DNA of 64,000 bases from a phage. Numbering within the stretch: the first letter of the stretch is position 1; every line of letters starts with the position of its first letter. This document shows, piece by piece, positions 1 through 64,000 of this stretch. The translations under genes and the position numbers were made by a program. The notes under the pieces were generated by a model. It did not search any database. It worked only from the letters and a program-made list of their open reading frames with translations, and was not told the DNA's origin. Location of the stretch: the NCBI GenBank assembly GCA_026066175.1, contig GCA_026066175.1_4721.2; one strand, given 5' to 3'.

Positions 1-1773
1 TTCACGAATCACGTTCATGATCGCAGCGGATACTTCAGCACGACGTTCTGCAGTGGTGGTACCCTGAACGGATTTCTCCAGGTCCAGATCGATTTCTTCG
101 AACCACGGACGAATCAGGTAACGACCGAAACCTTCGATCTGAATGTCACCGAACTGACGGAAGCGAGAAGTTGCAACCGCTTTCAGGGCGTCTTTGTAGC
201 TGAACAGTTTCTCAACCATCAGGTTGTCGAAACGTGCGTTAGCTGCTTGGATCAGAACATCCAGGTCAGCAGCGTTTTCTTCCCAATCCAGCGGACGAGG
301 AATGGAGAACGGAGCCAGCAGGCCGATTGCGTAACGTTCTTGCTTCATGTTGAAGTCAAGATGTTTACCGCGTTCACGACGGTTGCTGTTGTTACGACGG
401 ATACGCAGTTCGTAACCCACCAGTTTGAAGCTCAGGTCTTCAGCCAGATCTTTGAATTCCTGGCTCTTACGCGGTTGTTCGATGTTGTCCTGGTCAACCA
501 GACGATACAGTTCAGCGGTAGCGCCATTAACACGCAGACCCGCTTTCTCTACGTTGGAAGAACCGTAAACTTCGATCGCCAGCTGAGCAGCAGATTTCGC
601 ATCGATGATGTCCTGCAGCGCTTCAGCTTTCGCACCTTTAACGTCAACGGTGTTCTCATCAACGAAGATGGAGTGGGTGTCGAACGCCAGGGTCATTTTG
701 CGGAAGTCGCCTTCCAGGGATTTCTGGAAACCGTTGGTGATCAGACCGGATACGTCGAACGGAACGTAAGAGGTTTTGCTGTGCTTGGTGGATTTAATTT
801 CCACCAGGATTTTGGTCAGCGTGATCTGAGCATCCAGCGCGTCAGTGTTGTCGCTGTAACCGTTAGCCAGAATGCTATCGTCTTCAGCGATACCGATCAT
901 GTCGATCAGTTTATCAACCGCCAGGTAAGACGTTTTGTAAGTAACGCCTTTGATTTCGATGTCGCGCGGAGCAACGATGGTTTTATCAACGAAGTACTGC
1001 GCGTTAGCATCGTCAGCACGGTAGATCGGATGCAGATCGGTCACGTCGTTGGACAGAACGTCGTTGTACATGAACGCATCCAGCAGCGGACGACGTACCC
1101 AATCAGCCGGAGTACCATCACCGTTACGACGCAGGTGGTTGAACACCAGCGGACGACGGAAGGAAACGTCATAACCGATCTGGTTCGGAGCCAGAACGAT
1201 GGTGTTGTACAGTTCGTTACCCATGCGGCTCAGACGAGACGCCTTCACGTTGAACACAACGGAGTACGGCATCATGTCACGCAGTTCTTTCTGGTCGTAG
1301 GACAGCTGAACCAGTTCTTCAGATTCACAACCGCAGGAATCCGCAGCCATCATGACGAAGTTAGCGCTGTCAACATCACGGCCGGACGGCGAGGTGCTGA
1401 TGTTCATGGAACGTGCTTGTTTAGCATATTCCACCGGGTTGCCATGTGCCAGCATGATCAGCGCTGCAGCGCGAGCCTGCTGTGCGTTCATGGTGAACAG
1501 CTGTTCTTCAATACGTTGCTTCTCTTCCGGAGTTGTGGTTTCGAAGCCCAGCATGGACAGAACCGGTTCTTCAGCTTTACGGATGTCGCTGCTGAAGCTC
1601 TTAACATCCATTTCGTTAACCAGTTTGTCCATGGATTTGAAATCAACCTTAGAAGCAGATTCCATAGACAGGAAGGTGTTTTCCAGACCTTTGTCTGCTG
1701 GTTTGCTACCATTAGCGGTCAGGAACTGGCGAGTGGCCGCGACCTGTTGGCTAAGAAGGGTTTTATCATTCAT
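1..1773 (-). CDS. abundant virion structural protein, partial (C-terminus beyond window start); major capsid protein is a size-compatible guess only
   Basis: Open minus-strand frame from ATG (rc of 1771-1773) to the window edge, 591 codons; AAGGA SD about 9 nt upstream; extreme E. coli-type optimal codon bias (CGT, CTG, AAC, GGT, GAA). The listed plus ORF 247-1776 is its antisense shadow. Confidence 0.8.
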   Translation of the reverse strand, partial: MNDKTLLSQQVAATRQFLTANGSKPADKGLENTFLSMESASKVDFKSMDKLVNEMDVKSFSSDIRKAEEPVLSMLGFETTTPEEKQRIEEQLFTMNAQQARAAALIMLAHGNPVEYAKQARSMNISTSPSGRDVDSANFVMMAADSCGCESEELVQLSYDQKELRDMMPYSVVFNVKASRLSRMGNELYNTIVLAPNQIGYDVSFRRPLVFNHLRRNGDGTPADWVRRPLLDAFMYNDVLSNDVTDLHPIYRADDANAQYFVDKTIVAPRDIEIKGVTYKTSYLAVDKLIDMIGIAEDDSILANGYSDNTDALDAQITLTKILVEIKSTKHSKTSYVPFDVSGLITNGFQKSLEGDFRKMTLAFDTHSIFVDENTVDVKGAKAEALQDIIDAKSAAQLAIEVYGSSNVEKAGLRVNGATAELYRLVDQDNIEQPRKSQEFKDLAEDLSFKLVGYELRIRRNNSNRRERGKHLDFNMKQERYAIGLLAPFSIPRPLDWEENAADLDVLIQAANARFDNLMVEKLFSYKDALKAVATSRFRQFGDIQIEGFGRYLIRPWFEEIDLDLEKSVQGTTTAERRAEVSAAIMNVIRE

Positions 1774-1922
1774 TGAAAGTATCCTTTACAGATTTAACTT
1801 ATATAAGTCGGTCGATAGACCATAGCGTACACGCGTGCATGCGCCACTATAGTATCAGTAAACACTTACCGTTATTGAGGTTGTGATACAACACTAAAAA
1901 TGCCGCATAACTTTTCCCTACG

Positions 1923-2543
1923 TCACAAACGACGCAGGCGATAATGGATGGAACGATTGGTGCAATATGAACGGAACAGCGGTAATTGCGCAACTTCCGC
2001 AAGACTCATATTAATTCGCAGATGTTCGATAACCGCGCTGTAGTTATCGGCGATACGATCGCTCAGTAACTCTTCTGCCAATAAAGGAAGACAATCGACA
2101 ACGATGGCGATCACATCCTCATTAACATAACGCACCCGAACATTGAGTGGACGTTTGTCTGGGCCGTAAGTTGGATCCGCCAAACGACGTTCAATATCGC
2201 GTGGATAGCTCGTCAGTAAATGGTAATAACCATTGTCATAACGATTGATGTACTCACACAGCACATCAACATTCTTCTCTGGCGGCAAACCTGTTTCGTC
2301 ATAGTGATACGCAAACATACCACCAAGCAGGTTGTTAAGATGAACCGCAGGGTTCGCTTGTTCGTGTTCTTTCGTGATGAAGAAAGGCACGTTCTGGGCT
2401 GCGAAATAAAAACCTACATCATTGGGCGATAGTATGCCGAAAAGACTTTTAGGGTCTAATAACACCTGTAAGTCATCACGCGCATTTCGAATAATCGCGT
2501 GTTCTACCCAATTCGGAACGACGAGATATCGGAGTTCCTTCAT
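1923..2543 (-). CDS. hypothetical protein (206 aa)
   Basis: ATG start with AGAGG SD; divergent from the plus-strand gene starting at 2583. Confidence 0.65.
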   Translation of the reverse strand: MKELRYLVVPNWVEHAIIRNARDDLQVLLDPKSLFGILSPNDVGFYFAAQNVPFFITKEHEQANPAVHLNNLLGGMFAYHYDETGLPPEKNVDVLCEYINRYDNGYYHLLTSYPRDIERRLADPTYGPDKRPLNVRVRYVNEDVIAIVVDCLPLLAEELLSDRIADNYSAVIEHLRINMSLAEVAQLPLFRSYCTNRSIHYRLRRL

Positions 2544-2582
2544 TATGATTACCTCTTTGCAAGTATCGAAAGGATTGAGTCG

Positions 2583-4193
2583 ATGGACCCAAAACAGATA
2601 GCCATTAAGATTATTACGTTACTGTTTCGTAATGCACAATTGAACCATCCCGATCCCAGTACGATCGAACATGTTAAATCCGTCTTAGATAAAATCGAAC
2701 CCCCGAAAAACCATCTCACCGTTGATGTGGATAGAGAGGTTTTCAACAACCTGATGAACACCATTCATTGGATGTTGGAACAACCGTTATCGGAACCTTT
2801 CGATAAACAACAGTTGCTACAAAGGATACGTTTAGATTGCCTGGAACAAAGCCACGTTTACGAAATTCTCGCCGACGGATTGTACGATATCGAAGACGAT
2901 GCTCATATCAGTAAGGTCTGTTCGCTTTACTACAATGAATTACGTAATCTGATTACCCGTCGTCGTGTATTTGAAACCTTTAAAAACACGTACATGGATA
3001 TCAGTAACGGCCGCCTTGGGGACAAAGAATTTTTCGACGCGATGGCGAATTTGAAACTATCGCTAGATACCATCGAAATGGATACTGAAAACCCCGAAGA
3101 AATGTCCTGTATGATTGACGGCTTCATCGCTGATAGTGAAGACGATATTGAAAAAGTCGAACGTATGTTCGTTAAGGCGATGGAGCGTAACAGTCCTGAA
3201 GGGGGATTTGTCACCGGCTGGCAGGGGTTTAATAAAATGTTGGGGTCGGTCGGCGTATTACGTCGTGGTACTCTAGGATTGATTGGCGCGATGCAACACC
3301 GTAATAAATCAGGGGTGTTATTAAAACTTTTCACCCACCTGGCGTTGTACAATAAACCCCATTTCTTTTTTCCGGAGCGCGCAAAGAAAGCCTTATTGAT
3401 TCATCTCTCAACAGAGAACGAAGTTGAAGAAAACACGCTTCAAATCTACAAGAACATGCGAGAACAGGAAACAGGTGAATATGTCGATATTCGTAAGATT
3501 GACCCACGTGAAGCTTCACGCTATGTACTGAACGTTTTCAATAATGCGGGGTTCTCTGTCTGCATGCGTCGTGTTGATGGAATGAGCTATAAACAACTTG
3601 CTAACCTTATCGACCATTTTGAACGTATGGGTTATGAAGTTATGGCTTTGTTCATCGACTATCTAAAAATGTTCTCGTCAGAAGGATTAGATAGGAATGG
3701 GCCTACGGGCGCTTGGCTGCAAGAACTCTTCAACAAAGTACGTAACCTCTGTAGCGTTAAACGTATTTTAGGTATGACCGTACACCAGTTGTCTTCTGAT
3801 GCGAAGATGCGGGCACGTGATGGTAACGATGAAGAATTTGTTGACCAAGTCGCCGGTTTAAGTTACTGGGATGGATGTAAAGGGATTGACCGTGAGATTG
3901 ACCTTGAGGTAATTGTTGATATCGTTAAGGAACCTGGCAAACGTCAAAGCTGGCAGGTCTTTGCGCTAGGGAAAGACCGTCAACCGGATAACGGCTCAAC
4001 AAAACCTGAAGATAAACATTTTGCGATGCCGTTCCAAACCATCGGGATGCTTCCTGACGATTACGGTAAGAAAGCGGTGTATTGCCGCAAGGTTGGCGGA
4101 CAACCGGTCTCTGAAGGAGGCAAAGGTCCGTGGAACAAGTTTGATGAACATGCCGCACCGAGTAATGAACTACAATTTGATTTAGAATTCTAA
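2583..4193 (+). CDS. putative DnaB-like (SF4, RecA-fold) helicase homolog with deviant Walker A
   Basis: ATG at 2583 with AAAGGA SD (the listed 2499 start is GTG and would overlap the divergent gene). Motif order as in DnaB C-terminal domain: LIGAMQHRNKSG (P-loop-like, Asn in place of the conserved Gly), MALFIDYLKMF (Walker B / H2), TVHQLSSDAKMR (H3-like), GIDREIDLEVIV (H4-like). Confidence 0.6.
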   Translation: MDPKQIAIKIITLLFRNAQLNHPDPSTIEHVKSVLDKIEPPKNHLTVDVDREVFNNLMNTIHWMLEQPLSEPFDKQQLLQRIRLDCLEQSHVYEILADGLYDIEDDAHISKVCSLYYNELRNLITRRRVFETFKNTYMDISNGRLGDKEFFDAMANLKLSLDTIEMDTENPEEMSCMIDGFIADSEDDIEKVERMFVKAMERNSPEGGFVTGWQGFNKMLGSVGVLRRGTLGLIGAMQHRNKSGVLLKLFTHLALYNKPHFFFPERAKKALLIHLSTENEVEENTLQIYKNMREQETGEYVDIRKIDPREASRYVLNVFNNAGFSVCMRRVDGMSYKQLANLIDHFERMGYEVMALFIDYLKMFSSEGLDRNGPTGAWLQELFNKVRNLCSVKRILGMTVHQLSSDAKMRARDGNDEEFVDQVAGLSYWDGCKGIDREIDLEVIVDIVKEPGKRQSWQVFALGKDRQPDNGSTKPEDKHFAMPFQTIGMLPDDYGKKAVYCRKVGGQPVSEGGKGPWNKFDEHAAPSNELQFDLEF

Positions 4194-4218
4194 AACGCAA
4201 AAAAAAAATCGTACGGTT

Positions 4219-4250
4219 CCCTCCTCCAACCCGGAAGGGAAGGAGGAGGG
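4219..4250. terminator. conserved palindromic hairpin CCCTCCTCC-AACCCGGAAGGGAA-GGAGGAGGG between convergent genes
   Basis: 9-bp GC stem, internal AA/AA, CCC/GGG, GGAA loop; an A10 run at 4199-4208 gives a U-tract for the minus-strand transcript. Confidence 0.6.
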
Positions 4251-4267
4251 TTATGACCGTTATGGTG

Positions 4268-4594
4268 TTAACTTATCGTCATGAATTCCGTAGGTGAGAA
4301 TTTCCAACCGTTTTCATTGAGAAGCGTGTTAAGTTTCGCTGCAACGATAAGCCATGCGTGCATGGCTGTCACATCGTATTGGCGATTAACACGGCGTTGG
4401 TTTTCGATATCGATTTGCTCCCGTTCGGTGATGTTTGGGTAGAGCGCGACGGCGCTGGGCTTCCCTAACGCATCACTCATTACCGCCTGACATTCACTGA
4501 TGATGTTATTGAGATGATAATTGTAAACCGTTCCACGCATAACACGATGACGGCATTCAATAATAGCGTCGTAAATAATTTCTCTTGTTGTCAT
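4268..4594 (-). CDS. hypothetical protein (108 aa)
   Basis: ORF in the minus-strand block, start 6 nt after the upstream stop. Confidence 0.55.
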   Translation of the reverse strand: MTTREIIYDAIIECRHRVMRGTVYNYHLNNIISECQAVMSDALGKPSAVALYPNITEREQIDIENQRRVNRQYDVTAMHAWLIVAAKLNTLLNENGWKFSPTEFMTIS

Positions 4595-4600
4595 GATCGA

Positions 4601-5002
4601 TTAAAACACACGTTCGTTTTTAGCACGGGCATCCATAACCAAATCGTAGATACCAGCTGTTCGTAAACATTCTTCGTAATAACGGTGCGTACCTTCCTCC
4701 GCCATCCACGATAACCCACGACTATCGGCAACAATAACCAGTTTGTTATTGTTGAATGCGCATACCACACGGTAAGTCGCATTGTTGTTTGGATCACGTG
4801 TAATCAGTTCGTAAACACCATTAACCGGTTTACTGAATTCACCGTTCAGCGGAATAAGTTCCGTTGTACCTTCAGCAAACGTTACATTGATTGATGCTGG
4901 CTCTTTAGCAATGACGGTGTATTCCACGTTGTGTTCTTTACTGGTCATGATACCGAAATAAGAACTTACTGGAGAACGTGGTACACTAAGAATATTAAAC
5001 AT
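4601..5002 (-). CDS. hypothetical protein (133 aa)
   Basis: ATG start; same operon block. Confidence 0.6.
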   Translation of the reverse strand: MFNILSVPRSPVSSYFGIMTSKEHNVEYTVIAKEPASINVTFAEGTTELIPLNGEFSKPVNGVYELITRDPNNNATYRVVCAFNNNKLVIVADSRGLSWMAEEGTHRYYEECLRTAGIYDLVMDARAKNERVF

Positions 5003-5065
5003 GAATGTTGTCCTCTTAATTGGATATAGATTGTTGGTATGTATTTGAATAAGGTTGGTTTACTT

Positions 5066-5635
5066 TTAGACGATGAGCGTCCAGGTGGTCAGTACACCGC
5101 TTGCGAATTCAAGCTTAAGACGTTTACCAATAAGCTGTTGTTGGATCATCTTTTCCGTGATCCGACGATCGTGTTGAACGGCTTTATCGAATGCCTCTTT
5201 TGCTTCGGCTTGATAAAAGTTCGTTTCTTCGTTCTCGTCGATATCTTCGAATGCATCATCGTCGATATCAGCAAGTTTTACACGGCCGTTTTCATCGGGT
5301 TGTTCGGCCGGTTCGTTGTCGTAAGGCGTGTCTTTTGTCGGTGCGACACGGTGCTGTAGTTCAACCTGGGTTAGCATCACTTCCATCTCACCGTCGATAG
5401 GGATGATGTCATCAGCACTACCGTTTTCGGTTAGCTCTCGACTTTCCAGTAACGTCGTAGTAACAGTGAACACCTCCTCGACAGGAACCTCATCATCGTC
5501 GATGGTGTTAACCGTACCGCTGGTCACTTCGGCAACAACCATCAAATCGAATGCGTGAGGGTCGCCGGGCATTTTGATCCCAGGAAGTTTGTTGAGATAC
5601 CAAGGATCAAGAATCATGATTTCGGGATTAAACAT
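5066..5635 (-). CDS. hypothetical acidic protein (189 aa)
   Basis: ATG start; D/E-rich product. Confidence 0.65.
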   Translation of the reverse strand: MFNPEIMILDPWYLNKLPGIKMPGDPHAFDLMVVAEVTSGTVNTIDDDEVPVEEVFTVTTTLLESRELTENGSADDIIPIDGEMEVMLTQVELQHRVAPTKDTPYDNEPAEQPDENGRVKLADIDDDAFEDIDENEETNFYQAEAKEAFDKAVQHDRRITEKMIQQQLIGKRLKLEFASGVLTTWTLIV

Positions 5636-5710
5636 CGTATTTACCTTTTTATGTTAGGTGGGTTGCGGATGGAAGAATCAATGCATAGTCTGATTTAAGT
5701 TTGTTAAGAC

Positions 5711-6544
5711 TTACTTAGCTTTCGGATTATACGGACTAACATGTTGTTGCATTCGTTGGATTGTTTCGTAGTACGGGTTATAATGAGTGAACATATTGTT
5801 GTATGGATGGTAGCCGTAAAGCGCATTTTGCCTTGCCGGTGAGAAACCTTTTTGAGAAGGACGATTTGAATTTACTGCGAGCACGTAGTAAACCAAATTT
5901 TGATGGTCGAATGTTCCTTCGTTTTTGAAGGTGTCAGCATAGGCGCTTACCGCAGGAGCAAGTCTATCACCATCGGTTGTAATGATCGTACCATCCGGGT
6001 AAACTTCTCGAACGATACACCATGTTCCGATGAGAACATCTTCGGGTGTCTTATTACTGTATCCGACTGTAACGGTAAGGTAAGTATCGAATCCTCCTGA
6101 GCGCTGCGGATGTCGATAAATTGGGCCAGTCGTTTCTGCTTTATCGGTTACGGTTTTTTCGTAAGGACACTTCTTGATTGCTTTGATGTAAATATCGGGA
6201 ATCTCTAATACCGCCTTATCAGGATGAATTCTAAAATGATTCTTGAGTAAGCCCAAAAGGTTGGTTGCTACCACGTCGTGAGGTAGTACCCAATAACTGG
6301 TAGGGGAGTCATCGCCGTCTCTCTTGGAGAAGATGACTGCCTTGTTATCGTCGTCTGGTAGACTGAAGAAAACGATTGACTCAATAGGCATAGCCAGCTC
6401 ACCACAACAGGGGTCAGCGGATAACACCCAATTGTATTTGTTGTCCGTTTCGTATAAATGTTCTGTTCTGTCGATACTACGATCCTTCAATTGGATGTAG
6501 CGTTCACGTTGTTTCTTGGTTAATTTACGGTAGATAGTGGTCAT
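5711..6544 (-). CDS. hypothetical protein, paralog family of 5711/6630/7431 genes (277 aa)
   Basis: N-terminus MTTIYRKL; shares VREVYPDGTIITT and PIYRHP...YLTVT segments with the 6630 gene product. Confidence 0.75.
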   Translation of the reverse strand: MTTIYRKLTKKQRERYIQLKDRSIDRTEHLYETDNKYNWVLSADPCCGELAMPIESIVFFSLPDDDNKAVIFSKRDGDDSPTSYWVLPHDVVATNLLGLLKNHFRIHPDKAVLEIPDIYIKAIKKCPYEKTVTDKAETTGPIYRHPQRSGGFDTYLTVTVGYSNKTPEDVLIGTWCIVREVYPDGTIITTDGDRLAPAVSAYADTFKNEGTFDHQNLVYYVLAVNSNRPSQKGFSPARQNALYGYHPYNNMFTHYNPYYETIQRMQQHVSPYNPKAK

Positions 6545-6588
6545 GTTAAGCTCCTTGATTACGGTAAGGATGATTTCGGTTTTGTGAT

Positions 6589-6617
6589 GATGGTAGGACC
6601 ACTTTGTTTAGGATCCT
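6589..6617 (-). terminator. imperfect hairpin GGTAGGACC...GGATCCTACC between paralog genes
   Basis: 7-9 bp stem in the intergenic gap. Confidence 0.3.
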
Positions 6618-6629
6618 ACCAGTACGGGA

Positions 6630-7403
6630 TTATTCATGATCAGTGTAGAAATGGTGAGGATAGCCGGAGTACGATCCTGCGTTACCGGCTATGGATTCTT
6701 TCTGGGAATCGACGACGAGCGCGTAGAACTGTCGGGAATTTGTTAACGTTGAGAAATAAGAGGAAAGGACTTTTTCGTTCAACGCATCGCACGGTAGACA
6801 GGTACGCCCACAGAACGTCGTAATACGGCCATCCGGATAGATCTCACGGATCATACGCCATTCACCGATATCAACCGGCGATGGCGCTGCTACACCACCT
6901 GTTATCGTTAAATAACGATCATACGTGGTATGACATTCTGGATGTACGTAAATTGGCTTATTGGCCTCAACTTCTTCAGGAGCATAGCGTCGACCGAGAA
7001 GTTCAATAACCTCCAGATAGATTGTAGGCAGATCGCAAAGAACCCCTTCCTCTTTACGTTTCTTCGTGATTCGAGGACGAACCTCATTGATAACGTAGGC
7101 GAGTTCATTCAGCGCTTCTTGCGCTGGTAGCACGAATAAACGGTCCGGTTTGTCGGACAAGTCTTCATTTACGTAAACGTAACAAACATCGTCTTTAGGC
7201 GCGTAGAAGAAGCGAGAGACCTTAAAGGTTTCCGTAGTACGATAACCGAGACGCGTTTGGTCCTGCACCAGAGAAAATATCCAGCGACGTCCTTCGTCCT
7301 GTTCAATGATATCATTGAACATCTTTGTTTGATCAGGAAGTTGATATTCTTCCTGTAATTTAGCAAGTGCTTCATTATCCAGTTTGGTGTAAACATCAGT
7401 CAT
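6630..7403 (-). CDS. hypothetical protein, paralog of 5711 gene product (257 aa)
   Basis: N-terminus MTDVYTKL; IREIYPDGRITT and PIYVHPECHTTYDRYLTITGG align to the paralog; Cys cluster CGRTCLPC. Confidence 0.75.
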   Translation of the reverse strand: MTDVYTKLDNEALAKLQEEYQLPDQTKMFNDIIEQDEGRRWIFSLVQDQTRLGYRTTETFKVSRFFYAPKDDVCYVYVNEDLSDKPDRLFVLPAQEALNELAYVINEVRPRITKKRKEEGVLCDLPTIYLEVIELLGRRYAPEEVEANKPIYVHPECHTTYDRYLTITGGVAAPSPVDIGEWRMIREIYPDGRITTFCGRTCLPCDALNEKVLSSYFSTLTNSRQFYALVVDSQKESIAGNAGSYSGYPHHFYTDHE

Positions 7404-7430
7404 GATAGTATCCTCGATTAGTAAGGTTGG

Positions 7431-7835
7431 CTAGTCTATCTTAAGCCAGATTGATGGTAAATGGAAATAGACACCGTCGTCTATTTGTTTTTGTGTTAAC
7501 GGGGTTGGAAGTTTAGTGATGATGTTGTCGATCGATTCCTCAATGTCACTTGTTAGAACGTCGATGTGGTAATAGCGAGCGATGCGTCCGTTACGTTCTA
7601 GCCAAAACAGACGAACGAAATCACTATTTTTATTAATCGCATTCATAAACACGATTTGATGAAGCAGGATCATTCTTGACGAGGGGTAATCGTCAGGACG
7701 CGGAGTCATCACCAGTTCCCAACGTTTCCGTCGCACGCCTTTTTTGAATTGACTCGTTACATTTGAACCACTTTTACCTAAGTTTATAACAAATTGCTTT
7801 AGACGATACGGTGTGTTTCTGTAAATATCGGTCAT
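7431..7835 (-). CDS. hypothetical protein, short member of the same family (134 aa)
   Basis: N-terminus MTDIYRNT; first gene after the TATATTAC repeat. Confidence 0.65.
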   Translation of the reverse strand: MTDIYRNTPYRLKQFVINLGKSGSNVTSQFKKGVRRKRWELVMTPRPDDYPSSRMILLHQIVFMNAINKNSDFVRLFWLERNGRIARYYHIDVLTSDIEESIDNIITKLPTPLTQKQIDDGVYFHLPSIWLKID

Positions 7836-7854
7836 TGATTATAGCTCCAGGTTA

Positions 7855-7886
7855 TTATCACTAAGGTAATATAGTCGTGAAATAAA
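7855..7886 (-). promoter_or_regulatory. 32-nt promoter-like repeat; minus strand reads TTTATTTCACGACTATATTACCTTAGTGATAA
   Basis: Identical 32-mer recurs at 48100-48131; contains TATATTAC; lies 20-50 nt upstream of the 7835 start. Confidence 0.45.
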
Positions 7887-7919
7887 CTGGAGTAATAGAA
7901 ATAATAAGACGGCATAAGA

Positions 7920-7950
7920 CCCTCTCCCAACCCGGAAGGGAAGGGAGAGG
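7920..7950 (-). terminator. conserved palindromic hairpin, variant CCCTCTCCC...GGGAGAGG
   Basis: Same architecture as 4219-4250 with compensatory stem changes; follows the stop of the 7956 gene. Confidence 0.55.
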
Positions 7951-7955
7951 AAGTA

Positions 7956-9323
7956 TTAAACGGTTGGACGAACGGTGTTGTCTTTTTCCGGTGCAAGCCA
8001 GAGTGTGACGGTACCGTGGCAGGTCCATTGGGGTTCACGTACAGAAGAACCCGCCATCGTAACAGCGCAATCGGTACGCATAACAACGCCGTAAGCTTCG
8101 CAAAGGTTATTGTCTTGCATCCAAACAACTTTAGCAGGCATGCCAGGATACAGTAAATCCATGTTGGCATGTTCCCATACCAACTGCATCGTTCGACCGC
8201 GTAACCCAGCAGTATTACTTAATTCCCGCCAACGGTTATCCGTTACCCGGCCCATCCCTTTTGCTACCTTCACGTTATCACTACGTTCTTCCGTCACATA
8301 CTCGCTTACGTTCACGGTACGACTGATGATCGTATCACCGCCCTTCGATAACGTCATTCCCTGGCTCATCTGACTCGCTGAAACAAAGCGTCCACCCGCA
8401 TTACCTAACAATGAAGCTGCGTTGCTGATATCGCTGACCGACGCACCTCGTGTACACGCGATCTCCACGTATTTGTCACGATTGATCCAGGTATTTTCCA
8501 TGCCGGGAAACATATCGGCCGGATAATTGTAAAAAATCGCCGTACGTCGACCGTCGGAGAAACGGGTTTCGTCATACAGAGGGTAGATATACAAATACGG
8601 TGATTGGTAATAGCAACCAACGTCCGCTGAATAAATACCGACCTGGTTCTGGATCTTATCAACAAGATCCATCGCGTTGGTACCATGAGGAAGAATCAAT
8701 AACTTGAACAAATCATTGTTATTCGGTGCGACAATATCAACACCCTGCATTTTGAAGCCGGTATCCGCTTCAACAGCAGAAAGGATTTTACTGAATTCGA
8801 GTCGCAGTACATCCAGAACTTTCGATCCAGTATAGTTCTCACCGGTTTCTGACTGCATGAAGCTTTCAAGAACAGGATCGAACAACTGGAATTGAAGATC
8901 GACCATCTGCTCGTAATCTTTCTTCGCAGAATCGGTTGCAGTACGTTCATCGGTTGCGGACATACGACTGTCTACGGTGGTTAAACAAACTGCCCGATAG
9001 ACATAAGCTTGTGCGGCATCGTCTACGGTTTGGCGTTGTCCACGCATCAGACTGTACGCCTGCACGATGACGCGCATTTTAAGTTGTTGCTGGTACGGTA
9101 AAATGTATTTTCCGTAACTGCCCGGAGGGAACTTTACAGAGATATAAAGTTCATCTCCTGCGTTACGTTCATAGTCTCGATACGTGTGGACTTGAGTCAC
9201 TAAAGGAACAGACACCGTCATTGACGGCGTGATTAATTCCGCGGTGACTTTATACGCAACAGCAACTGCTTCCTGCGCAAATGTACCGATATACCGTCCT
9301 AACGGCGTCTGTTTGTAATCCAT
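7956..9323 (-). CDS. hypothetical protein (455 aa), possibly virion-associated
   Basis: Long ORF, ATG start. Confidence 0.8.
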   Translation of the reverse strand: MDYKQTPLGRYIGTFAQEAVAVAYKVTAELITPSMTVSVPLVTQVHTYRDYERNAGDELYISVKFPPGSYGKYILPYQQQLKMRVIVQAYSLMRGQRQTVDDAAQAYVYRAVCLTTVDSRMSATDERTATDSAKKDYEQMVDLQFQLFDPVLESFMQSETGENYTGSKVLDVLRLEFSKILSAVEADTGFKMQGVDIVAPNNNDLFKLLILPHGTNAMDLVDKIQNQVGIYSADVGCYYQSPYLYIYPLYDETRFSDGRRTAIFYNYPADMFPGMENTWINRDKYVEIACTRGASVSDISNAASLLGNAGGRFVSASQMSQGMTLSKGGDTIISRTVNVSEYVTEERSDNVKVAKGMGRVTDNRWRELSNTAGLRGRTMQLVWEHANMDLLYPGMPAKVVWMQDNNLCEAYGVVMRTDCAVTMAGSSVREPQWTCHGTVTLWLAPEKDNTVRPTV

Positions 9324-9325
9324 GT

Positions 9326-9931
9326 TTAACGACCCCGTTGCTGTTGTTGAATGATGAATTCTTCGATCTTCGTACCACGGAATTCGCTGTGACGAACCGC
9401 TTGCAGTTGCTCTTCAACGGTTGGGCCTGCATTGAGACCACCACGACGTGCACGGTGGATACCGATTTTACGTCGCTGACCGATTTCACGTAAACGTGAG
9501 GTTAACCCGCTCATTTCCGTCGGATCTTTAATACGTCCACGTGCAACGTTCCATAGACCACCCATGAACTCTTCGAGGATACGACTTGCTTCAAGCGAAG
9601 GCGCACGTGCGTTAGGATCGTTTTCAAGATTGTACTTTACATACTCCGTGTGCTCCAGAAGAAGCGTGAACATTTTCATCGCGTTGACATCAGGATTAGC
9701 GATACGCATCGGAACACCACGAGAGTGCTTTTCAGCGGCTTGTGGGATGGTAAGCTGTGCCGGTACCTCTTCGTTCATCGTCATATCGTCGATTTCTGCA
9801 ACCCCTGACGAGTAGACACCACTGACTTCGTTGGTATAGTTATCCACCATGAATTTACGGGGGATCCAGAATTCGAATTTACGTTCGAAAAGACGTTTGG
9901 TTGGGGTATCTTTAACGTGTTGTAGACTCAT
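9326..9931 (-). CDS. hypothetical protein (201 aa)
   Basis: ATG start; tightly packed with neighbours. Confidence 0.7.
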   Translation of the reverse strand: MSLQHVKDTPTKRLFERKFEFWIPRKFMVDNYTNEVSGVYSSGVAEIDDMTMNEEVPAQLTIPQAAEKHSRGVPMRIANPDVNAMKMFTLLLEHTEYVKYNLENDPNARAPSLEASRILEEFMGGLWNVARGRIKDPTEMSGLTSRLREIGQRRKIGIHRARRGGLNAGPTVEEQLQAVRHSEFRGTKIEEFIIQQQQRGR

Positions 9932-11244
9932 GGTTCAATAGCTCCTGCTCGTAACAGCATAATAACGAACGGTGTGAAATAATAACGATCTAACGGAGAA
10001 AGCAGTGGTATAGCGTCAACCATCTGCTTCAGTGCCGGATGACTGATTGCCTTTTCATCAATCATGTCGCGCACCATACTTTCAATAATCGTCATTGGTG
10101 CTTGGTTGCGATAGAACGCCTCGGTGAAAACGTAGTACGGGTCATCGGCGACCGACGGGAATAACGGAATGCCGTCATACTCCATTGAGGTAAGGTTGGT
10201 CACCAATGGGTTCGTCGGTGGTGTGCTTTCAGGAACAGCCAACGTTTTACCTACATCCTCACCCAGCGACGTGGTCGCAGGCCATATACAGAACCGTGCG
10301 CCACTAAAACGAATTCCACCCGCCGCCGGATACTGATAGAAACGCTTTGTTGACAACAGCGTGAATTTCACCGTCAACCGCGCCTCGTCTTCCCGACGTC
10401 CGTCCATTACCCATTCAAAGACAGAAATCGCATTCGCTTCCTGGCTGTCGTCTACGTTAAGACGTCCGAAGTTCCATGAAGGTTTTCCTTCAAGCGACGA
10501 CCATAATTTCGTAAACGCGTTAACACACCAGGGATCGTAGGTTGCAGCATCTTGACCAGGAACAAGCAGTGTGTTGAGTTCACGGCTGTAGAATTCATGG
10601 TAATACGCGTGACAAAGTCCCAGTGCACGACGGAGATAATCGTACTTACGATTGTATTTCTCCGTTGCCATTACGGGATGTTTTCCGTGCTTTAACTGGT
10701 CTTGGTCGTATAGCGTATCCTCAACGATTTTTGCTTCCAGTTCGATAAGCTGTTTTTCGTCAAGAATACGTTGGAAGGAAATATCGCATTCGTAAGCCGG
10801 TGCTAAGCTGATGTTCTTCGGCGTGATTCGGGTGATCGTGTACACCGCGATACGATGATCGAGACCGGAGATTAACAGCATGTTACCTAAAAGAGGAACC
10901 GATACCGCCGGAAGTATACACGTACCCTCTGATTGAAAACGTGCGGTCCCGTTGTCGTACGACGGCGTCAATGATGACATTAACTTGATAGGGTAATGTC
11001 TGATGCGACGGTACTGCTGTTCAGCGATGTCTCGGTTAGCTTGAAAACTGCTTTGTTCATCATCGCGACCGAGAATCTGTTCGTAATAATCACATTCTAC
11101 GGAATAACCGGATGCGTAATTCACTAACCCGATTTGACTATTGTATTGCTCATCTACCACCGCAGAACGATAAACATCGTCGCGAGCCTTCGCGGGTTGT
11201 TGGGGGTTGATGATGGGTTTCGCGGGCTTCTTAGCGAGCGCCAT
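9928..11244 (-). CDS. hypothetical protein (438 aa)
   Basis: ATG start; 4-nt overlap with the downstream gene. Confidence 0.8.
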   Translation of the reverse strand: MALAKKPAKPIINPQQPAKARDDVYRSAVVDEQYNSQIGLVNYASGYSVECDYYEQILGRDDEQSSFQANRDIAEQQYRRIRHYPIKLMSSLTPSYDNGTARFQSEGTCILPAVSVPLLGNMLLISGLDHRIAVYTITRITPKNISLAPAYECDISFQRILDEKQLIELEAKIVEDTLYDQDQLKHGKHPVMATEKYNRKYDYLRRALGLCHAYYHEFYSRELNTLLVPGQDAATYDPWCVNAFTKLWSSLEGKPSWNFGRLNVDDSQEANAISVFEWVMDGRREDEARLTVKFTLLSTKRFYQYPAAGGIRFSGARFCIWPATTSLGEDVGKTLAVPESTPPTNPLVTNLTSMEYDGIPLFPSVADDPYYVFTEAFYRNQAPMTIIESMVRDMIDEKAISHPALKQMVDAIPLLSPLDRYYFTPFVIMLLRAGAIEP

Positions 11245-12796
11245 AGCGTTTCACTCCTACGATGGTACCGACAAGGATTCTCGGTACGAATAAACTACGA
11301 TGTTTGAACCACGAAGCGGTTGTTGGGATACGTTTGATGGCTTCGATAAGCCCGATTAGCGTATAGCACCCCCGACTGTTCTTCTTAGGCCAGTACTTTT
11401 TATCTAGACCTAATACTGCAAACAGTTCATCCACCAGATTGGGATAACAACACAACGCTTCAAGTGTTTCAACCTGTAACTGACTTAAATCTAACAGTAT
11501 CGCTAGACGAACGTGGTAATCACTCCGTAGGTCTAATGGATCTTTCGCTTCAAGATCACCAACGTCGGTTAATGTCCACGCGTCTCTTGCGTAGCGGTAT
11601 TTACCCTTCCAAACCTCAAGGAAAAAAGGAGACCGGTAATGACATTTTGACCATTCTGGGTACTCACGGAACCACCGAACAAGATCGGGATGGAATTCAC
11701 CTTCTTCGGCTAACGAGTCCAACGTCACCAACAGGTTAGGTTGTTCAGGATCGATGGCAAGCAGCGCGGTGAAAAGCGTGCTTGATGGAAGTTCGGTTTC
11801 CACACTTGATGGCGGTAGCCATTCATCCAGATCAGGATACCGATACGCTTGAATCGATGCACCCTGCTCGGGCAAGAACGAATCACGAAGAATGTCCTGA
11901 TACTGCACCACCATACCACCACGACGCGCACGGGATTTATCACGCACCGAAAGGCTCGGTTTGTAAAGGTACTCTTCGGGGAGTATCTGTTGGTGTACTT
12001 GAACAGGATACCGCGCTACGATGTGTGTTGGCGTGTCGTATGTGTAACGGTAAGAGAAGGTTGCGTTGTACGAAGAACTGTTCTCATTCTTCTCGGGTTT
12101 CGGAGCGTCGGTGAAATCAAATTGACCAGAGATCTCTTCTTGCATTTCCCTGATAACCAATTTAACGCTCTTACCGTCACCTGCAACCGTCGTCATGGTG
12201 GTTGCGCGGTTGTCGAACCCGTCTCTAAGGTATTCGCTGAACTTATCCCCGTAACCCGCTATTGCTTCCCGGTGTGTATGAATAACTTTTAACAACATGA
12301 GAAACTGTGTTGGGATCGCATAGCTGTATTCGGCGCTAAGGAAGGCAGCGACGTGCTGACTTGTCAGCAAACGTTTCATGTCGTACCACCAACGTTCGGC
12401 GGTGACCTGATCCTCGAAACGTTTGGTGATTTGCATGGTCGCAACCATCGTACTGTAAACAGGCACTAACGACACACCAAGGTTACGGTCTTCAAATACT
12501 GGAAGACTGTTTCGTTTGTAAACGGTATCGTACATGGACGCCTGTTCTTCAGGGACAACGTTAAGCTCGATTTGGATAAACCCGTCAGCAGGCCCCTTTA
12601 CATCCTGATCAACAACTTGCGGTGGTTGCTCGTTCGCGGCGCTCATTTTAGCGTGAAGCGCTTCCCCTCGAAAAAGAATGTTCTCCCGACTATAATCCCA
12701 CCCGCAAAGCTCGCTGATCTGCCGTAACACCGCGATTGCAACCGGACGTGTTACCGTCGCGTATACGTCATTGATTTTTCGATCAAGTTTAGGCAT
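11231..12796 (-). CDS. hypothetical protein (about 521 aa)
   Basis: Listed start 12823 is GTG; in-frame ATG at 12796 has a GAGGA SD and sits 4 nt after the upstream stop. Confidence 0.8.
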   Translation of the reverse strand: MPKLDRKINDVYATVTRPVAIAVLRQISELCGWDYSRENILFRGEALHAKMSAANEQPPQVVDQDVKGPADGFIQIELNVVPEEQASMYDTVYKRNSLPVFEDRNLGVSLVPVYSTMVATMQITKRFEDQVTAERWWYDMKRLLTSQHVAAFLSAEYSYAIPTQFLMLLKVIHTHREAIAGYGDKFSEYLRDGFDNRATTMTTVAGDGKSVKLVIREMQEEISGQFDFTDAPKPEKNENSSSYNATFSYRYTYDTPTHIVARYPVQVHQQILPEEYLYKPSLSVRDKSRARRGGMVVQYQDILRDSFLPEQGASIQAYRYPDLDEWLPPSSVETELPSSTLFTALLAIDPEQPNLLVTLDSLAEEGEFHPDLVRWFREYPEWSKCHYRSPFFLEVWKGKYRYARDAWTLTDVGDLEAKDPLDLRSDYHVRLAILLDLSQLQVETLEALCCYPNLVDELFAVLGLDKKYWPKKNSRGCYTLIGLIEAIKRIPTTASWFKHRSLFVPRILVGTIVGVKRYGAR

Positions 12797-13172
12797 CGAT
12801 GTCGTCCTCGCTAATTTCCTCACCTCCTTGTTGTCGATATCCGGTATAATGAATCAGACTGCTCTGTAGAAGCTCTTTAACGAGCCCTAGACGCGTTTTA
12901 TCTGTTTCATTGGACGTTTCCATTAATGTTTCTATTTCGTTGTTTAAAACAGCGTATAGCGCTTCTAACGGCAATCCTTGGATGATTGGTTTGATGGTAC
13001 CTTCCGGTAGTGCCGCAACAGGAATCTGCACGACGGTTTCGTGTGCGGTATGTGGGTTAATACGGCAAATATACATACCGGGTACTGAATGTCGCGGGCA
13101 CGCCGCTACCAAGCATGTCTGTTGCTGCGCACCGTTAAGTGCGAGTGAAAGAAATTTTGCTTCACGTGTCAT
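12789..13172 (-). CDS. hypothetical protein (127 aa)
   Basis: ATG start. Confidence 0.6.
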   Translation of the reverse strand: MTREAKFLSLALNGAQQQTCLVAACPRHSVPGMYICRINPHTAHETVVQIPVAALPEGTIKPIIQGLPLEALYAVLNNEIETLMETSNETDKTRLGLVKELLQSSLIHYTGYRQQGGEEISEDDIDA

Positions 13173-13224
13173 CGCAGATTCCTGTTTGAAAGATAAGATA
13201 TCACATGATGGTCGACAGCATAAA

Positions 13225-13244
13225 GCCCACCCCGAAGGGCGGGC
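13225..13244 (-). terminator. hairpin GCCCACCC-CGAA-GGGCGGGC
   Basis: 8-bp GC stem with one mismatch and tetraloop, downstream of the 1127-aa gene stop; followed on the minus strand by TTTATGCTG. Confidence 0.5.
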
Positions 13245-13260
13245 TGTTTATGCGTACGGA

Positions 13261-16200
13261 TTACTTGTAGGCACCGCAATGGGCTTTGATGAGGAAAAGC
13301 ACCGCTTGCATCGGTTTATTGAACTGTTGCCATAACGTTAATGCCGGATGGAACAGCCAATCTTCCAGGCCGAGAACAATACCGTAGTTAACGACATTAT
13401 TAACATCGTTCTCAACGTTGAGTTCGCTATCCAGGAATTTATCGATTGAACGCAGGGTCTGCATGGCGTTGTCAGCAATAAGCCAAGCTTCATGCGCTTC
13501 ACGAGCCGCACGCAGCACTGCCTCCAGTTCGCTGATAGTAGCTACCGGTAATTCCTCACTGGTGAGGTCGTCAGAAACCGTAAACTGGCGATTGATACCG
13601 GTGTAGATCCACTGCATCAGTTTCGCTGCTTCCTCGTTCGGGTTGTTACGCGTTGTCGCATAGGTCGCGCTCATCTTCACGATATGCGTTTCACCAAGAT
13701 ACGCTTTGGACCCAACGCCTTTACGATCGCTGTCTTTCCACGGTTGTACGGTAGCGACCATGAGCTTATCCCATTTCTGAATAGGAATACGCTTCAGACC
13801 AACAACCGATCCGGCCGATGTTTCGGACTGGTTGCTCTTCCGCACTTCGCTGAGCTCGCGATCGATAGCAACGATTAATTCACGCGTCATGTTACCAAGC
13901 ATTTTGATTTCACCCAACGCAGCGATGAGCTTCTTCACATCGGTAATAGGTTCACCACCGATGGTAAGATGACGGATGAAACGTTTCAGAATAATCCGTT
14001 CTGCTGCTGGGTTACCACGACGCGCTTTAGCCAACGCTTGCTGTGTTTCGGCGAACAGCTTATCCCATGGAGCCGTAGCGGCGGTATAGTAACGGTGGTT
14101 GGTTTCAATCCAGTTACCGATACGGTTGACCGCACTCTTAACGGTATCCATGAACCCTTCCATCGCAATTTCGGTGGCTTCGACGTTACCCTGGAAGTTA
14201 TCAGGACCGATCTCACGCGCCGCCACCAGAATACCTTCCACCGCACTCACCGCATGCCGACCGATAGCCAGATTTCGCTGCGCTTCTTCAGCACGCTCAA
14301 CGAATTCTACAACCGCAGGATCGTCAACGATTTCCGCCTCAGCAACAACACGAGTACCAGCATCGCCTTCCAGTGTCTCGATGGTGACAACCGGATCGTT
14401 TTCACCAGCAACATCCTGGTACTCTTCCTGTTTGAGATCGCCGTTATCAGCCGCTGCGACAGCGGTGAGTATACGGACGGTAACATCACCGAGTTCTTTC
14501 GCAGCGAATCCGTAGACGGTACATGCTGTTGTCGCAAAGTTCATCAGTGTGCGCGTGCGTTTAACGATGTAACCAACATCGTAATCGTTGCCGCTCTTAT
14601 CGATGTCGCGGATTAACCGTTCAGCTGTCTCCTGAAGCTGTGTAGCTGCTTTCAGAAGGTCTTCGTTAAACAGTTTCGTTGACGCATCGATCAGCATATC
14701 AACACTAACGTTAGACGGTACGGCATCATCCTGCTGTTTCATGGCGCTAAGTTCGTCACGGAACTTACGAATACCGTCTAAAGCGGCGTCGGCGCTATGT
14801 CCGAACGCGGCCACGCCAGACATTGTTGTTGCTGTCAGCATGTCCGTATCAGCGTTTGGACTTTCGCCTTCTTTAAGATCCTTCAGCTGGTCGAAGAACT
14901 TACGGGATGCTTCAGCGATACGTTTGCTGTCTTTGACTGCGTTTACGATTTTATCAACCGATTTAGCATCGTTCGCAAGCAGCGTATCGAGTTTGTTCCA
15001 TTCGACGTTGACTTTCTTTTCATCCGAAGTATTACTCGGCGGAGGAAGCAGTTTCATCACCGGTGCTGTGCGTTGTTCTTTGGTCAGCTTGTTGGCCTTC
15101 CCTTCGATTTTTTTCTTATTAACACCAAAGAGATTTTTCAAACGCGCCACGAGGGCTTTTAAGAACTTCGCGACCGCTTCGTAAACCGATTTCAGAATCT
15201 GTTTAAAGCGACCCGGCTGCTTTTCCCCGTCTTCCAGATTAAGATCGCTGTTCAGCGCGACATCAAGCTGTTTGTACGATTCCATGATGTATTCGTCTTT
15301 GATTTCAGGACGAATCTCGAAGCTTTCCATCGGACCTTCAGCCGGACGGAATTCCATTTTCAGTTCGCCTTGCAGAGTAGGGTCGACAATGGCGATCGCT
15401 TCACCCTGACCATCAGCGTTAAAGCGTTCAGCGTAACGAGTACGGCGAACAATAACACTCTTATCCCCATCAAGACGACGTACCACCATGGTGCCAGGAA
15501 TGTATGGTTGTTCTGTTTCAATGACGGTTACATCTGCCTCACCTTCGCCGAGAATAACCGATGCACGCTGTTCAACAACAGGAACATCTAATACGCCACG
15601 TGCTTCCAGCTCTTGATGAATTTCGAACGACTCTTGTTTCAGATCTTCATCTTCTTCGTTTTCGTCTTCATCACCGTCACCTTTGGTGTCTTCATTACCC
15701 TCGGTGGTTTTGGTGTCGGTAGCATCAGCGTCGGCGTCTGTGTTGGTAGGTTCTTCGGACGCGGGTTCGGTGGTGCTATCCTCGGTGGACGTTTCGTCGG
15801 CGTTATCGACGTCAACATCACCTTGCAGCTCCGTTTCTTGAGCAACGGCGTCGGCTTTCTGCTCACCAGTATTGCCGTCATTAGCGTCGACAACAGGTTG
15901 TTCGTCAGCGACGGTATCTTCAACCTTTTCTACTTTCTCCACAACACGTTTAATCACGGTGACTTTGATGGGTTCTTCCGTCGTTTTGGTTTCTGGCGTC
16001 GCCTCGGCTACCTCAGCTGCTGTTTCAGCAACAGGTTCTGCTTTTTCCGGTTCGACGACATTGCCTTTAACACCTTCGGTGGTTTCTGCAGGTTGCGTCG
16101 CCTGTTCGATTTGTGCCGGATTGGTTGGATCGATGGCGTTAGCCGCATCCTGAATCTTGTTCTTCAGGTTGTCACGGTCAGCGTTAACGGTCGGATCATT

Positions 16201-16644
16201 GGTCACTTTCGGTGCCGGTGTTTCGGTCGGTGCGTTTGCTGGATATGGGTTCTTCGGCTCTTCACCAGGTGCGGTCGGTACGGCGATCAGCACGAACGGC
16301 TGCACGTCGTTACCGTCTTCCATGGTAACGCCACCGTTGCTCGGTGTGAAACGAATTCGTAAACTACCATCGATAGGACGGGTCACAATAACAGCACGTA
16401 CGACATCCTCGCCGTTCTCATCCGTGCTACGAATTACGCGAACGGCATCATCAACAGTAGCCCCTTCCTCGAGCGTATCTGATTCGATCGTCGCTTCGAT
16501 GCTGTCTGGCCGTGCCGCTGTAGGTAATGCGATCACCTGCTCTTCTTTATCAGTAGAAAGCGTTGCTTTGACTTCGATCGGTGTATCGCCGCTTTCCAGG
16601 TTAAGATGCGACTTACGCATCAAATCAGCTAACGATTTTTTCAT
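13261..16644 (-). CDS. large protein (1127 aa) with about 200-aa acidic low-complexity linker
   Basis: ATG start; central E/D/T/A-rich segment (product residues about 140-340); globular flanks. Confidence 0.85.
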   Translation of the reverse strand: MKKSLADLMRKSHLNLESGDTPIEVKATLSTDKEEQVIALPTAARPDSIEATIESDTLEEGATVDDAVRVIRSTDENGEDVVRAVIVTRPIDGSLRIRFTPSNGGVTMEDGNDVQPFVLIAVPTAPGEEPKNPYPANAPTETPAPKVTNDPTVNADRDNLKNKIQDAANAIDPTNPAQIEQATQPAETTEGVKGNVVEPEKAEPVAETAAEVAEATPETKTTEEPIKVTVIKRVVEKVEKVEDTVADEQPVVDANDGNTGEQKADAVAQETELQGDVDVDNADETSTEDSTTEPASEEPTNTDADADATDTKTTEGNEDTKGDGDEDENEEDEDLKQESFEIHQELEARGVLDVPVVEQRASVILGEGEADVTVIETEQPYIPGTMVVRRLDGDKSVIVRRTRYAERFNADGQGEAIAIVDPTLQGELKMEFRPAEGPMESFEIRPEIKDEYIMESYKQLDVALNSDLNLEDGEKQPGRFKQILKSVYEAVAKFLKALVARLKNLFGVNKKKIEGKANKLTKEQRTAPVMKLLPPPSNTSDEKKVNVEWNKLDTLLANDAKSVDKIVNAVKDSKRIAEASRKFFDQLKDLKEGESPNADTDMLTATTMSGVAAFGHSADAALDGIRKFRDELSAMKQQDDAVPSNVSVDMLIDASTKLFNEDLLKAATQLQETAERLIRDIDKSGNDYDVGYIVKRTRTLMNFATTACTVYGFAAKELGDVTVRILTAVAAADNGDLKQEEYQDVAGENDPVVTIETLEGDAGTRVVAEAEIVDDPAVVEFVERAEEAQRNLAIGRHAVSAVEGILVAAREIGPDNFQGNVEATEIAMEGFMDTVKSAVNRIGNWIETNHRYYTAATAPWDKLFAETQQALAKARRGNPAAERIILKRFIRHLTIGGEPITDVKKLIAALGEIKMLGNMTRELIVAIDRELSEVRKSNQSETSAGSVVGLKRIPIQKWDKLMVATVQPWKDSDRKGVGSKAYLGETHIVKMSATYATTRNNPNEEAAKLMQWIYTGINRQFTVSDDLTSEELPVATISELEAVLRAAREAHEAWLIADNAMQTLRSIDKFLDSELNVENDVNNVVNYGIVLGLEDWLFHPALTLWQQFNKPMQAVLFLIKAHCGAYK

Positions 16645-16659
16645 AAAACGTTGTTCCTC

Positions 16660-17763
16660 TTAAAAGTAATATTTCAGCGCCTCGCGAGAGACGTCAAGCA
16701 TAGCCGCCGTTGAGTTCGTGAAGAACTCGGCATAGCCCACAAGCGGCACCTTGATCCACGCGGTATACGCTGTAAGGTATCGAGAAAGGGCTACCATAGC
16801 ATCATCAGAAGCTGTAATGGATAACTGACCTTGTTGACGATACACATCGTTCAGTTTTGCTTGCAGGTTCCCTGCGATCTCAAGTAATTCGTTGGCGTAC
16901 TTTTTACGATGGTACGTAATAAGCAGATCAACACCGGTATTTACCGATTCGAGTAAAACGCCAATCTGCTCCAACGACGGCATGGTTACAACCATATCAC
17001 GCTCAACAGACACGACGTCCTGAACTTCAAATCGTGCTGATTGAATCGCGAGAGATTGTTGGATTGCTCCAGAACCCGTTGCGGTAACCTGATCAAGTCG
17101 TAGCATCCGGTTACCTAACAACGTCGTGTTAACCAGCCGCGATTCATTCAACGCACTGTACACCTTGTTCAACAGCGTGTGTGCATCACGATTAATCACA
17201 TCGATTAATGCGGTATCCGTCTGTTTTAAGATGATGTCAAGCGCTCTGTCTAACGTGTTTGCGAACTGTTTGAAGTCATCACGGAACGACGTTGACAACA
17301 GGTATTCTGCGATCTTCAGGTTTTGTTTGTATAACGTGTTTCCGGTGGTGAAGTCGAACCCGAAACTGTTTCCATAACGCAAATGTGGTGCGAGCGTGGG
17401 TGAGGCTTCAAAACTTTGCGCGATGGGTTTATGTCCAACCGCTTTCGTGTATTGACGACGGATATTACTCAGCTCGATTTGCAACGCACGACTGCGGTCG
17501 ATATACCGTGCGATGAAAGCAGTGATATTCCGCAACGTTGTCCAAATCGCATCGATGATCGCTTTGATGATTTTCATCGCAAGCTGGTTGTATGATTCCA
17601 GGGTAAGGAGATCAGCGCTTTCTGTAGCATAACCGGTTGCCAGAGCGCCGCCCGCTTGCTGATAAATAAGCTGATGGATTTGTCGTTGTGTTGCCGTCTC
17701 AGGTAGAGGTAAGGTTTTTAACAAGCTTAAGGCTTGGATTTGTCCATCATTGGTCTGCAGCAT
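16660..17763 (-). CDS. hypothetical protein, member of 5-gene paralog family (about 368 aa)
   Basis: Listed start 17826 is GTG; ATG at 17763 has a GAGGAA SD. Family-like helical segment with conserved Trp (AIIDAIWTTLRNI). Confidence 0.7.
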   Translation of the reverse strand: MLQTNDGQIQALSLLKTLPLPETATQRQIHQLIYQQAGGALATGYATESADLLTLESYNQLAMKIIKAIIDAIWTTLRNITAFIARYIDRSRALQIELSNIRRQYTKAVGHKPIAQSFEASPTLAPHLRYGNSFGFDFTTGNTLYKQNLKIAEYLLSTSFRDDFKQFANTLDRALDIILKQTDTALIDVINRDAHTLLNKVYSALNESRLVNTTLLGNRMLRLDQVTATGSGAIQQSLAIQSARFEVQDVVSVERDMVVTMPSLEQIGVLLESVNTGVDLLITYHRKKYANELLEIAGNLQAKLNDVYRQQGQLSITASDDAMVALSRYLTAYTAWIKVPLVGYAEFFTNSTAAMLDVSREALKYYF

Positions 17764-19048
17764 TGCGGGTTTCCTCAAGTTCGAGATGTGCATCAAGGTA
17801 ATCGTTAAGACCATCGATGACGTCACAGACCGTTAACAGGAATCGAGCAAAAGCAACGGCCTGGAAGCCAACGACATTACGAGCAATGCTAACACGTTGC
17901 ACAATGGCGGTTGAAGCCGCTTGGTCATCGTAGATCTGATGCAACAAACGTTCGTAGGGCTGAATCCATTCATCTTGATCAGCGAGGCTTGCCTCAAGAC
18001 AACGTTTAAATTCCAATTGACGTAGCGTTGACCATAAGGTGCTTAATGCGCCGATGATGGCGTTGGTTCCATCAAGAACATCGTTCAAGGGCAGGAAACG
18101 GAATCCGTCCTTCGCTGACTGGAAAGGAATGGCTTCCCATACAACGCTAAACTGTGCGCCAGTATAATCATCGACGTTCAGTACTTTTAACTGCGAAGCG
18201 CCAACCGGTGCGTTTATGATGACGTCATTGGTTTCAGTGTTCTCCAACGGCTTTTCACACAACGCGTCGTTGATCGCCTTAAGGATGTTTTCCCAACATG
18301 CCTCATTTTCAGCCGCGATGTTATCTTTGTTCTCCAACACCGGTGCTTTTAATAACCGCATCAGTAACGGATCAAGCTGACGATGCCATGCCGCCAGTAT
18401 CCCGGTATTTGTCATGATGTTTTCTGCGGTCTGTTGTAAATCCGCAACGCTGCTTACCGCACCGCCTCTTGGATGGAGATATCGCCAGTTATACGGGAAG
18501 TTCTCCCAGAAGGCATTATCTTCGTTAACCGTATATGCAGGAAGATTTTTCAGTTTTACGGCTTTCTTCAGCAACGGTTTTACTTGACGCACAAAACGAC
18601 GATAACTGCGGTTGCAAATATCAATGGCGTAGCGATACAACTCGTTCATGTAAAGCCATAACGCTCGGGTTGCCTCTTTCGCGGTTTTGTCAAAACTTTC
18701 CATGTTAAGACTCATCCCACCTGAGGTTTCCTCTTCCATCCCATCGATGATCTGATTGGGATCCATTCCCATCCCAGCCGCTGCGGTTGAAGCGATATGT
18801 TTGATGGTATTAATATCACGTTCTTCAACTTCGGTCATGTTAGGGACAATATCTAACCGGAGTTTGTTTAATGTTTGAAGGTGTTGTTCACCTTCCTTCA
18901 TGACGGTGTTCGTTTCATCGAGTGAGCGAAGCTGATTTTCGATATTACCGACATCGAGGATGTTGCCAGCGACACCGAATGATTCTACAGGTTCATCATC
19001 TATCCCTTGAAACAACGCGGTCATGGGTTGTTGCAACACGTTTTCCAT
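17747..19048 (-). CDS. hypothetical protein, paralog family (433 aa)
   Basis: IKHIASTAAAGMGMDPNQ and ATRALWLYM segments align with the 19202 and 20504 gene products. Confidence 0.8.
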   Translation of the reverse strand: MENVLQQPMTALFQGIDDEPVESFGVAGNILDVGNIENQLRSLDETNTVMKEGEQHLQTLNKLRLDIVPNMTEVEERDINTIKHIASTAAAGMGMDPNQIIDGMEEETSGGMSLNMESFDKTAKEATRALWLYMNELYRYAIDICNRSYRRFVRQVKPLLKKAVKLKNLPAYTVNEDNAFWENFPYNWRYLHPRGGAVSSVADLQQTAENIMTNTGILAAWHRQLDPLLMRLLKAPVLENKDNIAAENEACWENILKAINDALCEKPLENTETNDVIINAPVGASQLKVLNVDDYTGAQFSVVWEAIPFQSAKDGFRFLPLNDVLDGTNAIIGALSTLWSTLRQLEFKRCLEASLADQDEWIQPYERLLHQIYDDQAASTAIVQRVSIARNVVGFQAVAFARFLLTVCDVIDGLNDYLDAHLELEETRNAADQ

Positions 19049-19105
19049 TTAGGACTCCTACGTAGGAAAGATCATGGTGGGTGATCATGTCCACCATTGT
19101 GCGCG

Positions 19106-19128
19106 GTATGGAGCGTGGCTCCATACCC
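19106..19128 (-). promoter_or_regulatory. perfect 10-bp hairpin GGTATGGAGC-GTG-GCTCCATACC in the 5-prime leader of the 17747-19048 gene
   Basis: Lies between the conserved palindromic hairpin and the start codon. Confidence 0.35.
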
Positions 19129-19162
19129 AAGTCAAAAGATAACCGGATATTAACGGCATATA

Positions 19163-19194
19163 CCCTCCTCCTTCCCTTCCGGGTTGGAGGAGGG
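19163..19194 (-). terminator. conserved palindromic hairpin (inverted orientation)
   Basis: CCCTCCTCCTTCCCTTCCGGGTTGGAGGAGGG, between the 19202 stop and the 19048 start. Confidence 0.55.
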
Positions 19195-19201
19195 ATTTAG
19201 C

Positions 19202-20494
19202 TTATTTTGCTTTCTCGGTTACCGCGTTGAAGTATTTCGCTGCAGCAAATACCGCCTCCGCATACTGACGGACAGAGGCACGGAGGATCTTGGTTCCTAA
19301 TACCGAGCTTAAACGAGCCATTTCTGTTACAGCCGCGATATAAGGACGTACGGTTTCACGATCGGCCTCAGGTAACTTGTCGAGCATTTCGCCCCACTTC
19401 GTTTTGATTTTCATTCCGTTGAGTTTAGCATCTCGTCCTACAGTGCTTGCCAAACTTTCAACTTTATGCAAATATGTCGGCTCCACCCTATGGAATGCCT
19501 TCAGATATGCCGTCAATGCGCTTTTCAGCTCATTCCCATCGTGGAAAATATTCACATTTTCGATATTATCTGTTACGGTGTCAACAACTTCGATATGAAC
19601 ATCCTTCACCAAAGCACATGCTTTAATGACATCTTTCTCTTTTTCTAACGCATCCAGCCCTTTAACGACATATTGTTTTCCGCCGCTTTCTGGAAGTCTG
19701 AACGCTCTCAGCGCAGCTTTAGTGGTCTGAAGATACTTATCTAGAACACTATCGAGCGTTGTTAAATCAGTTAGGACATTGATGTCGTAGTTGATGTCAC
19801 CGATCATAGTAAATAGGAAATCTGACGTCGCCGCACTTGCAGCTAATTGTTCGATATGTTTGCTAACGGATGTTGCATTAACCGATTTTGCGTTCGGGAA
19901 CATATTAACCATATTCCCGGTAGGCTTCTCTAGCTGCTTGATCTGACGTTCCCCTTTATTGACTTCGGATGCGATTTTGGTGATCTCAGCATAAGCCAGA
20001 ACGAGATTCTTGAAAAGCGTCTGGAGCAACTTAAACAATTGTTCAGCAATATTCGCGATGGTGACCCAGACCGCATACAGTGCTTGCGCTGCACGTTCCT
20101 TGAAGCCTTCCAGCACGATAGCTTGGCCTTCGACTAACTTATCATTAGCCTGGAACATGTCTTCATCAGACATACCCAGGTTAGCTGCCGATGTTGATGC
20201 GATTTGGCGGATAAGCGCAACGTCGCTGGCGCGGGCTTCTGTGATCGTTGATGCGATTACGTAGGCGGTATCTTCCAACGTTGCTGATGTCCGTACAGCG
20301 ATTTCAGCCAGTTCGCTGTTCTCGTCGATGCTGTCGTCGGTATGTCGAATCACCAACTCAACTTCATCTTCCTCAATTTCTGCGTTGGGGTCTTGTTGCT
20401 CGGGTGAAATCGATGCAAGAACATCTTCAGCGCTGAGTAGTGCGAGTTCAAAAGCGTTTTTATTGATGTTATCAAAAAGAGAAATACGGGCCAT
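19202..20494 (-). CDS. hypothetical protein, paralog family (430 aa)
   Basis: SDVALIRQIASTSAANLGM and VEGQAIVLEGFKERAAQALYAVW align with the 20504 gene product. Confidence 0.8.
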   Translation of the reverse strand: MARISLFDNINKNAFELALLSAEDVLASISPEQQDPNAEIEEDEVELVIRHTDDSIDENSELAEIAVRTSATLEDTAYVIASTITEARASDVALIRQIASTSAANLGMSDEDMFQANDKLVEGQAIVLEGFKERAAQALYAVWVTIANIAEQLFKLLQTLFKNLVLAYAEITKIASEVNKGERQIKQLEKPTGNMVNMFPNAKSVNATSVSKHIEQLAASAATSDFLFTMIGDINYDINVLTDLTTLDSVLDKYLQTTKAALRAFRLPESGGKQYVVKGLDALEKEKDVIKACALVKDVHIEVVDTVTDNIENVNIFHDGNELKSALTAYLKAFHRVEPTYLHKVESLASTVGRDAKLNGMKIKTKWGEMLDKLPEADRETVRPYIAAVTEMARLSSVLGTKILRASVRQYAEAVFAAAKYFNAVTEKAK

Positions 20495-20503
20495 GTGGGT
20501 TCC

Positions 20504-21823
20504 TTAACCTTTAGTATAGGCTTTAACGAGGGTGTTAATAAAAGAAGTTAATGCACGAAGGTACTGATAAGCGAATTGGTTTTCAATACGTTGCTCTTTA
20601 CTGCAGAGCATGATCGCCCGTTTCACCAGTTTGGGATATATTTCAACGTACGGTTTATAACTGTCGTCGTATTGCTGCGTATCGAATTTTTTCATGGCTT
20701 CATACTGCAGCTTTTCCATCTGACGAACACGAGCACGATCGAAGATCTTGGAGAACGCACGTCCGCGTTGGGTGATCGCAATCAGATCTTTCGCTAACGA
20801 AAGCGGTTTAACGCTACGGAAATCATCCGGTGTGGGTAGCGTGTAGTTTTCTGGATCGCTATCCCATTCGGTCGCTGCGTCTTCAACCACGACATCCAAT
20901 TTCAGATAATTTTCAATCGCGGCAAGAACGTTGTCTTTTGCCGCATTGAATTCTTTTAAGAACACAGCAGCATTAACATAACGAATACGTTTACCAGAAA
21001 CCGCCGGTGTAACCACATCACTCCCGTCAACGGAACCTCTGTTCTCCAATGCGGTTTTCAGTGTATCCAGAAACGACATGTAGTCCACAGGAAGTTGGTC
21101 AACACGATCTAAACGAAAATCGAATGTCTTCACACCAAGACCGGTGGTAAGGTCGTAACGTGCACCGCCTGCCATGATTCGGTTATAGTTCTCAAGGTTC
21201 TTCTTGATTTCGTCAACACCACCGACATGATTGCGATTGGAAAAGAGGATACGCCAACCGGCTTTGAACGGCACGGTAACCGTTTCTTCTTTACCTTTCG
21301 GAAGTTTTTCTAACGCTTTGATCGCATTCTGGAAATTGCGGGTTTCATCATAGATGATCCGCGTTAATCCTTCCAGGACAGCAGCCAGTTGCAGAACAAT
21401 ATCAACAATGATATCCCAGATCTTTTTCAACGCTCGAACGACGGTGTCTTTGAACCCTTCAACAACCAACGCTTCACCCACGGTGATGTTGTCAGTAGGA
21501 CGAAGCATTGCATCGGAAGGCAGACCTAAAGCGATTGAGGCGGATTCTTGAACGTTACGTACCAATGCAACGTCGCTGTAGTTAGCCGTCTCAATCGTTG
21601 GTGCAACATCAAAACTGATTTCTCGTAATGCTTCAACAGCAGGGAAAGCACGATCGAGCGCCTCTTCATGTTCATCGATGTTCGCTAAACGGAGTTCAAC
21701 CCCATCAGCGTCAATGACTTCGGTGGTAGGCTCTGCTGCAAGCGCCTCGGCAACGATGGGATCCTTCTCAAAAGCTTCAAGGCTAATATCGCCTTGTGTA
21801 GCAAATAGTGGTATACGTACCAT
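20504..21823 (-). CDS. hypothetical protein, paralog family (about 439 aa)
   Basis: Listed start 21847 is TTG; ATG at 21823 has a GGAGAC SD. Motifs SDVALVRNVQESASIALGL, VGEALVVEGFKDTVVRALKKIW. Confidence 0.8.
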   Translation of the reverse strand: MVRIPLFATQGDISLEAFEKDPIVAEALAAEPTTEVIDADGVELRLANIDEHEEALDRAFPAVEALREISFDVAPTIETANYSDVALVRNVQESASIALGLPSDAMLRPTDNITVGEALVVEGFKDTVVRALKKIWDIIVDIVLQLAAVLEGLTRIIYDETRNFQNAIKALEKLPKGKEETVTVPFKAGWRILFSNRNHVGGVDEIKKNLENYNRIMAGGARYDLTTGLGVKTFDFRLDRVDQLPVDYMSFLDTLKTALENRGSVDGSDVVTPAVSGKRIRYVNAAVFLKEFNAAKDNVLAAIENYLKLDVVVEDAATEWDSDPENYTLPTPDDFRSVKPLSLAKDLIAITQRGRAFSKIFDRARVRQMEKLQYEAMKKFDTQQYDDSYKPYVEIYPKLVKRAIMLCSKEQRIENQFAYQYLRALTSFINTLVKAYTKG

Positions 21824-21871
21824 GTGATGTCTCCAGTAATAATTCAAAAGATAAATCAGCGCAGCATAAGA

Positions 21872-21903
21872 CCCTCTCCCAACCCGGAAGGGAAGGGAGA
21901 GGG
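21872..21903 (-). terminator. conserved palindromic hairpin, variant CCCTCTCCC...GGGAGAGGG
   Basis: Between the 21926 stop and the 21823 start; preceded by GCATAAG as at 7913. Confidence 0.55.
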
Positions 21904-21925
21904 AATATGTCAGTTTACTAACTGA

Positions 21926-23257
21926 TTATTTCTGTGCTGCGTCAGCCGGTTTTTCAGCCGCCTGGCCGCTGTACTCTTTCAGCATTTTAGCAACGCCGTC
22001 CAGTACTGCGTTACCCGCCTGAACACCGTACTTCATCAGGCTAACCTGCGGGTTGATGTAGCAAGAACGTGCGTCTTTCAGTGCAGACAGCACAGTTTTA
22101 ACACGCTGTTTCTCTTGAGCAGAAACTTCGCCTTTCTTAGCCAGTTCAGCTTCCATATCGTCGCCGAATTTAACAGCGTCTTTGAAGCCCTGGGATTTCT
22201 TACCGATGTTACCTTTCGCAGCCAGCAGTTTATCGGCCAGCGCTTCAACGCTGTTGATCACCGCAGCCATCTGGTTCGGGGACAGTACATCGGCTTCCTG
22301 TTCCATCACGGTGATTGCGTTATTGCCGCGTTCCCAGGTCACTTTACCGTCGGTGGTTTTGAATCCCCAACCGTTCGGACCTTTCACATCAGCGATCGCA
22401 GGCGCGTTCAGTTTGTCGGTGTACTCAGTATGTGATTTAGACTTAACGAGTTCAACGAATTTATCCGCACGATCGTCAGCCGCCTTCATTGCTTTCTCGA
22501 AGGTATCTGCGATTTTGCTTGATGCACCAGCGATATCGATATCGCCAATATAACCGGTAACAGTGGTGCCCAGTTTAACTTTCGCGTTCTTCGGAGAGCC
22601 TTTACGTTTGGCGATCATTTCTTTCAGTTTAGCCGCACGTGCTTTCAGTTTGGTTGCACCGTCGAAGATACGATCGATGAACTTCACGAAGTTGTCCCAG
22701 GTGGATTTCAGGAAGTTCTTAATTGCAGTCCACAGTTTCTGCCACCATTTCTGTTCTTCCAGGAAGATCATGTTGGTTGCATCATAACGGGAAGCGGAAC
22801 CGCCGAAGCTTTCGAAGGAAGGCATGGTTTCCGGCAGTTTGAAGCCGATAGTACCACACAGACGTTTCAGATTACGCATGTGTTCTTGCGCGGTCTGTGC
22901 AGACATACCACCGTCTTTCAGATAGCTTTCGGTCGCAACAACGGTTTCCGTCATTTCGTCCATGGCTTCGTCCATGGCTTCAGCGGTTTCGTCGTCTTTT
23001 GCGATTTCGATAACAACAGCATCAACCTGCTCGATGTCACCACGGACTTCGATAGCCAGTTCGGTTTCAGCAGCGGTGTCTTCAGCGATTTCAGCACGTT
23101 CGGTCAGTTCAGCCACAACGGTTTCATCGCCTGCAGCAGCATCGGCTGCCGGTTCTGCTTCAACGGTTGCCGCAGCTTCCGGATCGATCTCAGCAGCCAG
23201 TTGAACCAGCTGTGCGTTAGATGGATTTGCGACAAGACGATCAAAAATAGAAGGCAT
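21926..23257 (-). CDS. hypothetical protein, distant member of the same paralog family (443 aa); probably abundant
   Basis: Strong optimal-codon bias; acidic N-terminal region; WQKLWTAIKNFL helix comparable to family members. Confidence 0.85.
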   Translation of the reverse strand: MPSIFDRLVANPSNAQLVQLAAEIDPEAAATVEAEPAADAAAGDETVVAELTERAEIAEDTAAETELAIEVRGDIEQVDAVVIEIAKDDETAEAMDEAMDEMTETVVATESYLKDGGMSAQTAQEHMRNLKRLCGTIGFKLPETMPSFESFGGSASRYDATNMIFLEEQKWWQKLWTAIKNFLKSTWDNFVKFIDRIFDGATKLKARAAKLKEMIAKRKGSPKNAKVKLGTTVTGYIGDIDIAGASSKIADTFEKAMKAADDRADKFVELVKSKSHTEYTDKLNAPAIADVKGPNGWGFKTTDGKVTWERGNNAITVMEQEADVLSPNQMAAVINSVEALADKLLAAKGNIGKKSQGFKDAVKFGDDMEAELAKKGEVSAQEKQRVKTVLSALKDARSCYINPQVSLMKYGVQAGNAVLDGVAKMLKEYSGQAAEKPADAAQK

Positions 23258-23300
23258 AATTTTGTTTCCTTTACAATAAATTGCACATTAGCTAATGCGG

Positions 23301-23326
23301 CTTAAGCAAGGCTAAAGCTTGCTTAA
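23301..23326 (-). terminator. hairpin CTTAAGCAAG-GCTAAAG-CTTGCTTAA
   Basis: 10-bp stem overlapping the stop of the 23323 gene. Confidence 0.35.
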
Positions 23327-23853
23327 AAGCCCTTAAAACCCGGTGCCATAGGTTGCCCAAACACCGCATTTAAAGTACATATGATGTCCTGGATGCCATT
23401 GTCCCAATGGAGCCAAGTACGCACCATCTCTTCGTCTGACAACGTGATATAACTCATAAGTTTACCGCTGCTTTCCAGACGTTGGTGTGAACTTAACGAC
23501 TGACGATCTGACCAGTTATCGATCAGCTGTCCTGCAATCTGAACGTTCGTGTCCCGTCGACCCGTGTGAATGAACCGTAATGTATCACGGATAAACTCCA
23601 GGCTCGCGAAGTTCAGGTTGGGGTTATGGCTGTTCATTTCCACCCAATCGGTGATGGGGTACATCAAACGATAAAGGGTAGAAAGTACCTGACGTTCATA
23701 TTTCCAGTCATCCAGAGGAGTACCATCGACCAGACGCTGATACAAACTTACCACGTCACGGTCGTAGTTCTCCTGCCGCTTTACACCGTTAACCGGGAAA
23801 CCAAAGAACCCAGTACCGTATAAAGTTAAAGGTACGTCACGGAGTGCACTCAT
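23323..23853 (-). CDS. hypothetical protein (176 aa)
   Basis: ATG start, ATGA overlap with the upstream gene. Confidence 0.7.
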   Translation of the reverse strand: MSALRDVPLTLYGTGFFGFPVNGVKRQENYDRDVVSLYQRLVDGTPLDDWKYERQVLSTLYRLMYPITDWVEMNSHNPNLNFASLEFIRDTLRFIHTGRRDTNVQIAGQLIDNWSDRQSLSSHQRLESSGKLMSYITLSDEEMVRTWLHWDNGIQDIICTLNAVFGQPMAPGFKGF

Positions 23854-24749
23854 ACAGCCGCCTCTTCTTTTCGTTTGATGTTGTAACGAAGTGTCTTCAG
23901 ACGGTCTTCATGATATTCGATCTGTTGTTGGATCTTCGGATCGTTACCCGCGTTCTGTTGCTGTTGCTTCAACGAAAGAATCCAGTATTCCAGCGCTTGC
24001 GCTTCTTCTTTAGCCACCTGTAATGCGGCTTCTTCTTTCTCGCTACGATAGATGCGGAAACGATAAATCCATGAGTTGGTCATCTGTGGGTTCCACATCC
24101 CCAGACGCATCGGGTCGGTATTACCTGCGTTGTATAATCCGTTACCCACACCGTCTTCATCAGAAACGATGACGTCAGGGATTTTATCCAGACCGGCAAG
24201 GATCTGTTGTTTCTGCCCACACAACACTTCGGTAGCGGTGGCGAAACCGTACATATTCGCTGTCAGGTAAGCGATGTCGTTTTTGGTGAAGAATTCACCA
24301 AGGGCTTTATCCCCACCAGGCATACTTTCACAGATGATTGTTGCGCGTAGCAGTGTACGAGCATAGCCGACGTAGAAACTCAAAGATTCAACAAGACGTA
24401 CCAACGCGGCTTCTTTGAAGCTCAACCCGTCAGCGGCAACATCGATCTCCAGGTTTTTATTCACACGTTTAACGATTTCTGGAATCAGATCAACCGCGTT
24501 ACGTAACGCGAGATGAACGTTTTCAACCCAGCTGCCAGAACGCACACGTGTTAAACGTTGATGGAGGTCTTTATCCGCCAGTTTCCATAAGGCGCTTTCC
24601 CCTTTCTGAAGAAGGGGTGCGGATGTTTCGTAGTAAGGGATGGCGGTGTTGCTGATTTCGTCGCGAATCGACTCCAGTGCGTCAGCAACGCCGTTGCGTT
24701 TAAACAGCGGTTTTAAACCGCGAATGAATTCTTTAAAATCGATCGCCAT
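23850..24749 (-). CDS. hypothetical protein (299 aa)
   Basis: ATG start. Confidence 0.75.
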   Translation of the reverse strand: MAIDFKEFIRGLKPLFKRNGVADALESIRDEISNTAIPYYETSAPLLQKGESALWKLADKDLHQRLTRVRSGSWVENVHLALRNAVDLIPEIVKRVNKNLEIDVAADGLSFKEAALVRLVESLSFYVGYARTLLRATIICESMPGGDKALGEFFTKNDIAYLTANMYGFATATEVLCGQKQQILAGLDKIPDVIVSDEDGVGNGLYNAGNTDPMRLGMWNPQMTNSWIYRFRIYRSEKEEAALQVAKEEAQALEYWILSLKQQQQNAGNDPKIQQQIEYHEDRLKTLRYNIKRKEEAAV

Positions 24750-24787
24750 GGATAAGCACCTATGCTATTTCAAAACGGTTTTGTATA

Positions 24788-25894
24788 TCAACGGATCTGT
24801 GGGATGTTTCCGGTGCGTAAAGCCTGAAGAATCGCCAACAAATCGGAACCTGAGGTTGAAGAACTGTTGGCTTTCTCCAGCTGTTTGAAGCTGACGGTGG
24901 TTCCCTGATCCATGCTGTGGAAATAGAAGGTCGCCATCTCTTCTGCTTCATCGATGATGATCAGCTGCATCGCAAGGGCTTCAGCCATGACTTTCTGACG
25001 CACGCTGTAATCCGATAAACGACGTCCGATCTTACGCTCGATGGCTTCTTGGTTAGCCTTAGAGATGATATAGGTGGAGGCGATGGCTCCAGAAGAAGGG
25101 ATCTTTGTGCTGGCTGCGGCTTTTGCTGCGTTGATACGCGCCGCGTTAACCGCTTTGCGAATACCTTCTTTATCCATACGCGAAATGCGTTTATGCTCAC
25201 GAACCAGATCACTCAACAGAATGATGTCACTCCAGAAGGACAGTTCACCCGCCATCATGCGATGCCAGCGTGCACGCCAGGTGTTCTGTGGGCCACCAAT
25301 CGCGAGAATAGAGGCGAGCACTTCTGCTGGGGAGCTTGCGATACGCATGCTGATGTTCAACGGCATTTTCATCGTGGCCTGACCATCGGTCAACGTAACC
25401 GTCAGGAACTTCCCGGTCACCGCGTTCGCATCTTTGTTCAGCATTTCAATGGCGGCATCGCTAGCACCGACATCAAGGCTATTTTTCTGTTTTCCTTGTA
25501 AGTTAAAGCCTTTCTCATCAAGGAAGACAAGACTTTTGCTATCCGCGCTTTCGAATGCGATTTTTGCGGCTTTACCGAACAGATCGGCGTTACGATTTGG
25601 GTTAACACGACCCAGGGTTTTATCCACGCTGATGTTACCGACCTGCATGATGGTATTCAACGCCAACAGATAAAAACCGGTATACATGTTTTCGGCGGTA
25701 CGCATGCAGTTGCCTAACGCATTGCGTGCGTCGCTGTAGTACAGTTCACGTTCGAAAATAAGCGGAGCAATGACACGTGACGGTTGCGAGAGTTCAACCA
25801 GCGAACCCGGCTGGATAAGTTTATTGACTTCGTAGACTTTAGCGATACCGGACGCAACAACGTTAACGGCGTCGGCAATTTCTGATGCTACCAT
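24788..25894 (-). CDS. hypothetical protein (368 aa)
   Basis: ATG start; first gene of the long minus block. Confidence 0.8.
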   Translation of the reverse strand: MVASEIADAVNVVASGIAKVYEVNKLIQPGSLVELSQPSRVIAPLIFERELYYSDARNALGNCMRTAENMYTGFYLLALNTIMQVGNISVDKTLGRVNPNRNADLFGKAAKIAFESADSKSLVFLDEKGFNLQGKQKNSLDVGASDAAIEMLNKDANAVTGKFLTVTLTDGQATMKMPLNISMRIASSPAEVLASILAIGGPQNTWRARWHRMMAGELSFWSDIILLSDLVREHKRISRMDKEGIRKAVNAARINAAKAAASTKIPSSGAIASTYIISKANQEAIERKIGRRLSDYSVRQKVMAEALAMQLIIIDEAEEMATFYFHSMDQGTTVSFKQLEKANSSSTSGSDLLAILQALRTGNIPQIR

Positions 25895-25929
25895 ATTGAA
25901 ATCCTTAGTTACAAATAAAGGAAAGAAGA

Positions 25930-27138
25930 ATGTCTAATTACTACGACCAAGCTATTCAAACCATTCAGGAGAATAATGCGTCGTTAACACCCGAAGCGGT
26001 GGAGGCGGCGGGCAACACAGCGTTATTCACTGATTCGGATTGGGCAATAGCGCGGAAGAATATTCGTACCAGTGTCGGTCAGGGGACATACGAGGACAGT
26101 ATCGCCAGACGGTATCGAAATGTCTCCCCGATTCCAGGGAACAGCCCGATTCCGATCAACCGCGATCATGCCGGTATCACCTTCTTTACACGACCCAATT
26201 TAAATCTTACCGACGCGAATTTAAAACGCGATCGTCGCTTATGGTCGTTACGTACGGATAACCCCAATAGTATCCAGGCGGTTGTCCGTGACTATTTAGA
26301 CCCTGTAGGAGCCAGAAAGCGTAACCATCGAGGACGTGCCATCGTCGACGAGCGCAATCCATTCATAAGTATACTGACGGATAACCTGACGGATATCAGT
26401 GGTTTTAACGACATGGAGATGCAGGTTTATCAAGGTAAACCCGGATTACGGCAAGAAACCGTGGTGATGGCCGACGGTTCGGTGGATATGTTTCAGCCTT
26501 ATAATCTTAACGCGACGTTCAAGAACATCATGGGTAACCCCATCATGTTCCTTCATTATATTTGGCTGATTTACATTGCAGGCGTGCATAACGGTGAATT
26601 GTCGCCAAGCCCGCAGGCCATCATCGATAACGAGATGGATTATTGGACACGGTGCTATCGCATCATTCTCGATCCTACTGGCATGTATGTTCGTTACATC
26701 TTTGCACCAACAGCGATGTTCCCTGTGGGGCTACCGATTGGTAACATGGCCAACTACAGCATTGATAAGCCATTCACGCAGGATAACGAACGTATCACCA
26801 TTCCGTATCAAGCGGTGGGGAACAACGCGTTCGATGAAATCCTGAAGGACGAATTCAACCGTTTGGTGTTGATGTTCTATTACGGTGATAATGATACCCG
26901 TACGTTCCTTGAGGACGAAGAGGTCGTCCCGATTTCACCCTACGAACGTCGGATTATGTCCTATCGTGTCGATATGTATCCCTTCATCCATCCATTAACC
27001 TCGGAGCTGCTCTGGTTTGTTCCGGCTGATGACTATAATGAATTCTATCTGGATCTTGAACCATCTGCATTACCGCCGGATACGTTCAGTCGCGATCTTG
27101 TCCGTACCACTATTCCGCAAAGTTACGAGGGAGAATAA
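25930..27138 (+). CDS. hypothetical protein (402 aa)
   Basis: ATG with AAGGA SD; stop overlaps the next start (TAAATG). Confidence 0.8.
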   Translation: MSNYYDQAIQTIQENNASLTPEAVEAAGNTALFTDSDWAIARKNIRTSVGQGTYEDSIARRYRNVSPIPGNSPIPINRDHAGITFFTRPNLNLTDANLKRDRRLWSLRTDNPNSIQAVVRDYLDPVGARKRNHRGRAIVDERNPFISILTDNLTDISGFNDMEMQVYQGKPGLRQETVVMADGSVDMFQPYNLNATFKNIMGNPIMFLHYIWLIYIAGVHNGELSPSPQAIIDNEMDYWTRCYRIILDPTGMYVRYIFAPTAMFPVGLPIGNMANYSIDKPFTQDNERITIPYQAVGNNAFDEILKDEFNRLVLMFYYGDNDTRTFLEDEEVVPISPYERRIMSYRVDMYPFIHPLTSELLWFVPADDYNEFYLDLEPSALPPDTFSRDLVRTTIPQSYEGE

Positions 27139-30132
27139 ATGAGCGTAACCAACAAAGATCTTGCCGAACAGCTCAATCGCTATATGCTCTCACCGATTGA
27201 GATGCAAGCTGTTGCAAGTGATATGATTCGCCTGGCCTCCGACGGAGAATTAACTTTGGTTGACCCAAGCTGTCCGTTTGTGTATCTGTTGGAAGTTGCC
27301 ACCGCCACAGCCGCCAACCAGAATGCGCGTGATGAGTCACGGGTGCGCGAACTGTATCCGAAGTTAGCAACGACCTGGAGCCAACTCTACCGTTGGATGT
27401 ACGATGAGTCTTACGTGGGCCGGTTCGCAACACCCGGCAAAACCGAAATCATCTATTCATTAGGTTACCAGGAAATCCTTGATCGCGCTGTTGAAATCCC
27501 AAGCACCGCCGCATCGAACGATTTAAGTCGTTCTTATAGCCGTAAGTTGGTGATTCCACGTACCACGGTGTTTACGGTTGCCGGTATGGATTTTGGGGTG
27601 CATTACCCGATTGAGATTCAGGTACAAGCGCACGATCAAATACGTGCTGTATATAACACGGATACCATCAGCCCGTTACAAACCCTGGAAAGCAACCAGG
27701 TTGAATACGGTGTTGTTCGTGTAAAAGCAGGTAAAGTGCTGGTGATGCGTATTCCGTTATACCAGTTTAAGACGTTAACGAAAGATGTGCCGTTTAACAG
27801 CGTTCACGGGATGAACAGCAGTATCACCTTTGAGGATCAATTCTATCATTGTCGTGCGTATATGTCATCGAACAACGATACCTGGACGGAAATCGCAACG
27901 ACACACAGCCAGCAGATTTACGATCCATTAACACCAACCATCGCATTACAGGTTGAAGGCAATACCCTGAACTGGCGCGTACCTGAAATCTACCTTTCTC
28001 AAGGGACGATGGATAAAAGCACGATACGGCTTGAAGTTCTCACCACGAAAGGTAAGATAAGTGTCGATCCGTCCGATTACGATGTAACGGATTGGAAAGA
28101 TAACTACATCGATCTGTCGCCAAAAGCAGAGCAGAAATACAGTGCGCCGTTAAGCGCATTCAACATTAAGGGTATTTACAGCGAAGGTGCGTTGTCAGGT
28201 GGGCGATCGGCGCTGACTTTTGAAGAACAGCGCGAACGCGTTATGGCGGGTGTGAACAAAACCAAGGTACCGATTACAGGAACGCAGGTGGAACTGGTGT
28301 TGCAAGACGCCGGTTACGGGATGGTCACCACGATCGATAACGTCACGAATCGTTCGTTCCTGGCAACGCGAGATCTTCCGCAGCTGAGCGACAGCGTACC
28401 GCAGGCAGGTTCGTTGATGGGATCTTTCTATACATCGGCTGCTGCGTTGGTGAAAAGCAAATTCGTTGCGGATAATGGCGATCGTATTACGATTAAACCG
28501 GATTGCCTGTACCGGGATAGTAACGGTAACATCACGTTAATGACAGATGACGAGATCGACCGTATTAATGCCGGGAACTCCGACGTCAAACTGAACGCGG
28601 TTAATAATGCGATGGTCATGTATAGCCCGTTCCATTACGTGTTGGACGCAACAAGTGATTTTGATATCCATGCTTATTACTTAGACGCACCGAAAATTGG
28701 TACGCAAGCGTTTCTTGATGCGAACGAAACCATCCCATTAACGGCGATGGTAACCGGTTATCGCCTCGATCGTAATGCTGAAGGATACCGTTTAAATCTT
28801 ATCGTTGAAGGTAACGACGCGTGGAAAGCGCTTGACGATAAGAACGTGCACGTGCAGCTTGCGTTCAACCCGCGCGGTGAAGGTGATTATGCAACGATGG
28901 TTGCATCGCCAACCACGGATGAACAGGGTCGTCGTTTGTTTACGTTTGATATCACGACGAACTACGACTTCACACGGGTGTTGGCTGATGACTCTACAGC
29001 GTACGAGCCGTATATCGCATTGACGTCTTTCTCGATGTATGAATCCACACCACGCGATTACTGGGCGTCATTACAACAGTACCTGGAAATCTTCCATGTG
29101 GTGACGGATTACGCGCCGGAGGACGTTGATGGTATTCTGCATAGTGCTTCCGACAATTACCTGGTTAAGAAACTGACGCTTCAGAATGGTTATTGCTTCT
29201 ATCGTGAACGCCTCACCGCAACCTTCGGTTACGATTTGGACGGTCTCTGGATGCGCTCAAGAACGGTGGCTTCGGAAATCACGTATAAGCGTTACACCGA
29301 GAACATTCCGTGGGTATACGAAGAAGATATTCCAGCTACGGATGAAACAGGTTCGGTGATCATCGAACAAGGTGATGGTGGTACGTTGTCAGTGAAATAC
29401 CTGCACCGTAAAGGGGATCCGAAATTAAACAGTGATGGTAGCCAAGCGTATCGTTATTTGAAAGGCGACATCATGAGAGATAATTACGGGAATCCTATTC
29501 CGGTCGATGAACGTGAGGTTCTGCGTAATCTGGATATGTTCTTTATTGACGCGTCGTATCTCCTGGCGAACGATACCGACGTTGCAGATTACCGTAACGC
29601 GATCCCCACACAACTGATTGAATGGATCCAAAACGATATCAGTACCTTCAGAACGTTCTGTTACGAAGAGACCGAGATCTCACTGTATCCGAAACAATCG
29701 TTGGGTTACGTCGATGTTATCGTTGAAAACGGGTTGGAAACCACACTGCCTGCTGCTTTGTCGTTCAACGTGACGTTGTATTTACCGGCGAAGCAATACG
29801 CTGACCTGGATTTACGTCAGGTACTACAATCGATGGTTTCTAAAGTCATCAATGAGTGCTTAACGTCGCGTACGGTAGCAAAAGCAGAGATGATTGCAAT
29901 GATCCGTGAAGAAGGTGGGGAAGATATCCTGAACGTTGAAATCGATGATTTCGGTCCAGGTAGGAACCTCAGTGTGTATACGGCGAAGAACGACGGTGTT
30001 CGTTGTGCGGTGAAGAAAGAGCTTTACGTGAAAGCAGATGGTATCTTATCTGTACGTGAAGCGATTGACGTGAGCTTTGTAAAACACGCACAAAGCAACA
30101 GTTCTGCATTAGCACAGGGTCTTCGTATCTAA
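27139..30132 (+). CDS. large hypothetical protein (997 aa), probably structural
   Basis: Long ORF coupled to the upstream gene; no enzymatic motif recognised. Confidence 0.85.
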   Translation: MSVTNKDLAEQLNRYMLSPIEMQAVASDMIRLASDGELTLVDPSCPFVYLLEVATATAANQNARDESRVRELYPKLATTWSQLYRWMYDESYVGRFATPGKTEIIYSLGYQEILDRAVEIPSTAASNDLSRSYSRKLVIPRTTVFTVAGMDFGVHYPIEIQVQAHDQIRAVYNTDTISPLQTLESNQVEYGVVRVKAGKVLVMRIPLYQFKTLTKDVPFNSVHGMNSSITFEDQFYHCRAYMSSNNDTWTEIATTHSQQIYDPLTPTIALQVEGNTLNWRVPEIYLSQGTMDKSTIRLEVLTTKGKISVDPSDYDVTDWKDNYIDLSPKAEQKYSAPLSAFNIKGIYSEGALSGGRSALTFEEQRERVMAGVNKTKVPITGTQVELVLQDAGYGMVTTIDNVTNRSFLATRDLPQLSDSVPQAGSLMGSFYTSAAALVKSKFVADNGDRITIKPDCLYRDSNGNITLMTDDEIDRINAGNSDVKLNAVNNAMVMYSPFHYVLDATSDFDIHAYYLDAPKIGTQAFLDANETIPLTAMVTGYRLDRNAEGYRLNLIVEGNDAWKALDDKNVHVQLAFNPRGEGDYATMVASPTTDEQGRRLFTFDITTNYDFTRVLADDSTAYEPYIALTSFSMYESTPRDYWASLQQYLEIFHVVTDYAPEDVDGILHSASDNYLVKKLTLQNGYCFYRERLTATFGYDLDGLWMRSRTVASEITYKRYTENIPWVYEEDIPATDETGSVIIEQGDGGTLSVKYLHRKGDPKLNSDGSQAYRYLKGDIMRDNYGNPIPVDEREVLRNLDMFFIDASYLLANDTDVADYRNAIPTQLIEWIQNDISTFRTFCYEETEISLYPKQSLGYVDVIVENGLETTLPAALSFNVTLYLPAKQYADLDLRQVLQSMVSKVINECLTSRTVAKAEMIAMIREEGGEDILNVEIDDFGPGRNLSVYTAKNDGVRCAVKKELYVKADGILSVREAIDVSFVKHAQSNSSALAQGLRI

Positions 30133-30152
30133 AACAAATAGCGCAAACATAA

Positions 30153-30184
30153 CCCTCCTCCAACCCGTAAGGGAAGGAGGAGGG
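30153..30184. terminator. conserved palindromic hairpin with GTAA loop between convergent genes
   Basis: CCCTCCTCCAACCCGTAAGGGAAGGAGGAGGG; flanked by ACATAA and AATATGCTGTTAT exactly as at 54842-54873. Confidence 0.6.
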
Positions 30185-30193
30185 AATATGCTG

Positions 30194-33100
30194 TTATCTT
30201 ACGTTATTGCTATTCTGCTGTTCACTGAACCAACCATAGACTTTGAGATCGGTACCGTATCTCAGTGCAAGGTATGCGTTCATCGCAGCACAGAACAACG
30301 TCGCGTAGTGCCATAAGAGCTCAACATCCATGTCATCGGGAGTCTTGGTAAAACCAGCACCTGGTACAAAGCGTGACGGTTCATGCATGAACGTGCGGTA
30401 CCAGTCGTGCTGTTGTTGTTTCGTCGTGAAATCACGGTGTGGTTCTAACGCTTCTCTTGCAAGACGACGATACTCGAGAAGATGGTGATTAGCCCGATTA
30501 TTGCGAGGGTAACTGACTTCGTAGTTAGGATCGACAGCTTGGCATAGCGCTGTTGAGTCTAATAACTCGATGGCTTTGACTAACTTATCGCTCGCGTTGG
30601 TGATGAGCGCCGATCTGTAATACTCGATCGAATTAGCAAGTTGCGAATAGAAGTCATCTAAGGCATCTGGATTTGATACCTGCAGATCAAGACCTAATGT
30701 CCACGGATAGCTGCTTTCATCATTGAGTTGCGGTACGACACCCAGGAGATGTTGGCAGATAGCTGCGTGATTATTGAACTGATCGTGGAAAATAGCTCGT
30801 GCAACTTCAATCGCATGATGATAACTCAAACGCCGTTCCTGACGTGTCGTCCTAAATGAGTTAACGGCGAGCAGTCCCGCGGTAGCCGCGCAAACATCAG
30901 TGTCGTTGACGTTGTTAAGCACATAGTTACTAAGCTGGAAAGATTCTTGCTTCAACGTTCCATTGGTCGCCGTTGCTTCGCTATTCGCTTTATCAACGAT
31001 GGTGCTTAGCGCGTTAATATAACGTTTAGCGCGAACTTCCAACCACTGTGCGATCCCAAGCACATCCACAGCCGCTTTAGCAAGGTCACGTGCGTTCACG
31101 ATTTCGTTCTTCAATGCACCCAGCCCTTTATTTTCAGGTGAGGAGGCTTGTTGTCGAATCATGCTGTTCAACATGGTAAGCAGGTTATCCAGCTCGTGTC
31201 CGCTGACCTTGTTACGTGCGTCAGTAATCGGCCCTTGCAGGAATTTACGACAACCGTCATTATACCGAATCAGTTTATCCACGTCGATGGATTCGTTCGC
31301 GGTTTCCTTGAACTGATTCTTTAATTCTTCACGGTAGTCGTGTATCTCGCTTGTAAGATTATCAACGGTGATACCATTGTGACCAAGAAGAACTTTACTG
31401 AAGTTGCCCTTCTCGAACGCCAGTGCGATGCCTTCACGAATCTTAGCCAGCTTATCCTGATCTAACTCACGACCGTTTGACAGTTCTTTCACTTCAGCGC
31501 TGATTATTGCTGCAACTGTTCCAAGGTTATCGGTAACCCCTTTGAACGTGCTTGACCAAACACTTCCCGCTTCAGCGTATTTTGCGATGGTCTGGATACC
31601 GACGCTATGTAGCGACGCTAAACGTTTCTTCGTACCTTCGGTAAGCAATGCATCTTTAGCTCGCGTAAGTTGACTGTTATTGGCTTCCGCTTGCTGGATG
31701 GCCGCTTTCGCATTCCCGTTACGCCAGCTCTTAACCAACCAATCGACTAAACGTTTCAGGATATTGATGGTATATTCCATCGTACGTCGTAACGTTTCCC
31801 ACGCGCTTTCAGCGGTATAGATCCCACCAACAGTGTACCCTTCCATCTTCAGCGCTTTGGTATCGGTTTGACGTGCCAACCATTCTACCGTCGCAGAACA
31901 AACGTTTACGAACGCCTCCAGGTAGTTGTAATAGGCCTCTGTTGCGGAGGTTTCGTTGAGCTTGGAATGCAGATAAAACTGTTCGTATAGCTCGTCGTCA
32001 TCACCGAAGGCGTCGTAGTTCCACAGTTCGGTATCGCAGCCGGTACCACAGAAGACATCCGCCGTTGTAAACTCCTTAAGTGCTTTCGTTGCGTCGTTGG
32101 TCAGGAATTTACCTGTCTCAAGTACGTCGTCAACATTAAGTCTCGGGAGTTCGTCAGTAATTGGGTTTTCCAGCATCAACGTATTGAAGAACACGCTGTA
32201 CTTGTATCCAAGCCATTTTGGATAACTGTTTTCAGATATCGTAGACGCCGGTTTGATTTTCTTGGCTTCAGCCAACGTGTCTTCTGCAACCTGATATTGG
32301 TTTTCCCCAGCTTTGATACGTCGTAATGCTTTTTCTTCCAACTGTTTGAGTTTGGTGTGCCGTGCTTGAGCTGGAGCCTCAACCAGTTTTTGTACCGACC
32401 GCATGGCGGAAATCGCTTCTTTCAATGTGGTGATCGGCATACGAACTTTACCGTCATCGAAACTCAGCGCGCGAGCAATACGTCGACTTACAACAGGTTC
32501 GGTATGGATGTTTCTTTCTACCCACGATTTGTTTGCGTAGGTTTGCGTGATTTGCTGCTGGATCTTTTCAAGATAGCCCCAGCTTTTGGATGCTTTGCCG
32601 TCCAAAAGCGGATTAGGTCCTTTCTTATCAAAAAGCTTTTTGATAGGATCAAAGAAACCTTCTTGCACGAGATCGATACGGGTGTAACCATCAGCTGCTT
32701 CGATTTCTTCTTGGGTTTTATCCCAGAAGTCGTCGCTCTTTGCAGCAACCGCTGTATCTTTAATGTCCAGGATGATCTGACCCACCGTTTGCGCAAACAG
32801 CAAGGCCGCACGTACCGATTGTGCGAACATCCGCTGATATTTGATTCGAACGCATTGCATCTGGGTTAGCAGATTCAGTTGCGCGATCCCATCCAAGGTG
32901 CTATCTTGAGCAAGTCCTTCAGCCTTAGCGATAACCTGTTTTACACGTTCAGCGACATCAACGTATTGCTGGCATACATCCCGCAGAATACGTGCTGCGA
33001 AGACCCCGGTACCGATATAGTTCAACAGGTCTTTTAATGACCATTCAGACGGACAATCGGCTGGTGCGGTAGGGAGTAAGCAACCATCACCGTCCATGAA

Positions 33101-33799
33101 TCGCTCTAATGCGCTAATATCCTGATTTTCTACGCTCATGGGGATATCGACATCAGCCGCTTGCAGATCCAGCATCTGTTGTAGGATGTTGGTGTCGGCT
33201 TGTACGAGCGTTGCAAGCGCTCGGCTGTGTGAGATTATTGGTAACGCTGGTGACCATACTGCAGCAAGCTTGTCGGCGTGACGTTGAATGGCATACCCCA
33301 TATCCTCGATCACATCGGGATGCTCGATAACCCCCTGAAGCGTTTGATGCAGCTCACCGAGTTGCTGAGACAGATCGACCATCATGGTGTTGAAGGTTTC
33401 GCCATCCTCTTTGTGGTTGTCCAGACGCTCGAGTTCATGTTGCAGCAATGCGACGAGCTGTCCGTTGCCTTCTTGCTTCAGCTTGCTTTCCATTAATGTA
33501 ATGGCTTTATCGACGATCTGACGCGCTTCACGAAAACCGGTTGTGGAAGGAAGCTCTGTCCATAACGCCAGCGGTTTACCGTCAAGGGCTTCCGGCATCG
33601 ATAACGAAAGCATAGTCAGTTGTTGGCGTGATACTTGCTGTTCACGGTGTAATGTTTCTTTTAACGCCAGGAGATCGTCAAGAAACGCGCCGTTAAGGGC
33701 GGTCGTACGCGGTGTTGAATTAATACCGTCAGTTAATGATTCAAGCACCAGGAGACCGTTATCAGCTGAAGAGAGTCCCGCGGCAAGATATTTGTTCAT
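30194..33799 (-). CDS. giant helical protein (about 1201 aa)
   Basis: Start moved to in-frame ATG at 33799 (GGAG SD) so the 33815-33845 hairpin is intergenic. Shares an LVQEGF...KLF motif with the 931-aa neighbour. Confidence 0.85.
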   Translation of the reverse strand: MNKYLAAGLSSADNGLLVLESLTDGINSTPRTTALNGAFLDDLLALKETLHREQQVSRQQLTMLSLSMPEALDGKPLALWTELPSTTGFREARQIVDKAITLMESKLKQEGNGQLVALLQHELERLDNHKEDGETFNTMMVDLSQQLGELHQTLQGVIEHPDVIEDMGYAIQRHADKLAAVWSPALPIISHSRALATLVQADTNILQQMLDLQAADVDIPMSVENQDISALERFMDGDGCLLPTAPADCPSEWSLKDLLNYIGTGVFAARILRDVCQQYVDVAERVKQVIAKAEGLAQDSTLDGIAQLNLLTQMQCVRIKYQRMFAQSVRAALLFAQTVGQIILDIKDTAVAAKSDDFWDKTQEEIEAADGYTRIDLVQEGFFDPIKKLFDKKGPNPLLDGKASKSWGYLEKIQQQITQTYANKSWVERNIHTEPVVSRRIARALSFDDGKVRMPITTLKEAISAMRSVQKLVEAPAQARHTKLKQLEEKALRRIKAGENQYQVAEDTLAEAKKIKPASTISENSYPKWLGYKYSVFFNTLMLENPITDELPRLNVDDVLETGKFLTNDATKALKEFTTADVFCGTGCDTELWNYDAFGDDDELYEQFYLHSKLNETSATEAYYNYLEAFVNVCSATVEWLARQTDTKALKMEGYTVGGIYTAESAWETLRRTMEYTINILKRLVDWLVKSWRNGNAKAAIQQAEANNSQLTRAKDALLTEGTKKRLASLHSVGIQTIAKYAEAGSVWSSTFKGVTDNLGTVAAIISAEVKELSNGRELDQDKLAKIREGIALAFEKGNFSKVLLGHNGITVDNLTSEIHDYREELKNQFKETANESIDVDKLIRYNDGCRKFLQGPITDARNKVSGHELDNLLTMLNSMIRQQASSPENKGLGALKNEIVNARDLAKAAVDVLGIAQWLEVRAKRYINALSTIVDKANSEATATNGTLKQESFQLSNYVLNNVNDTDVCAATAGLLAVNSFRTTRQERRLSYHHAIEVARAIFHDQFNNHAAICQHLLGVVPQLNDESSYPWTLGLDLQVSNPDALDDFYSQLANSIEYYRSALITNASDKLVKAIELLDSTALCQAVDPNYEVSYPRNNRANHHLLEYRRLAREALEPHRDFTTKQQQHDWYRTFMHEPSRFVPGAGFTKTPDDMDVELLWHYATLFCAAMNAYLALRYGTDLKVYGWFSEQQNSNNVR

Positions 33800-33814
33800 A
33801 AAACACTCCGTTGG

Positions 33815-33845
33815 CCTAGGGGAAGGCTGAAAACCTTCCCCTAGG
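33815..33845 (-). terminator. perfect 12-bp hairpin CCTAGGGGAAGG-CTGAAAA-CCTTCCCCTAGG
   Basis: Between the two giant genes. Confidence 0.5.
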
Positions 33846-33858
33846 GTTATAAACACAA

Positions 33859-36654
33859 TTAAGCTAATTTACCGAAACCGGCTTTCTGCAGTTTCTCGTT
33901 GATGATTTTCGCTTCAGCGAAGACGTAATCGCGGTAGGCGGTCACTAACGCATCCACGCGTGAACGCAAGGCTTCTTCGAAGCTATACCAGGCGGCGATT
34001 TCACGAATCTGCACGCTGATATAATCAACGGTTGAGCGAAGCTCGGTTGCGTTTTCTTGCGGGATGGCTTTCACTTGGCGAGCAACATCGCTTAAACGGC
34101 GGAACTGTGTTTCGATTTCTTTAAACTTACTGTCGGCAAGTTTGCTGAATTCGTCACCAGAACGGGTAAATAACAGATAGCTGTTGCCGTCAAGTGCGGT
34201 CGCTAACTGCTGAAGTACGTTGGTGTCCGGATACACAGGAGTACCGCTTTGCAGTACTTTCTCACCGAATTCCGCGAAGTCCTTCGGTGGTAAGTGTGCA
34301 GACGTTGTCAATTCGTTGAAACGGAAAGTCAGCGAATTATCATACAGCATCCGGTACGCTTCCATACCCTGTTTCATGGTACCGGCCAGGTTAGCCAGAC
34401 GCGGAGCAATCTCGCCTTCTTTAGCGCGTTTCTGGTCTTCTAACGCCCCTTCGAGTTCTTTACACTGGTCGTTCAGATACACGATACGATCAGGACGTAG
34501 ACGACGCATCTCACGAAGAATAGTATCCAGCTTACCTTCCTGGAAATAACCCAACGTTAAAGACGTACACGCTTGCTGAAGACGATCGAACACCGGTAAG
34601 GTTACCATCTCCTTACGGATACCATCAACAATCGCAGAAACAGCCGAAAGTTTCTGTTCTGTAGTCAATGGAACATCAGAGGCCGACTTGCTGGGTGCAC
34701 CAACAACGTTACGCATTGCGTCGGTATCCTCGGTTTTATCAACCTCTTTACGAACATGCTCATCAGGAACATAAACGTTCGCGTTACGTTTCGCCTGCTT
34801 GATGGCGTCGTTGGCCGCTTTTTCGGTGGCCGCTACGCTATCGGCACGTTTCTTCAAGAGTTCAATAATCCAGAGCAACAGACGACGAATCGCAGTGTAG
34901 GCTGTCGTGATGATGACACCGATAACAGCCATCTTCATGATACCGAACGATTCCATGGTCGGCTCTAACGCTTGGTCTGGCATATACCGTTCACGCAGCT
35001 CCAGATAGATCTGCTCATCTGGTTTGCTGACCTCACCACGATGCGAAGTCCGATAAATGGCTTCGTCAATCTCAACAAGATCTTTGCGTGCCTGACGGTC
35101 AGATTCTGTTAGGTAAGCACAACCGGATACGTCGTCTTCGAAGCTTAAGAATTTGAAAAAGTCACTGACGTCGATCTTGATCTTCTTCGCTTCATTATCG
35201 ACATCGATAACATCTTTTTTCTGTGCCTGATATTCCGCTTTGATGTCGTTCACCGGCTTCAACGCACGTTCTTTTAATACCTGCACGATCTGTTTCCAGT
35301 CGGCGTCACGCTCAAGAACAAGGAAGTAATTCTTGAGTTCAAAAGCACGGTAACGCGCAACGAGTTGTTCTACCTGAATATGAGCGAGTTGCACATCCAT
35401 CAGCCAACGCGACATTGCTGAGATCAAACGGCTATAAGCAAGCAATGTCTGATATGTTAGCTTCATGTGCTTTTCGTACAGCTCAATATCGCCGTCTTGA
35501 ATATCAGCCGTTGGGTTCATTTCCTTCGTTGCTTTGAAGATCTGTTCGGCCTCATTTAACGTTTGTTCGAATTTGACTTCATTAAACGTGTCAAACGGTT
35601 CAGCCAACTCCATCATTCGATCGTGAAGCTCACGAACCCAGGCTTCCTTATTGTTGCGAATAGCTGCGTCATCGTGAAGTTCAGTTTGATGTTTCTGTAC
35701 CCATTCTTCGACGATATCAGCGGCGGCAACAATTCCTGTACCATCGGAAACTAACGGAACAACTCCAGCAAGTACGCCTACACACGCCGGGGTTTTCCAA
35801 TAATCGTTCAAAGCGTTTCTGAATTCAACGATGGATTGTACGTTTGGTACCGTATCCAAAAACGTACTGCCGTTACGGCTCATTGTCGTTACGATATCAG
35901 CGAATTCCTTCTGCTTAGCGGTAACAAAAGGAACCAGGACCATAAGCCATTCAGCAACCGACTTCGCTTTCTCTTTCAGATTTTTGTCAGCGATTTCCTT
36001 AAGGTTTATCGCACCACCGTAACCTGCAAGCTCTTTATATACGTCGCTAAGGGTCATCTGTTTATCCAACATTTCTTTGAAACGTGGGTAATCAGCACCT
36101 AACGCATCGACAATATCGTTGATTACGTCATCAGTTGTTGCGATAAACTTCTTCGTATCAACGTTTGAATATTTCCAGACGTATCGTACTGCTTTCTTGA
36201 TTCCTGCAAAGATAAACGCCCAGATACGCTTGATGAGTTCCCAGACTTTCTTCGCGCCATCGACAAACAGTTTAGAGACCTTGGCAACGAATCCTTCCTG
36301 CACCAATTCAACGCCGTTACGTGATGGGATTTCCGTGAAGAAAGCATCCGGCAGTTGTTTCGGGAATGCGTCACCAAGACGCATACGCAGTTCCGGTACA
36401 TCAGCACGAGAAATACCGCGTGTTACTAATTGTTCGTGAAGACGAACGTTTTCTTCACCAGAGGTCACGAATTCGTCAACATCGAAGGAGACCATTGTTT
36501 CCTGATCTTCGGTGGTAACGACGCTTGAACCATCACTGGTTTGGATGTCTTCGTCAGGGAATGCCATGAGCATACCGTGACGCATTTCAACCACCCCGTA
36601 ATCGGTTGCTAAACCGAATTCGTTGTGGTCTGGGGTAATAACTGGGATACTCAT
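33859..36654 (-). CDS. giant helical protein (931 aa)
   Basis: ATG start overlapping the upstream stop (ATGA); motif GVELVQEGFVAKVSKLF. Confidence 0.85.
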   Translation of the reverse strand: MSIPVITPDHNEFGLATDYGVVEMRHGMLMAFPDEDIQTSDGSSVVTTEDQETMVSFDVDEFVTSGEENVRLHEQLVTRGISRADVPELRMRLGDAFPKQLPDAFFTEIPSRNGVELVQEGFVAKVSKLFVDGAKKVWELIKRIWAFIFAGIKKAVRYVWKYSNVDTKKFIATTDDVINDIVDALGADYPRFKEMLDKQMTLSDVYKELAGYGGAINLKEIADKNLKEKAKSVAEWLMVLVPFVTAKQKEFADIVTTMSRNGSTFLDTVPNVQSIVEFRNALNDYWKTPACVGVLAGVVPLVSDGTGIVAAADIVEEWVQKHQTELHDDAAIRNNKEAWVRELHDRMMELAEPFDTFNEVKFEQTLNEAEQIFKATKEMNPTADIQDGDIELYEKHMKLTYQTLLAYSRLISAMSRWLMDVQLAHIQVEQLVARYRAFELKNYFLVLERDADWKQIVQVLKERALKPVNDIKAEYQAQKKDVIDVDNEAKKIKIDVSDFFKFLSFEDDVSGCAYLTESDRQARKDLVEIDEAIYRTSHRGEVSKPDEQIYLELRERYMPDQALEPTMESFGIMKMAVIGVIITTAYTAIRRLLLWIIELLKKRADSVAATEKAANDAIKQAKRNANVYVPDEHVRKEVDKTEDTDAMRNVVGAPSKSASDVPLTTEQKLSAVSAIVDGIRKEMVTLPVFDRLQQACTSLTLGYFQEGKLDTILREMRRLRPDRIVYLNDQCKELEGALEDQKRAKEGEIAPRLANLAGTMKQGMEAYRMLYDNSLTFRFNELTTSAHLPPKDFAEFGEKVLQSGTPVYPDTNVLQQLATALDGNSYLLFTRSGDEFSKLADSKFKEIETQFRRLSDVARQVKAIPQENATELRSTVDYISVQIREIAAWYSFEEALRSRVDALVTAYRDYVFAEAKIINEKLQKAGFGKLA

Positions 36655-37091
36655 GCATTCTCTCCTTGCAGTGCGTTAGCGAAAGCCGTTGCGAGTTGCG
36701 CAACCAGCTTAGGATCAACACCTTCGATAACGTCGGGCAGCCCTGCGGTTTCTTGGTCACGAACGGCGGAGGCTAATAACAGCATGGTTTCAGGTGCGGT
36801 CGGCTCATGCACCATGCGGTAACGCAGGCACCAGAAGTAGCGGGCAACGTCTAACGCATCGGCCAGCCCAATAACCAGTACCTTGTTCAGCTTATCCAGC
36901 CCTTCACGGATTTTAGGGAGATGTTCGCGAACGAAAATGCTATCTGCGGTCAGATCTTCTTTTTCAGCGAATACGGGCATGCTGTAACCAGCGATATAAC
37001 CTGCGGCAATACTTAGCGCACGGGTCTGTTGTTCGGCTGGGAAATCACGTACCAGGTCTTTCAGTTGAACAGCGAAATCAGAAATATTCAT
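36651..37091 (-). CDS. hypothetical protein (146 aa)
   Basis: ATG start; coupled to the 931-aa gene. Confidence 0.7.
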   Translation of the reverse strand: MNISDFAVQLKDLVRDFPAEQQTRALSIAAGYIAGYSMPVFAEKEDLTADSIFVREHLPKIREGLDKLNKVLVIGLADALDVARYFWCLRYRMVHEPTAPETMLLLASAVRDQETAGLPDVIEGVDPKLVAQLATAFANALQGENA

Positions 37092-37124
37092 GTTAAATTC
37101 CTTTATAGTAGAAGGTGAATTAGG

Positions 37125-38435
37125 TTACGCGATGATGGAGTCGAGTTTCGCTGACGCTTTGAACAGATCGTTGTTCATTGTTGAAGAAAGGACTTGCTGA
37201 ATCTCTTCCTGTTTAACGGCTTTACGAACCCCAGGACGAAGGATAAGCGTAACCATCTGCGAGAAGGTACGATTATTGTTCATCACACTCAGTGTTTCAT
37301 CGATTGTTTTGATGGTATCCAACGTCATGGAACGAACATCGCTTGGGATATCACGATCTTTCAGGCGTATGATTAAATCTTGTTTGATTTTACGGAATCG
37401 TTCCATGTCGTTATCGTAAATGTTGTATGTTGGATCTAACCAAACCGAAAGCGCGGTTACCGCTACAACAACTAACACGCCGATAGCACCAACAGAAGCT
37501 AAACCTATCGCCATCATGGAGACGATAGTAGCATCCATGATGAAGGAGAGCCAGAACATCGTTTTGGACTTCATGGAGTTGGTACCATAAAGTCGAAACA
37601 TTTTAGCAAGCCCGCTAACGAGATACTCCCCACCACCATGACGCGTAGCGAACTGATCAGCCATGAATTCGGAAGAAACGTCGGTATAGCGTCCAGCGTT
37701 GTTGACATTTCTTAACTGCATCGCTTTGTTAGAAACATAAACCGTGTACCAGACATTACCATCGTCTGAATCGCTGATTTTGTTTACGTCGACGTTAGTA
37801 TCCAGCGTTTTGTTTAACGCCTTAGCCAGTTCAATACGTTTTACCTTATCGGTTGTCCCTAGCAGTTCACGCTGTACAGTCATGATTGAGGCTTCAACAC
37901 GAACCGTTTCCGATAATGTTTCAAGGAAAGTAAATGCGTGCCCGATTTCATGCAGCATTATGGCCGCTTTTTCTTCCGGAATAAATGGTTCTGTCGCTGT
38001 TAGCAATTCATACGTGATGGCGGAACGAATCTTCAATTCCTCAAAGATACCGTAAACACGACCTTTTTCTAAATCGACATAACCGACAGGCGTATCTTTA
38101 ATCTTCTTAAGGAGTGTGACACCATCGGCACCGCGCATCCATAATCGATGATAGTCTGCCATGATCGTGTTGTTTGTCGAAATATCCGGCGGGTACACGT
38201 AGGCGTTCATCTGGCCCATTTTCACATCAACCGAAAATTCGATGTTCAACCCCGTATAGCGTTTAACCATCTCGGTTAAATGACCGTCCTTGAAAACGTT
38301 TAAAACCTCTTTTTTATCCAGTCCTTGTTTGCTTCTGAAGAACTCGGTCATTTCCTTGAACAAAGAACCATCCTGGAATTTGATGGCCTCCATCGTTAAC
38401 TCGTCATGACCATACACACGTTGTAGTAATGACAT
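37125..38435 (-). CDS. putative HtpX/M48-like zinc metalloprotease with membrane hairpin (436 aa)
   Basis: HEXXH at product residues 162-166 (AAIMLHEIGHAF); about 90 aa downstream SSEFMADQFATRHGGGEYLVSGLAKMFRL resembles the M48 third-ligand region (E. coli HtpX [25 protein letters not shown]); about 40-residue hydrophobic stretch at residues 293-333. Confidence 0.75.
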   Translation of the reverse strand: MSLLQRVYGHDELTMEAIKFQDGSLFKEMTEFFRSKQGLDKKEVLNVFKDGHLTEMVKRYTGLNIEFSVDVKMGQMNAYVYPPDISTNNTIMADYHRLWMRGADGVTLLKKIKDTPVGYVDLEKGRVYGIFEELKIRSAITYELLTATEPFIPEEKAAIMLHEIGHAFTFLETLSETVRVEASIMTVQRELLGTTDKVKRIELAKALNKTLDTNVDVNKISDSDDGNVWYTVYVSNKAMQLRNVNNAGRYTDVSSEFMADQFATRHGGGEYLVSGLAKMFRLYGTNSMKSKTMFWLSFIMDATIVSMMAIGLASVGAIGVLVVVAVTALSVWLDPTYNIYDNDMERFRKIKQDLIIRLKDRDIPSDVRSMTLDTIKTIDETLSVMNNNRTFSQMVTLILRPGVRKAVKQEEIQQVLSSTMNNDLFKASAKLDSIIA

Positions 38436-38509
38436 TTTACACTCTCTAAATTTACGTAAATTTAAGGGTTGGTTAAAAGCAGGTTGGCTGGCCTCGCCAA
38501 TCTGTCACA

Positions 38510-38528
38510 GCCGTTGTGCTGCAACGGC
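38510..38528. other. hairpin GCCGTTG-TGCTG-CAACGGC in the divergent intergenic region
   Basis: 7-bp perfect stem in the 182-bp gap between divergent starts 38435 and 38618. Confidence 0.3.
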
Positions 38529-38617
38529 ATTCATAGAAATACCTTCGGTTAAAAACAACAGAACGTGAGGATGATATAGAAATTCACCTTCTAACCTTTA
38601 TTAGAGTCTATCACGTT

Positions 38618-40117
38618 ATGAGCGAACAAGAACAAAAACTCAAGAAGAAACTGCTCGGTATTCAATGTCGACACATCAGTTATAACGAAGCCAACGATGG
38701 CAGCAAGAACGATCTCATGATTGCAAAAGAGATCATGTTCTTCGATGACAACACACAAGCCACCAACCTGCGGTTCTTTGAAAACCACAAACGTCCGTTT
38801 TGGGTTACAGTTGAAAGCAAACGTAAGAACAAATATAAAAAGGAAAGCGAGAAGCTCTCAAACGTACGTCGTTATGAGGTACGCCAAAGCGAACTGGTTG
38901 AGAAAATCAGTTCGGTGCTTTATAAACGACGTGCTGACGATAACACCCGTTTACAACAGCTTGCGCGGAGTCCTTACCTCTATGGAACGGACGTTAGCGC
39001 CAGCTGCTATTTAAAAACCCAGTACAATACAAAATGGCCGGAATACGTTGATAAACTGCCTGCTTCTATCGCATGTTTCGATATCGAAACCGACGTTGTC
39101 CACGGGCACGGTAAGATCGTTTGTATGTCTATTACAATGGGCTACAACGCGATTCTTTGTTACACCCAGGACTTCGTTGGTCATATTCCGAATGCGATTG
39201 AGAAAACCCGTGAGAAGATTCGTTATTACCTGGCCGACCGTTTAAACACCAAAGAGGATCCTCACGCCTTTGAAAAATACCATTACGATATTCGCATTGT
39301 AGAAAGCCCTGCGCAAGCGGTGATTCAATGCATGCAGAAGGTGCACGAATGGCAGCCGGATTATCTCCTTGGCTGGAACATCGCGTTCGATATTCCGCGT
39401 ATGCTCCAGGCATTGCAGGACGAAGGTTATCGTCCCGAGGATGTTTTCTCCGATCCTCGCGTACCACCGAAATACCGTTTAGCACGCTGGGTACCACCTA
39501 AAACCGATAAGGTATCGGCATCAGGCCGTAAAACCAACCTTACCCTTGAGCAAACCTGGCCAATGTTTTATACGATGGCCACGTATCAGGTTATGGATGC
39601 GATGTGTGGTTATAAGTTCGTTCGTTTAGGAAGACCGGATGAAGGACGCTACTCACTCGATGCGGTGTTAGAGCGAAATAAATGCCATACGAAATTAAAA
39701 GCGATCCCAGGTACCGAAGGGTTCACGGAGCTCGCCTGGCACGAAGAGATGCAAACGAACCATCAAATCGACTACGGTGTATATAACCTTTGGGATAACC
39801 AAGGCATCGAGGCGTTGGACCAGAAAACAAAAGACTATTCGATGACCATCCCTATCCGTTTAGCAGCGTCGGATTTGAAAGATTTCAGTTCCAACCCTAA
39901 ACGTATCTGTGATAAACTTTTCTTCGTTTATCTCAACCGTGGGGAAGTCATGGGATGTACTGCTGATGACATGACGCAAGAGGAGGATAAATGGGTGATT
40001 TCACGTGCAGGGCATATCGTGACCTTGCCGTGCGATCTCATGGCGGATAACGGCATCCATCTCTTCTGGGATATGCCAAATCTAAGAAGCTATATTCGAT
40101 TATTTGTTGCGGATTAA
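38618..40117 (+). CDS. family-B DNA polymerase N-terminal/3-prime-5-prime exonuclease domain protein (499 aa)
   Basis: DEDDy motifs in PolB-like order and spacing: Exo I ACFDIETD (residues about 152-158), Exo II LLGWNIAFDIPRML (about 251-264), Exo III YSLDAV (about 345-350). No polymerase motifs A/B/C. Confidence 0.75.
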   Translation: MSEQEQKLKKKLLGIQCRHISYNEANDGSKNDLMIAKEIMFFDDNTQATNLRFFENHKRPFWVTVESKRKNKYKKESEKLSNVRRYEVRQSELVEKISSVLYKRRADDNTRLQQLARSPYLYGTDVSASCYLKTQYNTKWPEYVDKLPASIACFDIETDVVHGHGKIVCMSITMGYNAILCYTQDFVGHIPNAIEKTREKIRYYLADRLNTKEDPHAFEKYHYDIRIVESPAQAVIQCMQKVHEWQPDYLLGWNIAFDIPRMLQALQDEGYRPEDVFSDPRVPPKYRLARWVPPKTDKVSASGRKTNLTLEQTWPMFYTMATYQVMDAMCGYKFVRLGRPDEGRYSLDAVLERNKCHTKLKAIPGTEGFTELAWHEEMQTNHQIDYGVYNLWDNQGIEALDQKTKDYSMTIPIRLAASDLKDFSSNPKRICDKLFFVYLNRGEVMGCTADDMTQEEDKWVISRAGHIVTLPCDLMADNGIHLFWDMPNLRSYIRLFVAD

Positions 40118-40210
40118 CCTTCGTTCTGTAAAAGTTTACCGATGTATGGAAATTTCTGTGAGATACCAAAGGTACTCGATAAGTTTAGGAATTTCTGGAC
40201 GGAGGTAATT

Positions 40211-41347
40211 ATGTTGGAACATCTTGAGTGTTTGGACAATGAATACTTAAATTTCACCAATCGTCGTTATCGTATCTTCGAGGACGGTACCCTCTACGAT
40301 TATAAAGAGAATCGCAAAGTACCCGTCATCATCGAAGACAACAACTCTTACGTTATCATTGACTGGTATCGTGGAGTGGGTAAATACGAGCTGGGAATGA
40401 TCATACTTACGGCATTTGATCGAATCCATATCCCTAACTATCTCTACGACGAAATCGAATCTTTGTTTATTGACAACGATCCGACGAATTTCTCGTATAG
40501 TAACCACATCTATCGTTTCCGTAACGGTCCGTTAGCGGTGGAAGGGTATCCGGGGTACTACTACATCCCGTTTGCCACGTACTATGCGTTAAATGAACAA
40601 GGTGAATGTTTAAGTCTCTTGTCGGGGGAAGGTATAACGTGGACAATGACGCCACAGAACGGCACACGACGTCCAGGCTATCGATACAGAAAAGTAACAC
40701 CCGATAGTGGGTTCACAGCCCAACTGTATCGTCATCGTGCGTTGATGTTAACGTTCCGTCGTTATGATGCGAGCGTTGTAGAAATGACCGTTAATCACAA
40801 GAACGGGATTAAAGGCGATGATTGGCTGGATAACCTTGAATGGGCAACCTACAAGGAAAACAACAATCATGCGCGTATCAACGGCTTATGCGACGGTAAA
40901 GCAAAACCCGTTAAGATCTTTGATTACGTTCGTCACACCGAGCGTCAATTCAAAAGCATCGCTGAAGCAGAACGCGCTTATCCACACGTTGCAAAAGGAC
41001 GTTTCAAATGGTGGGTTGAGAATCCGCCGAAACGCATTCCAGAATGCAACCTGTACATTAAACATGCGTTCGATAACACCCCATGGCCAGAATGGAAACT
41101 GGGTGACGATCGTCGTATTGAGGATGTATCAGGTATTCCTATCATTGCACTGAACATGGTAACCGGCGAGAAACGAGTGTATCCGTCGGTTACTGCTGCA
41201 GGTAAAGATACGAAAACAAGTTGGATAACCGTAAGACGTCATTGCGATAGGCGTGTTGTTCCTGCGAAACAAGCCTGGTGCTTCCGTTATGTTGATGATG
41301 TCAAGAATATGCCGGAGTTAACCTCCCCACCAACAATCGAACAGTAA
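40211..41347 (+). mobile_element. HNH homing endonuclease ORF (379 aa from ATG 40211)
   Basis: GGAGGT SD 7 nt upstream; HNH core LYRHRALMLTF...VNHKNGIKGDDWLDNLEWATYKENNNHA (nt about 40763-40886). Confidence 0.8.
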
Positions 41348-41349
41348 CG

Positions 41350-41830
41350 ATAACAGGTCCCCCTACTTGTAATGAGTGGGTGAACTCTCTTTAATTGCTG
41401 GAAACCTTTAATGCCCCTCCACACCACAACGCAATCCGAAAGGGTAAACGTGACGGTTGTCGAAAGACAGAAAGAAGTTGGAGGGGATCACCTAAGCTGA
41501 AATAAAAGCCGTTACTTTCTGGATATGGGAAGAGTCTAACGGTGCTAAGGGTTCTGCTAGAAATAAGGTAACCGTAGCAGCGAAGACCCTACGGACTGTC
41601 GTGACCAACTCACTGAGTTGGCGTGGTGAAACACGGACAGACTACGGGTAACGTTCAACGACCATCCGGTTGCGCGGAGTAGGAGAAATAGGATGTTCTC
41701 TGAAAAGGGAGAAGTCGGTCGAGGTGTTGTAGAAACACCGTTGCTTTGCTTCGCAAACATAAGACAGGCTAAGATATGGTCTATATTAAATGTAATACTA
41801 TGATGTATAGAATTTAATGGCTCGATATTA
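41350..41830 (+). ncRNA. candidate group I intron catalytic core (or degenerate remnant)
   Basis: About 500 nt without ORF; R-like GTTCAACGACCATCC (41653-41667) and S-like AAGATATGGTCTA (41771-41783) can form P7 (GACCA/TGGTC) with a compensatory change relative to the canonical GACTA/TAGTC; Q/P-like GCAATCCGAAAGGG at 41431-41444; several local hairpins. Confidence 0.4.
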
Positions 41831-41859
41831 GCAGTTCATATCCAAATGGGCAGATCCTT

Positions 41860-42075
41860 TTGAATCTATCCAGAGCGTGCGTATTTCGTGAGCTTTCACG
41901 GATTGAGGGCGTCTCTGATTATCAATTCAGGAAGCTGGGTATTAACTTCATCACGGGCGGTAAAACGAATGCGGTTGACTTCTGCCGAATCGTTCATAAA
42001 GCCCCGTCGATGTTCGAACTGTTAGCGCATTTTGACGCGACACGTCCGAAGGAAGCGCCAAAGACCCTTGATTGA
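41860..42075 (+). CDS. small ORF (71 aa, TTG start); possibly the 3-prime exon of the upstream gene rather than an independent gene
   Basis: Open frame begins at 41818 right after the intron-like core; followed by an A11 run and a bidirectional terminator. Confidence 0.25.
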   Translation: MNLSRACVFRELSRIEGVSDYQFRKLGINFITGGKTNAVDFCRIVHKAPSMFELLAHFDATRPKEAPKTLD

Positions 42076-42100
42076 AAAAAAAAAAGAAACGCATGCGAAG

Positions 42101-42131
42101 CCCCTCCCCTGGCGGAAGCCGGAGGGAGGGG
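42101..42131. terminator. hairpin CCCCTCCCCTGGC-GGAA-GCCGGAGGGAGGGG with flanking A11/T-rich tracts
   Basis: Variant of the conserved hairpin; A-run 42076-42086 gives a U-tract for the minus-strand cluster, TTTTATGCG on the plus side. Confidence 0.6.
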
Positions 42132-42148
42132 TGGAGGTTTTATGCGTT

Positions 42149-42634
42149 TTATGCGCGTTCGCTGCTAACCATGACTTTATAATCAGCGTCGGTTAAGAAG
42201 ATAGACAGGAAGCCATGTTCTTTGCAAAGCTCACTAAGGACCTCGGTAATGATTTCATTGATCAATGGTTTATTTGCGAGAGCGTAGATATACCCATCAG
42301 TAAAAGAAAGGGCATGTTTAATCATCGGCTCATGAGACGCCAGGACAAGGATCACATGGTGTTGACCATCATCGGTAACGACCGCTTGCGTCGACACAAA
42401 GAAACCAGTGAAGCCGCATTGGTAACTGGCTTTAGGGATATATAAATCACCTAAAGCTTCGTCACGCGCTTTCATGTGGGTTTCAGGCGTGATGCTACTA
42501 AGCTGATCTTCGGCGATATCCAGAGTCTCTTCAACGGTTTTCAGAATGGCTTCTTTGAAATCCTTGCGGTAGACCTGGATAATTTCACGGTCGTTGATGT
42601 AATCGCCGGATTCGATGGTAAAGTTCAAGTTCAT
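42149..42634 (-). CDS. small hypothetical protein, tandem array member (161 aa)
   Basis: GGAG SD followed by an A-run before ATG; C-terminal EHGFLSIFLTDADYKV strand similar to the family motif. Confidence 0.7.
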   Translation of the reverse strand: MNLNFTIESGDYINDREIIQVYRKDFKEAILKTVEETLDIAEDQLSSITPETHMKARDEALGDLYIPKASYQCGFTGFFVSTQAVVTDDGQHHVILVLASHEPMIKHALSFTDGYIYALANKPLINEIITEVLSELCKEHGFLSIFLTDADYKVMVSSERA

Positions 42635-42687
42635 TTTTTTTTACTCCTGATTTATGTGTCGATTGATTGACGTATTAATTTATGTTT

Positions 42688-42706
42688 GAAGGTGCTGTTC
42701 ACCTTC
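42688..42706 (-). terminator. hairpin GAAGGTG-CTGTT-CACCTTC
   Basis: Directly after the stop of the 42708 gene; near-identical 24-mer also at 18872-18895. Confidence 0.4.
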
Positions 42707-42707
42707 G

Positions 42708-43139
42708 TTAGATATCATCCGGTGTATATTCGATGTTGTAAACGACGTAACGGTCTGACGCATGAACGACGAGCTCGACGGGGAAATCATAATGCTTGGT
42801 TTTGTCTCGAACATGCTGGGTAAAGAGATCCGTATAACGGATTAAGTCTTCCACGGTATACTCAGAAGGGAAGAAGACATCGATGGTTATTGACTTTTCA
42901 TAGAGGCGTATGACCAGCTTATCCAGAAGGTTGGCATATCGGTTACACGGGGCGACGTCCAGAAGACAGAAATCACCGTCTTCTGCGTCTCGTGGTATCC
43001 ACATCGTGGTATCTTGTAACGACGTTTCAAGGATCTCGAAAATGCAGTCTGCTGTAAGTCTTAGTTTATCTGTTATTTCACGGTTAGGTGAATAATGGTC
43101 ACGAATGCTTTTCACTGCTTCTTTGATGGAGAAAGTCAT
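42708..43139 (-). CDS. small hypothetical protein, tandem array member (143 aa)
   Basis: MTFSIK N-terminus, ILETSLQDTTMW, KSITIDVFFP, HYDFPVELVVH. Confidence 0.75.
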   Translation of the reverse strand: MTFSIKEAVKSIRDHYSPNREITDKLRLTADCIFEILETSLQDTTMWIPRDAEDGDFCLLDVAPCNRYANLLDKLVIRLYEKSITIDVFFPSEYTVEDLIRYTDLFTQHVRDKTKHYDFPVELVVHASDRYVVYNIEYTPDDI

Positions 43140-43153
43140 CGTTGATGCTCCTT

Positions 43154-43663
43154 TTAAAAGATATCAAGCCATGAGGATGGGGAAACCAGTTCGCTTGTGA
43201 AACATTGCGTACCGTCGGTATTTACCGCATGGGTAAGTTTATAAGCCTTAACGGCCGGTTTACTGCCGATGGTGAGGACGGTTGTCATGTCGAGCCATTC
43301 GGCACGATGGAGAAATGCCATATCAGCCACCTTCTGTAGACCATTTGCTTCAAAATCGATACGGTCGTTAAGCGGCATCAATCGGATTTCAATACGTTCT
43401 TTGAAGAGTTGAAACGTTACTGAAAACTCATGCGGTTTGGCATTAAGACATAAAGGCCCTCGATGGAAGTGTTGGTATGCTTCATTCTTGTTATGCTCGA
43501 AAACCCAGCAGTTGTGGACAAGAGAAGCGTCTTGTAACGAGGATTCCAGGTAGTCAAATACCTTGTTTATTGTTTGCTCGAGCAGAGACGCTAATGAATC
43601 TGGATATCCAGCAAATGCTGCTTCGGCGATCGATTTTACTGAAATGGTATTGTTCTGGTTCAT
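43154..43663 (-). CDS. small hypothetical protein, tandem array member (about 169 aa)
   Basis: Listed start 43690 is TTG; ATG at 43663 has an AAGGAA SD; YLESSLQDASLVHNCW matches the family. Confidence 0.7.
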   Translation of the reverse strand: MNQNNTISVKSIAEAAFAGYPDSLASLLEQTINKVFDYLESSLQDASLVHNCWVFEHNKNEAYQHFHRGPLCLNAKPHEFSVTFQLFKERIEIRLMPLNDRIDFEANGLQKVADMAFLHRAEWLDMTTVLTIGSKPAVKAYKLTHAVNTDGTQCFTSELVSPSSWLDIF

Positions 43664-43667
43664 CTCT

Positions 43668-44120
43668 TTATTCCTTGTCGGATTCGTCAATGTATTTGGT
43701 GTCGTAAGACATATGCTGGATTAATTTTCTAGGCTCGATGAAAATACGACACGAGATAAATACATCGGGATCATACTGCTCTACACAACGCCCGAAAACC
43801 AGCTTTGCAGTCTGGCGCATCAAGGCTATTTCCCGATCATTCATCTCATTATCGAATTCGATGTTTATCGTGATTTTATCAGGAAATAAATAGATAGAGT
43901 AATTGCCACTAATACCACCATCATCAAAACGATAATCGTTGTGGTAATGGTGAAGCTTACCGTCGTGTGTCGTCTGGTACCATCCGATGATACTATCAAG
44001 TCCCACACCCAAGCGGCGTTCGAATGCCCAATTAATAACATCCTCGACAACGGATGCGGGCGTGGGACCATTGAATAATCTATCCAGACGCTTTTTCATC
44101 GATTTGGTTTTCACGTTCAT
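43668..44120 (-). CDS. small hypothetical protein, tandem array member (150 aa)
   Basis: ATG start; C-terminal QYDPDVFISCRIF. Confidence 0.7.
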   Translation of the reverse strand: MNVKTKSMKKRLDRLFNGPTPASVVEDVINWAFERRLGVGLDSIIGWYQTTHDGKLHHYHNDYRFDDGGISGNYSIYLFPDKITINIEFDNEMNDREIALMRQTAKLVFGRCVEQYDPDVFISCRIFIEPRKLIQHMSYDTKYIDESDKE

Positions 44121-44150
44121 TGTTTCTTTTCCTGTTATAGTCGGTATACA

Positions 44151-44184
44151 GCCCTTCCCCGGCCTTGATGGCTAGGGAAGGGGC
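44151..44184 (-). terminator. imperfect GC hairpin GCCCTTCCCCGGCC-TTGAT-GGCTAGGGAAGGGGC
   Basis: Intergenic within the array. Confidence 0.4.
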
Positions 44185-44196
44185 TATGTTACGTTG

Positions 44197-44598
44197 TTAC
44201 GCTTCGCAATCAGCTGAAGATGTTGCACGCTTCTTGCCATCAAAATGCCAAAGTAGACACGCTGGGAAGAGGCAAACATCTAGAGTGCAAGGGATGTCGT
44301 ATTTTTCTTCCAGTTCGTAAAGACAATCCGCGAGCTGCTTTCGTGCATTCTCATCGTGTCGTAATGCGATATGACCTAATCGTTGTTGGTCGTTCTTTAC
44401 ATATACCTCGAAAAGTATGTGTTGTTGAAAAGCATTGATTCGTACCCCTTCAAGTATATCGGTGTCGAGCATGCGAGTAAAACTCATTGCTGTCGACGAT
44501 GTCGAGGTTTCTTGTTTAACCAGATCGATCATGGTGGGAATATACGAATGGTCGATGTTATCGACGACCGCTTTAGCGACGGAATCTGCAATGTTCAT
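44197..44598 (-). CDS. small hypothetical protein, tandem array member (133 aa)
   Basis: C-terminal KYDIPCTLDVCLF. Confidence 0.7.
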   Translation of the reverse strand: MNIADSVAKAVVDNIDHSYIPTMIDLVKQETSTSSTAMSFTRMLDTDILEGVRINAFQQHILFEVYVKNDQQRLGHIALRHDENARKQLADCLYELEEKYDIPCTLDVCLFPACLLWHFDGKKRATSSADCEA

Positions 44599-44628
44599 CT
44601 TTAATCCTTAATGTTATCGTTACCGTAT

Positions 44629-45048
44629 TTAGGTGGTTTTCGGGTTATGTTCGTATTTGACGATCGTTACTGGAATATTGCAACGGTCGAAACAGTTGAA
44701 TGAAATTGTTGTTGGGATATCGAACGCCACGACTCTGGCTTTAATATACCCGATTAAGTCGTCTTCGATAAATAAAACCTCAGGCTTATCGTTAGCATCG
44801 ACCCAAACACCAACACAGAGCTTGTCGTTATTGGTCAGTACGTTGATAGTGTATGTACTGTCGTCCATGTGAATATGCGATCTTCTACAAGAATTGAGTA
44901 GAGCAGTCGGACTATTCGCAGTCGCCCGCAACTGGTTGCTGGTCTGGATCGTGTTCAGGACATCACGTATGATGTTATCTACCAACGTAAATAGTTTCTC
45001 AGTAACGTTCTCTTTTAGAAGCTGCATCAAAGAAACAGTTGTGGTCAT
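44629..45048 (-). CDS. small hypothetical protein, tandem array member (139 aa)
   Basis: C-terminal AFDIPTTISF. Confidence 0.7.
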   Translation of the reverse strand: MTTTVSLMQLLKENVTEKLFTLVDNIIRDVLNTIQTSNQLRATANSPTALLNSCRRSHIHMDDSTYTINVLTNNDKLCVGVWVDANDKPEVLFIEDDLIGYIKARVVAFDIPTTISFNCFDRCNIPVTIVKYEHNPKTT

Positions 45049-45809
45049 TTACGATCCTCTTTAACAACAGATGTTACCCACGACGTGATGGCTGGATGAA
45101 AACAGAGGGTGAAGGTGACGGATGTTTTGTATCTCGATGCGCAGTTTCGCAGTCGTGTTTCGAAGATTCTTTTCGATTCAAGATCGTTGTTGTCGATAAC
45201 AGACAAACCGCTTACTATCCCAATAACGTTGATGCCTTTGTCTGTCTGAGTTGTGACGATGCGCCGTAACGGTTCATACTCGTAGCTGTATACGCACCCA
45301 TTCTTAGGACCGGGTGTCGAACTGGCTGCACGGGCGACGGCAACTAACATATCGACAATACGATCGATTCGAGTCCTTGCGTTGTCACTGCCGGTCTCGG
45401 TTGAGATTTCTTTCGTATCGAATATTATTACTCCGCTATCGTTAGATCCCGTGGGGAAACACATAGCTAAACGAATAGGATATTCGTACATTGAGGTTCT
45501 TTTTTGGAAAATTTCAGATAGATGTTGTTCATACGTCAACACATCAACATCATCTAGAGATGGGGGTAATACAGCCTGAATAATAACGCCGTCATCGGTT
45601 AAACCGATTCCCAGGAGACGTAGTTTATTGTCGCTTGGTACTGTTTTCTGGAGATATGCTTTACCGTTAACGATATCGGTATCCCACGTATCTTCACATA
45701 ACAAATTTTCAAACCGATCGAAAATATGGTCTACGGTATCGATGAGTTCTGTGACACGTCGTTGTTGGTTGGTTTCAATCAATTGTTGGATTCTTTCTTT
45801 GATAGACAT
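45045..45809 (-). CDS. hypothetical protein, tandem array member (254 aa)
   Basis: ATGA overlap with the downstream gene; MYEYPIRLAMCF. Confidence 0.75.
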   Translation of the reverse strand: MSIKERIQQLIETNQQRRVTELIDTVDHIFDRFENLLCEDTWDTDIVNGKAYLQKTVPSDNKLRLLGIGLTDDGVIIQAVLPPSLDDVDVLTYEQHLSEIFQKRTSMYEYPIRLAMCFPTGSNDSGVIIFDTKEISTETGSDNARTRIDRIVDMLVAVARAASSTPGPKNGCVYSYEYEPLRRIVTTQTDKGINVIGIVSGLSVIDNNDLESKRIFETRLRNCASRYKTSVTFTLCFHPAITSWVTSVVKEDRK

Positions 45810-45811
45810 GA

Positions 45812-46264
45812 TTACTCCTTAGTTCCTTCTTTGTCGGCTTTATACTCCACACAGTGGAATTCACATTCATCGATAAACCTGAGTGTTACTGTAATAGGGA
45901 AATCGCGCGGCGAAGCGGATTCCTTAAATGCGCTATCAGCAACATCAGATAACCGACGTATGGTATTTCCTCCTTTCGCCACGAACGGGAATTTAATGTT
46001 AATAAGGATACGGTGTTTGTAAATAGTAAAGACGACAGTGCTGTCGAAATGCACACCAGTTAAAGTCATTGTTGGGATGCGTTTTACGACGGAGAAATAT
46101 GTCCCGTCAATATCGCTACTTCCCACTGACCATTCATCGGAATTGCGCAGACTTCCCTTGAGGAGTTCAACGCTTTGCGTGACCACCTCAGCAACCTGTG
46201 CGACGTAGGTGTCTTTGTGCGTATCGAACAGTTCATTTACGCTGGATTTGAATGAAAAAGCCAT
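45812..46264 (-). CDS. small hypothetical protein, tandem array member (150 aa)
   Basis: MAFSFK N-terminus, ILINIKFPF, PRDFPITVTLRF. Confidence 0.75.
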   Translation of the reverse strand: MAFSFKSSVNELFDTHKDTYVAQVAEVVTQSVELLKGSLRNSDEWSVGSSDIDGTYFSVVKRIPTMTLTGVHFDSTVVFTIYKHRILINIKFPFVAKGGNTIRRLSDVADSAFKESASPRDFPITVTLRFIDECEFHCVEYKADKEGTKE

Positions 46265-46308
46265 TGCCGTGATCCTACCTTTTCTTTATCTGTGATAAAA
46301 TTGTTTAT

Positions 46309-46330
46309 GTGTTCCCTCTTACGGGAACAC
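46309..46330 (-). terminator. hairpin GTGTTCCC-TCTTAC-GGGAACAC
   Basis: Perfect 8-bp stem after the stop of the 46338 gene. Confidence 0.4.
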
Positions 46331-46337
46331 GTCATTT

Positions 46338-46847
46338 TTAACTATCGGTTTTGCTGTCCTCTGGATCGTAGCGGAATTCGAATAGTTCCGATCCGTCGTG
46401 TCCTGCTATTGTCAACATAATCGGCATGTCGAATCCTCGAGCGCGCGAATGGAGACATTGCGCTAATTTTATTTTCGCATACGCTGCTATTTCGTTGGTT
46501 GCTATACGAGACTCGCCTGAGATGCTGAGTATGATATCAATACTAACAAGGTCGTCGTGTAGCGCAAAACGCCAGCGATCGATACGGGGATTATCGGCAG
46601 CAAGCGATTCGTTTACAAGATAGACTTTTTCATCGAACGACACGGCAGGACTCCAGCATTGTTCGTTCAACAGACATGTCTGAAGTCTTGAAATCGTCAG
46701 ATCGATGATGTCCCAGCACGCAACCAGCGTCATATCGGATACGAGATTGAGAAGTTCGTGTACACGATCTTTTATTTTTAATGCCTCTCCTTGCGGACGT
46801 CCGCAAATACCGTGTGCGTCAACTTTCTTATTAACTTCGTTACTCAT
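46338..46847 (-). CDS. small hypothetical protein, tandem array member (about 169 aa)
   Basis: ATG at 46847 preferred over GTG at 46853; C-terminal GFDMPIMLTIAGHD. Confidence 0.7.
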   Translation of the reverse strand: MSNEVNKKVDAHGICGRPQGEALKIKDRVHELLNLVSDMTLVACWDIIDLTISRLQTCLLNEQCWSPAVSFDEKVYLVNESLAADNPRIDRWRFALHDDLVSIDIILSISGESRIATNEIAAYAKIKLAQCLHSRARGFDMPIMLTIAGHDGSELFEFRYDPEDSKTDS

Positions 46848-46912
46848 AATCACCTCTTTTTAATCTAAATGTTCGTTGGGATTGTTTACCATTTGGCGTC
46901 AGCTTAAAACGA

Positions 46913-47518
46913 TCACATGCTTCCCAGCACGTTCATAAGCATAGAACCCATACGGGAGCTCAAATTCGACGCGCCGGTGTATTCAGCCAGTTGGCGATAG
47001 ACCTCTTCTGGGCTGTCTTCTTCGCCGTCAGCGTTGATATAGACCGAAAAAGAGAGCAGGTCAGTATCCACGTTGACCAACAAACGTCGTTCATTACGAT
47101 CCTTCAGGTTTTCGGTAATCGCAGCTTTCAACAGATCCAATGCGTTAATTGCGCGCAGGATATCTGTATCCGGGCTCTCTAGGGTGATTTTACCTTTCAG
47201 ATCGATGTTGACTTTGGTGACTACCGGACTGAGATCGACTTTAACGTGTTTGTCGGGATTCATGCGAATAACCGCGCGGTCGATATCCGAACCGAAGAAC
47301 GCGATGGTTGGGCCCAACGCTTCGTTGTTCGGATCCATGTTTTCATCCATTCCCGCCTGCAAGAAACGTTCTACGTTATCCAATTCACGATAAACGGACT
47401 CTTCGATTTCCTTCAGGTAGTTTGCTGCGGTTTCATGTTCTTTACGTAGCTCGTCTTTAAGGAGCTGTACGGTGGTTTCACTGGAACGAATGCTGTTAGC
47501 GAATTGGGTGATAGACAT
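46913..47518 (-). CDS. hypothetical protein in array (201 aa)
   Basis: ATG start; family membership uncertain. Confidence 0.7.
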   Translation of the reverse strand: MSITQFANSIRSSETTVQLLKDELRKEHETAANYLKEIEESVYRELDNVERFLQAGMDENMDPNNEALGPTIAFFGSDIDRAVIRMNPDKHVKVDLSPVVTKVNIDLKGKITLESPDTDILRAINALDLLKAAITENLKDRNERRLLVNVDTDLLSFSVYINADGEEDSPEEVYRQLAEYTGASNLSSRMGSMLMNVLGSM

Positions 47519-47572
47519 CTCGAATTCCTTAAATTTCTTAGATTCAATTAATGATGGAAAGCAGAAAAAAAT

Positions 47573-47590
47573 GGTGGGGCGAACCCCACC
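47573..47590 (-). terminator. intrinsic terminator GGTGGGG-CGAA-CCCCACC followed by a U7 tract on the minus strand
   Basis: 7-bp GC stem, GNRA-type loop, A-run 47565-47571 on the plus strand. Confidence 0.65.
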
Positions 47591-47613
47591 AAAACGTCAG
47601 ACACACGCAAAAA

Positions 47614-48039
47614 TCAGTTCAATGACGTGTACAACGCATAACGGCTATAAATCTCGACCGTTGGTCCATTATGGGTTAACAGACCATCCCGGTTGTAGTA
47701 CTGGAAAAACGAATAACGTTTATCGAAGCGGTAGACAAAAGCAATGTCTTTACCAGCAAGACCGGTAATGTTTGGTTTGTTTTTGTCTAACAGCGCTTTG
47801 ACGTTTAACAACGTTGCCGCACGTTCTTTAACGTTAGGGATCAAGCCATCACAATCGATATAAACGGTGTAGCCTGTTTCAGATGTTGCGACTGTCGTAT
47901 TTTGATCGATGCGAAAGATTTTCGTGTTATGCGCACCATCTTCAAGAATCGGATTCTGCTTTTCATATTGACGAGAATCCAAATATGTTTCAACGTGATC
48001 GCGAATAATTCCGATATACCCGAATACTTCTCGTACCAT
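47614..48039 (-). CDS. small hypothetical protein, first gene downstream of the promoter-like repeat (141 aa)
   Basis: ATG start. Confidence 0.7.
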   Translation of the reverse strand: MVREVFGYIGIIRDHVETYLDSRQYEKQNPILEDGAHNTKIFRIDQNTTVATSETGYTVYIDCDGLIPNVKERAATLLNVKALLDKNKPNITGLAGKDIAFVYRFDKRYSFFQYYNRDGLLTHNGPTVEIYSRYALYTSLN

Positions 48040-48099
48040 CTTGACATCCTCTTATATTGGATTGATTACGGTTTGTTAAAAAGATAAGATACTTTACTC

Positions 48100-48131
48100 T
48101 TATCACTAAGGTAATATAGTCGTGAAATAAA
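48100..48131 (-). promoter_or_regulatory. second copy of the 32-nt TATATTAC-containing promoter-like repeat
   Basis: Identical to 7855-7886; 60-90 nt upstream of the 48039 start. Confidence 0.45.
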
Positions 48132-48160
48132 TTGTGTTATACGTGAATTAACAGCATAAG

Positions 48161-48219
48161 CCCTCCTCCCCATCCTCCCAACCCGTAAGGGAAGGGAGGA
48201 TGCAAGGGAAGGAGGAGGG
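48161..48219 (-). terminator. extended nested version of the conserved palindromic hairpin
   Basis: Outer CCCTCCTCCC/GGAGGAGGG around inner CATCCTCCCAACCCGTAAGGGAAGGGAGGATG. Confidence 0.5.
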
Positions 48220-48225
48220 TAGAGA

Positions 48226-48642
48226 TTAAATATCGTGGATGGCGGTGCCGTTTAACCAGCAGTACAGCTTAACGCGACAGGGATAACGATTCGCAGCTAA
48301 GAGTAATTCATCACGCAAACGTTGATAGACTCCATCTTGATGTTCTCGAACGATAGGGTAATCAGCCCAACATTCGATCATCACGTCACCATTAGCCAGG
48401 ATCGTCGTACGCATCCTGTCCTGGATACGACGGTCTTTCTCAGCATTAGGGAGATACATTCCTTCAGTACGAATAAGGTCACCACAAGGCATGGTTAACC
48501 ATTCATTCGTCTTACCGGTGTTCTTATAATCCATCACAGCTTGCATTGCAGTGTCAACGCTAAAAGAAACATAATTCCAAACAGGTGTCCAGTAGGCGGA
48601 CTGGGGAATAAAGGTTGCAGGTTGTTCAAGTGTTTCGTTCAT
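48226..48642 (-). CDS. small hypothetical protein (138 aa)
   Basis: ATG start; C-terminal RYPCRVKLYCW. Confidence 0.7.
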   Translation of the reverse strand: MNETLEQPATFIPQSAYWTPVWNYVSFSVDTAMQAVMDYKNTGKTNEWLTMPCGDLIRTEGMYLPNAEKDRRIQDRMRTTILANGDVMIECWADYPIVREHQDGVYQRLRDELLLAANRYPCRVKLYCWLNGTAIHDI

Positions 48643-48696
48643 GGAGTGCTTTTCCTATTTTTATTTTCTGCACAGGATAAATTCAACAGCATAATA

Positions 48697-48729
48697 CCCT
48701 TCCCTACCCTTATATGGGGCGGGGAAGGG
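48697..48729 (-). terminator. imperfect GC hairpin CCCTTCCCTACCC-TTATAT-GGGGCGGGGAAGGG
   Basis: Intergenic; degenerate relative of the conserved hairpin. Confidence 0.35.
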
Positions 48730-48838
48730 CTTATGACCGCAATGAGAATCTCTCACGACAAGCTCACAACGATTATCGCGTAACCCTGCGAGTAAGGGAG
48801 ATTCGGATCACCTCCTAACGGGAGCTACCCAAAATCTT

Positions 48839-49474
48839 TTACGCGAAGCGACGCATGTAACCTGCCAGGTAACCGCGGGTATCGAAGTAGGCGATTTCTG
48901 GAATGGCGATGTTAAGGTCGATAGCACGGATTTCAACCTGGCGACGGCTTTCATCATAGATCGCATCCATCAGACGCAGTACTGTCAGGAAAGCCATGCG
49001 GGTATGGTAATCCAGCGGCATGTTGTCGATACCGCGATACAGATAGCGGTTGGCATTAAACGCCCCTTCGCTGTTTTCTTTCCAAATCTTCAGCACGTCT
49101 GCAAAGGCGGTACGGAAGACTTCTGGATTATCAACATCCAGCAATGCGCGGAAAGCAGACATTAAAGAACGCTGGTGACGGATCAACGACTGCGGTGTTT
49201 GGGCCATGGTCGGACCCATTTCTTCCGCGTATTTCTCGAACGGCGCAACCAGAGTTGCAGCACGAGAAGCAACGATAGTTAACGCCGGTGATTCAACCGC
49301 AACCTTTTTCACAGGCTGTTCTTCAACCGTTGGTTTTGGTTGTTCAACGGTTTCAGCAACCGGTTCAACAACAGCAGGTTGTTCTTGTTGTTCCATCACC
49401 TCGTTTTCGACAACCGCTTCTTCAGCCGCATTGCCTTGTTTTGCCGCAAAACGTTGGTCTTTATTCTTGGCCAT
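48839..49474 (-). CDS. hypothetical protein with E/P/V-rich N-terminal region (211 aa)
   Basis: ATG start. Confidence 0.7.
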   Translation of the reverse strand: MAKNKDQRFAAKQGNAAEEAVVENEVMEQQEQPAVVEPVAETVEQPKPTVEEQPVKKVAVESPALTIVASRAATLVAPFEKYAEEMGPTMAQTPQSLIRHQRSLMSAFRALLDVDNPEVFRTAFADVLKIWKENSEGAFNANRYLYRGIDNMPLDYHTRMAFLTVLRLMDAIYDESRRQVEIRAIDLNIAIPEIAYFDTRGYLAGYMRRFA

Positions 49475-49499
49475 GTTTCTTTCCTTTCATTTAACAAGA

Positions 49500-50801
49500 T
49501 TAACTGATATAGAGTTCGGGATCATAAGGCGCAAGCGAAACGCTGGCGTTATGCATCGCTTTCATCATTGTGTTCATGAAGACGTTGTTCACGCCGGTAA
49601 TTTCCGCCCCGATCGCATCCGGGGTTGGAGCCATCGCATTACCGCAACAGGTAGCACAGTATTCCAACGGACCTGCTTTACAACGCTGTGGGTCACGTAA
49701 CTTGATGGTTTGTCCTTCCAGTGAAGCTAACAGCTCTGCATCGATGAGCTTAAGCGCAGCACCATCGATCATGTAACGACCTACCAACAACTTGTCTTTG
49801 ATGTGGTCGCGGTTTACCGTAAACAGAATATGTTCTTGAGTACCACAATCATCCATCGTGATTTTCAGGTTCTGTGTTGCACGTTGTGATTCTTTAGCGG
49901 TTTGTCCTGCTAAAGCGGTTAACGCACCACGTGAGAACGAACCCGCACGTGCGCTGTTGTTATACTCAGCCCAGTGGTCAACACGCATACCTTCAGCCAG
50001 GCTATGTGTAATTACGTTACGTTTACCTGGGTCAACGAAGTCAGCTTCAACCCCCATCATGATGTGCGTTTTCTTTCGAGTATTACCGAAACTCTTGCCA
50101 GGGTTAATATAGAACCCTTCTGATTCGTCACCCTTAAAGGATTCTTTATCCATTTTGGTTAACGTGGACTCGAGTTTGATCAGTTCTTCAGGGGTGAATT
50201 TACCTTCTTCCTGTAGACGTGCCAGCTCTTTATCACGATAGGCGATAATGTCGTCATCAACCGTTAATGCTTTATCGCTCATCGATGGAACAATCAAACG
50301 ATTAATCGCGGTTAACGCACTGATGTTGTTGGTGAATTTCTTCACTTCGCTTGCATACAGCGGACCGATTGGACGTTCGTTAGGATCAGGAATTCCCTCT
50401 TCAGGATCGTCAGCGACACGTGGCGCAATCAACGCTTCCAACGTACCGCTGGTTAACCGTCCTGCTTGATACTCGATCTGTATCCCAAAAGCGTCATAAA
50501 GAACGTACATATTAAACAACGCTTCACCGAATGTGGTGGTGGTTGTGTTCTTAACCGATGGAAGATCGCCAGGTGCTAATTCAAGAGGCTCCCAGAAGTT
50601 AAGCAGAGGTTTTGTCGGTTCGGTTTCCCATTGATGTTCTTCACCGTCGATGGTTACGGTAACGATGTTACCTTGACGACGAAGTTTTGGTTGATATTTC
50701 TCAGCACCGCCTTCAGTAAAAGCGAAAGCATCGTTTATCCATTCAAGATAACGGTAATGTCCCTCACGCAACGCGTAAAGGAAATAGTCGCGAGGTGTCA
50801 T
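49500..50801 (-). CDS. hypothetical protein (433 aa)
   Basis: ATG start; C-terminal Cys cluster CKAGPLEYCATCCG. Confidence 0.8.
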   Translation of the reverse strand: MTPRDYFLYALREGHYRYLEWINDAFAFTEGGAEKYQPKLRRQGNIVTVTIDGEEHQWETEPTKPLLNFWEPLELAPGDLPSVKNTTTTTFGEALFNMYVLYDAFGIQIEYQAGRLTSGTLEALIAPRVADDPEEGIPDPNERPIGPLYASEVKKFTNNISALTAINRLIVPSMSDKALTVDDDIIAYRDKELARLQEEGKFTPEELIKLESTLTKMDKESFKGDESEGFYINPGKSFGNTRKKTHIMMGVEADFVDPGKRNVITHSLAEGMRVDHWAEYNNSARAGSFSRGALTALAGQTAKESQRATQNLKITMDDCGTQEHILFTVNRDHIKDKLLVGRYMIDGAALKLIDAELLASLEGQTIKLRDPQRCKAGPLEYCATCCGNAMAPTPDAIGAEITGVNNVFMNTMMKAMHNASVSLAPYDPELYIS

Positions 50802-50812
50802 GTAACAGCTCC

Positions 50813-51685
50813 TTAACCCTGGGCAGGATCGCCGTGACGTGAGACGAATTCGGATAACGCACGTAGCGCTTCTTTTGATTCTTCAGCCATCGGGAAGTTT
50901 GTCGTAATAAGCTCACGCAAGATAGGAAGGACGGCAGTATCATCGAGATCCGACGCCAGTGCGAACGCGATCAGCTCTTGCGTGTATTCATACGGTTGTT
51001 GTCGTATCGCCGCAAGCTGGCCGCGGCATTGCGTCATCAGTAAGTCAAGGGTAACACCAACCGTACCACCTTCTTCAAGGTACTGCTTAAAGACAGGCGG
51101 ATACATACCATCCAAAACACGAATACGTCGACGGATGTTTTCAGGAATATGAACGTTTTCCTCATCGGCGATATTCTCGCTGTCTTTCTCCAGCTTCTTG
51201 GTTAATACTTGCTGAATGCATGGAAGCAAGCTGGAGTGCACGAAACCGATAAGCTGTATCACGTTTGTTGTGCCGGTGCCGTAAATATGACGTGCGCATT
51301 CGGCCAGCGCTTCAGATGCGGTGTAATCTTCATCTTCAACGATCGCCAACAGTAACGCGGTATCGTCATGGGTTTCAAGGTCCAGCAACGTGGATGCCAA
51401 CGCATGAAGATATTTCAAGCTGTCTAATGATAAATGCCCTTCGTTCACCCGAATACCAAAGGCCAGCAATTGCTGTTTGTAAAGTTCGATGCAACCGTTG
51501 GTTAAAATGATGTCTAACTCATTTAGGTCGTATTGTTCATCAGCACCGGATAACATCGTATTGCAGAATGTTTCCAGTTGTTCACATTTAAAATCTTGGT
51601 AAAGACGATGCATGCAGTGCTGTAACAGTGTGTGCCTTGTTTCAGGGATTTTACCTTCTAACAAGGCCAAGACGGAATCAATCAT
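50813..51685 (-). CDS. hypothetical protein (about 290 aa)
   Basis: ATG at 51685 preferred over GTG at 51691. Confidence 0.75.
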   Translation of the reverse strand: MIDSVLALLEGKIPETRHTLLQHCMHRLYQDFKCEQLETFCNTMLSGADEQYDLNELDIILTNGCIELYKQQLLAFGIRVNEGHLSLDSLKYLHALASTLLDLETHDDTALLLAIVEDEDYTASEALAECARHIYGTGTTNVIQLIGFVHSSLLPCIQQVLTKKLEKDSENIADEENVHIPENIRRRIRVLDGMYPPVFKQYLEEGGTVGVTLDLLMTQCRGQLAAIRQQPYEYTQELIAFALASDLDDTAVLPILRELITTNFPMAEESKEALRALSEFVSRHGDPAQG

Positions 51686-51781
51686 ATCCACTCCGGTGCG
51701 GTAAATGTCTACTAGCTCTCATAATCTATTGAAGAAACTACCGGCTGACGCCAACTGAGATTAATTAGGAGTAACCATCCC

Positions 51782-52255
51782 ATGCCAGTTTCATCCAAAC
51801 CAAGAAAGAAATCCACAGCAAAACCGAAAGCTCAAGAAACAACAGCAATTCGTTGGGACGAGTTACGCGAACCTATCGAGAATTGCGAATTGTTGCTGAG
51901 TACCTTAGGTGCAGCGATCTATCAAGCCACGCAACCTTGCCGCTTACGATTAACCCAAAACAAACGTGATGAGTTCGTTGCGTTATCAACCAGCACGAAT
52001 AAAGATCTAACGGAATTACAAACAGAACTGACGACAATCAAGAACTCGATCACGCCGATGTATGGCAAAGAAGTGGATGAACAAAGTATTCTGTTGCAAT
52101 ACAACTACGGGATGTCGTTAATGAACATTCTGGAACGCGCATCCGATATTTTGCGTCCTGATGTTGCACGTCTAAGTCAATTGCGTGTTGAAGGGATGGA
52201 AAACCAAATCAGATTCTCTAACAGTGTTAAATCCCAAGGAGCCGCTGAAGCATGA
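51782..52255 (+). CDS. hypothetical protein with basic N-terminus (157 aa)
   Basis: ATG with upstream GGAG; N-terminal KPRKKSTAKPK. Confidence 0.65.
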   Translation: MPVSSKPRKKSTAKPKAQETTAIRWDELREPIENCELLLSTLGAAIYQATQPCRLRLTQNKRDEFVALSTSTNKDLTELQTELTTIKNSITPMYGKEVDEQSILLQYNYGMSLMNILERASDILRPDVARLSQLRVEGMENQIRFSNSVKSQGAAEA

Positions 52256-53892
52256 GCGAACAAGAAAAAGAAGTCATTAAAGATCAGGCTGAAGACGTAG
52301 CGCGTTCAGAAAGCAATGCTTACGTTTCGCATTCTGAGTCTGTTGGTTCAGAAGAACCTCAAGCATCTGAAGCCATGTACGAGGAAGCCCCAGCGCATCC
52401 GCCACTGATTGATTTCTCAAAAGCAACCATACGGTTCCAGTGTGACGATATTCGTCCGAAGAATCCGAAGAAAACGAAACGTCAACCGTTGATGTTACCG
52501 CTCTATTCACCACGCGTACATACAGCGTTTTATCAGCAGTATATCGCGGATGCGTTGGATACCGTCCAGGACATCATTGCAAACCGTCAACAACCGACCG
52601 AAGAACAATTTGATCGATTCAATAAAGCCGCGATTCAATCGTTCTCTGACGGACAGTATCAGCCGAATGGCGATGCTCAGGATCGTGCATTAGAACGTAA
52701 GGGGAGTCAATGGACGAACGTACCGGTTGACGCTTCCGGCGTTGGACGTGTTATACCGGGTATCCCACAACCGAATCATATCCCCGATGATGTTGAAGCA
52801 CCGCTGACTGGATCGGATGCGATTTATTTCGCTATTCGTAATACGAAATCAGGTGCTCCGGCGGTGATGCCGTTATGGCATAGCGGAATCAAACTGCAAT
52901 TCAACCCACCATCGAATGAACGTGTTGCGATCATGCATGAGCGTATCGCACGCGATAAAATTCTGGGCGGTCGTGATAGTGCTGGATTCTTGTTTTCGGC
53001 AACGTCGATTATCACCATGAAACACGCGATCGAATTAGCTCTCGAATGCTGTTACATGGCCAACGTTCCGAATCTGGATATCCAGCGTTTAAAAGACATC
53101 ATCCCCGTTACAGATGTTCCAGCGCTCTTGTTGAACGTGTTGGTGACCATGTACCCCTACGGCTATCCGTACGTACAGACCTGTTACCAGAATCCAGATA
53201 CCTGTGATTACCGTGTTGAAGATATCGTCAGTTTTGCGAAGCTTTATCAAGTTGACAACAGTGCGATTACAAAACGTATGCGTCAGATCATGACCGAAGG
53301 TCCGGTCATGACGGATGAGCTTTTGCGCGAATACGCGAACGAGCTGGGTGAAACCAATTCCCGTACGTTGGATCTGTCTGATAACGGTTCGGTGATCATT
53401 GAACTTGAAGTCCCGAAAATCTCCCGTCATATCGCCATGGGTGAACGCTGGTTAAGCGATACCTTAGAAGATCTCCGTGATATTCTTTCTCGTCCATCGA
53501 TGACGGAAGAAGAACGTGATCGCGTTATCCGTGAACGTCAGTTCTACAGCTGGATGCGTCAGTACGATGCGTGGATCAAATCCATGCATGTGTCAGTAAA
53601 CGGTACCATGCGTCGTGTAAGCGAAGCAGACACACCGGTCGTATTAGCGCAGTTATCCCGCGACAGCGACTTACGCGAACGTTACATTGACGGGTTGATG
53701 CAATTCATCGGCGATTCAACCATCGCGCTTGCAGCGATGCCTGCCTGGAAGTGTCCGAAGTGTAACGAGGATATTGCGGAGAATCTTCGCGATCAGAAAT
53801 ACTACGACTTGATTGCATTGGATGTACCCCAGCTTTTTTTTACCCTAAACTCCGTCCAATCGCTGAGGGAGGGGATGGACGCGGTATTCTAA
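52252..53892 (+). CDS. hypothetical protein (546 aa)
   Basis: ATG with AAGGAG SD; ATGA overlap with the upstream gene. Confidence 0.8.
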   Translation: MSEQEKEVIKDQAEDVARSESNAYVSHSESVGSEEPQASEAMYEEAPAHPPLIDFSKATIRFQCDDIRPKNPKKTKRQPLMLPLYSPRVHTAFYQQYIADALDTVQDIIANRQQPTEEQFDRFNKAAIQSFSDGQYQPNGDAQDRALERKGSQWTNVPVDASGVGRVIPGIPQPNHIPDDVEAPLTGSDAIYFAIRNTKSGAPAVMPLWHSGIKLQFNPPSNERVAIMHERIARDKILGGRDSAGFLFSATSIITMKHAIELALECCYMANVPNLDIQRLKDIIPVTDVPALLLNVLVTMYPYGYPYVQTCYQNPDTCDYRVEDIVSFAKLYQVDNSAITKRMRQIMTEGPVMTDELLREYANELGETNSRTLDLSDNGSVIIELEVPKISRHIAMGERWLSDTLEDLRDILSRPSMTEEERDRVIRERQFYSWMRQYDAWIKSMHVSVNGTMRRVSEADTPVVLAQLSRDSDLRERYIDGLMQFIGDSTIALAAMPAWKCPKCNEDIAENLRDQKYYDLIALDVPQLFFTLNSVQSLREGMDAVF

Positions 53893-53909
53893 TCGATCCG
53901 CGATACGGG

Positions 53910-54314
53910 TTGCATGATGGACAGCTTCTTCGTCAGGACGAGAAGATCTGGCAATTGTTGTTAGCGCGTAAAGGCGATGGGAGCATGAAGCTGAACATCG
54001 AAATGGGTATTGCTTACGATACCATGTTCGGCATGTATGATCGCGTTAGTGATTGGACACCATTGAAATGGGTGGCTCAGCATCCTGCCGAAGACCCATG
54101 GGATCGATTAGGTATTAAACCCCTAATCGAAGACTATGCGCGATTCGGCATCAAGGAGTTCATGACGCTCGACGCGTTTTTAAAAGCCCCCTATCCCTAT
54201 GCGCAAACGGTGCTCAAAATCGCACAAGACGAATTACGGAAACGTAGTGCGGTATTGGACGATGATGAGGACAAATTACGACGGGAAGAAGAACGTCTAC
54301 GAAACGGAAGATAA
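53910..54314 (+). CDS. hypothetical protein (134 aa), start uncertain
   Basis: Listed start is TTG; first in-frame ATG is 25 codons in. Confidence 0.45.
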   Translation: MHDGQLLRQDEKIWQLLLARKGDGSMKLNIEMGIAYDTMFGMYDRVSDWTPLKWVAQHPAEDPWDRLGIKPLIEDYARFGIKEFMTLDAFLKAPYPYAQTVLKIAQDELRKRSAVLDDDEDKLRREEERLRNGR

Positions 54315-54315
54315 C

Positions 54316-54825
54316 ATGGCAAGATTTACCAGTTTGATTGGGTTGGATATTTGGGAAACGCCTGCTGATGTTCGGGTTATTCCTGTTAACACGGTTGGTG
54401 TGATGGGACGTGGTTTAGCTAAACAAGCCGCGGAACGTGTGCCCGGTCTTCTTGAAGCGTACCGTAATCAGTGTCGTGATGGATTTAAGGTGGGTGAAGT
54501 TGCAACGTATCAAGCTGGGGAAAATGACCATCTCACGTACGTCCTGTTTCCATCGAAAGCGGATTGGCGTGAAAGAACCCGTCGTGAGTATATCATCGAT
54601 GGTCTGTTGGCGTTGAAGACCTGGTTATTAGAGACCCAGTTTGAAAGAGACTGCTTCTCATACCGGAATCTTGCCGAACCCTTGATTGTTGCTATCCCAC
54701 CAGTTGGTTCAGGCTGCGGTAATATCGGTTCTGGACAAACCGAAACAATCCAACCACAATGGGTACGCGCACAAATCAAACAGTATCTTGCCACCGTGCC
54801 AAACGTTCATTTCTACTTGTTCTAA
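54316..54825 (+). CDS. putative macrodomain protein, TARG1/DarG-like (169 aa)
   Basis: ATG at 54316 (the listed 54199 start would overlap the upstream gene). Motifs in order: IPVNTVGVMGRGLAKQ, PSKADW, VAIPPVGSGCGNIGSG. Confidence 0.7.
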   Translation: MARFTSLIGLDIWETPADVRVIPVNTVGVMGRGLAKQAAERVPGLLEAYRNQCRDGFKVGEVATYQAGENDHLTYVLFPSKADWRERTRREYIIDGLLALKTWLLETQFERDCFSYRNLAEPLIVAIPPVGSGCGNIGSGQTETIQPQWVRAQIKQYLATVPNVHFYLF

Positions 54826-54841
54826 TGCAAAGGTAACATAA

Positions 54842-54873
54842 CCCTCCTCCAACCCGGAAGGGAAGGAGGAGGG
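54842..54873. terminator. conserved palindromic hairpin between convergent genes
   Basis: CCCTCCTCCAACCCGGAAGGGAAGGAGGAGGG with the same flanks as 30153-30184. Confidence 0.6.
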
Positions 54874-54890
54874 AATATGCTGTTATGCTA

Positions 54891-55265
54891 TTAATGTTCG
54901 TTCCAGATGGCATCTTCCGGTGGAACAATAGGATCTTTCTTTGGCATTGATGGCACTTCATGGCGATGCTTACGGAACTGCCTATCAATAACCTCACGAA
55001 GCCGGTACGCATCAACCCATGTTGACTTGTTGAAGAGTTCCAAGGTTACCGTCAATCGTGTTCTCGTCATCGAATAGCTTTTCTTTGCAATGAGATCGGG
55101 ATAATTCAGTTGAGCGAACCATGCACGGATTTGTTCTTCCGTAAACGCGATGCTGTAATAACTGAGTTTACCGTCATTGAAATCATGCGCATGGGTGTAG
55201 CGTCCAGCGTAACGCCAGACAAGATGCACATTCAGATCTATCCATGGTGGGGTGGTATCAGCCAT
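54891..55265 (-). CDS. hypothetical protein (124 aa)
   Basis: ATG start. Confidence 0.6.
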   Translation of the reverse strand: MADTTPPWIDLNVHLVWRYAGRYTHAHDFNDGKLSYYSIAFTEEQIRAWFAQLNYPDLIAKKSYSMTRTRLTVTLELFNKSTWVDAYRLREVIDRQFRKHRHEVPSMPKKDPIVPPEDAIWNEH

Positions 55266-55274
55266 GTGTTACCC

Positions 55275-55844
55275 TCAACGATTCTTCATCACTTTACCCA
55301 GGCTTTCGATATTATCCCAAAAGCGATTTTTACTTGGCGCATCGCCGACGATAACCGACATCAAATCGCGACGTTCACGACTGATGATGCCCTGTGATTT
55401 CCAGATCACCATCGTCCAGCAAGCTGCCAGAACGAACAGATGGTTGATGCTTGGTTTGGTTTGCGCAATGAACGCAAGCCATGCCCAGATACCGGTATAT
55501 ACTAATGTCACTAAAAAGAGAGATATTGTCGCAATGACCACAACGAAGTTTTGGACAGCGGGTTGATTAGCGTTATCCTGAATAGCGGTAAGATCGGGAA
55601 GATTACCTTCAACTGAACTCGTTTCATCAATTTCCAATTCTTCGATTTCTTTTCGTGTGTCAGGAGCTAATCCAGCATCATCGAGATGCTTTTTTAACCG
55701 CTGTATGCTTAATCGTTGACCGACAGGAATGTTGATGTTGTCGTAACTATTAAGCGCATCGACCAGGGAACGACCGTCCACCAACACCAAACTCGCGGTA
55801 CCCATCGTTTGCGGTTTTATTTTGTAAAGGTCTTTTACTTTCAT
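55275..55844 (-). CDS. predicted membrane protein, two C-terminal TM helices (189 aa)
   Basis: Hydrophobic segments VVVIATISLFLVTLVYTGIWAWLAFIA and LFVLAACWTMVIW. Confidence 0.7.
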   Translation of the reverse strand: MKVKDLYKIKPQTMGTASLVLVDGRSLVDALNSYDNINIPVGQRLSIQRLKKHLDDAGLAPDTRKEIEELEIDETSSVEGNLPDLTAIQDNANQPAVQNFVVVIATISLFLVTLVYTGIWAWLAFIAQTKPSINHLFVLAACWTMVIWKSQGIISRERRDLMSVIVGDAPSKNRFWDNIESLGKVMKNR

Positions 55845-55865
55845 GTAGCCACCACCTCCAACGTG

Positions 55866-58478
55866 TTATGCGTCTGGTGTAAAATCAAAAGGAATGTCCA
55901 TACGAATGATATCATAACGTTTTCCTAGGAAATAGAACTCTTCGGGAACCTGACCGGGAATGATGCTATCACCGATGAACTGCGGATACGCCCAGATGTA
56001 CTGAGTGAGTCCTTCGAACATATCCAGGTTATTTGCGTGGTTACCCATGATGCGTTTCCAGAGTTCGCGTTTATACGGTGTTTTAACATCGAACCCATAA
56101 AGCGGTGCAAGATCTTCACCAGGAACAAATCCCAGGTAATAGTGAATCTGGTTAACTGGGAAACCAAGCGTATCTCGCGGAATGGTGATCGCTTGCTCAG
56201 CCTTGGTGACATGTGTCTCAATAATCCAGTCATAGCACTCTGAATAGAACCGATCGAATTTCTCTGGATTATACCACGCTTTGGGAAGATTGAGTTTCTC
56301 CGTGAATGCATTCGACATGATCGTCGGCAAGAACGGAAGAACACCGGTTTTGATCTGCGTGTATTTCGATTTTACCCGGTTAACCAGATTCCAGCAACTG
56401 TATCCTAACTGTTCGTTACAAAACTCAACGTAGAGATCGTAGTCGCCACCGGATAACGGGTTGTTAATATCACCGATGTCTGCGGCATATTTGTCAGGAT
56501 ATTGGTTATTGAAAGCCAGTTTGGTTTGGTAGTCGTAGATACACGGTTTGTTGTTCGCCGTGTTGATCCACCACCAGGGTTCACCTACTTGTACACAAAT
56601 GTCCTGGACATGAGGATAGATGATATCAGCAAATGCTGTTAACACATCCCCTAACCACGCCATCGCATATTGGTTACACGGAGACAGCAACCAAGACGGC
56701 GGCGTGTATCCGGTTGCTGCGATATTCCCTTCCCAATCTTGCTGTGCCCACTCGAACGGACACGCTGTACTCATCAATTCGTAACTTAAACTGATGGTTA
56801 CAGAGAAATGGTGTTTTGCAGCGAGTGCGGCGAAAGCTTCATGCCATGCAATACAGGGCGGATTTAATACATCCGTGGTGTTCACCAGTAGCTTACCCGC
56901 ACTCGGCGTCCAGACGGTGTCGTAGAAATGCGACATTCCAACATAGTGTACTAATTCATCCTGATATCCCGCATACACCAGGTTCTCGAACACGCGTTCT
57001 GGCGTGATGTTATAATGGTCATCATAAGCGGTTATCGCACGAAGTTCGTGTGGTGCGCAGTGGTGACGATTAACGGTCATTTCCTGATACACCCCATCGA
57101 TAGGAAGAATCTCGATGGTTAAACCGAGGTCGATCGGTGTTTCCAGATAGGTCGTTTCAGTCGCATCTTCCTTATAATGTCGAGAACTCATGCTGAACAT
57201 CAACGACGTTACCGATTCAAGTTCGATGGGCTCGTCAGCATAGAACCCCGCCATTGCGTCATTAAAATCGATCGTCACGGTCGCGCTTGTACCGTCTTCA
57301 GAGACGTCTGTCGCATATCGGGTTAATGAGATATACTGACGGCTATCGTCTTTGTGTACGACGGTTAAAACCGGCGGGTTTTCGGTATCCGCAAAGTTAC
57401 GCTGATCGCCGGTAAACGTGACCTTTGCTTTAAAGATCAAACCGAGTAACGACGTCATGGGATCATACGCGATACAACCGTGATCCAGCGTATCCGTTGT
57501 CCGCCATTCTACCCCGACCAACCCGTTAGCGGTATGACATCGCATATACGCGTTAAGAACCATGTCTTCACTGACGACCGCGAAGTTCTCTGTTGATTGA
57601 CCGTTGATAATCCAATACATCGGTTGCCAAAGATTGCGAGTACCTTTTGCATAGCGGTAGGTTGGTGCACCTTTGGGGTTGCCATTATTAAGATGAAATA
57701 CGGCAGTACCTTGATAATGGTCGTTCGTATTAATCGGAACACTGTAAGCATCACCGAGATCCGTACGTTCCACCTTCGTAATGGCTGCGTTTTCAAACAA
57801 CCCACGTAGCGCTGGTAAACCGATATCTGCAGGTGCGTTTTCACGACGTATCGCATCGGCAATACGATGAGCTAAGGCTGGGTAAATGACTTCACCTTGT
57901 TGCAGGTTCGCAAGCCCCGCAAAGCGATCGGGATCGATACCGGCAATTAACAACTCGATATCACCTTTCGTTCTATCGTCGTGAAGATATTTCAGTCCGG
58001 TAAGGTCGAGATGTTGAATAAGCGACAATAGGTTGTATTTACGGTTTTCGACGGTTAGTTCGAGATCGCCTGCCCAGACCAGACTTTCGTCATCGGCTGT
58101 TAAAGTAACGGTTTGTCGACCTGTGATGGATGTCGTCGTTATCTTATTTAATTGCTCTTGCAGGAAGTCTGTTGCAAGGTCAAAGGCAACGCCGTAGCGA
58201 TCGGCGACAGTTTGCATGATTTCACGTAACTGGGTATCTTCTTCAATGATAACCTTGATGGGTATTCCCAAGAACGCTTTAGCGAGGTCCCGTTTAACCG
58301 TCGAGACAAACACGGATTTGTAATATCGGCTTCCATCTTTCCCTTTAAAAAGAATGGAGGTTGTTTCGGGTGACGATAGAACACGTGCAAATTCAACATC
58401 GTCGAAGGTAAGAGAAAGTCCGTTTTTCTCGTTGGTCAATCTTAGTATTTCATTCTGCGCGGTTTCATGTAACTTCAT
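55866..58478 (-). CDS. virion protein with fibre-adaptor-like N-terminal module (870 aa)
   Basis: N-terminal 150 aa paralogous to the 63370-63897 product (KRDLAKAFLGIPIKVIIEE vs RRDIAKAFLGIPIKIVLES; LVWAGDLELTVEN vs MVWRGQLDLTVTN). Confidence 0.85.
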   Translation of the reverse strand: MKLHETAQNEILRLTNEKNGLSLTFDDVEFARVLSSPETTSILFKGKDGSRYYKSVFVSTVKRDLAKAFLGIPIKVIIEEDTQLREIMQTVADRYGVAFDLATDFLQEQLNKITTTSITGRQTVTLTADDESLVWAGDLELTVENRKYNLLSLIQHLDLTGLKYLHDDRTKGDIELLIAGIDPDRFAGLANLQQGEVIYPALAHRIADAIRRENAPADIGLPALRGLFENAAITKVERTDLGDAYSVPINTNDHYQGTAVFHLNNGNPKGAPTYRYAKGTRNLWQPMYWIINGQSTENFAVVSEDMVLNAYMRCHTANGLVGVEWRTTDTLDHGCIAYDPMTSLLGLIFKAKVTFTGDQRNFADTENPPVLTVVHKDDSRQYISLTRYATDVSEDGTSATVTIDFNDAMAGFYADEPIELESVTSLMFSMSSRHYKEDATETTYLETPIDLGLTIEILPIDGVYQEMTVNRHHCAPHELRAITAYDDHYNITPERVFENLVYAGYQDELVHYVGMSHFYDTVWTPSAGKLLVNTTDVLNPPCIAWHEAFAALAAKHHFSVTISLSYELMSTACPFEWAQQDWEGNIAATGYTPPSWLLSPCNQYAMAWLGDVLTAFADIIYPHVQDICVQVGEPWWWINTANNKPCIYDYQTKLAFNNQYPDKYAADIGDINNPLSGGDYDLYVEFCNEQLGYSCWNLVNRVKSKYTQIKTGVLPFLPTIMSNAFTEKLNLPKAWYNPEKFDRFYSECYDWIIETHVTKAEQAITIPRDTLGFPVNQIHYYLGFVPGEDLAPLYGFDVKTPYKRELWKRIMGNHANNLDMFEGLTQYIWAYPQFIGDSIIPGQVPEEFYFLGKRYDIIRMDIPFDFTPDA

Positions 58479-58500
58479 TGAAAACCTCTGCCCTTTAGAA

Positions 58501-59142
58501 TTAGATGTACTGCTTACCGCCCACGAAGGACGTTAGCCAGTTCCCGCTGACGAGCTGTGACGCCCAACCTGGAACAGCTTTACCATTCTGGCTCATGATG
58601 TTACCACACCAACCAGGGAATCCGGGACGGATGTAATAGAAAGTTAAATTGTAGAGATGGCAATTCCATACCGCAACGTTATGTTTACCAGAAACCGCTT
58701 TAAAGACAAACGCGACAGGTAAAGGAGACGATAACAATTCGGTCACAGGGACAGCTGACCAGTTCGCATTCGCGTTCCATGGTTGCCATGTATGGCTACG
58801 CGAGTCGCAATATACGTTACCGTTGCTACCGCGTCCGCCCGCGTTCCACCAAAGCGATGGACTCATGTTCTTAAGTGATGTAAATTGCTGCGGTGGGATA
58901 TTCGGAATGATGACAGGGTTAGTACCTTGTCCATGTTTCTTTTCTTTTGCGTTCACATATCCGTTTATCGATTCAAGGTATTTAGTACCAGGATAATTGT
59001 TCTGGACTTGTGTTGCAATATCACGAACGTCGAACGTCCAGCAGATCATGGTGTTATAGTAAGCGTCGGTGTTGTCGTACCATGCGTTACCATCTTGTAA
59101 ACGTGCGCCGCTATTCGGTGTTTTATCTGTGCTTATAGCCAT
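58501..59142 (-). CDS. hypothetical protein, paralog of 59152 gene product (213 aa)
   Basis: C-terminal 40 aa nearly identical between paralogs (GFPGWCGNIMSQNGKAVPGWASQLVSGNWLTSFVGGKQY). Confidence 0.75.
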   Translation of the reverse strand: MAISTDKTPNSGARLQDGNAWYDNTDAYYNTMICWTFDVRDIATQVQNNYPGTKYLESINGYVNAKEKKHGQGTNPVIIPNIPPQQFTSLKNMSPSLWWNAGGRGSNGNVYCDSRSHTWQPWNANANWSAVPVTELLSSPLPVAFVFKAVSGKHNVAVWNCHLYNLTFYYIRPGFPGWCGNIMSQNGKAVPGWASQLVSGNWLTSFVGGKQYI

Positions 59143-59151
59143 GGTGTTGTC

Positions 59152-59919
59152 CTATACGTTGATGGTTGAGATGTCGGATGCCGGATGTGTGTTGTCATCC
59201 GGCGGTACGTACAGAAACACCCACAGATAAAACAGTAGCTTCTCTAACTTCAATTTAATTGAAGTTAGATATTGCTTACCTCCAACAAACGACGTTAGCC
59301 AGTTACCTGAAACAAGCTGCGATGCCCAGCCGGGTACAGCCTTACCGTTTTGACTCATCACGTTACCTGCCCAGCCTGGAAAACCCGGTCGGAAAATATA
59401 TACTTGAATATGCGTCAGTGCGTTATCATTACCACCGCCAACAGCAACGTTACGACTACCAGACGACGGGAAATATTCTTTTAAGAACAGGGGATCGGTT
59501 GCTAATAAAGAAGCAGGCCAAGGATTTGCAGATGCATCAACGTCGAATTCGGTCCAACTCCAATGACGGTTTGTGTCGAACCATGTTGACGTACCACCAC
59601 CTCTCACAGCAAGATTGCGCGCATCACGGACATTATAGATCGATTCGATGTTACGCCATCCGCCTTTCGCGGCGTTTGCTGCATAGCAAATCGCATTACC
59701 ACCATTCTTCTTCTCGAAAACGGTTCGTTTGATATGAACACGGTCGATAAACGCCTCACCGTATTTGTTGACGAGTGTTTGTGCGATATCACGAAGATCG
59801 TGCATATGGAAAGCGATGTCTTCGTTATGAAACCATGTTGTTGCATTCCAAACAGTACCGTTTGGTTCAGCACACATCGATCGGATATTGTTGCGTTGAT
59901 TAATCGCGATAAAACCCAT
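59152..59919 (-). CDS. hypothetical protein, paralog of 58501 gene product (about 256 aa)
   Basis: ATG at 59919 (GAGGT SD) preferred; alternative ATG at 59970 abuts the hairpin. Confidence 0.7.
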   Translation of the reverse strand: MGFIAINQRNNIRSMCAEPNGTVWNATTWFHNEDIAFHMHDLRDIAQTLVNKYGEAFIDRVHIKRTVFEKKNGGNAICYAANAAKGGWRNIESIYNVRDARNLAVRGGGTSTWFDTNRHWSWTEFDVDASANPWPASLLATDPLFLKEYFPSSGSRNVAVGGGNDNALTHIQVYIFRPGFPGWAGNVMSQNGKAVPGWASQLVSGNWLTSFVGGKQYLTSIKLKLEKLLFYLWVFLYVPPDDNTHPASDISTINV

Positions 59920-59974
59920 TGTATACCTCGTTCCTATTCTCAAAAAGGAAATTTCATACGATGACGCCATAGCG

Positions 59975-60006
59975 GCCCCTCCCGACCCGTAAGGGAAGGG
60001 AGGGGC
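59975..60006 (-). terminator. conserved palindromic hairpin, variant GCCCCTCCC-GACCCGTAAGGGAA-GGGAGGGGC
   Basis: Same architecture with GTAA loop. Confidence 0.5.
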
Positions 60007-60018
60007 GCACACTATGAA

Positions 60019-60525
60019 CTATTTACCGATAACTTCAACAGAATCAGGATCCGCGATTAACGCACGATCGGTTGAGCAGTTGAAGAAGACCATACCAACA
60101 CCATCACCATTCGAGTTCAGGGTTGAACTTACGTAAGACAATGTTGGTTTATTCATACGGTAGAAGCGTTCGCTGGTGGTGGTATTAAAGCCTAGATCAA
60201 CGTAGTCTTTTACCGTGGTGTACAACTGTGTGGATTCGAACACGGTTACCGGAGAGTCCACCGTAAACTGACTACCCTCGTCGACAACCAGAACTTTATC
60301 GTTCCAGATTTCAGTGGTTGAAAACTTCGGTTTCCAATGTTCGAACTCTTGGGTCGCACCCCAGCAAGAATAAACAGCAAGATTGCTGTTCTTCTCAACA
60401 GGTTTCAACCCCACCAGTTGCGTCAGGTCTTTATCCAGGTTCGGTAAGCCTTCCAGCGTAGCGCATCCACCCAGAGAAAGTACCATCAACATACCAAGAA
60501 TAATCGCGCAAAGTTTTTTCATCAT
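60019..60525 (-). CDS. putative outer-membrane lipoprotein (168 aa)
   Basis: Signal peptide MMKKLCAIILGMLMVLSLGG followed by Cys (lipobox-like LGGC, Ala at +2); AAGGAA SD. Confidence 0.7.
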   Translation of the reverse strand: MMKKLCAIILGMLMVLSLGGCATLEGLPNLDKDLTQLVGLKPVEKNSNLAVYSCWGATQEFEHWKPKFSTTEIWNDKVLVVDEGSQFTVDSPVTVFESTQLYTTVKDYVDLGFNTTTSERFYRMNKPTLSYVSSTLNSNGDGVGMVFFNCSTDRALIADPDSVEVIGK

Positions 60526-60531
60526 TAGATT

Positions 60532-60566
60532 TCCTTATGTGTTAACGGAAGTGACTTCCATAAGGA
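60532..60566 (-). promoter_or_regulatory. hairpin TCCTTATG...CATAAGGA overlapping the lipoprotein SD
   Basis: 8-bp outer stem; the 3-prime arm on the minus strand contains the AAGGA SD of the lipoprotein gene. Confidence 0.35.
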
Positions 60567-60573
60567 TTGATGA

Positions 60574-63363
60574 TTACTTTTTGAGCGCTTTAAGTTCTTC
60601 TTCCAACGCTTCCACTTTCGTCGTAAGCTTCTGTACTTGTTTGATTAATGGAACCACCAAACGTTCGTACATAACACCTTCAGCAACCAACCCATTAGAA
60701 GAAACGATGGCGGGGTCATCTTCTTCGGTTGCATCACGCCAGTGCACGTATTGTGGTGCTATCTCACCGACCTCTTCGGCAATCAACCCATACCAACCCC
60801 AATCCTTGTTGTCCGCTTCGCAGGTAGAACGATACCAAACAGGACGCATCTCCAATACTTTATCCGCTTGTTCATCCGTGATATTCTCGATATCTTTCTT
60901 ATAGCGACGTGACGACGTTGAACGGAACACATTGTTGATCCCAGCAACAGGACTGATATACATATTAGCCCCGCTGGTTGTAGTGCTAATGTCCCATACC
61001 GCAAATCCGCCGTTACTCCCATTTTTTACTACCAACGTATTGGCAATAATGTCCAGGTTATTGTCGTACCCGGTTAACTGGTTTTCCGTTACATAACTGG
61101 ATAGGTTAACCGAGTAGTTCTTACTGTTATAACAACGACGCCATCCTGGGCTGTTGGTGCTGCCGTTATAGTTGTCGTAGCTATAAATGAACTCGGAGTT
61201 GGTTTTCGCCCCACTGACGGAAGACGTGGTAGCGGTTGTAACACGGATGGTGTAGTTTGTCATCCCGAAGCTAACGACCTCGATAACAGCGCCAGCCAGA
61301 GGGATGATCCCGCATTTGGTTTCACTGTCTGGGATGTATGCGCTATCGGCAGCAGCGAAGGAGCAACGTGCGACCCAAGCACGAGTGTTGAAGGCTCCAT
61401 GGTTTTGCAGTAATGTGATAAACGAGGACGTTGTAATCGAGCTGTTATTATCACCGGTGATCAACCAGCCGGTTGGACATGCAGTTGCACCAACGTTTTT
61501 CGCTGTTAGCGTGATGTTCTGTGATCCGTCGAAGGCTACGCCGCTAATAGTACGCGCAGTCTGTAGCTTCGTCGCCGTTGCTGCGTTCCCTGACGTGTTC
61601 TGATTACCTGCTTTGTTCACGCCTGGTAAATCAATGTTGGCGGTTCCATCGAAGCTGACGCCGCCTATTGTTCTTGCTGTAGCGAGTTTCGTTGCTGTGG
61701 TTGCAGCATTACCAACCTTTAACCATTCGCCCCATGGACCATCGATGCCGTTCCATGATGCTGTTAAACTACGTACGTAAATATTTCCGGTACGTACAGT
61801 GTAACGTTGCGTTCCACCGAACTGTCCAGCTGGGAGCACTTCGATATAACCTACCGCGTTTGCTTCAGGGAAATTGTGGGCAACATCAGCATTCGTTGAT
61901 GTTTGTTTAGACCAAATACCTACGGACTCCTCTACCGGACCGTAGGTATCCAGATTTGCGTCGGTGGGGAGCTGTCCTCGAAAACGTCGGAATAATGATG
62001 CTGTTAACCCCAACGTTGTTTGCATTCCTTGAACGCTTGACTGCGATAAAAGCGCCCGCGCTGTCGACGTAATGGCAGCTAAAGCAACCTTGTCGGCTCC
62101 GGTGAAAAATGGGAATTTGTTCGCCGAGGTCGTTAAGCCTGAAAGGGCTGTTAGTAATGCGTTAAGGGGTTGTTTTCCGGCTAACGCGTTAGTTATCGTC
62201 GTTGCGAAATTAGGATCGTTGCCTAAAGCTTGAGCCAGCTCATTAAGCGTATTTAGCGCTTCTGGAGACGAGTCAATCAGCGACGCGATAGCACGCATTA
62301 CAAATTCCGTGTTGGCAATCTGTTGACTGCTATCATTCTCTGCAGCCGTTGGCGCTGCTGGGATACCGGTGAATACAGGGTTATTAAGATCTGCCTTGAG
62401 GGCGATGAGACGTCTAAGCGCTTCAACATCGACTCTCAGGTTTTCCCATCCGACGAGATAACCTTCATCGGTTGTGTGATAACGGTTGTACCAAAAATCG
62501 CCATTAACACCGAAAAAGAATATTCCCTTCTCTTCGTATTGTGGGCCAGAACTGTTCCGCGATGAGCTAATGTATTTTATTTCGATAAGGCCGTTGAATA
62601 CCACTCCTGGGATAATTTTGTCGTTTCCATGCAATTGTGATACCTGGTACGCCCCCGGCGTTGCGGTTCTAATCCACGTTAAGAATTCCGATGTTCCAGC
62701 GTTACCGCTAAAATGCTTGGCGTCGGTGAGTATCGCACCAAAACCGAACATACCGGGTAAAGCAACTCGTCCATCGGTACGGTCACGAATATCTGTCGCA
62801 ACAACGGGCAATTGTTTACGAACGTCATTAACCGCTTTAGGTGTTGCTGATTTTGTCTCGTCGTCGCTCTCAGTATCATTGCTCAGGATGGTCAGTCCTC
62901 GAGTATCTGTGGTCGCATCAGGAAGAAACGCGTTATCCAACACCTTAAGCTGTATTGCATCCGTGTTACTAACAGCAACATACACCTGGCAGTTAAGAAC
63001 GCTGGTTGCGCCTTCGGTGGGCACAGGCTTATATCTTTCTGGTGCGCTGCAGACGGCGACCAGAACACCTTGATCGTCATACAGACCGATCTCACGTACC
63101 CAGAACCCACCTTGACTGGTGGGAATAATGCCTTCAACAATAATCCGGGTTGTGTCGTCAACATCAATGCGGATGTTGGAAACTTCCCCACGATAAACTT
63201 CGTGTATAAGTGCCGTTTGGCTAGCATCGGGGGTTGGTGTAGAGCCGTTACTGTCACCAACGGCAAAATGCGTGATTTTTAGTTTCTCACCGTCAGGAAG
63301 TAATGCTGCGGTGATACGTTCTGCGCCTTTATCGGTAATAACCGTTTTATATGTTGTACTCAT
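60574..63363 (-). CDS. tail fibre protein with C-terminal S74-type intramolecular chaperone domain (929 aa)
   Basis: N-terminus MSTTYKTVITDKGAERITAAL...ITHFAVGDSNG...EVYRGEV...VEGIIPTSQGGFWVREIGLYD matches the phage tail-fibre N-terminal domain; C-terminus SSRRYKKDIENI...LEMRPVWYR...YGLIAEEVGEIAPQYV...MYERLVVPLIKQVQKL matches the self-cleaving chaperone domain. Confidence 0.9.
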   Translation of the reverse strand: MSTTYKTVITDKGAERITAALLPDGEKLKITHFAVGDSNGSTPTPDASQTALIHEVYRGEVSNIRIDVDDTTRIIVEGIIPTSQGGFWVREIGLYDDQGVLVAVCSAPERYKPVPTEGATSVLNCQVYVAVSNTDAIQLKVLDNAFLPDATTDTRGLTILSNDTESDDETKSATPKAVNDVRKQLPVVATDIRDRTDGRVALPGMFGFGAILTDAKHFSGNAGTSEFLTWIRTATPGAYQVSQLHGNDKIIPGVVFNGLIEIKYISSSRNSSGPQYEEKGIFFFGVNGDFWYNRYHTTDEGYLVGWENLRVDVEALRRLIALKADLNNPVFTGIPAAPTAAENDSSQQIANTEFVMRAIASLIDSSPEALNTLNELAQALGNDPNFATTITNALAGKQPLNALLTALSGLTTSANKFPFFTGADKVALAAITSTARALLSQSSVQGMQTTLGLTASLFRRFRGQLPTDANLDTYGPVEESVGIWSKQTSTNADVAHNFPEANAVGYIEVLPAGQFGGTQRYTVRTGNIYVRSLTASWNGIDGPWGEWLKVGNAATTATKLATARTIGGVSFDGTANIDLPGVNKAGNQNTSGNAATATKLQTARTISGVAFDGSQNITLTAKNVGATACPTGWLITGDNNSSITTSSFITLLQNHGAFNTRAWVARCSFAAADSAYIPDSETKCGIIPLAGAVIEVVSFGMTNYTIRVTTATTSSVSGAKTNSEFIYSYDNYNGSTNSPGWRRCYNSKNYSVNLSSYVTENQLTGYDNNLDIIANTLVVKNGSNGGFAVWDISTTTSGANMYISPVAGINNVFRSTSSRRYKKDIENITDEQADKVLEMRPVWYRSTCEADNKDWGWYGLIAEEVGEIAPQYVHWRDATEEDDPAIVSSNGLVAEGVMYERLVVPLIKQVQKLTTKVEALEEELKALKK

Positions 63364-63369
63364 GGCGTT

Positions 63370-63897
63370 TTATCCCGGGTAAATAGCGATGACATCACCA
63401 ATGACAGTTGCCGCACCAGCGTATAAATAAGCTGGAGATGCCTCACGTTGGTTTGTCACGGTAAGATCCAATTGTCCACGCCAAACCATGGAGGTATTCG
63501 CGATGGGAATCGAGATCTTCTTGGATGTGTCGTCACGAAAATCAATGACAGTAGCAAGGATAGCTGAATCAAAATCGACATCGGTTTCAAAGATGAATCC
63601 GTACTGATCTGAAATAGCTTGTATAACCGCTCTTATAGTTGTTGTTTCAACCGACTCCAAAACGATTTTTATCGGTATCCCTAGAAACGCTTTCGCGATA
63701 TCACGTCGTGCGTAAGTGATAAAACTTTCACCACACCACCTTGTTCCTTCATTTGCTGTGACGATCACTTTTGCCCTGTTAGCACCAGAACTCCCATCCA
63801 GGGTTAAAGTGAGATCGGAGTTACTGAACACGCTACCGTTACGTTGGTTTATCAACGTAATCAGTTCGTCTTTCCACGGCAGGTAAAGTGAACGCAT
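63370..63897 (-). CDS. fibre-adaptor-like N-terminal module protein (about 175 aa)
   Basis: ATG at 63897 with GGAGGAGGG SD (listed start is TTG); paralogous to the N-terminus of the 870-aa protein. Confidence 0.7.
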   Translation of the reverse strand: MRSLYLPWKDELITLINQRNGSVFSNSDLTLTLDGSSGANRAKVIVTANEGTRWCGESFITYARRDIAKAFLGIPIKIVLESVETTTIRAVIQAISDQYGFIFETDVDFDSAILATVIDFRDDTSKKISIPIANTSMVWRGQLDLTVTNQREASPAYLYAGAATVIGDVIAIYPG

Positions 63898-63937
63898 AAG
63901 CGCACCCTCCTCCAACAATCAAATTAAGATGCAAAAC

Positions 63938-63965
63938 GCCTCGAAACCGGAGTGCGATTCGAGGC
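63938..63965 (-). terminator. hairpin GCCTCGAA-ACCGGAGTGCGA-TTCGAGGC
   Basis: Perfect 8-bp stem upstream of the 63897 start; likely terminates the gene beyond the window end. Confidence 0.4.
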
Positions 63966-64000
63966 AAACGTAAACAGTCTTAACGACCGCATAAAATTCC

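What the first reader, a model, noticed from the sequence alone, without database searches (positions are those of the whole stretch)
13261..16644. 1127-aa protein with a long acidic low-complexity linker
Residues about 140-340 are dominated by E, D, T, A and P (for example ...TEDSTTEPASEEPTNTDADADATDTKTTEGNEDTKGDGDEDENEEDEDLK...), flanked by globular regions. Such acidic linkers occur in DNA-mimicking or packaged internal proteins of large phages.
Basis: partly seen in the sequence, partly recalled or inferred. Interest (0 to 1): 0.4.

Follow-up and report, generated by a model that had tools for sequence, protein, structure and literature searches.

The report
Jumbo-phage internal head protein, acidic tract
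This gene encodes a protein that a Goslar-like giant phage packs inside its head with the DNA; its long acidic stretch is a conserved trait of this known protein class, so the finding is real but largely explained.

Summary
ORF 13261-16644(-) encodes 1127 aa with a disordered polyanionic tract (res ~126-345, net charge -45; core 280-345 is 43% D+E), far beyond chance.

The window is a Goslar-like nucleus-forming jumbo phage, and the ORF is the 97%-identical orthologue of Goslar gp53. A 2026 preprint detects gp53 at ~330 copies per virion and calls it a PF12699 (phiKZ internal head protein) member. It is the last and largest gene of the inner-body operon, the positional counterpart of phiKZ gp97 and 201phi2-1 gp159. 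Those two carry even longer acidic tracts (481 and 592 aa) ahead of a PF12699 domain.

New here:
- The layout is leader (LNLE17|S), beta domain, acidic tract with invariant short motifs, second beta domain, hypervariable helical IP-fold module, then C-terminal PF12699 module.
- Published peptides show the N-domain and the tract are present in virions.
- The tract and the middle module are two independently recombining allele cassettes.
- A sister lineage carries 1-3 copies of a ~300-aa helical module in the middle position.

"Packaged internal protein" is supported. "DNA mimic" is not. The tract's function is still inferred. New member of a known kind; moderate interest.

The parts
13261..16644 (-). 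Whole gene: 1127-aa precursor of a gp97-type internal head (inner-body) protein; orthologue of Goslar gp53
   Evidence: ORF; 94.5% nt identity to Goslar_00053; 109 close and 10 distant homologues; Goslar gp53 found in virions at ~330 copies
16653..16660 (-). Shine-Dalgarno (AGAGGAAC), overlapping the stop codon of the upstream paralogue
   Evidence: Read directly from the sequence
16594..16644 (-). Residues 1-17, MKKSLADLMRKSHLNLE: putative N-terminal leader ending in a prohead-protease-type site (E17|S18)
   Evidence: L14, E17 and S18 are invariant across both lineages. Same pattern and position as phiKZ gp93 ...KLSLE13|S, a cleavage reported experimentally (PMC11297242), and as gp92/94/95/97 and 201phi2-1 gp159. 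Cleavage in this protein is inferred, not shown
16270..16593 (-). Residues 18-125: beta-rich N-domain; 99.5% mean identity among close homologues, dN ~0
   Evidence: AF2 strands 23-100 at low confidence; peptide 84-96 detected in Goslar virions
15808..16269 (-). Residues 126-279: disordered tract part A, with invariant motifs PGxExKNPxPANAPTE..APxVTNxPT (126-152), VTV (228-230) and VDANDGNTGExKA..ETELxG (252-275)
   Evidence: Invariant columns at 30% overall identity; dN/dS 0.05-0.08 even between deeply diverged alleles; peptides 182-193 and 202-220 detected in virions
15610..15807 (-). Residues 280-345: acidic low-complexity core (net -25), ending in the conserved LKQE338|S
   Evidence: Composition; 65% of alignment columns carry indels and length runs 51-71 aa in close homologues; dN/dS 0.2-0.44
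15295..15609 (-). Residues 346-450: second beta domain, possibly a duplicate of the N-domain, ending ...LKMEFRPAEGPME440|SFE
   Evidence: AF2 strands 358-400; hhalign N-domain vs this domain P=0.0027 over 84 collinear columns, which is weak; in the distant lineage this domain lies after the repeat modules
14410..15294 (-). Residues 451-745: hypervariable all-alpha middle module with an IP-type fold; recombining allele cassette (variable part ~485-735)
   Evidence: Identity falls to 47% while flanks stay >=94%; dS 1.76 vs 0.16-0.25 in the flanks; AF2 pLDDT 74, pTM 0.76; Foldseek hits are jumbo-phage internal/virion proteins; its start matches the start of the o388 PF12699 module, P=2e-5
14245..14409 (-). 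Residues 746-800: conserved acidic spacer (..AGE748|NDPVVTIETLEGD..)
   Evidence: 98.6% identity among close homologues; invariant G747, E748, D750, PVVT in the deep alignment
13264..14244 (-). Residues 801-1127: conserved C-terminal PF12699 (phiKZ_IP) module, starting at junction motif IAME829|GFMDTVK
   Evidence: PF12699 E=1.3e-5, 25.0 bits (cut-off 27), HMM 81-319; the 99%-identical 350-aa gene call P0121 carries a precomputed PF12699 label; stated as PF12699 for Goslar gp53
13219..13245 (-). Intrinsic-terminator-like hairpin AGCCCGCCC-TTCG-GGGTGGGCT followed by TTTAT; end of the internal-protein operon
   Evidence: Read directly from the sequence; a terminator is annotated at the same place in Goslar

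Best explanation
The ORF encodes the Goslar-type counterpart of phiKZ gp97 / 201phi2-1 gp159, the last and largest protein of the inner-body (PF12699 internal head protein) operon of nucleus-forming jumbo phages. Shown or strongly supported: it is made as one 1127-aa chain and packaged into the head at hundreds of copies. Peptides from its N-domain and from its acidic tract are present in mature virions. The chain consists of a leader, a beta domain, a disordered polyanionic tract, a second beta domain, a variable helical IP-fold module and a conserved PF12699 module. Inferred mechanism: (1) The highly conserved N-terminal leader, N-domain and the invariant short motifs inside the tract are the head-targeting or docking part, as the N-terminal parts of phiKZ gp93 and gp162 are. 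(2) The prohead protease trims the chain at some of the conserved E| sites (E17, E109, E338, E471, E748, E825/829). (3) The polyanionic disordered tract stays in the head. Being repelled by DNA, it keeps the protein cargo unstuck from the packed genome and extended enough to leave through the tail with the DNA. (4) The helical modules are the delivered cargo, and the middle one is the host-facing, exchangeable piece. My confidence is about 0.9 that it is a packaged gp97-type internal head protein and about 0.35 for the specific role proposed for the tract.
For: Identity and locus. Synteny with phiKZ gp87-101 and with a 259-kb distant phage contig. Virion association, ~330 copies, 63% coverage, PF12699 assignment. 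Peptides 84-96, 182-193 and 202-220 in virions. PF12699 for the C-terminal module; phiKZ gp97 C-terminus scores 32.8 bits and aligns to the same HMM region. Same architecture with 481- and 592-aa acidic tracts in phiKZ gp97 and 201phi2-1 gp159. Shared leader and junction motifs. gp93 E13|S14 cleavage and capsid-bound N-terminal fragments: PMC11297242. phiKZ gp97 is packaged, proteolysed and ejected. Disorder. Purifying selection on part A and invariant motifs. IP fold of the middle module.
Against: No experiment addresses this window's phage; everything experimental comes from Goslar or phiKZ. The PF12699 score is just under Pfam's cut-off (25.0 vs 27), and full-length scans give no hit. No cleavage of gp53 has been demonstrated. 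The peptide spanning AME|GF (809-834) was found uncleaved, and none of the predicted semi-tryptic peptides appeared in the stored part of the peptide table. Most conserved E| sites do not fit the phiKZ/SPN3US S/A/G-x-E rule at P3. No inner body was seen in Goslar cryo-EM. The phiKZ gp97 knockout is viable, so any role is dispensable or redundant. The proposed charge-repulsion role rests on physics and analogy only. The total tract charge, my arithmetic from ~330 copies, net -45 and the 237,307-bp genome, is about 1.5e4 per head, only ~3% of the DNA's.
Confidence: 0.6

Rival explanations
1. The acidic tract is part of a long assembly-only propeptide. It acts like a scaffold or targeting segment in the prohead, is then cut into pieces by the prohead protease, and is expelled before or during DNA packaging, as with the 111-254-aa propeptides of SPN3US head proteins.
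For: PF12699 proteins of SPN3US and phiKZ lose long N-terminal propeptides, which are cut at several sites. Conserved E| sites flank the tract at E109 and E338. The other paralogues in the array also have acidic N-terminal parts.
Against: Peptides from the N-domain (84-96) and the tract (182-193, 202-220) are present in purified Goslar virions. One tract peptide has an MS area of 7.9e4, against 2.9e5 for a C-terminal-half peptide. Total coverage is 63% of the full chain. Incomplete clearance of propeptides is known in SPN3US, so partial removal is not excluded.
Confidence: 0.2
2. The tract is a DNA mimic or decoy. After ejection with the genome it soaks up host DNA-binding defence or nucleoid proteins at the entry site.
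For: It is strongly polyanionic. It belongs to a class whose members are ejected with the DNA. The acidic core evolves fast and exists as diverged alleles, as expected for a host-facing part.
Against: The tract is predicted disordered, T/A/P-rich and without regular charge spacing. The DNA mimics I know of (Ocr, ArdA; from general knowledge, not checked here) are folded scaffolds. The full-length protein has no Pfam hit at all. The best-conserved parts of the tract are non-acidic motifs such as KNPYPANAPTE and VDANDGNTGE. The same kind of tract occurs in phages of unrelated hosts. The injected DNA of these phages is enclosed in a vesicle early on.
Confidence: 0.08
3. The tract is a functionless flexible spacer whose composition merely drifts. 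Only the flanking domains matter.
For: The acidic core tolerates many indels (65% of columns; length 51-71 aa) and has relaxed constraint, dN/dS 0.2-0.44. Tract length differs about threefold between genera. The phiKZ gp97 knockout is viable.
Against: Part A evolves at dN/dS 0.05-0.08 even where dS exceeds 1, and it holds more than 40 invariant positions at 30% overall identity. Acidity is retained in every lineage and in three genera despite sequence turnover. Composition this extreme is almost never reached in shuffles.
Confidence: 0.1

Closest known systems
Escherichia phage Goslar gp53 (Goslar_00053, QBO63846.1 / YP_009820738.1)
   Same: Orthologue: 94.5% nt and 97% aa identity, same position and strand context. 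Reported in virions at ~330 copies and as a PF12699 protein.
   Different: Small differences are concentrated in the acidic core and the middle module. The preprint does not mention the acidic tract, the domain layout, any processing of gp53 or its allelic mosaicism.
Pseudomonas phage phiKZ gp97 (and 201phi2-1 gp159)
   Same: Last and largest gene of the syntenic inner-body operon. Short N-terminal leader ending ...SLE|N or ...SME|N, a long E/D/T/A/V-rich tract, a PHI-x-L/M-E|S-F/Y junction, and a C-terminal PF12699 helical domain. gp97 is packaged, proteolysed, ejected with the DNA and stays with the phage nucleus.
   Different: No BLAST-level similarity. Their tracts are 2-3 times longer (481 and 592 aa; net -152 and -198) and start right after the leader. 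They lack the two beta domains and the extra middle helical module, and the invariant motifs of the Goslar-type tract were not seen in them.
PF12699 phiKZ-like internal head proteins in general (phiKZ gp92-96, gp162/163; SPN3US gp53/54; Goslar gp54-58)
   Same: Helix-rich fold, clustered paralogous genes, acidic N-terminal parts, high copy number in heads, and a junction motif before the first amphipathic helix.
   Different: Those are typically 370-550 aa with one module. This protein strings an IP-fold module and a PF12699 module behind a 450-aa N-terminal extension, and its sister lineage strings up to four helical modules.
T4 internal proteins (IPI/II/III) with capsid targeting sequence
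   Same: From general knowledge, not tested here: a short N-terminal leader ending in (L/I)-x-E that is cut by the prohead protease, cargo ejected with the DNA, and highly polymorphic cargo genes behind a conserved leader. The conserved-head, variable-cargo pattern resembles what is seen here.
   Different: No sequence or fold relationship. T4 IPs are small basic proteins without an acidic disordered tract.

Membership tests
PF12699 phiKZ-like internal head proteins | Match to the Pfam PF12699 model at or above the gathering score (27 bits) | tested here: inconclusive
   The full-length protein gives no hit. The C-terminal 326 aa alone give E=1.3e-5 and 25.0 bits over HMM 81-319. phiKZ gp97 behaves the same way: no hit full-length, 32.8 bits for the C-terminus alone. 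A 99%-identical 350-aa gene call carries a precomputed PF12699 label. Local profile-profile tests were underpowered, and even the positive controls failed.
PF12699 phiKZ-like internal head proteins | Encoded in the paralogous internal-protein array between the gp89-91 and gp98-101 equivalents | tested here: met
   Window order: o368, o299, o176 (PF25618 PhiKZ_gp91), o443 (PF12699, 70 bits), o447, o430, o433, o388, this ORF, then a head-tail joining protein. The order is the same in Goslar, in phiKZ and in a distant 259-kb contig.
PF12699 phiKZ-like internal head proteins | Present inside the virion head at high copy number | not testable with these tools
   Shown for the 97%-identical Goslar gp53: ~330 copies, 132 peptides, 63% coverage. 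Not shown for this phage.
PF12699 phiKZ-like internal head proteins | Helix-rich fold shared by the paralogues | tested here: met
   The middle module gives an AF2 all-alpha bundle (pLDDT 74, pTM 0.76). Its best Foldseek hits are jumbo-phage internal/virion proteins (best E 1.5e-4, probabilities 0.8-1.0). These include 201phi2-1 proteins whose lengths match gp156 (PF12699, 218 bits) and gp158. The C-terminal module is helical but modelled at low confidence.
PF12699 phiKZ-like internal head proteins | N-terminal propeptide removed by the prohead protease at S/A/G-x-E | tested here: inconclusive
   A conserved leader (LNLE17|S) and several conserved E| sites exist, but most have a non-S/A/G residue at P3. 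No semi-tryptic evidence was found in the stored part of Table S4, and the 809-834 peptide spans AME|GF uncleaved.
PF12699 phiKZ-like internal head proteins | Ejected into the host with the DNA | not testable with these tools
   Shown for phiKZ gp93/95/97 and Goslar gp58, not for gp53.
DNA-mimic anti-restriction proteins (Ocr / ArdA type) | Folded scaffold displaying carboxylates in a DNA-like array; recognisable family domain | tested here: not met
   The tract is predicted disordered. The full-length protein has no Pfam or PHROG hit.
Assembly-only propeptide / scaffold segment | Absent from mature virions | tested here: not met
   Peptides 84-96, 182-193 and 202-220 of Goslar gp53 are listed in the virion LC-MS/MS table. 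Their stoichiometry is unknown.
T4-type internal proteins with capsid targeting sequence | Short N-terminal leader ending in hydrophobic-x-E, cleaved by the prohead protease, sufficient for head targeting | tested here: inconclusive
   The leader pattern is present and invariant. Neither cleavage nor sufficiency for targeting can be tested here. There is no homology to T4 IPs.

The most novel reading that the evidence does not exclude
The gene is a modular cargo carrier for ejected proteins. A conserved head-targeting front end and a conserved PF12699 back end bracket two independently exchangeable cassettes: the acidic tract and an IP-fold helical module. In a sister lineage a helical module in the middle position has been multiplied to three copies. 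The deep, freely reassorting alleles would then be variation of the first phage proteins the host cell meets, driven by host systems that sense or block ejected inner-body proteins (Juk-like immunity), or by an anti-defence activity of the module itself.
Probability: 0.2. Interest if true: 0.7.

Novelty: new member of a known kind. Interest (0 to 1): 0.38.

Why it matters
The biological role of the abundant PF12699 inner-body proteins is described as a key unsolved question for chimalliviruses. This analysis does not solve it, but it sharpens it for the largest member of the family:
- A long polyanionic disordered tract behind a short leader is a conserved, selected feature of the last gene of the operon in three genera.
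- In Goslar, peptides from that tract are present in virions.
- The tract contains invariant short motifs that are obvious mutagenesis targets.
- The helical middle module behaves as an exchangeable allele cassette.

These points give concrete handles (motif mutants, tract deletion, allele swaps) for testing how internal proteins are targeted, kept apart from DNA, ejected, and perhaps recognised by host immunity.

Tried and rejected
- **Family and similarity searches:** Full-length Pfam and PHROG scans found nothing. tblastn against 50,697 phage records found only Goslar. BLAST against the window's own proteins found no paralogue.
- **Exhaustive profile search:** Searching 1.84 billion representatives with the family alignment found only 4 representatives, all within the family, so there is no wider reach.
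- **Local hhalign:** Comparing the C-terminal or middle modules with small alignments of bona fide PF12699 proteins was underpowered. Positive controls only reached P~0.05, so I did not use these results for or against membership, apart from the module-start match at P=2e-5. Query middle module vs the distant lineage's repeat module gave P=0.0027, collinear but weak.
- **Full-length structure:** The AF2 model was too poor (pLDDT 38) and its Foldseek search was uninformative.
- **Solved structures:** Foldseek of the middle module against the PDB gave nothing significant. Scattered alpha-pore-forming-toxin-like hits (E 0.4-2) were rejected as noise.
- **Cleavage evidence:** I searched the published peptide table for semi-tryptic peptides that would prove cleavage at candidate sites. 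None turned up, but only peptides starting with A to about EL are stored, so this is not decisive.
- **Tandem repeats as the cause of core indels:** Only one weak 21-nt, 2-copy repeat was found.
- **Promoter/terminator consensus scan:** Not enriched over shuffles. The terminator was read by eye instead.
- **Positive selection on the middle module:** Rejected, because dS is saturated there (1.76) and dN/dS is 0.33, so the divergence reflects old recombined alleles.
- **Primary proteolysis papers:** Those for phiKZ and 201phi2-1 are not held.
Full report
**1. The observation**

The ORF listing gives an ORF at 13261-16644 on the minus strand, 1127 aa, with an ATG start. An AGAGGA Shine-Dalgarno sequence lies 9 nt upstream and overlaps the stop codon of the preceding gene. 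A GC-rich hairpin, AGCCCGCCC-TTCG-GGGTGGGCT plus TTTAT, follows the stop codon.

Residues 126-345 carry a net charge of -45 (E 17%, T 13%, A 12%, D 11%). The core 280-345 has a net charge of -25 and 43% D+E, and residues 281-320 have no hydrophobic residue.

Among 5000 composition-preserving shuffles, 2 reach the D+E density, 1 reaches the charge, and none reaches the 55-residue run without hydrophobic residues. The protein is the most acidic of the 38 long ORFs in the window. The next most acidic are its neighbours in the same gene array.

AlphaFold2 with a 22-sequence alignment leaves ~101-333 without secondary structure, apart from a short helix at 154-170, at pLDDT 23-30. A charge-hydropathy plot places 126-345 on the disordered side and every other segment on the folded side.

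**2. Where the window comes from, and what is already published**

The gene is 94.5% identical in DNA to Goslar_00053 of Escherichia phage vB_EcoM_Goslar, a nucleus-forming jumbo phage, where it is annotated as hypothetical. The protein identity is 97%.

A bioRxiv preprint of April 2026 (10.64898/2026.04.21.720040) reports the Goslar virion structure and LC-MS/MS of purified virions:
- gp53 is present at ~330 copies per virion.
- It is said to contain a predicted PF12699 domain.
- Its gene lies in a region syntenic with phiKZ gp92-97.
- gp54-57 share the fold, and gp58 is the dominant member at ~2150 copies and is injected.
- No inner-body density was seen, and the role of these proteins is called unknown.

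The paper says nothing about the acidic tract, the domain layout or any processing of gp53. Its Table S4 lists gp53 with 63.2% coverage, 132 peptides and 659 PSMs.

**3. Gene context**

The ORF is the last of a same-strand array:
- o368, o299 and o176 (PF25618, PhiKZ_gp91).
- o443 (PF12699, 70 bits), o447 (26.8 bits), o430, o433 and o388 (19.4 bits).
- This ORF, then the terminator.

A 127-aa ORF, a 530-aa protein and a head-tail joining protein follow.

phiKZ has the same order: gp87(-), gp88(-), gp89, gp90, gp91, gp92-96, gp97, gp98-101. 201phi2-1 has gp155-158, gp159 and gp161-164. A 259-kb metagenomic contig that carries a 30%-identical homologue is arranged the same way. This protein is therefore the positional counterpart of phiKZ gp97 (816 aa) and 201phi2-1 gp159 (922 aa).

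**4. The acidic tract is a class feature**

phiKZ gp97 has an E/D/T/A/V/S tract at residues 7-487 with net charge -152 (whole protein -151). 201phi2-1 gp159 has one at 1-592 with net charge -198.

In both, the tract is followed by a junction such as PAME|DYGYGNLE|DYYKAMVTSLE|SFNSTIGKFVRNII and then a helical domain. For the gp97 C-terminus that domain scores 32.8 bits on PF12699.

The query has the same junction vocabulary (GPME|SFEI..YIME|SYKQ..LNLE|DGEK..FKQILKSVYEAVAKFL, and IAME|GFMDTVKSAVNRIGNW). So does every paralogue in the window and phiKZ gp92-96.

The extreme N-termini also agree:
- gp93 MSLLKMLDKLSLE13|S, a cleavage reported experimentally (PMC11297242).
- gp94 ..DSLE11|G, gp95 ..DSLE13|D and gp97 ..ASLE13|N.
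- 201phi2-1 gp159 ..FSME14|N.
- The query MKKSLADLMRKSHLNLE17|S, and its distant homologue ..ALKME17|S.

In the papers I could search, phiKZ gp97 is a high-copy inner-body protein with PF12699. It is proteolysed during packaging, ejected with the DNA and remains with the phage nucleus, and its knockout is viable.

**5. Family membership of the C-terminal module**

Whole-protein Pfam scans fail for the query, for its homologues and for phiKZ gp97 itself. The long biased tract is the likely reason.

Scanned alone, residues 802-1127 give PF12699 at E=1.3e-5 and 25.0 bits, just below the 27-bit cut-off, over HMM positions 81-319. The distant homologue's C-terminus gives 13.2 bits over the same HMM region. 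A 350-aa gene call that is 99% identical to the query's C-terminus carries a precomputed PF12699 label.

Together with synteny and the preprint's assignment, I accept membership, while noting that the formal score test is marginal.

**6. Architecture**

- Residues 1-17: leader.
- Residues 18-125: beta-rich N-domain.
- Residues 126-279: tract part A.
- Residues 280-345: acidic core.
- Residues 346-450: second beta domain.
- Residues 451-745: helical middle module.
- Residues 746-800: acidic spacer.
- Residues 801-1127: PF12699 module.

The two beta domains align collinearly over 84 columns at P=0.0027, a possible duplication with weak evidence.

Modelled alone with an allele-rich alignment, the middle module (the modelled segment spans residues 441-750) gives an all-alpha bundle at pLDDT 74 and pTM 0.76. 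Its Foldseek hits in BFVD are almost all virion or internal-head proteins of phiKZ-like jumbo phages: 201phi2-1, Psa21, PhiEaH1, RisingSun, RP12, PS119XW, Noxifer and pTD1. The best E-value is 1.5e-4, probabilities are 0.8-1.0, and the alignments run full length.

The two 201phi2-1 hits have the lengths of gp156 and gp158. gp156 scores 218 bits on PF12699. The first ~65 residues of the middle module match the start of the o388 PF12699 module at P=2e-5. I conclude that the middle module is probably a second, divergent IP-type module. There is no significant match among solved structures.

**7. Homologues and how the parts evolve**

The word-indexed search found 109 Goslar-like proteins (80-97% identity, 1109-1134 aa; two are partial sequences of 853 and 897 aa) and ten proteins at ~30% identity (1089-1670 aa). 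An exhaustive profile search of 1.84 billion representatives found nothing beyond these two groups.

The distant group keeps the leader, the N-domain, an acidic tract and the C-terminal module. It carries one, two or three tandem ~300-aa helical modules that are 27-37% identical to each other, and the second beta domain lies after the modules rather than before them. These modules occupy the position of the query's middle module, but their homology to it is only weakly supported (hhalign P=0.0027).

At 30% overall identity the tract still contains invariant motifs: P126-G-x-E-x-KNPxPANAPTE-xx-AP-x-VTN-x-PT152, V228-T-V230, and V252-DANDGNTGE-x-KA...ETEL-x-G275. L335-KQE338 is nearly invariant (at least 90% of sequences).

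Among the 107 full-length close homologues:

| Region | Mean identity | Notes |
|---|---|---|
| N-domain | 99.5% | no indels |
| Second beta domain | 97.8% | no indels |
| C-terminal module | 97.8% | no indels |
| Tract part A | 94% | few indels |
| Acidic core | 85% | indels in 65% of columns; length 51-71 aa |
| Middle module | 86% | identity as low as 47% |

Nei-Gojobori estimates on four fetched loci show the following:
- The divergent middle alleles are old. dS is 1.76 in the middle module against 0.16-0.25 in the flanks, with dN/dS 0.33.
- P0104 and P0107 share a middle allele (dS 0.018) yet have deeply diverged tract alleles. Part A has dS 1.14, dN 0.053 and dN/dS 0.05. The core has pS 0.78 and dN 0.36.

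Tract classes and middle-module classes occur in many combinations across the 108 sequences. The gene is therefore a mosaic with two independently recombining cassettes. Part A of the tract is strongly constrained, and the acidic core is constrained mainly in composition.

**8. Is the tract kept in the virion?**

The stored part of Table S4 covers peptides beginning with A to about EL. For gp53 it lists:
- AVIVTRPIDGSLR (84-96, N-domain).
- AAQPAETTEGVK (182-193, semi-tryptic, after ..IEQ).
- AEPVAETAAAAAEVTPETK (202-220, area 7.9e4).
- AATQLQETAER (664-674, area 2.9e5).
- AVAEAEIVDDPAVVEFVER (764-782).
- EIGPDNFQGNVEATEIAMEGFMDTVK (809-834, spanning the AME|GF junction uncleaved, low area).
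- EAHEAWLIADNAMQTLR (1047-1063).

So the N-domain and the tract are physically present in purified virions. Their stoichiometry and the state of the chain, whether intact or cut but retained, are unknown. None of the semi-tryptic peptides predicted for candidate sites appears in the stored fraction.

For calibration, the Goslar major capsid protein lacks density for its first 157 residues. Its sequence there reads ..GCE150|SEE153|LVQLS158, which is compatible with the S/A/G-x-E rule of phiKZ and SPN3US.

The sites in this protein conserved across both lineages are E17, E54, E109 ([T/S/A]-M-E|D), E338 (KQE|S/G), E471, E748 ([A/S]-G-E), E825 (A-x-E) and E829 ([A/V]-M-E|G). Only some fit the S/A/G-x-E rule.

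**9. Mechanism**

Shown, or taken from the literature:
- The protein is a packaged gp97-type internal head protein.
- The tract is disordered, polyanionic, conserved as a feature and present in virions.
- Part A carries constrained motifs.
- The middle module has a helical IP-type fold and is exchangeable.

Inferred:
- The leader, the N-domain and the motifs target or dock the precursor in the prohead. This is by analogy with phiKZ gp93 and gp162, whose N-terminal pieces stay bound to the inner capsid wall after cleavage.
- The prohead protease trims at some of the conserved E| sites.
- The polyanionic tract is repelled by DNA. It keeps the protein cargo separate from the genome and extended for exit through the tail.
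- The helical modules are the delivered cargo.

By my own arithmetic, the total tract charge is ~330 x 45, about 1.5e4 per head, or roughly 3% of the charge of a 237-kb genome. A bulk counter-charge role is therefore unlikely, and a local anti-sticking role is more plausible.

Rivals are the assembly-only propeptide (weakened by the virion peptides), the DNA mimic (no structural or family support) and the neutral spacer (contradicted by dN/dS of 0.05-0.08 and the invariant motifs).

**10. Verdict**

The class assignment is already in the literature for the near-identical Goslar protein, so the core finding is explained.

What is new is descriptive:
- The equivalence to gp97/gp159.
- The leader and junction motifs.
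- The constrained motifs inside the tract.
- Evidence of retention in virions, extracted from published data.
- The two-cassette mosaic.
- Module copy-number variation in a sister lineage.

Novelty: new member of a known kind. Interest: moderate, about 0.38.

Noticed in passing
window 14410-15294 (residues 451-745; most variable ~485-735): The helical middle module is a hypervariable allele cassette. Identity falls to 47% between proteins that are otherwise >=97% identical. dS is saturated there (1.76) against 0.16-0.25 in the flanks. Tract alleles and middle alleles reassort freely among ~108 related sequences.
   Followed up: yes
P0110-P0119; locus L002 10001-14128: A sister lineage (30% identity, 259-kb contig) carries 1, 2 or 3 tandem ~300-aa helical modules in the position of the query's single middle module. 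Its second beta domain lies after the modules rather than before them, so there is copy-number variation and domain reordering within one orthologous gene. Homology of these modules to the query's middle module is only weakly supported.
   Followed up: yes
window 5695-7854: A ~2.2-kb insertion relative to Goslar, where only ~140 bp holding the 62-aa gp47 lie. It sits downstream of the gp48 homologue and carries 3-4 minus-strand ORFs (277, 257, 134 and 112 aa) with no Pfam hit. Related contigs differ at this spot too, so it looks like a variable hot spot.
   Followed up: partly
window 15613-16362 (+ strand): A 249-aa antisense ORF overlaps the acidic tract. Its F/V/G-rich low-complexity translation is the mirror image of the GA-rich coding strand. 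Purifying selection acts in the minus-strand frame, so it is almost certainly not a gene.
   Followed up: partly
Goslar gp53 residues 182-193 (window equivalent ~16066-16101): The published virion peptide AAQPAETTEGVK is semi-tryptic: its N-terminus follows ..AQIEQ, not K/R or E. It could be an in-virion cut inside the tract after Gln, or an MS artefact.
   Followed up: no
window 16660-23257 (o388, o433, o430, o447, o443): The other array members also have acidic N-terminal parts and the same PHI-x-L/M-E|S/G-F/Y junction before their first amphipathic helix. o433, o430 and o447 are detectable paralogues of one another by BLAST (E 1e-6 to 1e-18). o388 in the ORF listing starts at a GTG 20 codons upstream of the ATG annotated in Goslar.
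   Followed up: partly
model m499b7a943abf (residues 441-750): Among non-significant PDB hits (E 0.3-2), alpha-pore-forming toxins (ClyA, AhlB, SmhB, YaxA/PaxB, MakA, Cry6Aa) and IpaD recur, along with one phiKZ capsid chain (8y6v_G, prob 0.63). This is tempting given the membrane-bound early-infection vesicle, but the scores do not support any claim.
   Followed up: no
window 1-1776 (- strand, runs off the window start): The major capsid protein gene begins near 1773 and runs off the 5' end of the window. In Goslar its propeptide contains FLSME|SAS and GCE150|SEE153, which helps calibrate the prohead-protease specificity.
   Followed up: partly

Follow-up and report, generated by a model that had tools for sequence, protein, structure and literature searches.

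Two adjacent giant proteins of a Goslar-like jumbo phage share a predicted prohead-protease cleavage site

Introduction

The internal proteins IPI-III and Alt of phage T4 carry a short N-terminal leader that is cut off by gp21 after the Glu of a hydrophobic-x-E site, and these proteins are delivered with the DNA. The logic of leader, cleavage after Glu, packaging and delivery has been discussed in the literature (PMC5694885). The phiKZ-type internal head proteins are high-copy, fast-evolving and helical; their propeptides are cut after Glu, and several of them are injected. Such Glu-specific processing has been known in this group of phages since 2010-2012, and in phiKZ, 201phi2-1 and SPN3US it has been attributed experimentally to prohead proteases of the gp175 type.

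The "head ejection" family comprising phiKZ gp86, 201phi2-1 gp148, SPN3US gp47 and Goslar gp65 provides the closest described system. Cleavage has been mapped in phiKZ gp86 (SQE-122), in 201phi2-1 gp148 (SQE-113) and in SPN3US gp47 (ALE-111), for whose 111-residue propeptide a role in targeting the prohead was inferred and whose mature N-terminus was predicted to be a transmembrane helix interacting with the host membrane. The structure of the Goslar member is already solved: in a cryo-EM preprint, 55 copies of gp65 lie under the capsid pentons and line the inside of the vertices, gp65 and gp66 belong to the vertex binding complex, and gp65 is equated with phiKZ gp86. The phiKZ complex containing gp86 is described as rich in alpha-helices. 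The Goslar complex has gp66 (phiKZ gp85) as its dimeric core, present in 110 copies, and the same paper describes in gp65 an extra folded domain that takes the place of phiKZ gp28. Two other Goslar proteins are of concern here: gp067, with ~48 copies per virion according to the cryo-EM and mass spectrometry (MS) preprint, and gp064, which was found in purified virions with 48 peptides, 46% coverage and about 110 copies (roughly 55-170). The role of the injected internal proteins is called "a key unsolved mystery" in the Goslar structure paper.

Here, we examine two adjacent giant genes, encoding 1201 and 931 amino acids, in a phage sequence of 64,000 nucleotides (the window; contig GCA_026066175.1_4721.2 of assembly GCA_026066175.1). 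We consider it likely that both products are packaged in a Goslar-like capsid, that the LVQE/GF...KLF motif they share (a slash marks the cleavage position) is a prohead-protease site, and that the 1201-aa protein is a precursor polyprotein.

Results

The phage and the gene neighborhood

By megablast and tblastn, both of which matched Goslar, and by the gene order kept between the two, the window phage is a close relative of this nucleus-forming jumbo phage of E. coli (chimallivirus). The 931-aa gene occupies the same slot as in the Goslar and KTN4 (phiKZ) loci, and the slot of the whole gp65/gp86/gp148/gp47 family, between gp85-like and gp87-like genes: it lies 3' of gp84-like and gp85-like genes and is convergent with gp87/gp88-like baseplate genes. 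Tube-initiator and baseplate-wedge genes adjoin the two giant genes. The coordinates of all features are given in Table 1.

Table 1. Features of the locus and its surroundings, in positions of the window
Feature	Position	Strand	Reading and basis
gp53- to gp58-like internal head protein paralogs (PF12699 type)	13261..23257	-	Pfam PF12699 matches
GC-rich hairpin CCCTCCTCC...GGAGGAGGG	30153..30184	.	Read from sequence
1201-aa gene	30194..33799	-	Goslar gp64, long allele; predicted to be a polyprotein precursor for internal head/virion proteins
C-terminal domain, residues 953-1201	30197..30943	-	Hypervariable; at least 3 allele classes
Central domain, residues 654-952, ends LKQE952/SF	30944..31840	-	Near-invariant
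Cassette ("module"), residues 381-653, ends LKME653/GY	31841..32659	-	Predicted jumbo-phage internal-head-protein fold
Motif LVQE380/GFFDPIKKLF	32630..32671	-	Predicted prohead-protease site and N-terminal helix of cassette
N-domain, residues 21-380	32660..33739	-	Conservation profile and segment table
Conserved N-terminal block, residues 54-96	33512..33640	-	Homologous to the 931-aa propeptide (hhalign)
Leader, residues 1-20, MNKYLAAGLSSADNGLLVLE/S	33740..33799	-	Short; ends L-V-L-E/S
Hairpin between the 1201-aa and 931-aa genes	33815..33845	-	Perfect stem; -27 kcal/mol, z -3.7
931-aa gene	33859..36654	-	Ortholog of Goslar gp65
Strongest hydrophobic segment, MKMAVIGVIITTAYTAIRRLLLWII, residues 566-598	34861..34959	-	Kyte-Doolittle 19-residue window 1.68
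Motif LVQE120/GFVAKVSKLF	36265..36306	-	Predicted prohead-protease site and mature-protein start
Predicted N-terminal propeptide, residues 1-120	36295..36654	-	Mapped sites in relatives; start of PDB 36za
146-aa gene	36651..37091	-	Goslar gp66 / phiKZ gp85; synteny and annotation
436-aa HEIGH gene	37125..38435	-	Goslar gp67 / phiKZ gp84 position

The initial annotation had placed a perfect hairpin between the two genes and a small gene followed by an M48-like protease beside them. The hairpin was recovered with its predicted stability; in Goslar its stem is kept and its loop is reverse-complemented. It has no T-run and was not called by the terminator scan. The second, GC-rich hairpin sits where the 1201-aa gene and the gene of a 997-aa baseplate protein converge, and is probably a bidirectional terminator. 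Both neighboring genes are present, encoding 146 and 436 aa. The protease label is based on motifs: HEIGH (HExxH) and SSEFMAD (ExxAD) can be read in the 436-aa sequence. Pfam, NCBIfam and PDB sequence searches gave no M48 profile or structure match. The protein is 91% identical to Goslar_00067, has homologs in 248 jumbo-phage records and contains a hydrophobic segment at residues 292-339; it is a virion protein and a putative Zn-metalloprotease with two hydrophobic helices. GenBank annotators have labeled some of its homologs M48 proteases.

As had been noted, polymerase motifs are absent from the giant proteins (neither NADFDGD nor DFDGD was found); RNA polymerase subunits were rejected on this ground, the vRNAP genes being located elsewhere.

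The 931-aa protein is of the gp65/gp86 type

On alignment, the 931-aa protein is Goslar gp65, a vertex binding complex protein of the phiKZ gp86 type. It has 85% identity to gp65 over 100% coverage (tblastn), its residues 1-931 align to residues 1-934 of "gp65" in PDB 11fg/11mk (1766 bits), and the PDB chains that match it are 11fg, 11mk and 36za. It has the architecture common to the gp86 family, with a predicted propeptide of ~110-120 residues ending x-Q/L-E, an amphipathic or hydrophobic helix and a helical bundle, but its length exceeds that of phiKZ gp86 more than twofold (931 vs 422 aa) and it has V at P3 of its site, where the sites of the phiKZ gp86 family have S or A. The predicted site at E120 was placed by hhalign on "TISQE/AVMAT" of phiKZ gp86, the experimentally mapped site, and the gp65 chain in PDB 36za begins at residue 135. 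The strongest hydrophobic segment of the protein is invariant in its homologs.

The 1201-aa protein is a long, mosaic allele of gp64

The minus-strand open reading frame extends over 30194..33856, within which a homolog-supported ATG at 33799, preceded by GGAG, gives a product of 1201 aa; another protein of this length, P0001, is 99% identical to it. The Goslar counterpart at the same locus, gp64 (HOV27_gp064, Goslar_00064), has 82% identity over 78% coverage, and the segments in common are 82-97% identical. The two proteins have the same N-terminal leader, LVQEGFFDP junction and LKQE site; the window protein differs by an extra 266-residue cassette (386-651) and by another C-terminal allele, about 53% identical. 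For the whole protein and for its segments, Pfam, PHROG and NCBIfam held nothing usable, the PDB sequence search was empty, and a Foldseek comparison of the full AlphaFold2 model with the PDB gave no significant match. The description of both giant proteins as predominantly helical comes, for the 931-aa protein, from the solved Goslar ortholog and, for the 1201-aa protein, from a low-confidence model (73% helix, pLDDT 53.7).

Conservation along the 1201-aa protein breaks at E380, E653 and E952. The leader contains NGLLVLES, invariant in 14 homologs, and the module-family proteins P0245, P0251, P0255 and P0258 start with similar leaders ending xSxE/G; it resembles a capsid-targeting leader and may be cleaved at its end. 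The N-domain is modeled as all helical (pLDDT about 55-75); its residues 96-350 are hypervariable and fall into two allele classes ~35% identical. The central domain has at least 90% identity in all 120 of the 120 homolog clusters. No part of the full model is predicted better than the C-terminal domain (pLDDT about 80). This domain is 38-59% identical between classes and assorts independently of both N-domain and module, and the segments as a whole assort independently, in 7 combinations among the 120 clusters. The end domains of gp64 are the most variable part of a gene neighborhood that is otherwise 85-98% conserved. For a distant homolog, P0243, a contig was searched for in viral and metagenome contigs and none was found; in the phage collection Goslar alone was matched.

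An optional cassette bounded by predicted cleavage sites

Goslar gp64 is exactly the window protein minus residues 386-651, and the cassette is missing from 35 of the 120 homolog clusters as well. Relatives of this module are rare, with ~16 distant homologs among 1.8 billion representatives; a further search with the cassette alignment as query added none. They are either stand-alone proteins (~300 aa) or tandem copies within polyproteins. Every copy, in 17 distant homologous segments, starts with [VI]S[TM]E/G[LIF]xDxxKK[LF]F, to which the LVQE380 motif aligns, and in the polyproteins the modules end WL...xSxE/[SG], which aligns with LKME/GY of the window.

The cassette was modeled better than the whole protein (AlphaFold2 pLDDT 79.8, pTM 0.77). 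The predicted cleavage sites at both its ends fall in disordered termini of the model, and the GF...KLF segment lies outside the folded core as a short helix of low confidence. In its predicted fold the cassette resembles proteins of jumbo phages labeled "internal head" or "virion structural": a Foldseek search of BFVD gave 5 matches with E <= 1e-3, all at probability 1.0 (best E 5.5e-9), to proteins of Eowyn, Deimos-Minion and Noxifer, which may belong to PF12699, and weaker matches bear the names "Internal head protein" or "Virion structural protein". Compared with the PF12699 (phiKZ_IP) proteins themselves, the cassette is under all Pfam thresholds and embedded in a larger multi-domain precursor: the gathering threshold is 27 bits, the window cassette has no match at all, and sub-threshold matches occur in 3 of 18 module-family members (best E 4.8e-4). 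Profile comparison of the cassette with the PF12699 paralogs encoded in the window was likewise negative. Its top Foldseek matches in the PDB, the tip proteins IpaD and SipD (E 0.5-1.8), were treated as noise.

Kinship of the two proteins

The shared motif, on which the initial annotation had based a common origin, is real: IDLVQEGFFDPIKKLF (residues 375-390 of the 1201-aa protein) and VELVQEGFVAKVSKLF (residues 115-130 of the 931-aa protein) have 9/14 identities without gaps, with a BLASTP E of 0.006 for this single comparison. The core of the motif does not vary among 14 homologs of the 1201-aa protein, although identity in the flanking N-domain falls as low as ~35% there, nor among 12 of the 931-aa protein. 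A second common hexamer, EAKKIK, is not collinear and was discarded as looking like chance.

In the profile alignment that had been proposed, kinship appeared elsewhere, in a collinear match that pairs residues 54-96 of the 1201-aa protein with residues 78-121 of its 931-aa neighbor (hhalign E 5e-5, probability 67.5%). The corresponding block of P0243 ends "...IPSTTGVDLAME/GFAKAL" and its counterpart in the 931-aa protein "...IPSRNGVELVQE/GFVAKV". Because of this similarity and of the site in P0243, we suggest that the two genes probably have a common ancestral propeptide and cleavage region. The LVQEGF at residue 380 is the N-terminal boundary of the inserted cassette and not the site orthologous to that of the 931-aa protein. 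Common origin probably holds for the N-terminal propeptide regions; along the remaining length no homology was detected, and full-profile hhalign aligned only 47 columns around the motif (probability 8.8%).

Could the two nevertheless be whole-length tandem paralogs, born by duplication of a gp86-type vertex protein, with the motif as a relic of that ancestry? Where phiKZ has the single gene gp86, two neighboring genes of one strand are found here, the N-terminal blocks are homologous, and P0243 retains a gp65-like "GVDLAME/GF" at the orthologous N-terminal position. The highest-probability Foldseek match of the 1201-aa model in the PDB is the phiKZ gp86 chain 8y6v_G (probability 0.21, target TM 0.43). 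Sequence methods are, moreover, weak in this family: even the established pair of gp65 and phiKZ gp86 scores a probability of only 1.2% by hhalign. However, the match to 8y6v_G is not significant (E 6.9) and comes from a poor model, the full-profile similarity is confined to the motif, and the copy of the motif at residue 380 is part of a mobile cassette that has its own family. The jackhmmer module HMM recruits neither gp65 nor phiKZ gp86, and the cassette compared with the gp65-family profile gives a 26-column match at a probability of 1.5%. We regard whole-length paralogy as doubtful.

The motif as a probable cleavage site

LVQEGF...KLF is most likely a prohead-protease cleavage site (L-x-x-E/G or S-aromatic) followed by the N-terminal helix of a mature product. 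Under a regular expression picked after the sites had been seen, this signature has 11 matches in the window against 0.61 +/- 0.78 in shuffles, 10 of the 11 being in genes of head-internal proteins. The window's paralogs of the phiKZ-type internal head proteins (PF12699; phiKZ gp93, gp95 and gp97; Goslar gp53-gp58) carry the same hhxE/GF signature, at sites such as ALVVE/GFKDTVVRALKKIW, AIVLE/GFKERAAQ, LLTLE/SY, DLKQE/SF and IAME/GF. At the window sites P3 is V or K, outside the S/A/G-x-E rule of phiKZ and the A-x-E rule of SPN3US.

In the available portion of the published MS of Goslar virions, the semi-tryptic peptide ANSEAAAVSGTLKQE has an area of 14100, against 5460 for the tryptic form, which indicates cleavage at the Glu equivalent to E952. 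One cleavage is thus directly supported by these data, in the ortholog Goslar gp64; at E20, E380, E653 and E120 of the window proteins we infer cleavage from the sequence. No further semi-tryptic terminus (AFDLNEVV, GFFDPTK, TDLVQE, NGVELVQE, N-termini of the MCP, gp57 and gp58 sites) came up among the peptides listed, none of which attests cutting at LVQE/GF; as this listing runs to about the letter D, most of these negatives carry little weight. A fully tryptic peptide in the same portion of the data spans KAE294/GL, so some xxE/G sequences are left uncut. One tryptic peptide of the gp64 N-domain and one low-abundance peptide of the gp65 propeptide (area 451) are also among these virion peptides, and both pieces would accordingly be incompletely cleared.

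The conserved residues might also form a functional peptide in its own right, whether or not cleavage takes place: a membrane-active or capsid-docking helix acting upon ejection into the early infection vesicle. Conservation indeed extends beyond the Glu, as G[LIF]xDxxKK[LF]F in the module and as GFK...KKIW in gp56 and gp57, and the mature N-terminus of SPN3US gp47 offers a precedent, with its predicted transmembrane nature and host-membrane contact. Yet in the module model the segment is that same short, uncertain helix outside the core, the 1201-aa protein lacks any strongly hydrophobic stretch, and Goslar gp64 retains GFFDPTK alone, without KLF. We think such a role improbable; it is compatible with cleavage by the prohead protease.

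The initial annotation had looked to the adjacent M48-like protein for processing. That the 436-aa HEIGH metalloprotease cuts the motif in place of the prohead protease is very unlikely, even though its gene lies in the same operon-like block, it has both the HEIGH and ExxAD motifs, and in many jumbo phages the virion includes co-packaged homologs of it, called M48 proteases by some GenBank annotators. Glu cleavage in phiKZ, 201phi2-1 and SPN3US is tied experimentally to gp175-type enzymes, membership of the 436-aa protein in M48 is without support from Pfam, NCBIfam or the PDB, and cleavage after Glu points to a prohead protease of the T4 gp21 / phiKZ gp175 type. We know of no Glu-P1 preference among M48 enzymes.

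Chance likeness between two long, compositionally similar helical proteins is very improbable, and so is the alternative that the two are proteins of the tail tape-measure type. Some hexamer was common to 17 of 300 composition-preserving shuffles (5.7%), and tube-initiator and baseplate-wedge genes abut the pair. Yet none of the 300 reached 9/14, the motif stays unchanged while its flanks are hypervariable, and other head proteins contain it as well; gp65 is modeled inside the capsid at 55 copies, and ~110 copies of gp64 are far above tape-measure stoichiometry, on which counts a tape measure protein was rejected.

Discussion

Processing by the prohead protease, as we envisage it, would involve both giant proteins as precursors. 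The motif would be the recognition and cleavage site of a maturation protease of the T4 gp21 / phiKZ gp175 type that cuts after Glu, and would have no catalytic or binding role within a fold shared by the two proteins; the amphipathic helix that follows the site would become the N-terminus of a mature fragment. The 1201-aa precursor would be ordered as a 20-residue leader, a hypervariable N-domain, the optional cassette, an invariant central domain and a hypervariable C-terminal domain. The propeptides probably serve to target the proteins into the prohead, and cleavage would then free the mature pieces. Our guess is that those of gp64 are vertex-associated or ejected, host-interacting factors.

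This logic is that of the T4 internal proteins (IPI-III and Alt), with which there is no sequence relationship. The T4 proteins are, in addition, small and single-domain, whereas those of the window would be polyproteins of 900-1200 residues with multiple sites.

A more speculative extension, to which we give rather little credence, is that the gp64-type proteins are protease-delimited cargo polyproteins. The central domain would dock beside gp65 at the inner vertices, in a stoichiometry of ~1:1 to 2:1 with gp65, and gp64 could then explain the unassigned helical-bundle density next to gp65 in the Goslar cryo-EM. The cassette and the two hypervariable end domains would serve as interchangeable effector modules that cleavage sets free and that enter the early infection vesicle together with the DNA. 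Under host-specific selection, recombination at the junctions marked by cleavage sites might shuffle these modules, and such shuffling would counter host defenses or evade host sensors.

The locus leaves the current understanding of these phages standing. What it adds is a Goslar-type cleavage-site signature that predicts mature termini for at least 8 head proteins, and the recognition that gp64, which is abundant in virions and has so far been overlooked, appears to be a mosaic precursor with its segment boundaries at predicted cleavage sites. An internal-head-protein cassette seems to move between phages as a unit bounded by such protease sites. If its modules do prove to be cargo, the locus would be a capsid-borne analogue of the modular polymorphic toxin and effector loci.

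Genomic context

The only named phage that matches this region at the nucleotide level is Escherichia phage vB_EcoM_Goslar, with 89% identity across 75% of the query. Goslar is a chimallivirus, a jumbo phage that forms a nucleus, and its cryo-EM structure and virion proteome were described in a 2026 preprint (bioRxiv 10.64898/2026.04.21.720040). Goslar genes 62-68 have the same order as in the window. Goslar-like genomes also occur as contigs of 235-248 kb in the assemblies of many isolates of E. coli, Salmonella and Shigella (NCBI, ENA, Logan), which hints that these lytic jumbo phages are carried in cultures. Roughly 300 such genomes turned up in assemblies of Enterobacteriaceae.

Features of the window and their assignments by orthology; a slash marks a predicted or mapped cleavage point after Glu
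Feature	Position	Strand	Assignment or site
gp53-like, 1127 aa	13261-16644	-	two sites: DLKQE338/SF, IAME829/GF
gp54-like			LLTLE/SYNQLAMKII
gp56-like			AIVLE/GFKERAAQ
gp57-like			ALVVE/GFKDTVVRALKKIW
gp58-like			VATE/SY
402-aa gene, upstream of the finding		+	tail-tube initiator gp62
997-aa gene, upstream of the finding		+	inner baseplate wedge protein gp63
GC-rich hairpin, then TTATGTTTG	30153-30184		likely bidirectional terminator between the convergent 1201-aa and 997-aa baseplate genes
1201-aa protein	30194-33799	-	corresponds to Goslar gp64
Intergenic hairpin	33815-33845		
931-aa protein	33859-36654	-	Goslar gp65
146-aa protein			Goslar gp66
436-aa HEIGH protein	37125-38435	-	Goslar gp67; phiKZ gp84 slot
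499-aa and 401-aa ORFs	38618-41347	+	see text

The sole signal in the 499-aa protein is a weak one, to the family-B DNA polymerase exonuclease domain (Pfam E 0.023), and the Goslar counterpart of the 401-aa ORF that follows bears a NUMOD1/HNH homing endonuclease annotation, which points to a polymerase gene interrupted by a mobile endonuclease.

The initial annotation had placed an M48-like protease beside the two giant proteins. The 436-aa protein found there carries HEIGH with SSEFMAD (ExxAD) downstream of it, and its residues 292-339 form a double hydrophobic segment; it matched no M48 profile in Pfam, NCBIfam or PDB, and we found no evidence that it processes the motif. It is a conserved virion protein with homologs in 248 jumbo-phage records.

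A motif shared by two giant proteins

The 1201-aa frame begins at an ATG at 33799, with GGAG seven bases upstream, a start common to all homologs. As first noticed, its product and the 931-aa protein share LVQEGF, followed eight residues later by KLF, with 9/14 ungapped identities (BLASTP E = 0.006). Some hexamer or other was shared by 5.7% of shuffled pairs, and 9/14 identities were reached in 0/300. Both families keep the motif core invariant, that of the 1201-aa protein even though the preceding 250 residues drop to ~35% identity. The other original observations were also borne out: the larger protein is mainly helical (73% helix in an AlphaFold2 model of low confidence), a NADFDGD-like polymerase motif was not found, and the intergenic hairpin is present (-27 kcal/mol, z = -3.7). 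This hairpin is without a T-run and was not called by a terminator scan; its stem is identical in Goslar (L001 ~14800-14830), with the 7-nt loop reverse-complemented (TTTTCAG vs CTGAAAA), as if the entire palindrome had been flipped.

The site in the 931-aa protein

The 931-aa protein is not new, and its structure has been solved: the gp65 chains of PDB entries 11fg and 11mk match it over its whole length, and it also aligns with a 36za chain that comprises residues 135-934. The latter sequence (chain C7, 55 chains) bears the name 'Inner-peripheral baseplate spoke gp32' in the deposition, which looks like a mislabelling. Mature phiKZ gp86 arises by proteolysis, with gp175, the prohead protease, cutting at SQE-122, and in its 201phi2-1 homolog the cut lies at SQE-113; SPN3US gp47, the positional counterpart of gp86, loses a 111-residue propeptide with an inferred role in targeting to the prohead, which leaves a predicted hydrophobic helix at the mature N-terminus. 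The motif of the 931-aa protein has its Glu at residue 120, followed by GFVAKVSKLFVDGAKKVWELIKRIWAFIF. The window's NGVELVQE/GFVAK is placed by hhalign on LNVTISQE/AVMAT of phiKZ, and the deposited Goslar gp65 model starts 14 residues further on. By position, this motif thus corresponds to a maturation site that has been mapped by experiment.

The 1201-aa protein as a mosaic

No family, PDB or significant fold match was obtained for the 1201-aa protein. Its Goslar counterpart, gp64, was detected by 48 peptides in purified virions, where its copy number was put at ~110 (range 73-173); the atomic model does not include it (bioRxiv 10.64898/2026.04.21.720040). Among 14 diverse homologs, residues 1-95 are conserved, 96-350 hypervariable, 351-952 nearly invariant and 953-1201 hypervariable, and residues 386-651 are exactly missing in Goslar gp64 and the other 930-934-aa forms. 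In 120 homolog clusters, N-allele, insert presence and C-allele occur in seven combinations around a centre of at least 90% identity; in the same genomes, gp65 is ~90% identical where gp64 is 68%.

The segment boundaries coincide with LVQE380/GF, LKME653/GY and LKQE952/SF, and the conserved leader ends at LLVLE20/SL. The published Goslar peptide table contains a semi-tryptic peptide, ANSEAAAVSGTLKQE, whose area (14100) exceeds that of the tryptic ANSEAAAVSGTLK (5460), and hence gp64 is really cut after the Glu equivalent to E952. Some xxE/G points are left uncleaved: a fully tryptic peptide runs across KAE294/GL. Terminal peptides that cleavage at the predicted sites would give are GFFDPTK and TDLVQE (gp64), NGVELVQE and GFVAKVSK (gp65), GYGIYTAESAWETLR, SLTDGINSTPR and AFDLNEVV...; tryptic peptides that would span uncut sites are TDLVQEGFFDPTK and NGVELVQEGFVAK.

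A search of 1.8 billion representative proteins gave only 20 relatives. Two of these belong to the gp64 core, one being P0243, at 27% identity in the multiple alignment and 33% in phmmer. A further ~16 match residues 362-654 only, which cover the optional module (residues ~381-653), a mobile cassette between predicted protease sites; they are stand-alone proteins of ~300 aa (for example, in Klebsiella phage Eowyn) or polyproteins that repeat it two or three times in tandem. All copies in an alignment of 18 sequences start [VI]S[TM]E/G[LIF]xDxxKK[LF]F (compare ISTEGLWDGIKKLFDAKAPDP of the homolog P0247 with LVQEGFFDPIKKLFDKKGPNP of the window), and each polyprotein copy ends WL..Q....[VI]S[LM]E/[SG], with which ...WLARQTDTKALKME/GY of the window aligns. 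An AlphaFold2 model from this alignment is confident (pLDDT 79.8, pTM 0.77), with a folded core at residues ~390-653 and both putative sites in disordered ends. A structure search gave no PDB neighbour; among predicted structures of jumbo-phage proteins it matched Eowyn (E 5.5e-9) and Deimos-Minion and Noxifer (~1e-4), and more weakly some entries that bear the name "internal head protein" or are called "virion structural protein". Sub-threshold matches to PF12699, the phiKZ internal head protein family, occur in three members.

P0243 lacks the cassette and has the junction EAADGYTTE/GAWEAFRR, and the Goslar short form retains both cassette ends (...LVQEGFFDPTKMEGY...); from these we infer insertion at a pre-existing site, then secondary deletion in Goslar. 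Cassette relatives from other phages include P0245, P0248, P0249, P0254, P0255 and P0258. In several of these polyproteins, V-S-L-E/S-type sites also connect the cassette to a conserved domain at one end, similar among them and located at the N-terminus in P0248. Pfam scores this domain of P0248 above threshold, at 38.9 bits, as nucleoside 2-deoxyribosyltransferase-like (PF15891), and gives sub-threshold matches in P0254 and P0245. This suggests that the capsid may take up an enzyme as one portion of a precursor.

Common origin or common protease

The initial annotation had read the shared motif as a sign of common origin, an interpretation that is partly supported. Compared over their whole length by hhalign, the two profiles aligned at the motif alone (probability 8.8%), and the cassette HMM recruited neither gp65 nor gp86. 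Even gp65 and gp86 themselves score a probability of 1.2% only, and little weight can therefore be put on negative comparisons in this family. The N-terminal blocks are related (QQVSRQQLTMLSLSMPEALDGKPLALWTELPSTTGF... aligned with RGISRADVPELRMRLGDAFPKQLPDAFFTEIPSRNGVELVQEGF; probability 67.5%, E 5e-5), and that of P0243 still ends GVDLAME/GF. Suggestively, though at E 6.9, the highest-probability PDB match of the poor full-length 1201-aa model is phiKZ gp86. phiKZ has one gene in the slot where Goslar-like phages have two; plausibly, the pair goes back to a duplication in which propeptide and cleavage region were retained. The LVQEGF...KLF match itself we read as one between gp65's own site and the start of an imported cassette; on this reading they are alike since one protease acts on both and each begins with an N-terminal helix of the same kind.

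A proposed cleavage signature and its implications

The PF12699-type paralogs in the window, listed in the table as gp53-, gp54-, gp56-, gp57- and gp58-like, have closely similar sites. The gp53-like protein is probably also a precursor of several parts, with a weak resemblance to the cassette over its last ~300 residues (hhalign E 0.006). A loose site pattern gave 11 matches in 56 ORFs, 10 of them within internal head protein genes, against 0.61 +/- 0.78 in shuffles, a descriptive count since the pattern was written post hoc from the sites themselves. The deposited Goslar major capsid protein chain (L005 7440-9662, minus strand) starts at S158, just after CESEE153/LVQLS; its propeptide thus also seems to end at a Glu, the LVQ that follows being coincidental.

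Most likely, the N-terminal regions bring both proteins into the prohead, and a gp175-type protease cuts them after Glu. Mature gp65 would then form part of the vertex complex and gp64 would yield up to four pieces. The predicted masses of these pieces are about 40, 30, 33 and 28 kDa, as against 134 kDa for intact gp64, and mature gp65 would be about 92 kDa instead of 106 kDa. The gp64:gp65 LFQ ratio (near 1:1 to 2:1) and a helical density beside gp65 that is without assignment in the Goslar C5 penton map (bioRxiv 10.64898/2026.04.21.720040) make a putative vertex-associated gp64 central domain an attractive guess. For gp58, gp60 and gp61, GFP fusions have already been used to look at injection.

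Glu-specific processing of head proteins is established in this phage group, and the 931-aa protein was known before. The analysis adds an interpretation of gp64 as a mosaic precursor whose segments are delimited by such sites, an internal-head-protein cassette being an optional one, together with a cleavage signature that can be used in Goslar-like phages. In gp64 the end domains are hypervariable and assort freely, which suggests a host-specific interaction after ejection, the same argument that Thomas and colleagues made for the rapidly diverging gp47/gp86 slot.

Follow-up and report, generated by a model that had tools for sequence, protein, structure and literature searches.

In the window (the whole 64,000-nucleotide stretch of phage DNA analysed here), a minus-strand gene encodes a protein of 436 amino acids that is very probably an active virion metallopeptidase. 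Judged from its sequence, the protein is a gluzincin whose nearest relatives are M48 enzymes, and it represents a divergent, phage-specific branch that lies below the formal Pfam threshold. The coding sequence and the parts of its product are as follows:

37125..38435, minus strand: coding sequence of the predicted M48-like virion metallopeptidase, with an ATG start and 436 aa; orthologue of Goslar gp067, phiKZ gp84 and SPN3US gp45
38388..38435, minus strand: propeptide, residues 1-16, ending in T-M-E16, a predicted prohead-protease site; disordered in the model, with pLDDT <50
37566..38387, minus strand: predicted zincin catalytic domain, residues 17-290, with a beta-sheet, an active-site helix (153-192) and a glutamate helix (252-283)
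37938..37952, minus strand: HEIGH, residues 162-166, with the two putative zinc-binding His and the catalytic Glu; HExGH is found in 214/214 sequences
37656..37670, minus strand: EFMAD, residues 256-260, with the putative third zinc ligand E256 and D260 of the gluzincin ExxxD; invariant
37434..37562, minus strand: hydrophobic helical hairpin, about residues 292-334, with helices 291-314 and 317-333 in the AlphaFold2 model
37128..37418, minus strand: C-terminal helical domain, residues 340-436, starting with the conserved Y340-D341-x-P-x-x-R346; helices in the model

Identity between the window and coliphage Goslar is about 90% (89.7% at the nucleotide level across positions 36000-40200), and the source phage is on this basis closely related to Escherichia phage vB_EcoM_Goslar, i.e. 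a Goslar-like chimallivirus. Goslar itself belongs to the Chimalliviridae and is a jumbo phage that forms a nucleus. The 436-residue protein corresponds to Goslar gp067 (90.8% identity), phiKZ gp84 (26% identity over 94% of the length, with a shared gene order), SPN3US gp45 and RAY gp286, that is, to chimallivirus core gene cg22 and to PHROG 2767, a family of unknown function that it matches over residues 12-433 with an E value of 4e-83. A tblastn search with the protein retrieved 221 phage records, including PHIKZ084 of phiKZ; nearly all are from jumbo phages of Pseudomonas, Erwinia, Salmonella, Serratia, Ralstonia and Vibrio. PHIKZ084 is annotated as a 'structural head protein', and cg22 is listed as a 'putative virion structural protein' in the core-genome table of Prichard et al. 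2023. The cg22 family is large, comprising thousands of clusters at 50% identity, and its main label in the literature is 'hypothetical/virion structural protein'.

Family membership, virion location and processing of the cg22 protein are already published. The resemblance to M48 is not new either, since a few GenBank annotations already carry it: homologues in Serratia phages Moabite and Yaphecito are labelled 'M48 family lipoprotein protease', that of Erwinia phage AH06 'peptidase', and that of Proteus phage 7 'beta-barrel assembly-enhancing protease'. In the phiKZ, SPN3US and Goslar literature examined, the cg22 protein is nowhere called a protease, and full-text literature searches found no functional study of gp84/PHIKZ084 as an M48 enzyme or metalloprotease in jumbo phages. 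Iyer et al. 2021, which reportedly mentions 'metallopeptidase', may contain earlier discussion. Among M48-like gluzincins the architecture is distinct: a propeptide comes first, then a soluble catalytic domain, a hairpin that follows the catalytic motifs, and at the C-terminus a helical domain with a conserved YDxPxxR. The location inside a virus capsid is unusual as well.

Against the Pfam family Peptidase_M48 (PF01435) the protein scores 11.6 bits (E 0.25), below the gathering threshold of 20.3 bits, in an alignment of residues 139-280 to profile positions 50-165. When 46 homologues were scanned singly, 27 matched PF01435 at E <1, the best at E 2.5e-5, and 7 of 99 independent representatives reached about the gathering score, with PF01435 the sole Pfam family matched at that level. 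No Pfam M56 match was obtained among the homologues scanned (sets of 46 and 99). BlaR1 and MecR1 are M56 proteins; in BlaR1 three transmembrane helices precede the protease domain, which is followed by a penicillin-binding sensor. The initial annotation had proposed profile searches against M48 and M56, and the outcome is divided: M48 alone is matched by the family, but the protein of the window does not itself attain the threshold.

Comparison of the family profile with all PDB sequences led to human ZMPSTE24 at E 3e-4, with both motifs aligned. At the first motif the family consensus 'eEiaAilLHEiGH' is paired with 'EEVLAVLGHELGH'; at the second, 'RssEqlADqFAtRhGaGraLvtaLdKlnrly' is paired with residues 412-442 of ZMPSTE24 through the pattern 'AD-FA--hG'. 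The counterpart of EFMAD in this alignment is EFQAD in ZMPSTE24, and HtpX (EFHAD) and BepA (EQEAD) have comparable motifs; within the phage family the D is preceded by A or S. Profile and fold searches gave weak matches, and these were solely to M48-type gluzincins (ZMPSTE24/Ste24p, BepA, 3c37). A Foldseek search of the PDB with the full-length model, which is dominated by its elongated helical parts, yielded no significant match. With hhalign, comparison of the family profile with single E. coli sequences aligned the HExxH region alone, at 81% probability for HtpX and 20% for BepA, and marginal matches to HtpX models of NCBIfam were seen in 2 of 46 homologues.

Homologues were collected by a word-indexed search (75 sequences) and by a profile search of 1.84 billion representatives, which returned 4,043 clusters (50% identity) at E <=1e-3 and 1,762 at E <=1e-30; the top 150 matches of the latter search are almost all full-length, at 410-455 aa. 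In alignments of 46, 99 and 140 homologues, the members of which are 20-32% identical to the 436-residue protein, the columns G129, H162, E163, G165, H166, E256, D260 and R346 are invariant, and Y340, D341 and K359 are conserved in at least 90% of the aligned homologues. HExGH is followed by ExxxD, 73-98 residues downstream, in all 214 family sequences, and the composition of the protein leads one to expect a chance HExxH only 0.005 times. The M48-like motifs named in the initial annotation are therefore a constant of the family; the contrary outcome, placement in a non-peptidase family with unconserved motifs, did not emerge.

The sequence comparisons strongly support a placement of H162, H166 and E256 as zinc ligands, E163 as the general base and D260 as the ExxxD aspartate, E256 and D260 lying in the segment SSEFMADQ that begins at residue 254. 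In established gluzincin chemistry, the role of the ExxxD aspartate is to support a zinc-binding His. Because the invariant His, Glu, His, Glu and Asp fit gluzincin chemistry, there is a strong argument that the active site is functional. The AlphaFold2 model has a pLDDT of 80 and a pTM of 0.81 over the full length, and a pLDDT of 88.6 for residues 17-290; in it a beta-sheet is followed by the long active-site helix (153-192) and then by the glutamate helix (252-283).

Reading of the ORF and a Kyte-Doolittle plot confirm the HEIGH motif, the third-ligand region and the hydrophobic stretch of about 40 residues that had been described initially. This stretch, at about residues 292-336, has a Kyte-Doolittle 19-residue maximum of 2.57. 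A hydrophobic segment is found 20-90 residues after ExxxD (Kyte-Doolittle 19-residue value >=1.6) in 208 of the 214 sequences. Across homologues it keeps its position and varies in sequence, often with a central Pro or Gly; variable sequence at a fixed position would be the expected look of a lipid-facing helical hairpin.

M48 enzymes (Ste24p/ZMPSTE24, HtpX, BepA, LoiP and Oma1; PF01435, MEROPS clan MA(E)) carry an HExxH active-site helix and the Glu of ExxAD on a later helix, as does the protein described here. Like HtpX and Ste24 it has hydrophobic helices, and its association with a membrane is predicted. The spacing from HExxH to the Glu is about 94 residues here, compared with 83 in HtpX and 65 in BepA. 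In E. coli HtpX hydrophobic segments are located at 1-54 and 148-219, the latter between HEISH139 and E222, whereas here the hairpin follows the third ligand, E256; this unusual placement had been recognised correctly in the initial annotation. Compared with M48 enzymes, the phage protein has at its C-terminus some 100 additional residues that form a helical domain with YDxPxxR; it also has a cleaved N-terminal propeptide and is packaged in a virus capsid. Two M48 subgroups were considered and rejected. Membership of the HtpX subfamily (M48B) does not agree with the lack of an N-terminal hydrophobic segment and the position of the hairpin after E256. The M48 lipoprotein proteases (LoiP/YcaL type) were set aside on the N-termini of 46 homologues, which contain neither a signal sequence nor a lipobox and instead form a short polar leader ending in [SAGT]-x-E.

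In purified Goslar virions gp067 is represented by 19 peptides (46.8% coverage) and by 32/48/76 copies per virion (supplementary tables, preprint 10.64898/2026.04.21.720040). The peptides include that of the active site, AAIMLHEIGHAFTFLETLSETVR, and a semi-tryptic one, AIKFQDGSLFKEMTEFFR, whose non-tryptic N-terminus is at A17, directly after E16. The packaging and cleavage data are for orthologues at <=91% identity and not for the window's own phage; over the N-terminal 34 residues, Goslar gp067 and the window protein are the same. The pattern [S/A/G/T]-x-E16, followed by A or S, is conserved in the alignment (188 of 214 sequences), and the published specificity of chimallivirus prohead proteases is cleavage after Glu, at S/A/G-x-E. 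SPN3US gp45 is a head protein cut by the serine prohead protease gp245, and its propeptide of about 20 residues is unusually short and has been likened to the capsid-targeting sequences of T4 (PMC5694885, PMC10052503). Packaged and cut at E16 in this way, the 436-residue protein is cargo and substrate of the serine prohead protease rather than the maturation protease. As an HExxH...ExxAD gluzincin it does differ from the usual serine prohead protease, a distinction that had been drawn from the start.

Like the 436-residue protein, the T4 internal proteins IPI-III and Alt are packaged in the head and lose a short N-terminal propeptide to the prohead protease. Virions that bring along an enzyme to be used in the next host are a known concept, with chimallivirus vRNAP and T7 gp16 as examples of such ejected enzymes. 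There is, however, no metallopeptidase bearing a membrane hairpin among these proteins (IPI-III, Alt, vRNAP, T7 gp16). Tn-seq of phiKZ recorded no disruptive insertions in PHIKZ084, which suggests that it is essential. The phiKZ orf85-86 are likewise without Tn insertions, yet they can be deleted, and thus the result for PHIKZ084 may not mean essentiality.

The M48-like gene is the first of four tightly packed genes on the minus strand. The remainder of this cassette consists of the following:

36651..37091, minus strand: 146-aa gene, Goslar gp66 / phiKZ gp85 (vertex binding complex dimer), with a 33-nt gap from the M48-like gene
33859..36654, minus strand: 931-aa gene, Goslar gp65 / phiKZ gp86 (inner-capsid vertex binding complex), with a 4-nt overlap with the upstream stop
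33815..33845, minus strand: strong stem-loop between the 931-aa and 1201-aa genes, -27 kcal/mol, z -3.55
30194..33799, minus strand: 1201-aa gene, orthologue of Goslar gp064; a 1220-aa ORF with its real start at M20

Goslar gp65/gp66 and phiKZ gp86/gp85 belong to the inner-capsid vertex binding complex, the structure of which has been solved. Goslar gp064 is a virion protein with about 110 copies and no place in the capsid map; compared with it, the 1201-aa protein has an insertion of about 280 aa. The two large adjacent ORFs of the initial annotation are thus real, and there is no detectable paralogy between the 931-aa and 1201-aa proteins. The further proposal that these giant proteins are processed by their M48-like neighbour need not be invoked, because in phiKZ it is the serine protease gp175 that cuts gp86, at an S-Q-E site. 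No Pfam match was found for the neighbours of 146, 931, 1201 and 997 aa, and none in PADLOC for the four cassette proteins.

The order of the cassette (the M48-like gene, a gene of about 140-170 aa, and one or two larger genes) is common to phiKZ, SPFM4 (SPN3US-like), RAY, PCH45, pVa-21 and the window. On either side of the cassette are a DNA polymerase gene, which is divergent, and a gp87-like gene, which is convergent. Farther on, the minus strand carries genes for PF12699 internal head proteins and for a PF25618 gp91-type vertex-binding protein, and their presence nearby places the M48-like gene within a module of head-internal and ejection proteins.

We suggest that the protein is a catalytically competent, M48-like head protein of low copy number that is ejected with the DNA and cleaves at a membrane early in infection, a reading that we regard as evenly balanced; for the membrane role after ejection, taken by itself, the balance is even or slightly unfavourable. 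There is strong support for the first steps: the protein is made late and incorporated into the prohead, where the serine prohead protease cuts after T-M-E16 and takes off a short propeptide of the targeting type, and tens of copies stay in the DNA-filled head. As there is no membrane in the capsid and the hairpin is conserved, the protein would most likely leave the head together with the DNA, as vRNAP and the PF12699 proteins do. The hairpin would then insert into the host inner membrane or into the membrane of the early-phage-infection (EPI) vesicle, and the catalytic domain would cut a membrane-proximal protein, which may be one of the host (from its envelope or a membrane) or one of the phage that is ejected alongside. 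Many head proteins of chimalliviruses enter the membrane-bound EPI vesicle by ejection. The phiKZ partners of the vertex complex, gp184 and the gp162 family, are injected, and SPN3US gp47, encoded at an adjacent gene position, has a transmembrane helix and behaves as an ejection protein that is essential. A parallel to the short cleaved propeptides of injected T4 cargo has also been drawn (PMC5694885).

Several roles inside the head or the producing cell have to be weighed against ejection. The protein could reside in the capsid as a maturation or clean-up peptidase, for example one degrading propeptide and scaffold fragments for exit, with the hairpin as a protein-protein anchor; we consider this unlikely, though it is the main rival. 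In all six phages the gp85-like and gp86-position genes come after the gene of the M48-like protein, and in phiKZ and Goslar their products are vertex-complex proteins. The approximately 48 copies of Goslar gp067 (range 32-76) are near the 55 of the monomeric vertex-complex proteins, and there is unassigned density beside gp65 in the Goslar map. Nevertheless, gp067 is absent from the modelled density of both the Goslar and the phiKZ capsids, and in T4-type systems the serine protease alone is enough. Short cleaved propeptides, moreover, mark injected T4 cargo (PMC5694885), and Kyte-Doolittle values of 2.2-2.9 in a segment of unconserved sequence suggest a lipid-facing surface more than a specific interface. 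A peptidase resident in the capsid would be a second, metal-dependent protease in head maturation, which would be new for tailed phages. Concerning the post-ejection role, it may be said against it that the neighbours of the protein are stably bound in the capsid and that a copy number near 55 also suits capsid residence.

It is improbable that the protein is a structural virion protein or pseudo-enzyme, in which the zincin fold has been retained for scaffolding or binding and does not serve proteolysis. Nearly all databases and papers do say only 'virion structural protein', and reports of activity are none. Pseudo-enzymes normally lose their catalytic residues, however, and here H, E, H, E and D are invariant in 214 sequences at 20-30% identity, in variable surroundings. 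Just as improbable is a membrane protease acting late within the producing cell (in lysis timing, superinfection exclusion or envelope remodelling), for which presence in the virion would be incidental. The cellular M48 enzymes HtpX, BepA and LoiP act on envelope proteins, and the hairpin could enter the host inner membrane co-translationally. Such a protease would not be expected to give 19 peptides and tens of copies in purified Goslar virions or to be a head protein in phiKZ and SPN3US, and processing by the prohead protease implies a location inside the prohead. The gene does not adjoin lysis genes, and its product is without a signal peptide or lipobox. A function in lysis or superinfection control, as had been put forward in the initial annotation, is thus a poor fit with a targeting-type propeptide and about 50 copies in purified virions.

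The preferred reading, cleavage at a membrane after ejection, bears on the earliest stage of infection. In nucleus-forming jumbo phages the injected genome is first enclosed in a lipid vesicle, and the formation of this vesicle, its membrane proteins and the exit of the genome are stated open questions (PMC12908238, PMC10541120). For these the M48-like protein is a concrete candidate, being a core and apparently fitness-conferring virion protein with an intact metalloprotease site and a conserved hairpin of the membrane type. A more specific version, which we hold to be rather unlikely, is that it inserts into the EPI-vesicle membrane as a protease and is one of the missing phage membrane proteins of this organelle. 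It might then cleave host inner-membrane or co-ejected phage proteins and so help the vesicle to form, keep it stable, or open it at a later point when the genome passes to the nascent phage nucleus, and the vertex-complex cassette might act as its docking and delivery module.

Rfam and tRNA scans of positions 30000-42600 were empty. Scans for sigma-70 promoters and for terminators gave results at or below the expectation from shuffled sequence, and such scans are not meaningful for a phage with its own RNA polymerases. The stem-loop at 33815-33845 can be compared with that of Goslar: the stem is kept, and the loop is inverted.

The gene for the M48-like metallopeptidase (orthologue of Goslar gp067 and phiKZ gp84) lies inside a supercluster of head-internal and ejection-protein genes, as shown by the PF12699, PF25618 and PF23971 genes nearby. 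The features considered here are as follows.

within 16660-25894, minus strand: run of PF12699 phiKZ internal-head-protein paralogues
23323-23853, minus strand: PF25618 gp91-type vertex-binding protein
25930-27138, plus strand (in a plus-strand block, 25930-30132): PF23971 tail-tube-like protein, phiKZ gp88-like
30194-33856, minus strand: 1220-aa ORF, 1201 aa from the true start, M20
33815-33845, minus strand: strong stem-loop with a 14-bp stem (-27 kcal/mol, z -3.55), separating the 931-aa gene from the 1201-aa gene
about 37398-37418, minus strand: Y-D-x-P-x-x-R motif of the metallopeptidase, residues 340-346
within 40142-42148: 401-aa ORF resembling homing endonucleases of the HNH/NUMOD type, counterpart of Goslar gp069

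The Y-D-x-P-x-x-R motif follows immediately C-terminal to the hydrophobic hairpin of the metallopeptidase. Its arginine, R346, is invariant, and conservation reaches at least 90% at both Y340 and D341, which puts the motif on a par with the catalytic residues. Possible roles are those of a juxtamembrane element or of an active-site contact.

The 401-aa endonuclease-like ORF directly follows a 499-aa DNA polymerase fragment. The approximately 800 nt beyond it contain no ORF of at least 100 aa, Rfam family or tRNA, and a similar, unannotated gap is present in Goslar.

In the cassette of minus-strand genes encoding the M48-like, 146-aa, 931-aa and 1201-aa proteins, the last contains an insertion of about 280 aa, at residues about 407-669, relative to Goslar gp064 (930 aa, present in virions at about 110 copies). 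Identity to gp064 is 95% in the N-terminal part and 73% in the C-terminal part. In the Tn-seq tables for phiKZ, PHIKZ084-088 all lack disruptive transposon insertions; orf85-86 are nonetheless deletable, and the missing insertions were ascribed by the authors to polar effects (PMC12676376). This explanation is not obvious for the phiKZ cassette, because no gene lies downstream of orf86 on the same strand.

The stem-loop may split the cassette through internal termination, attenuation or processing. Its Goslar counterpart (about 6790-6840 of the Goslar comparison locus, L001) has an identical stem, whereas the 7-nt loop, TTTTCAG versus CTGAAAA, is reverse-complemented between the window and Goslar; the hairpin has therefore been flipped between the two.
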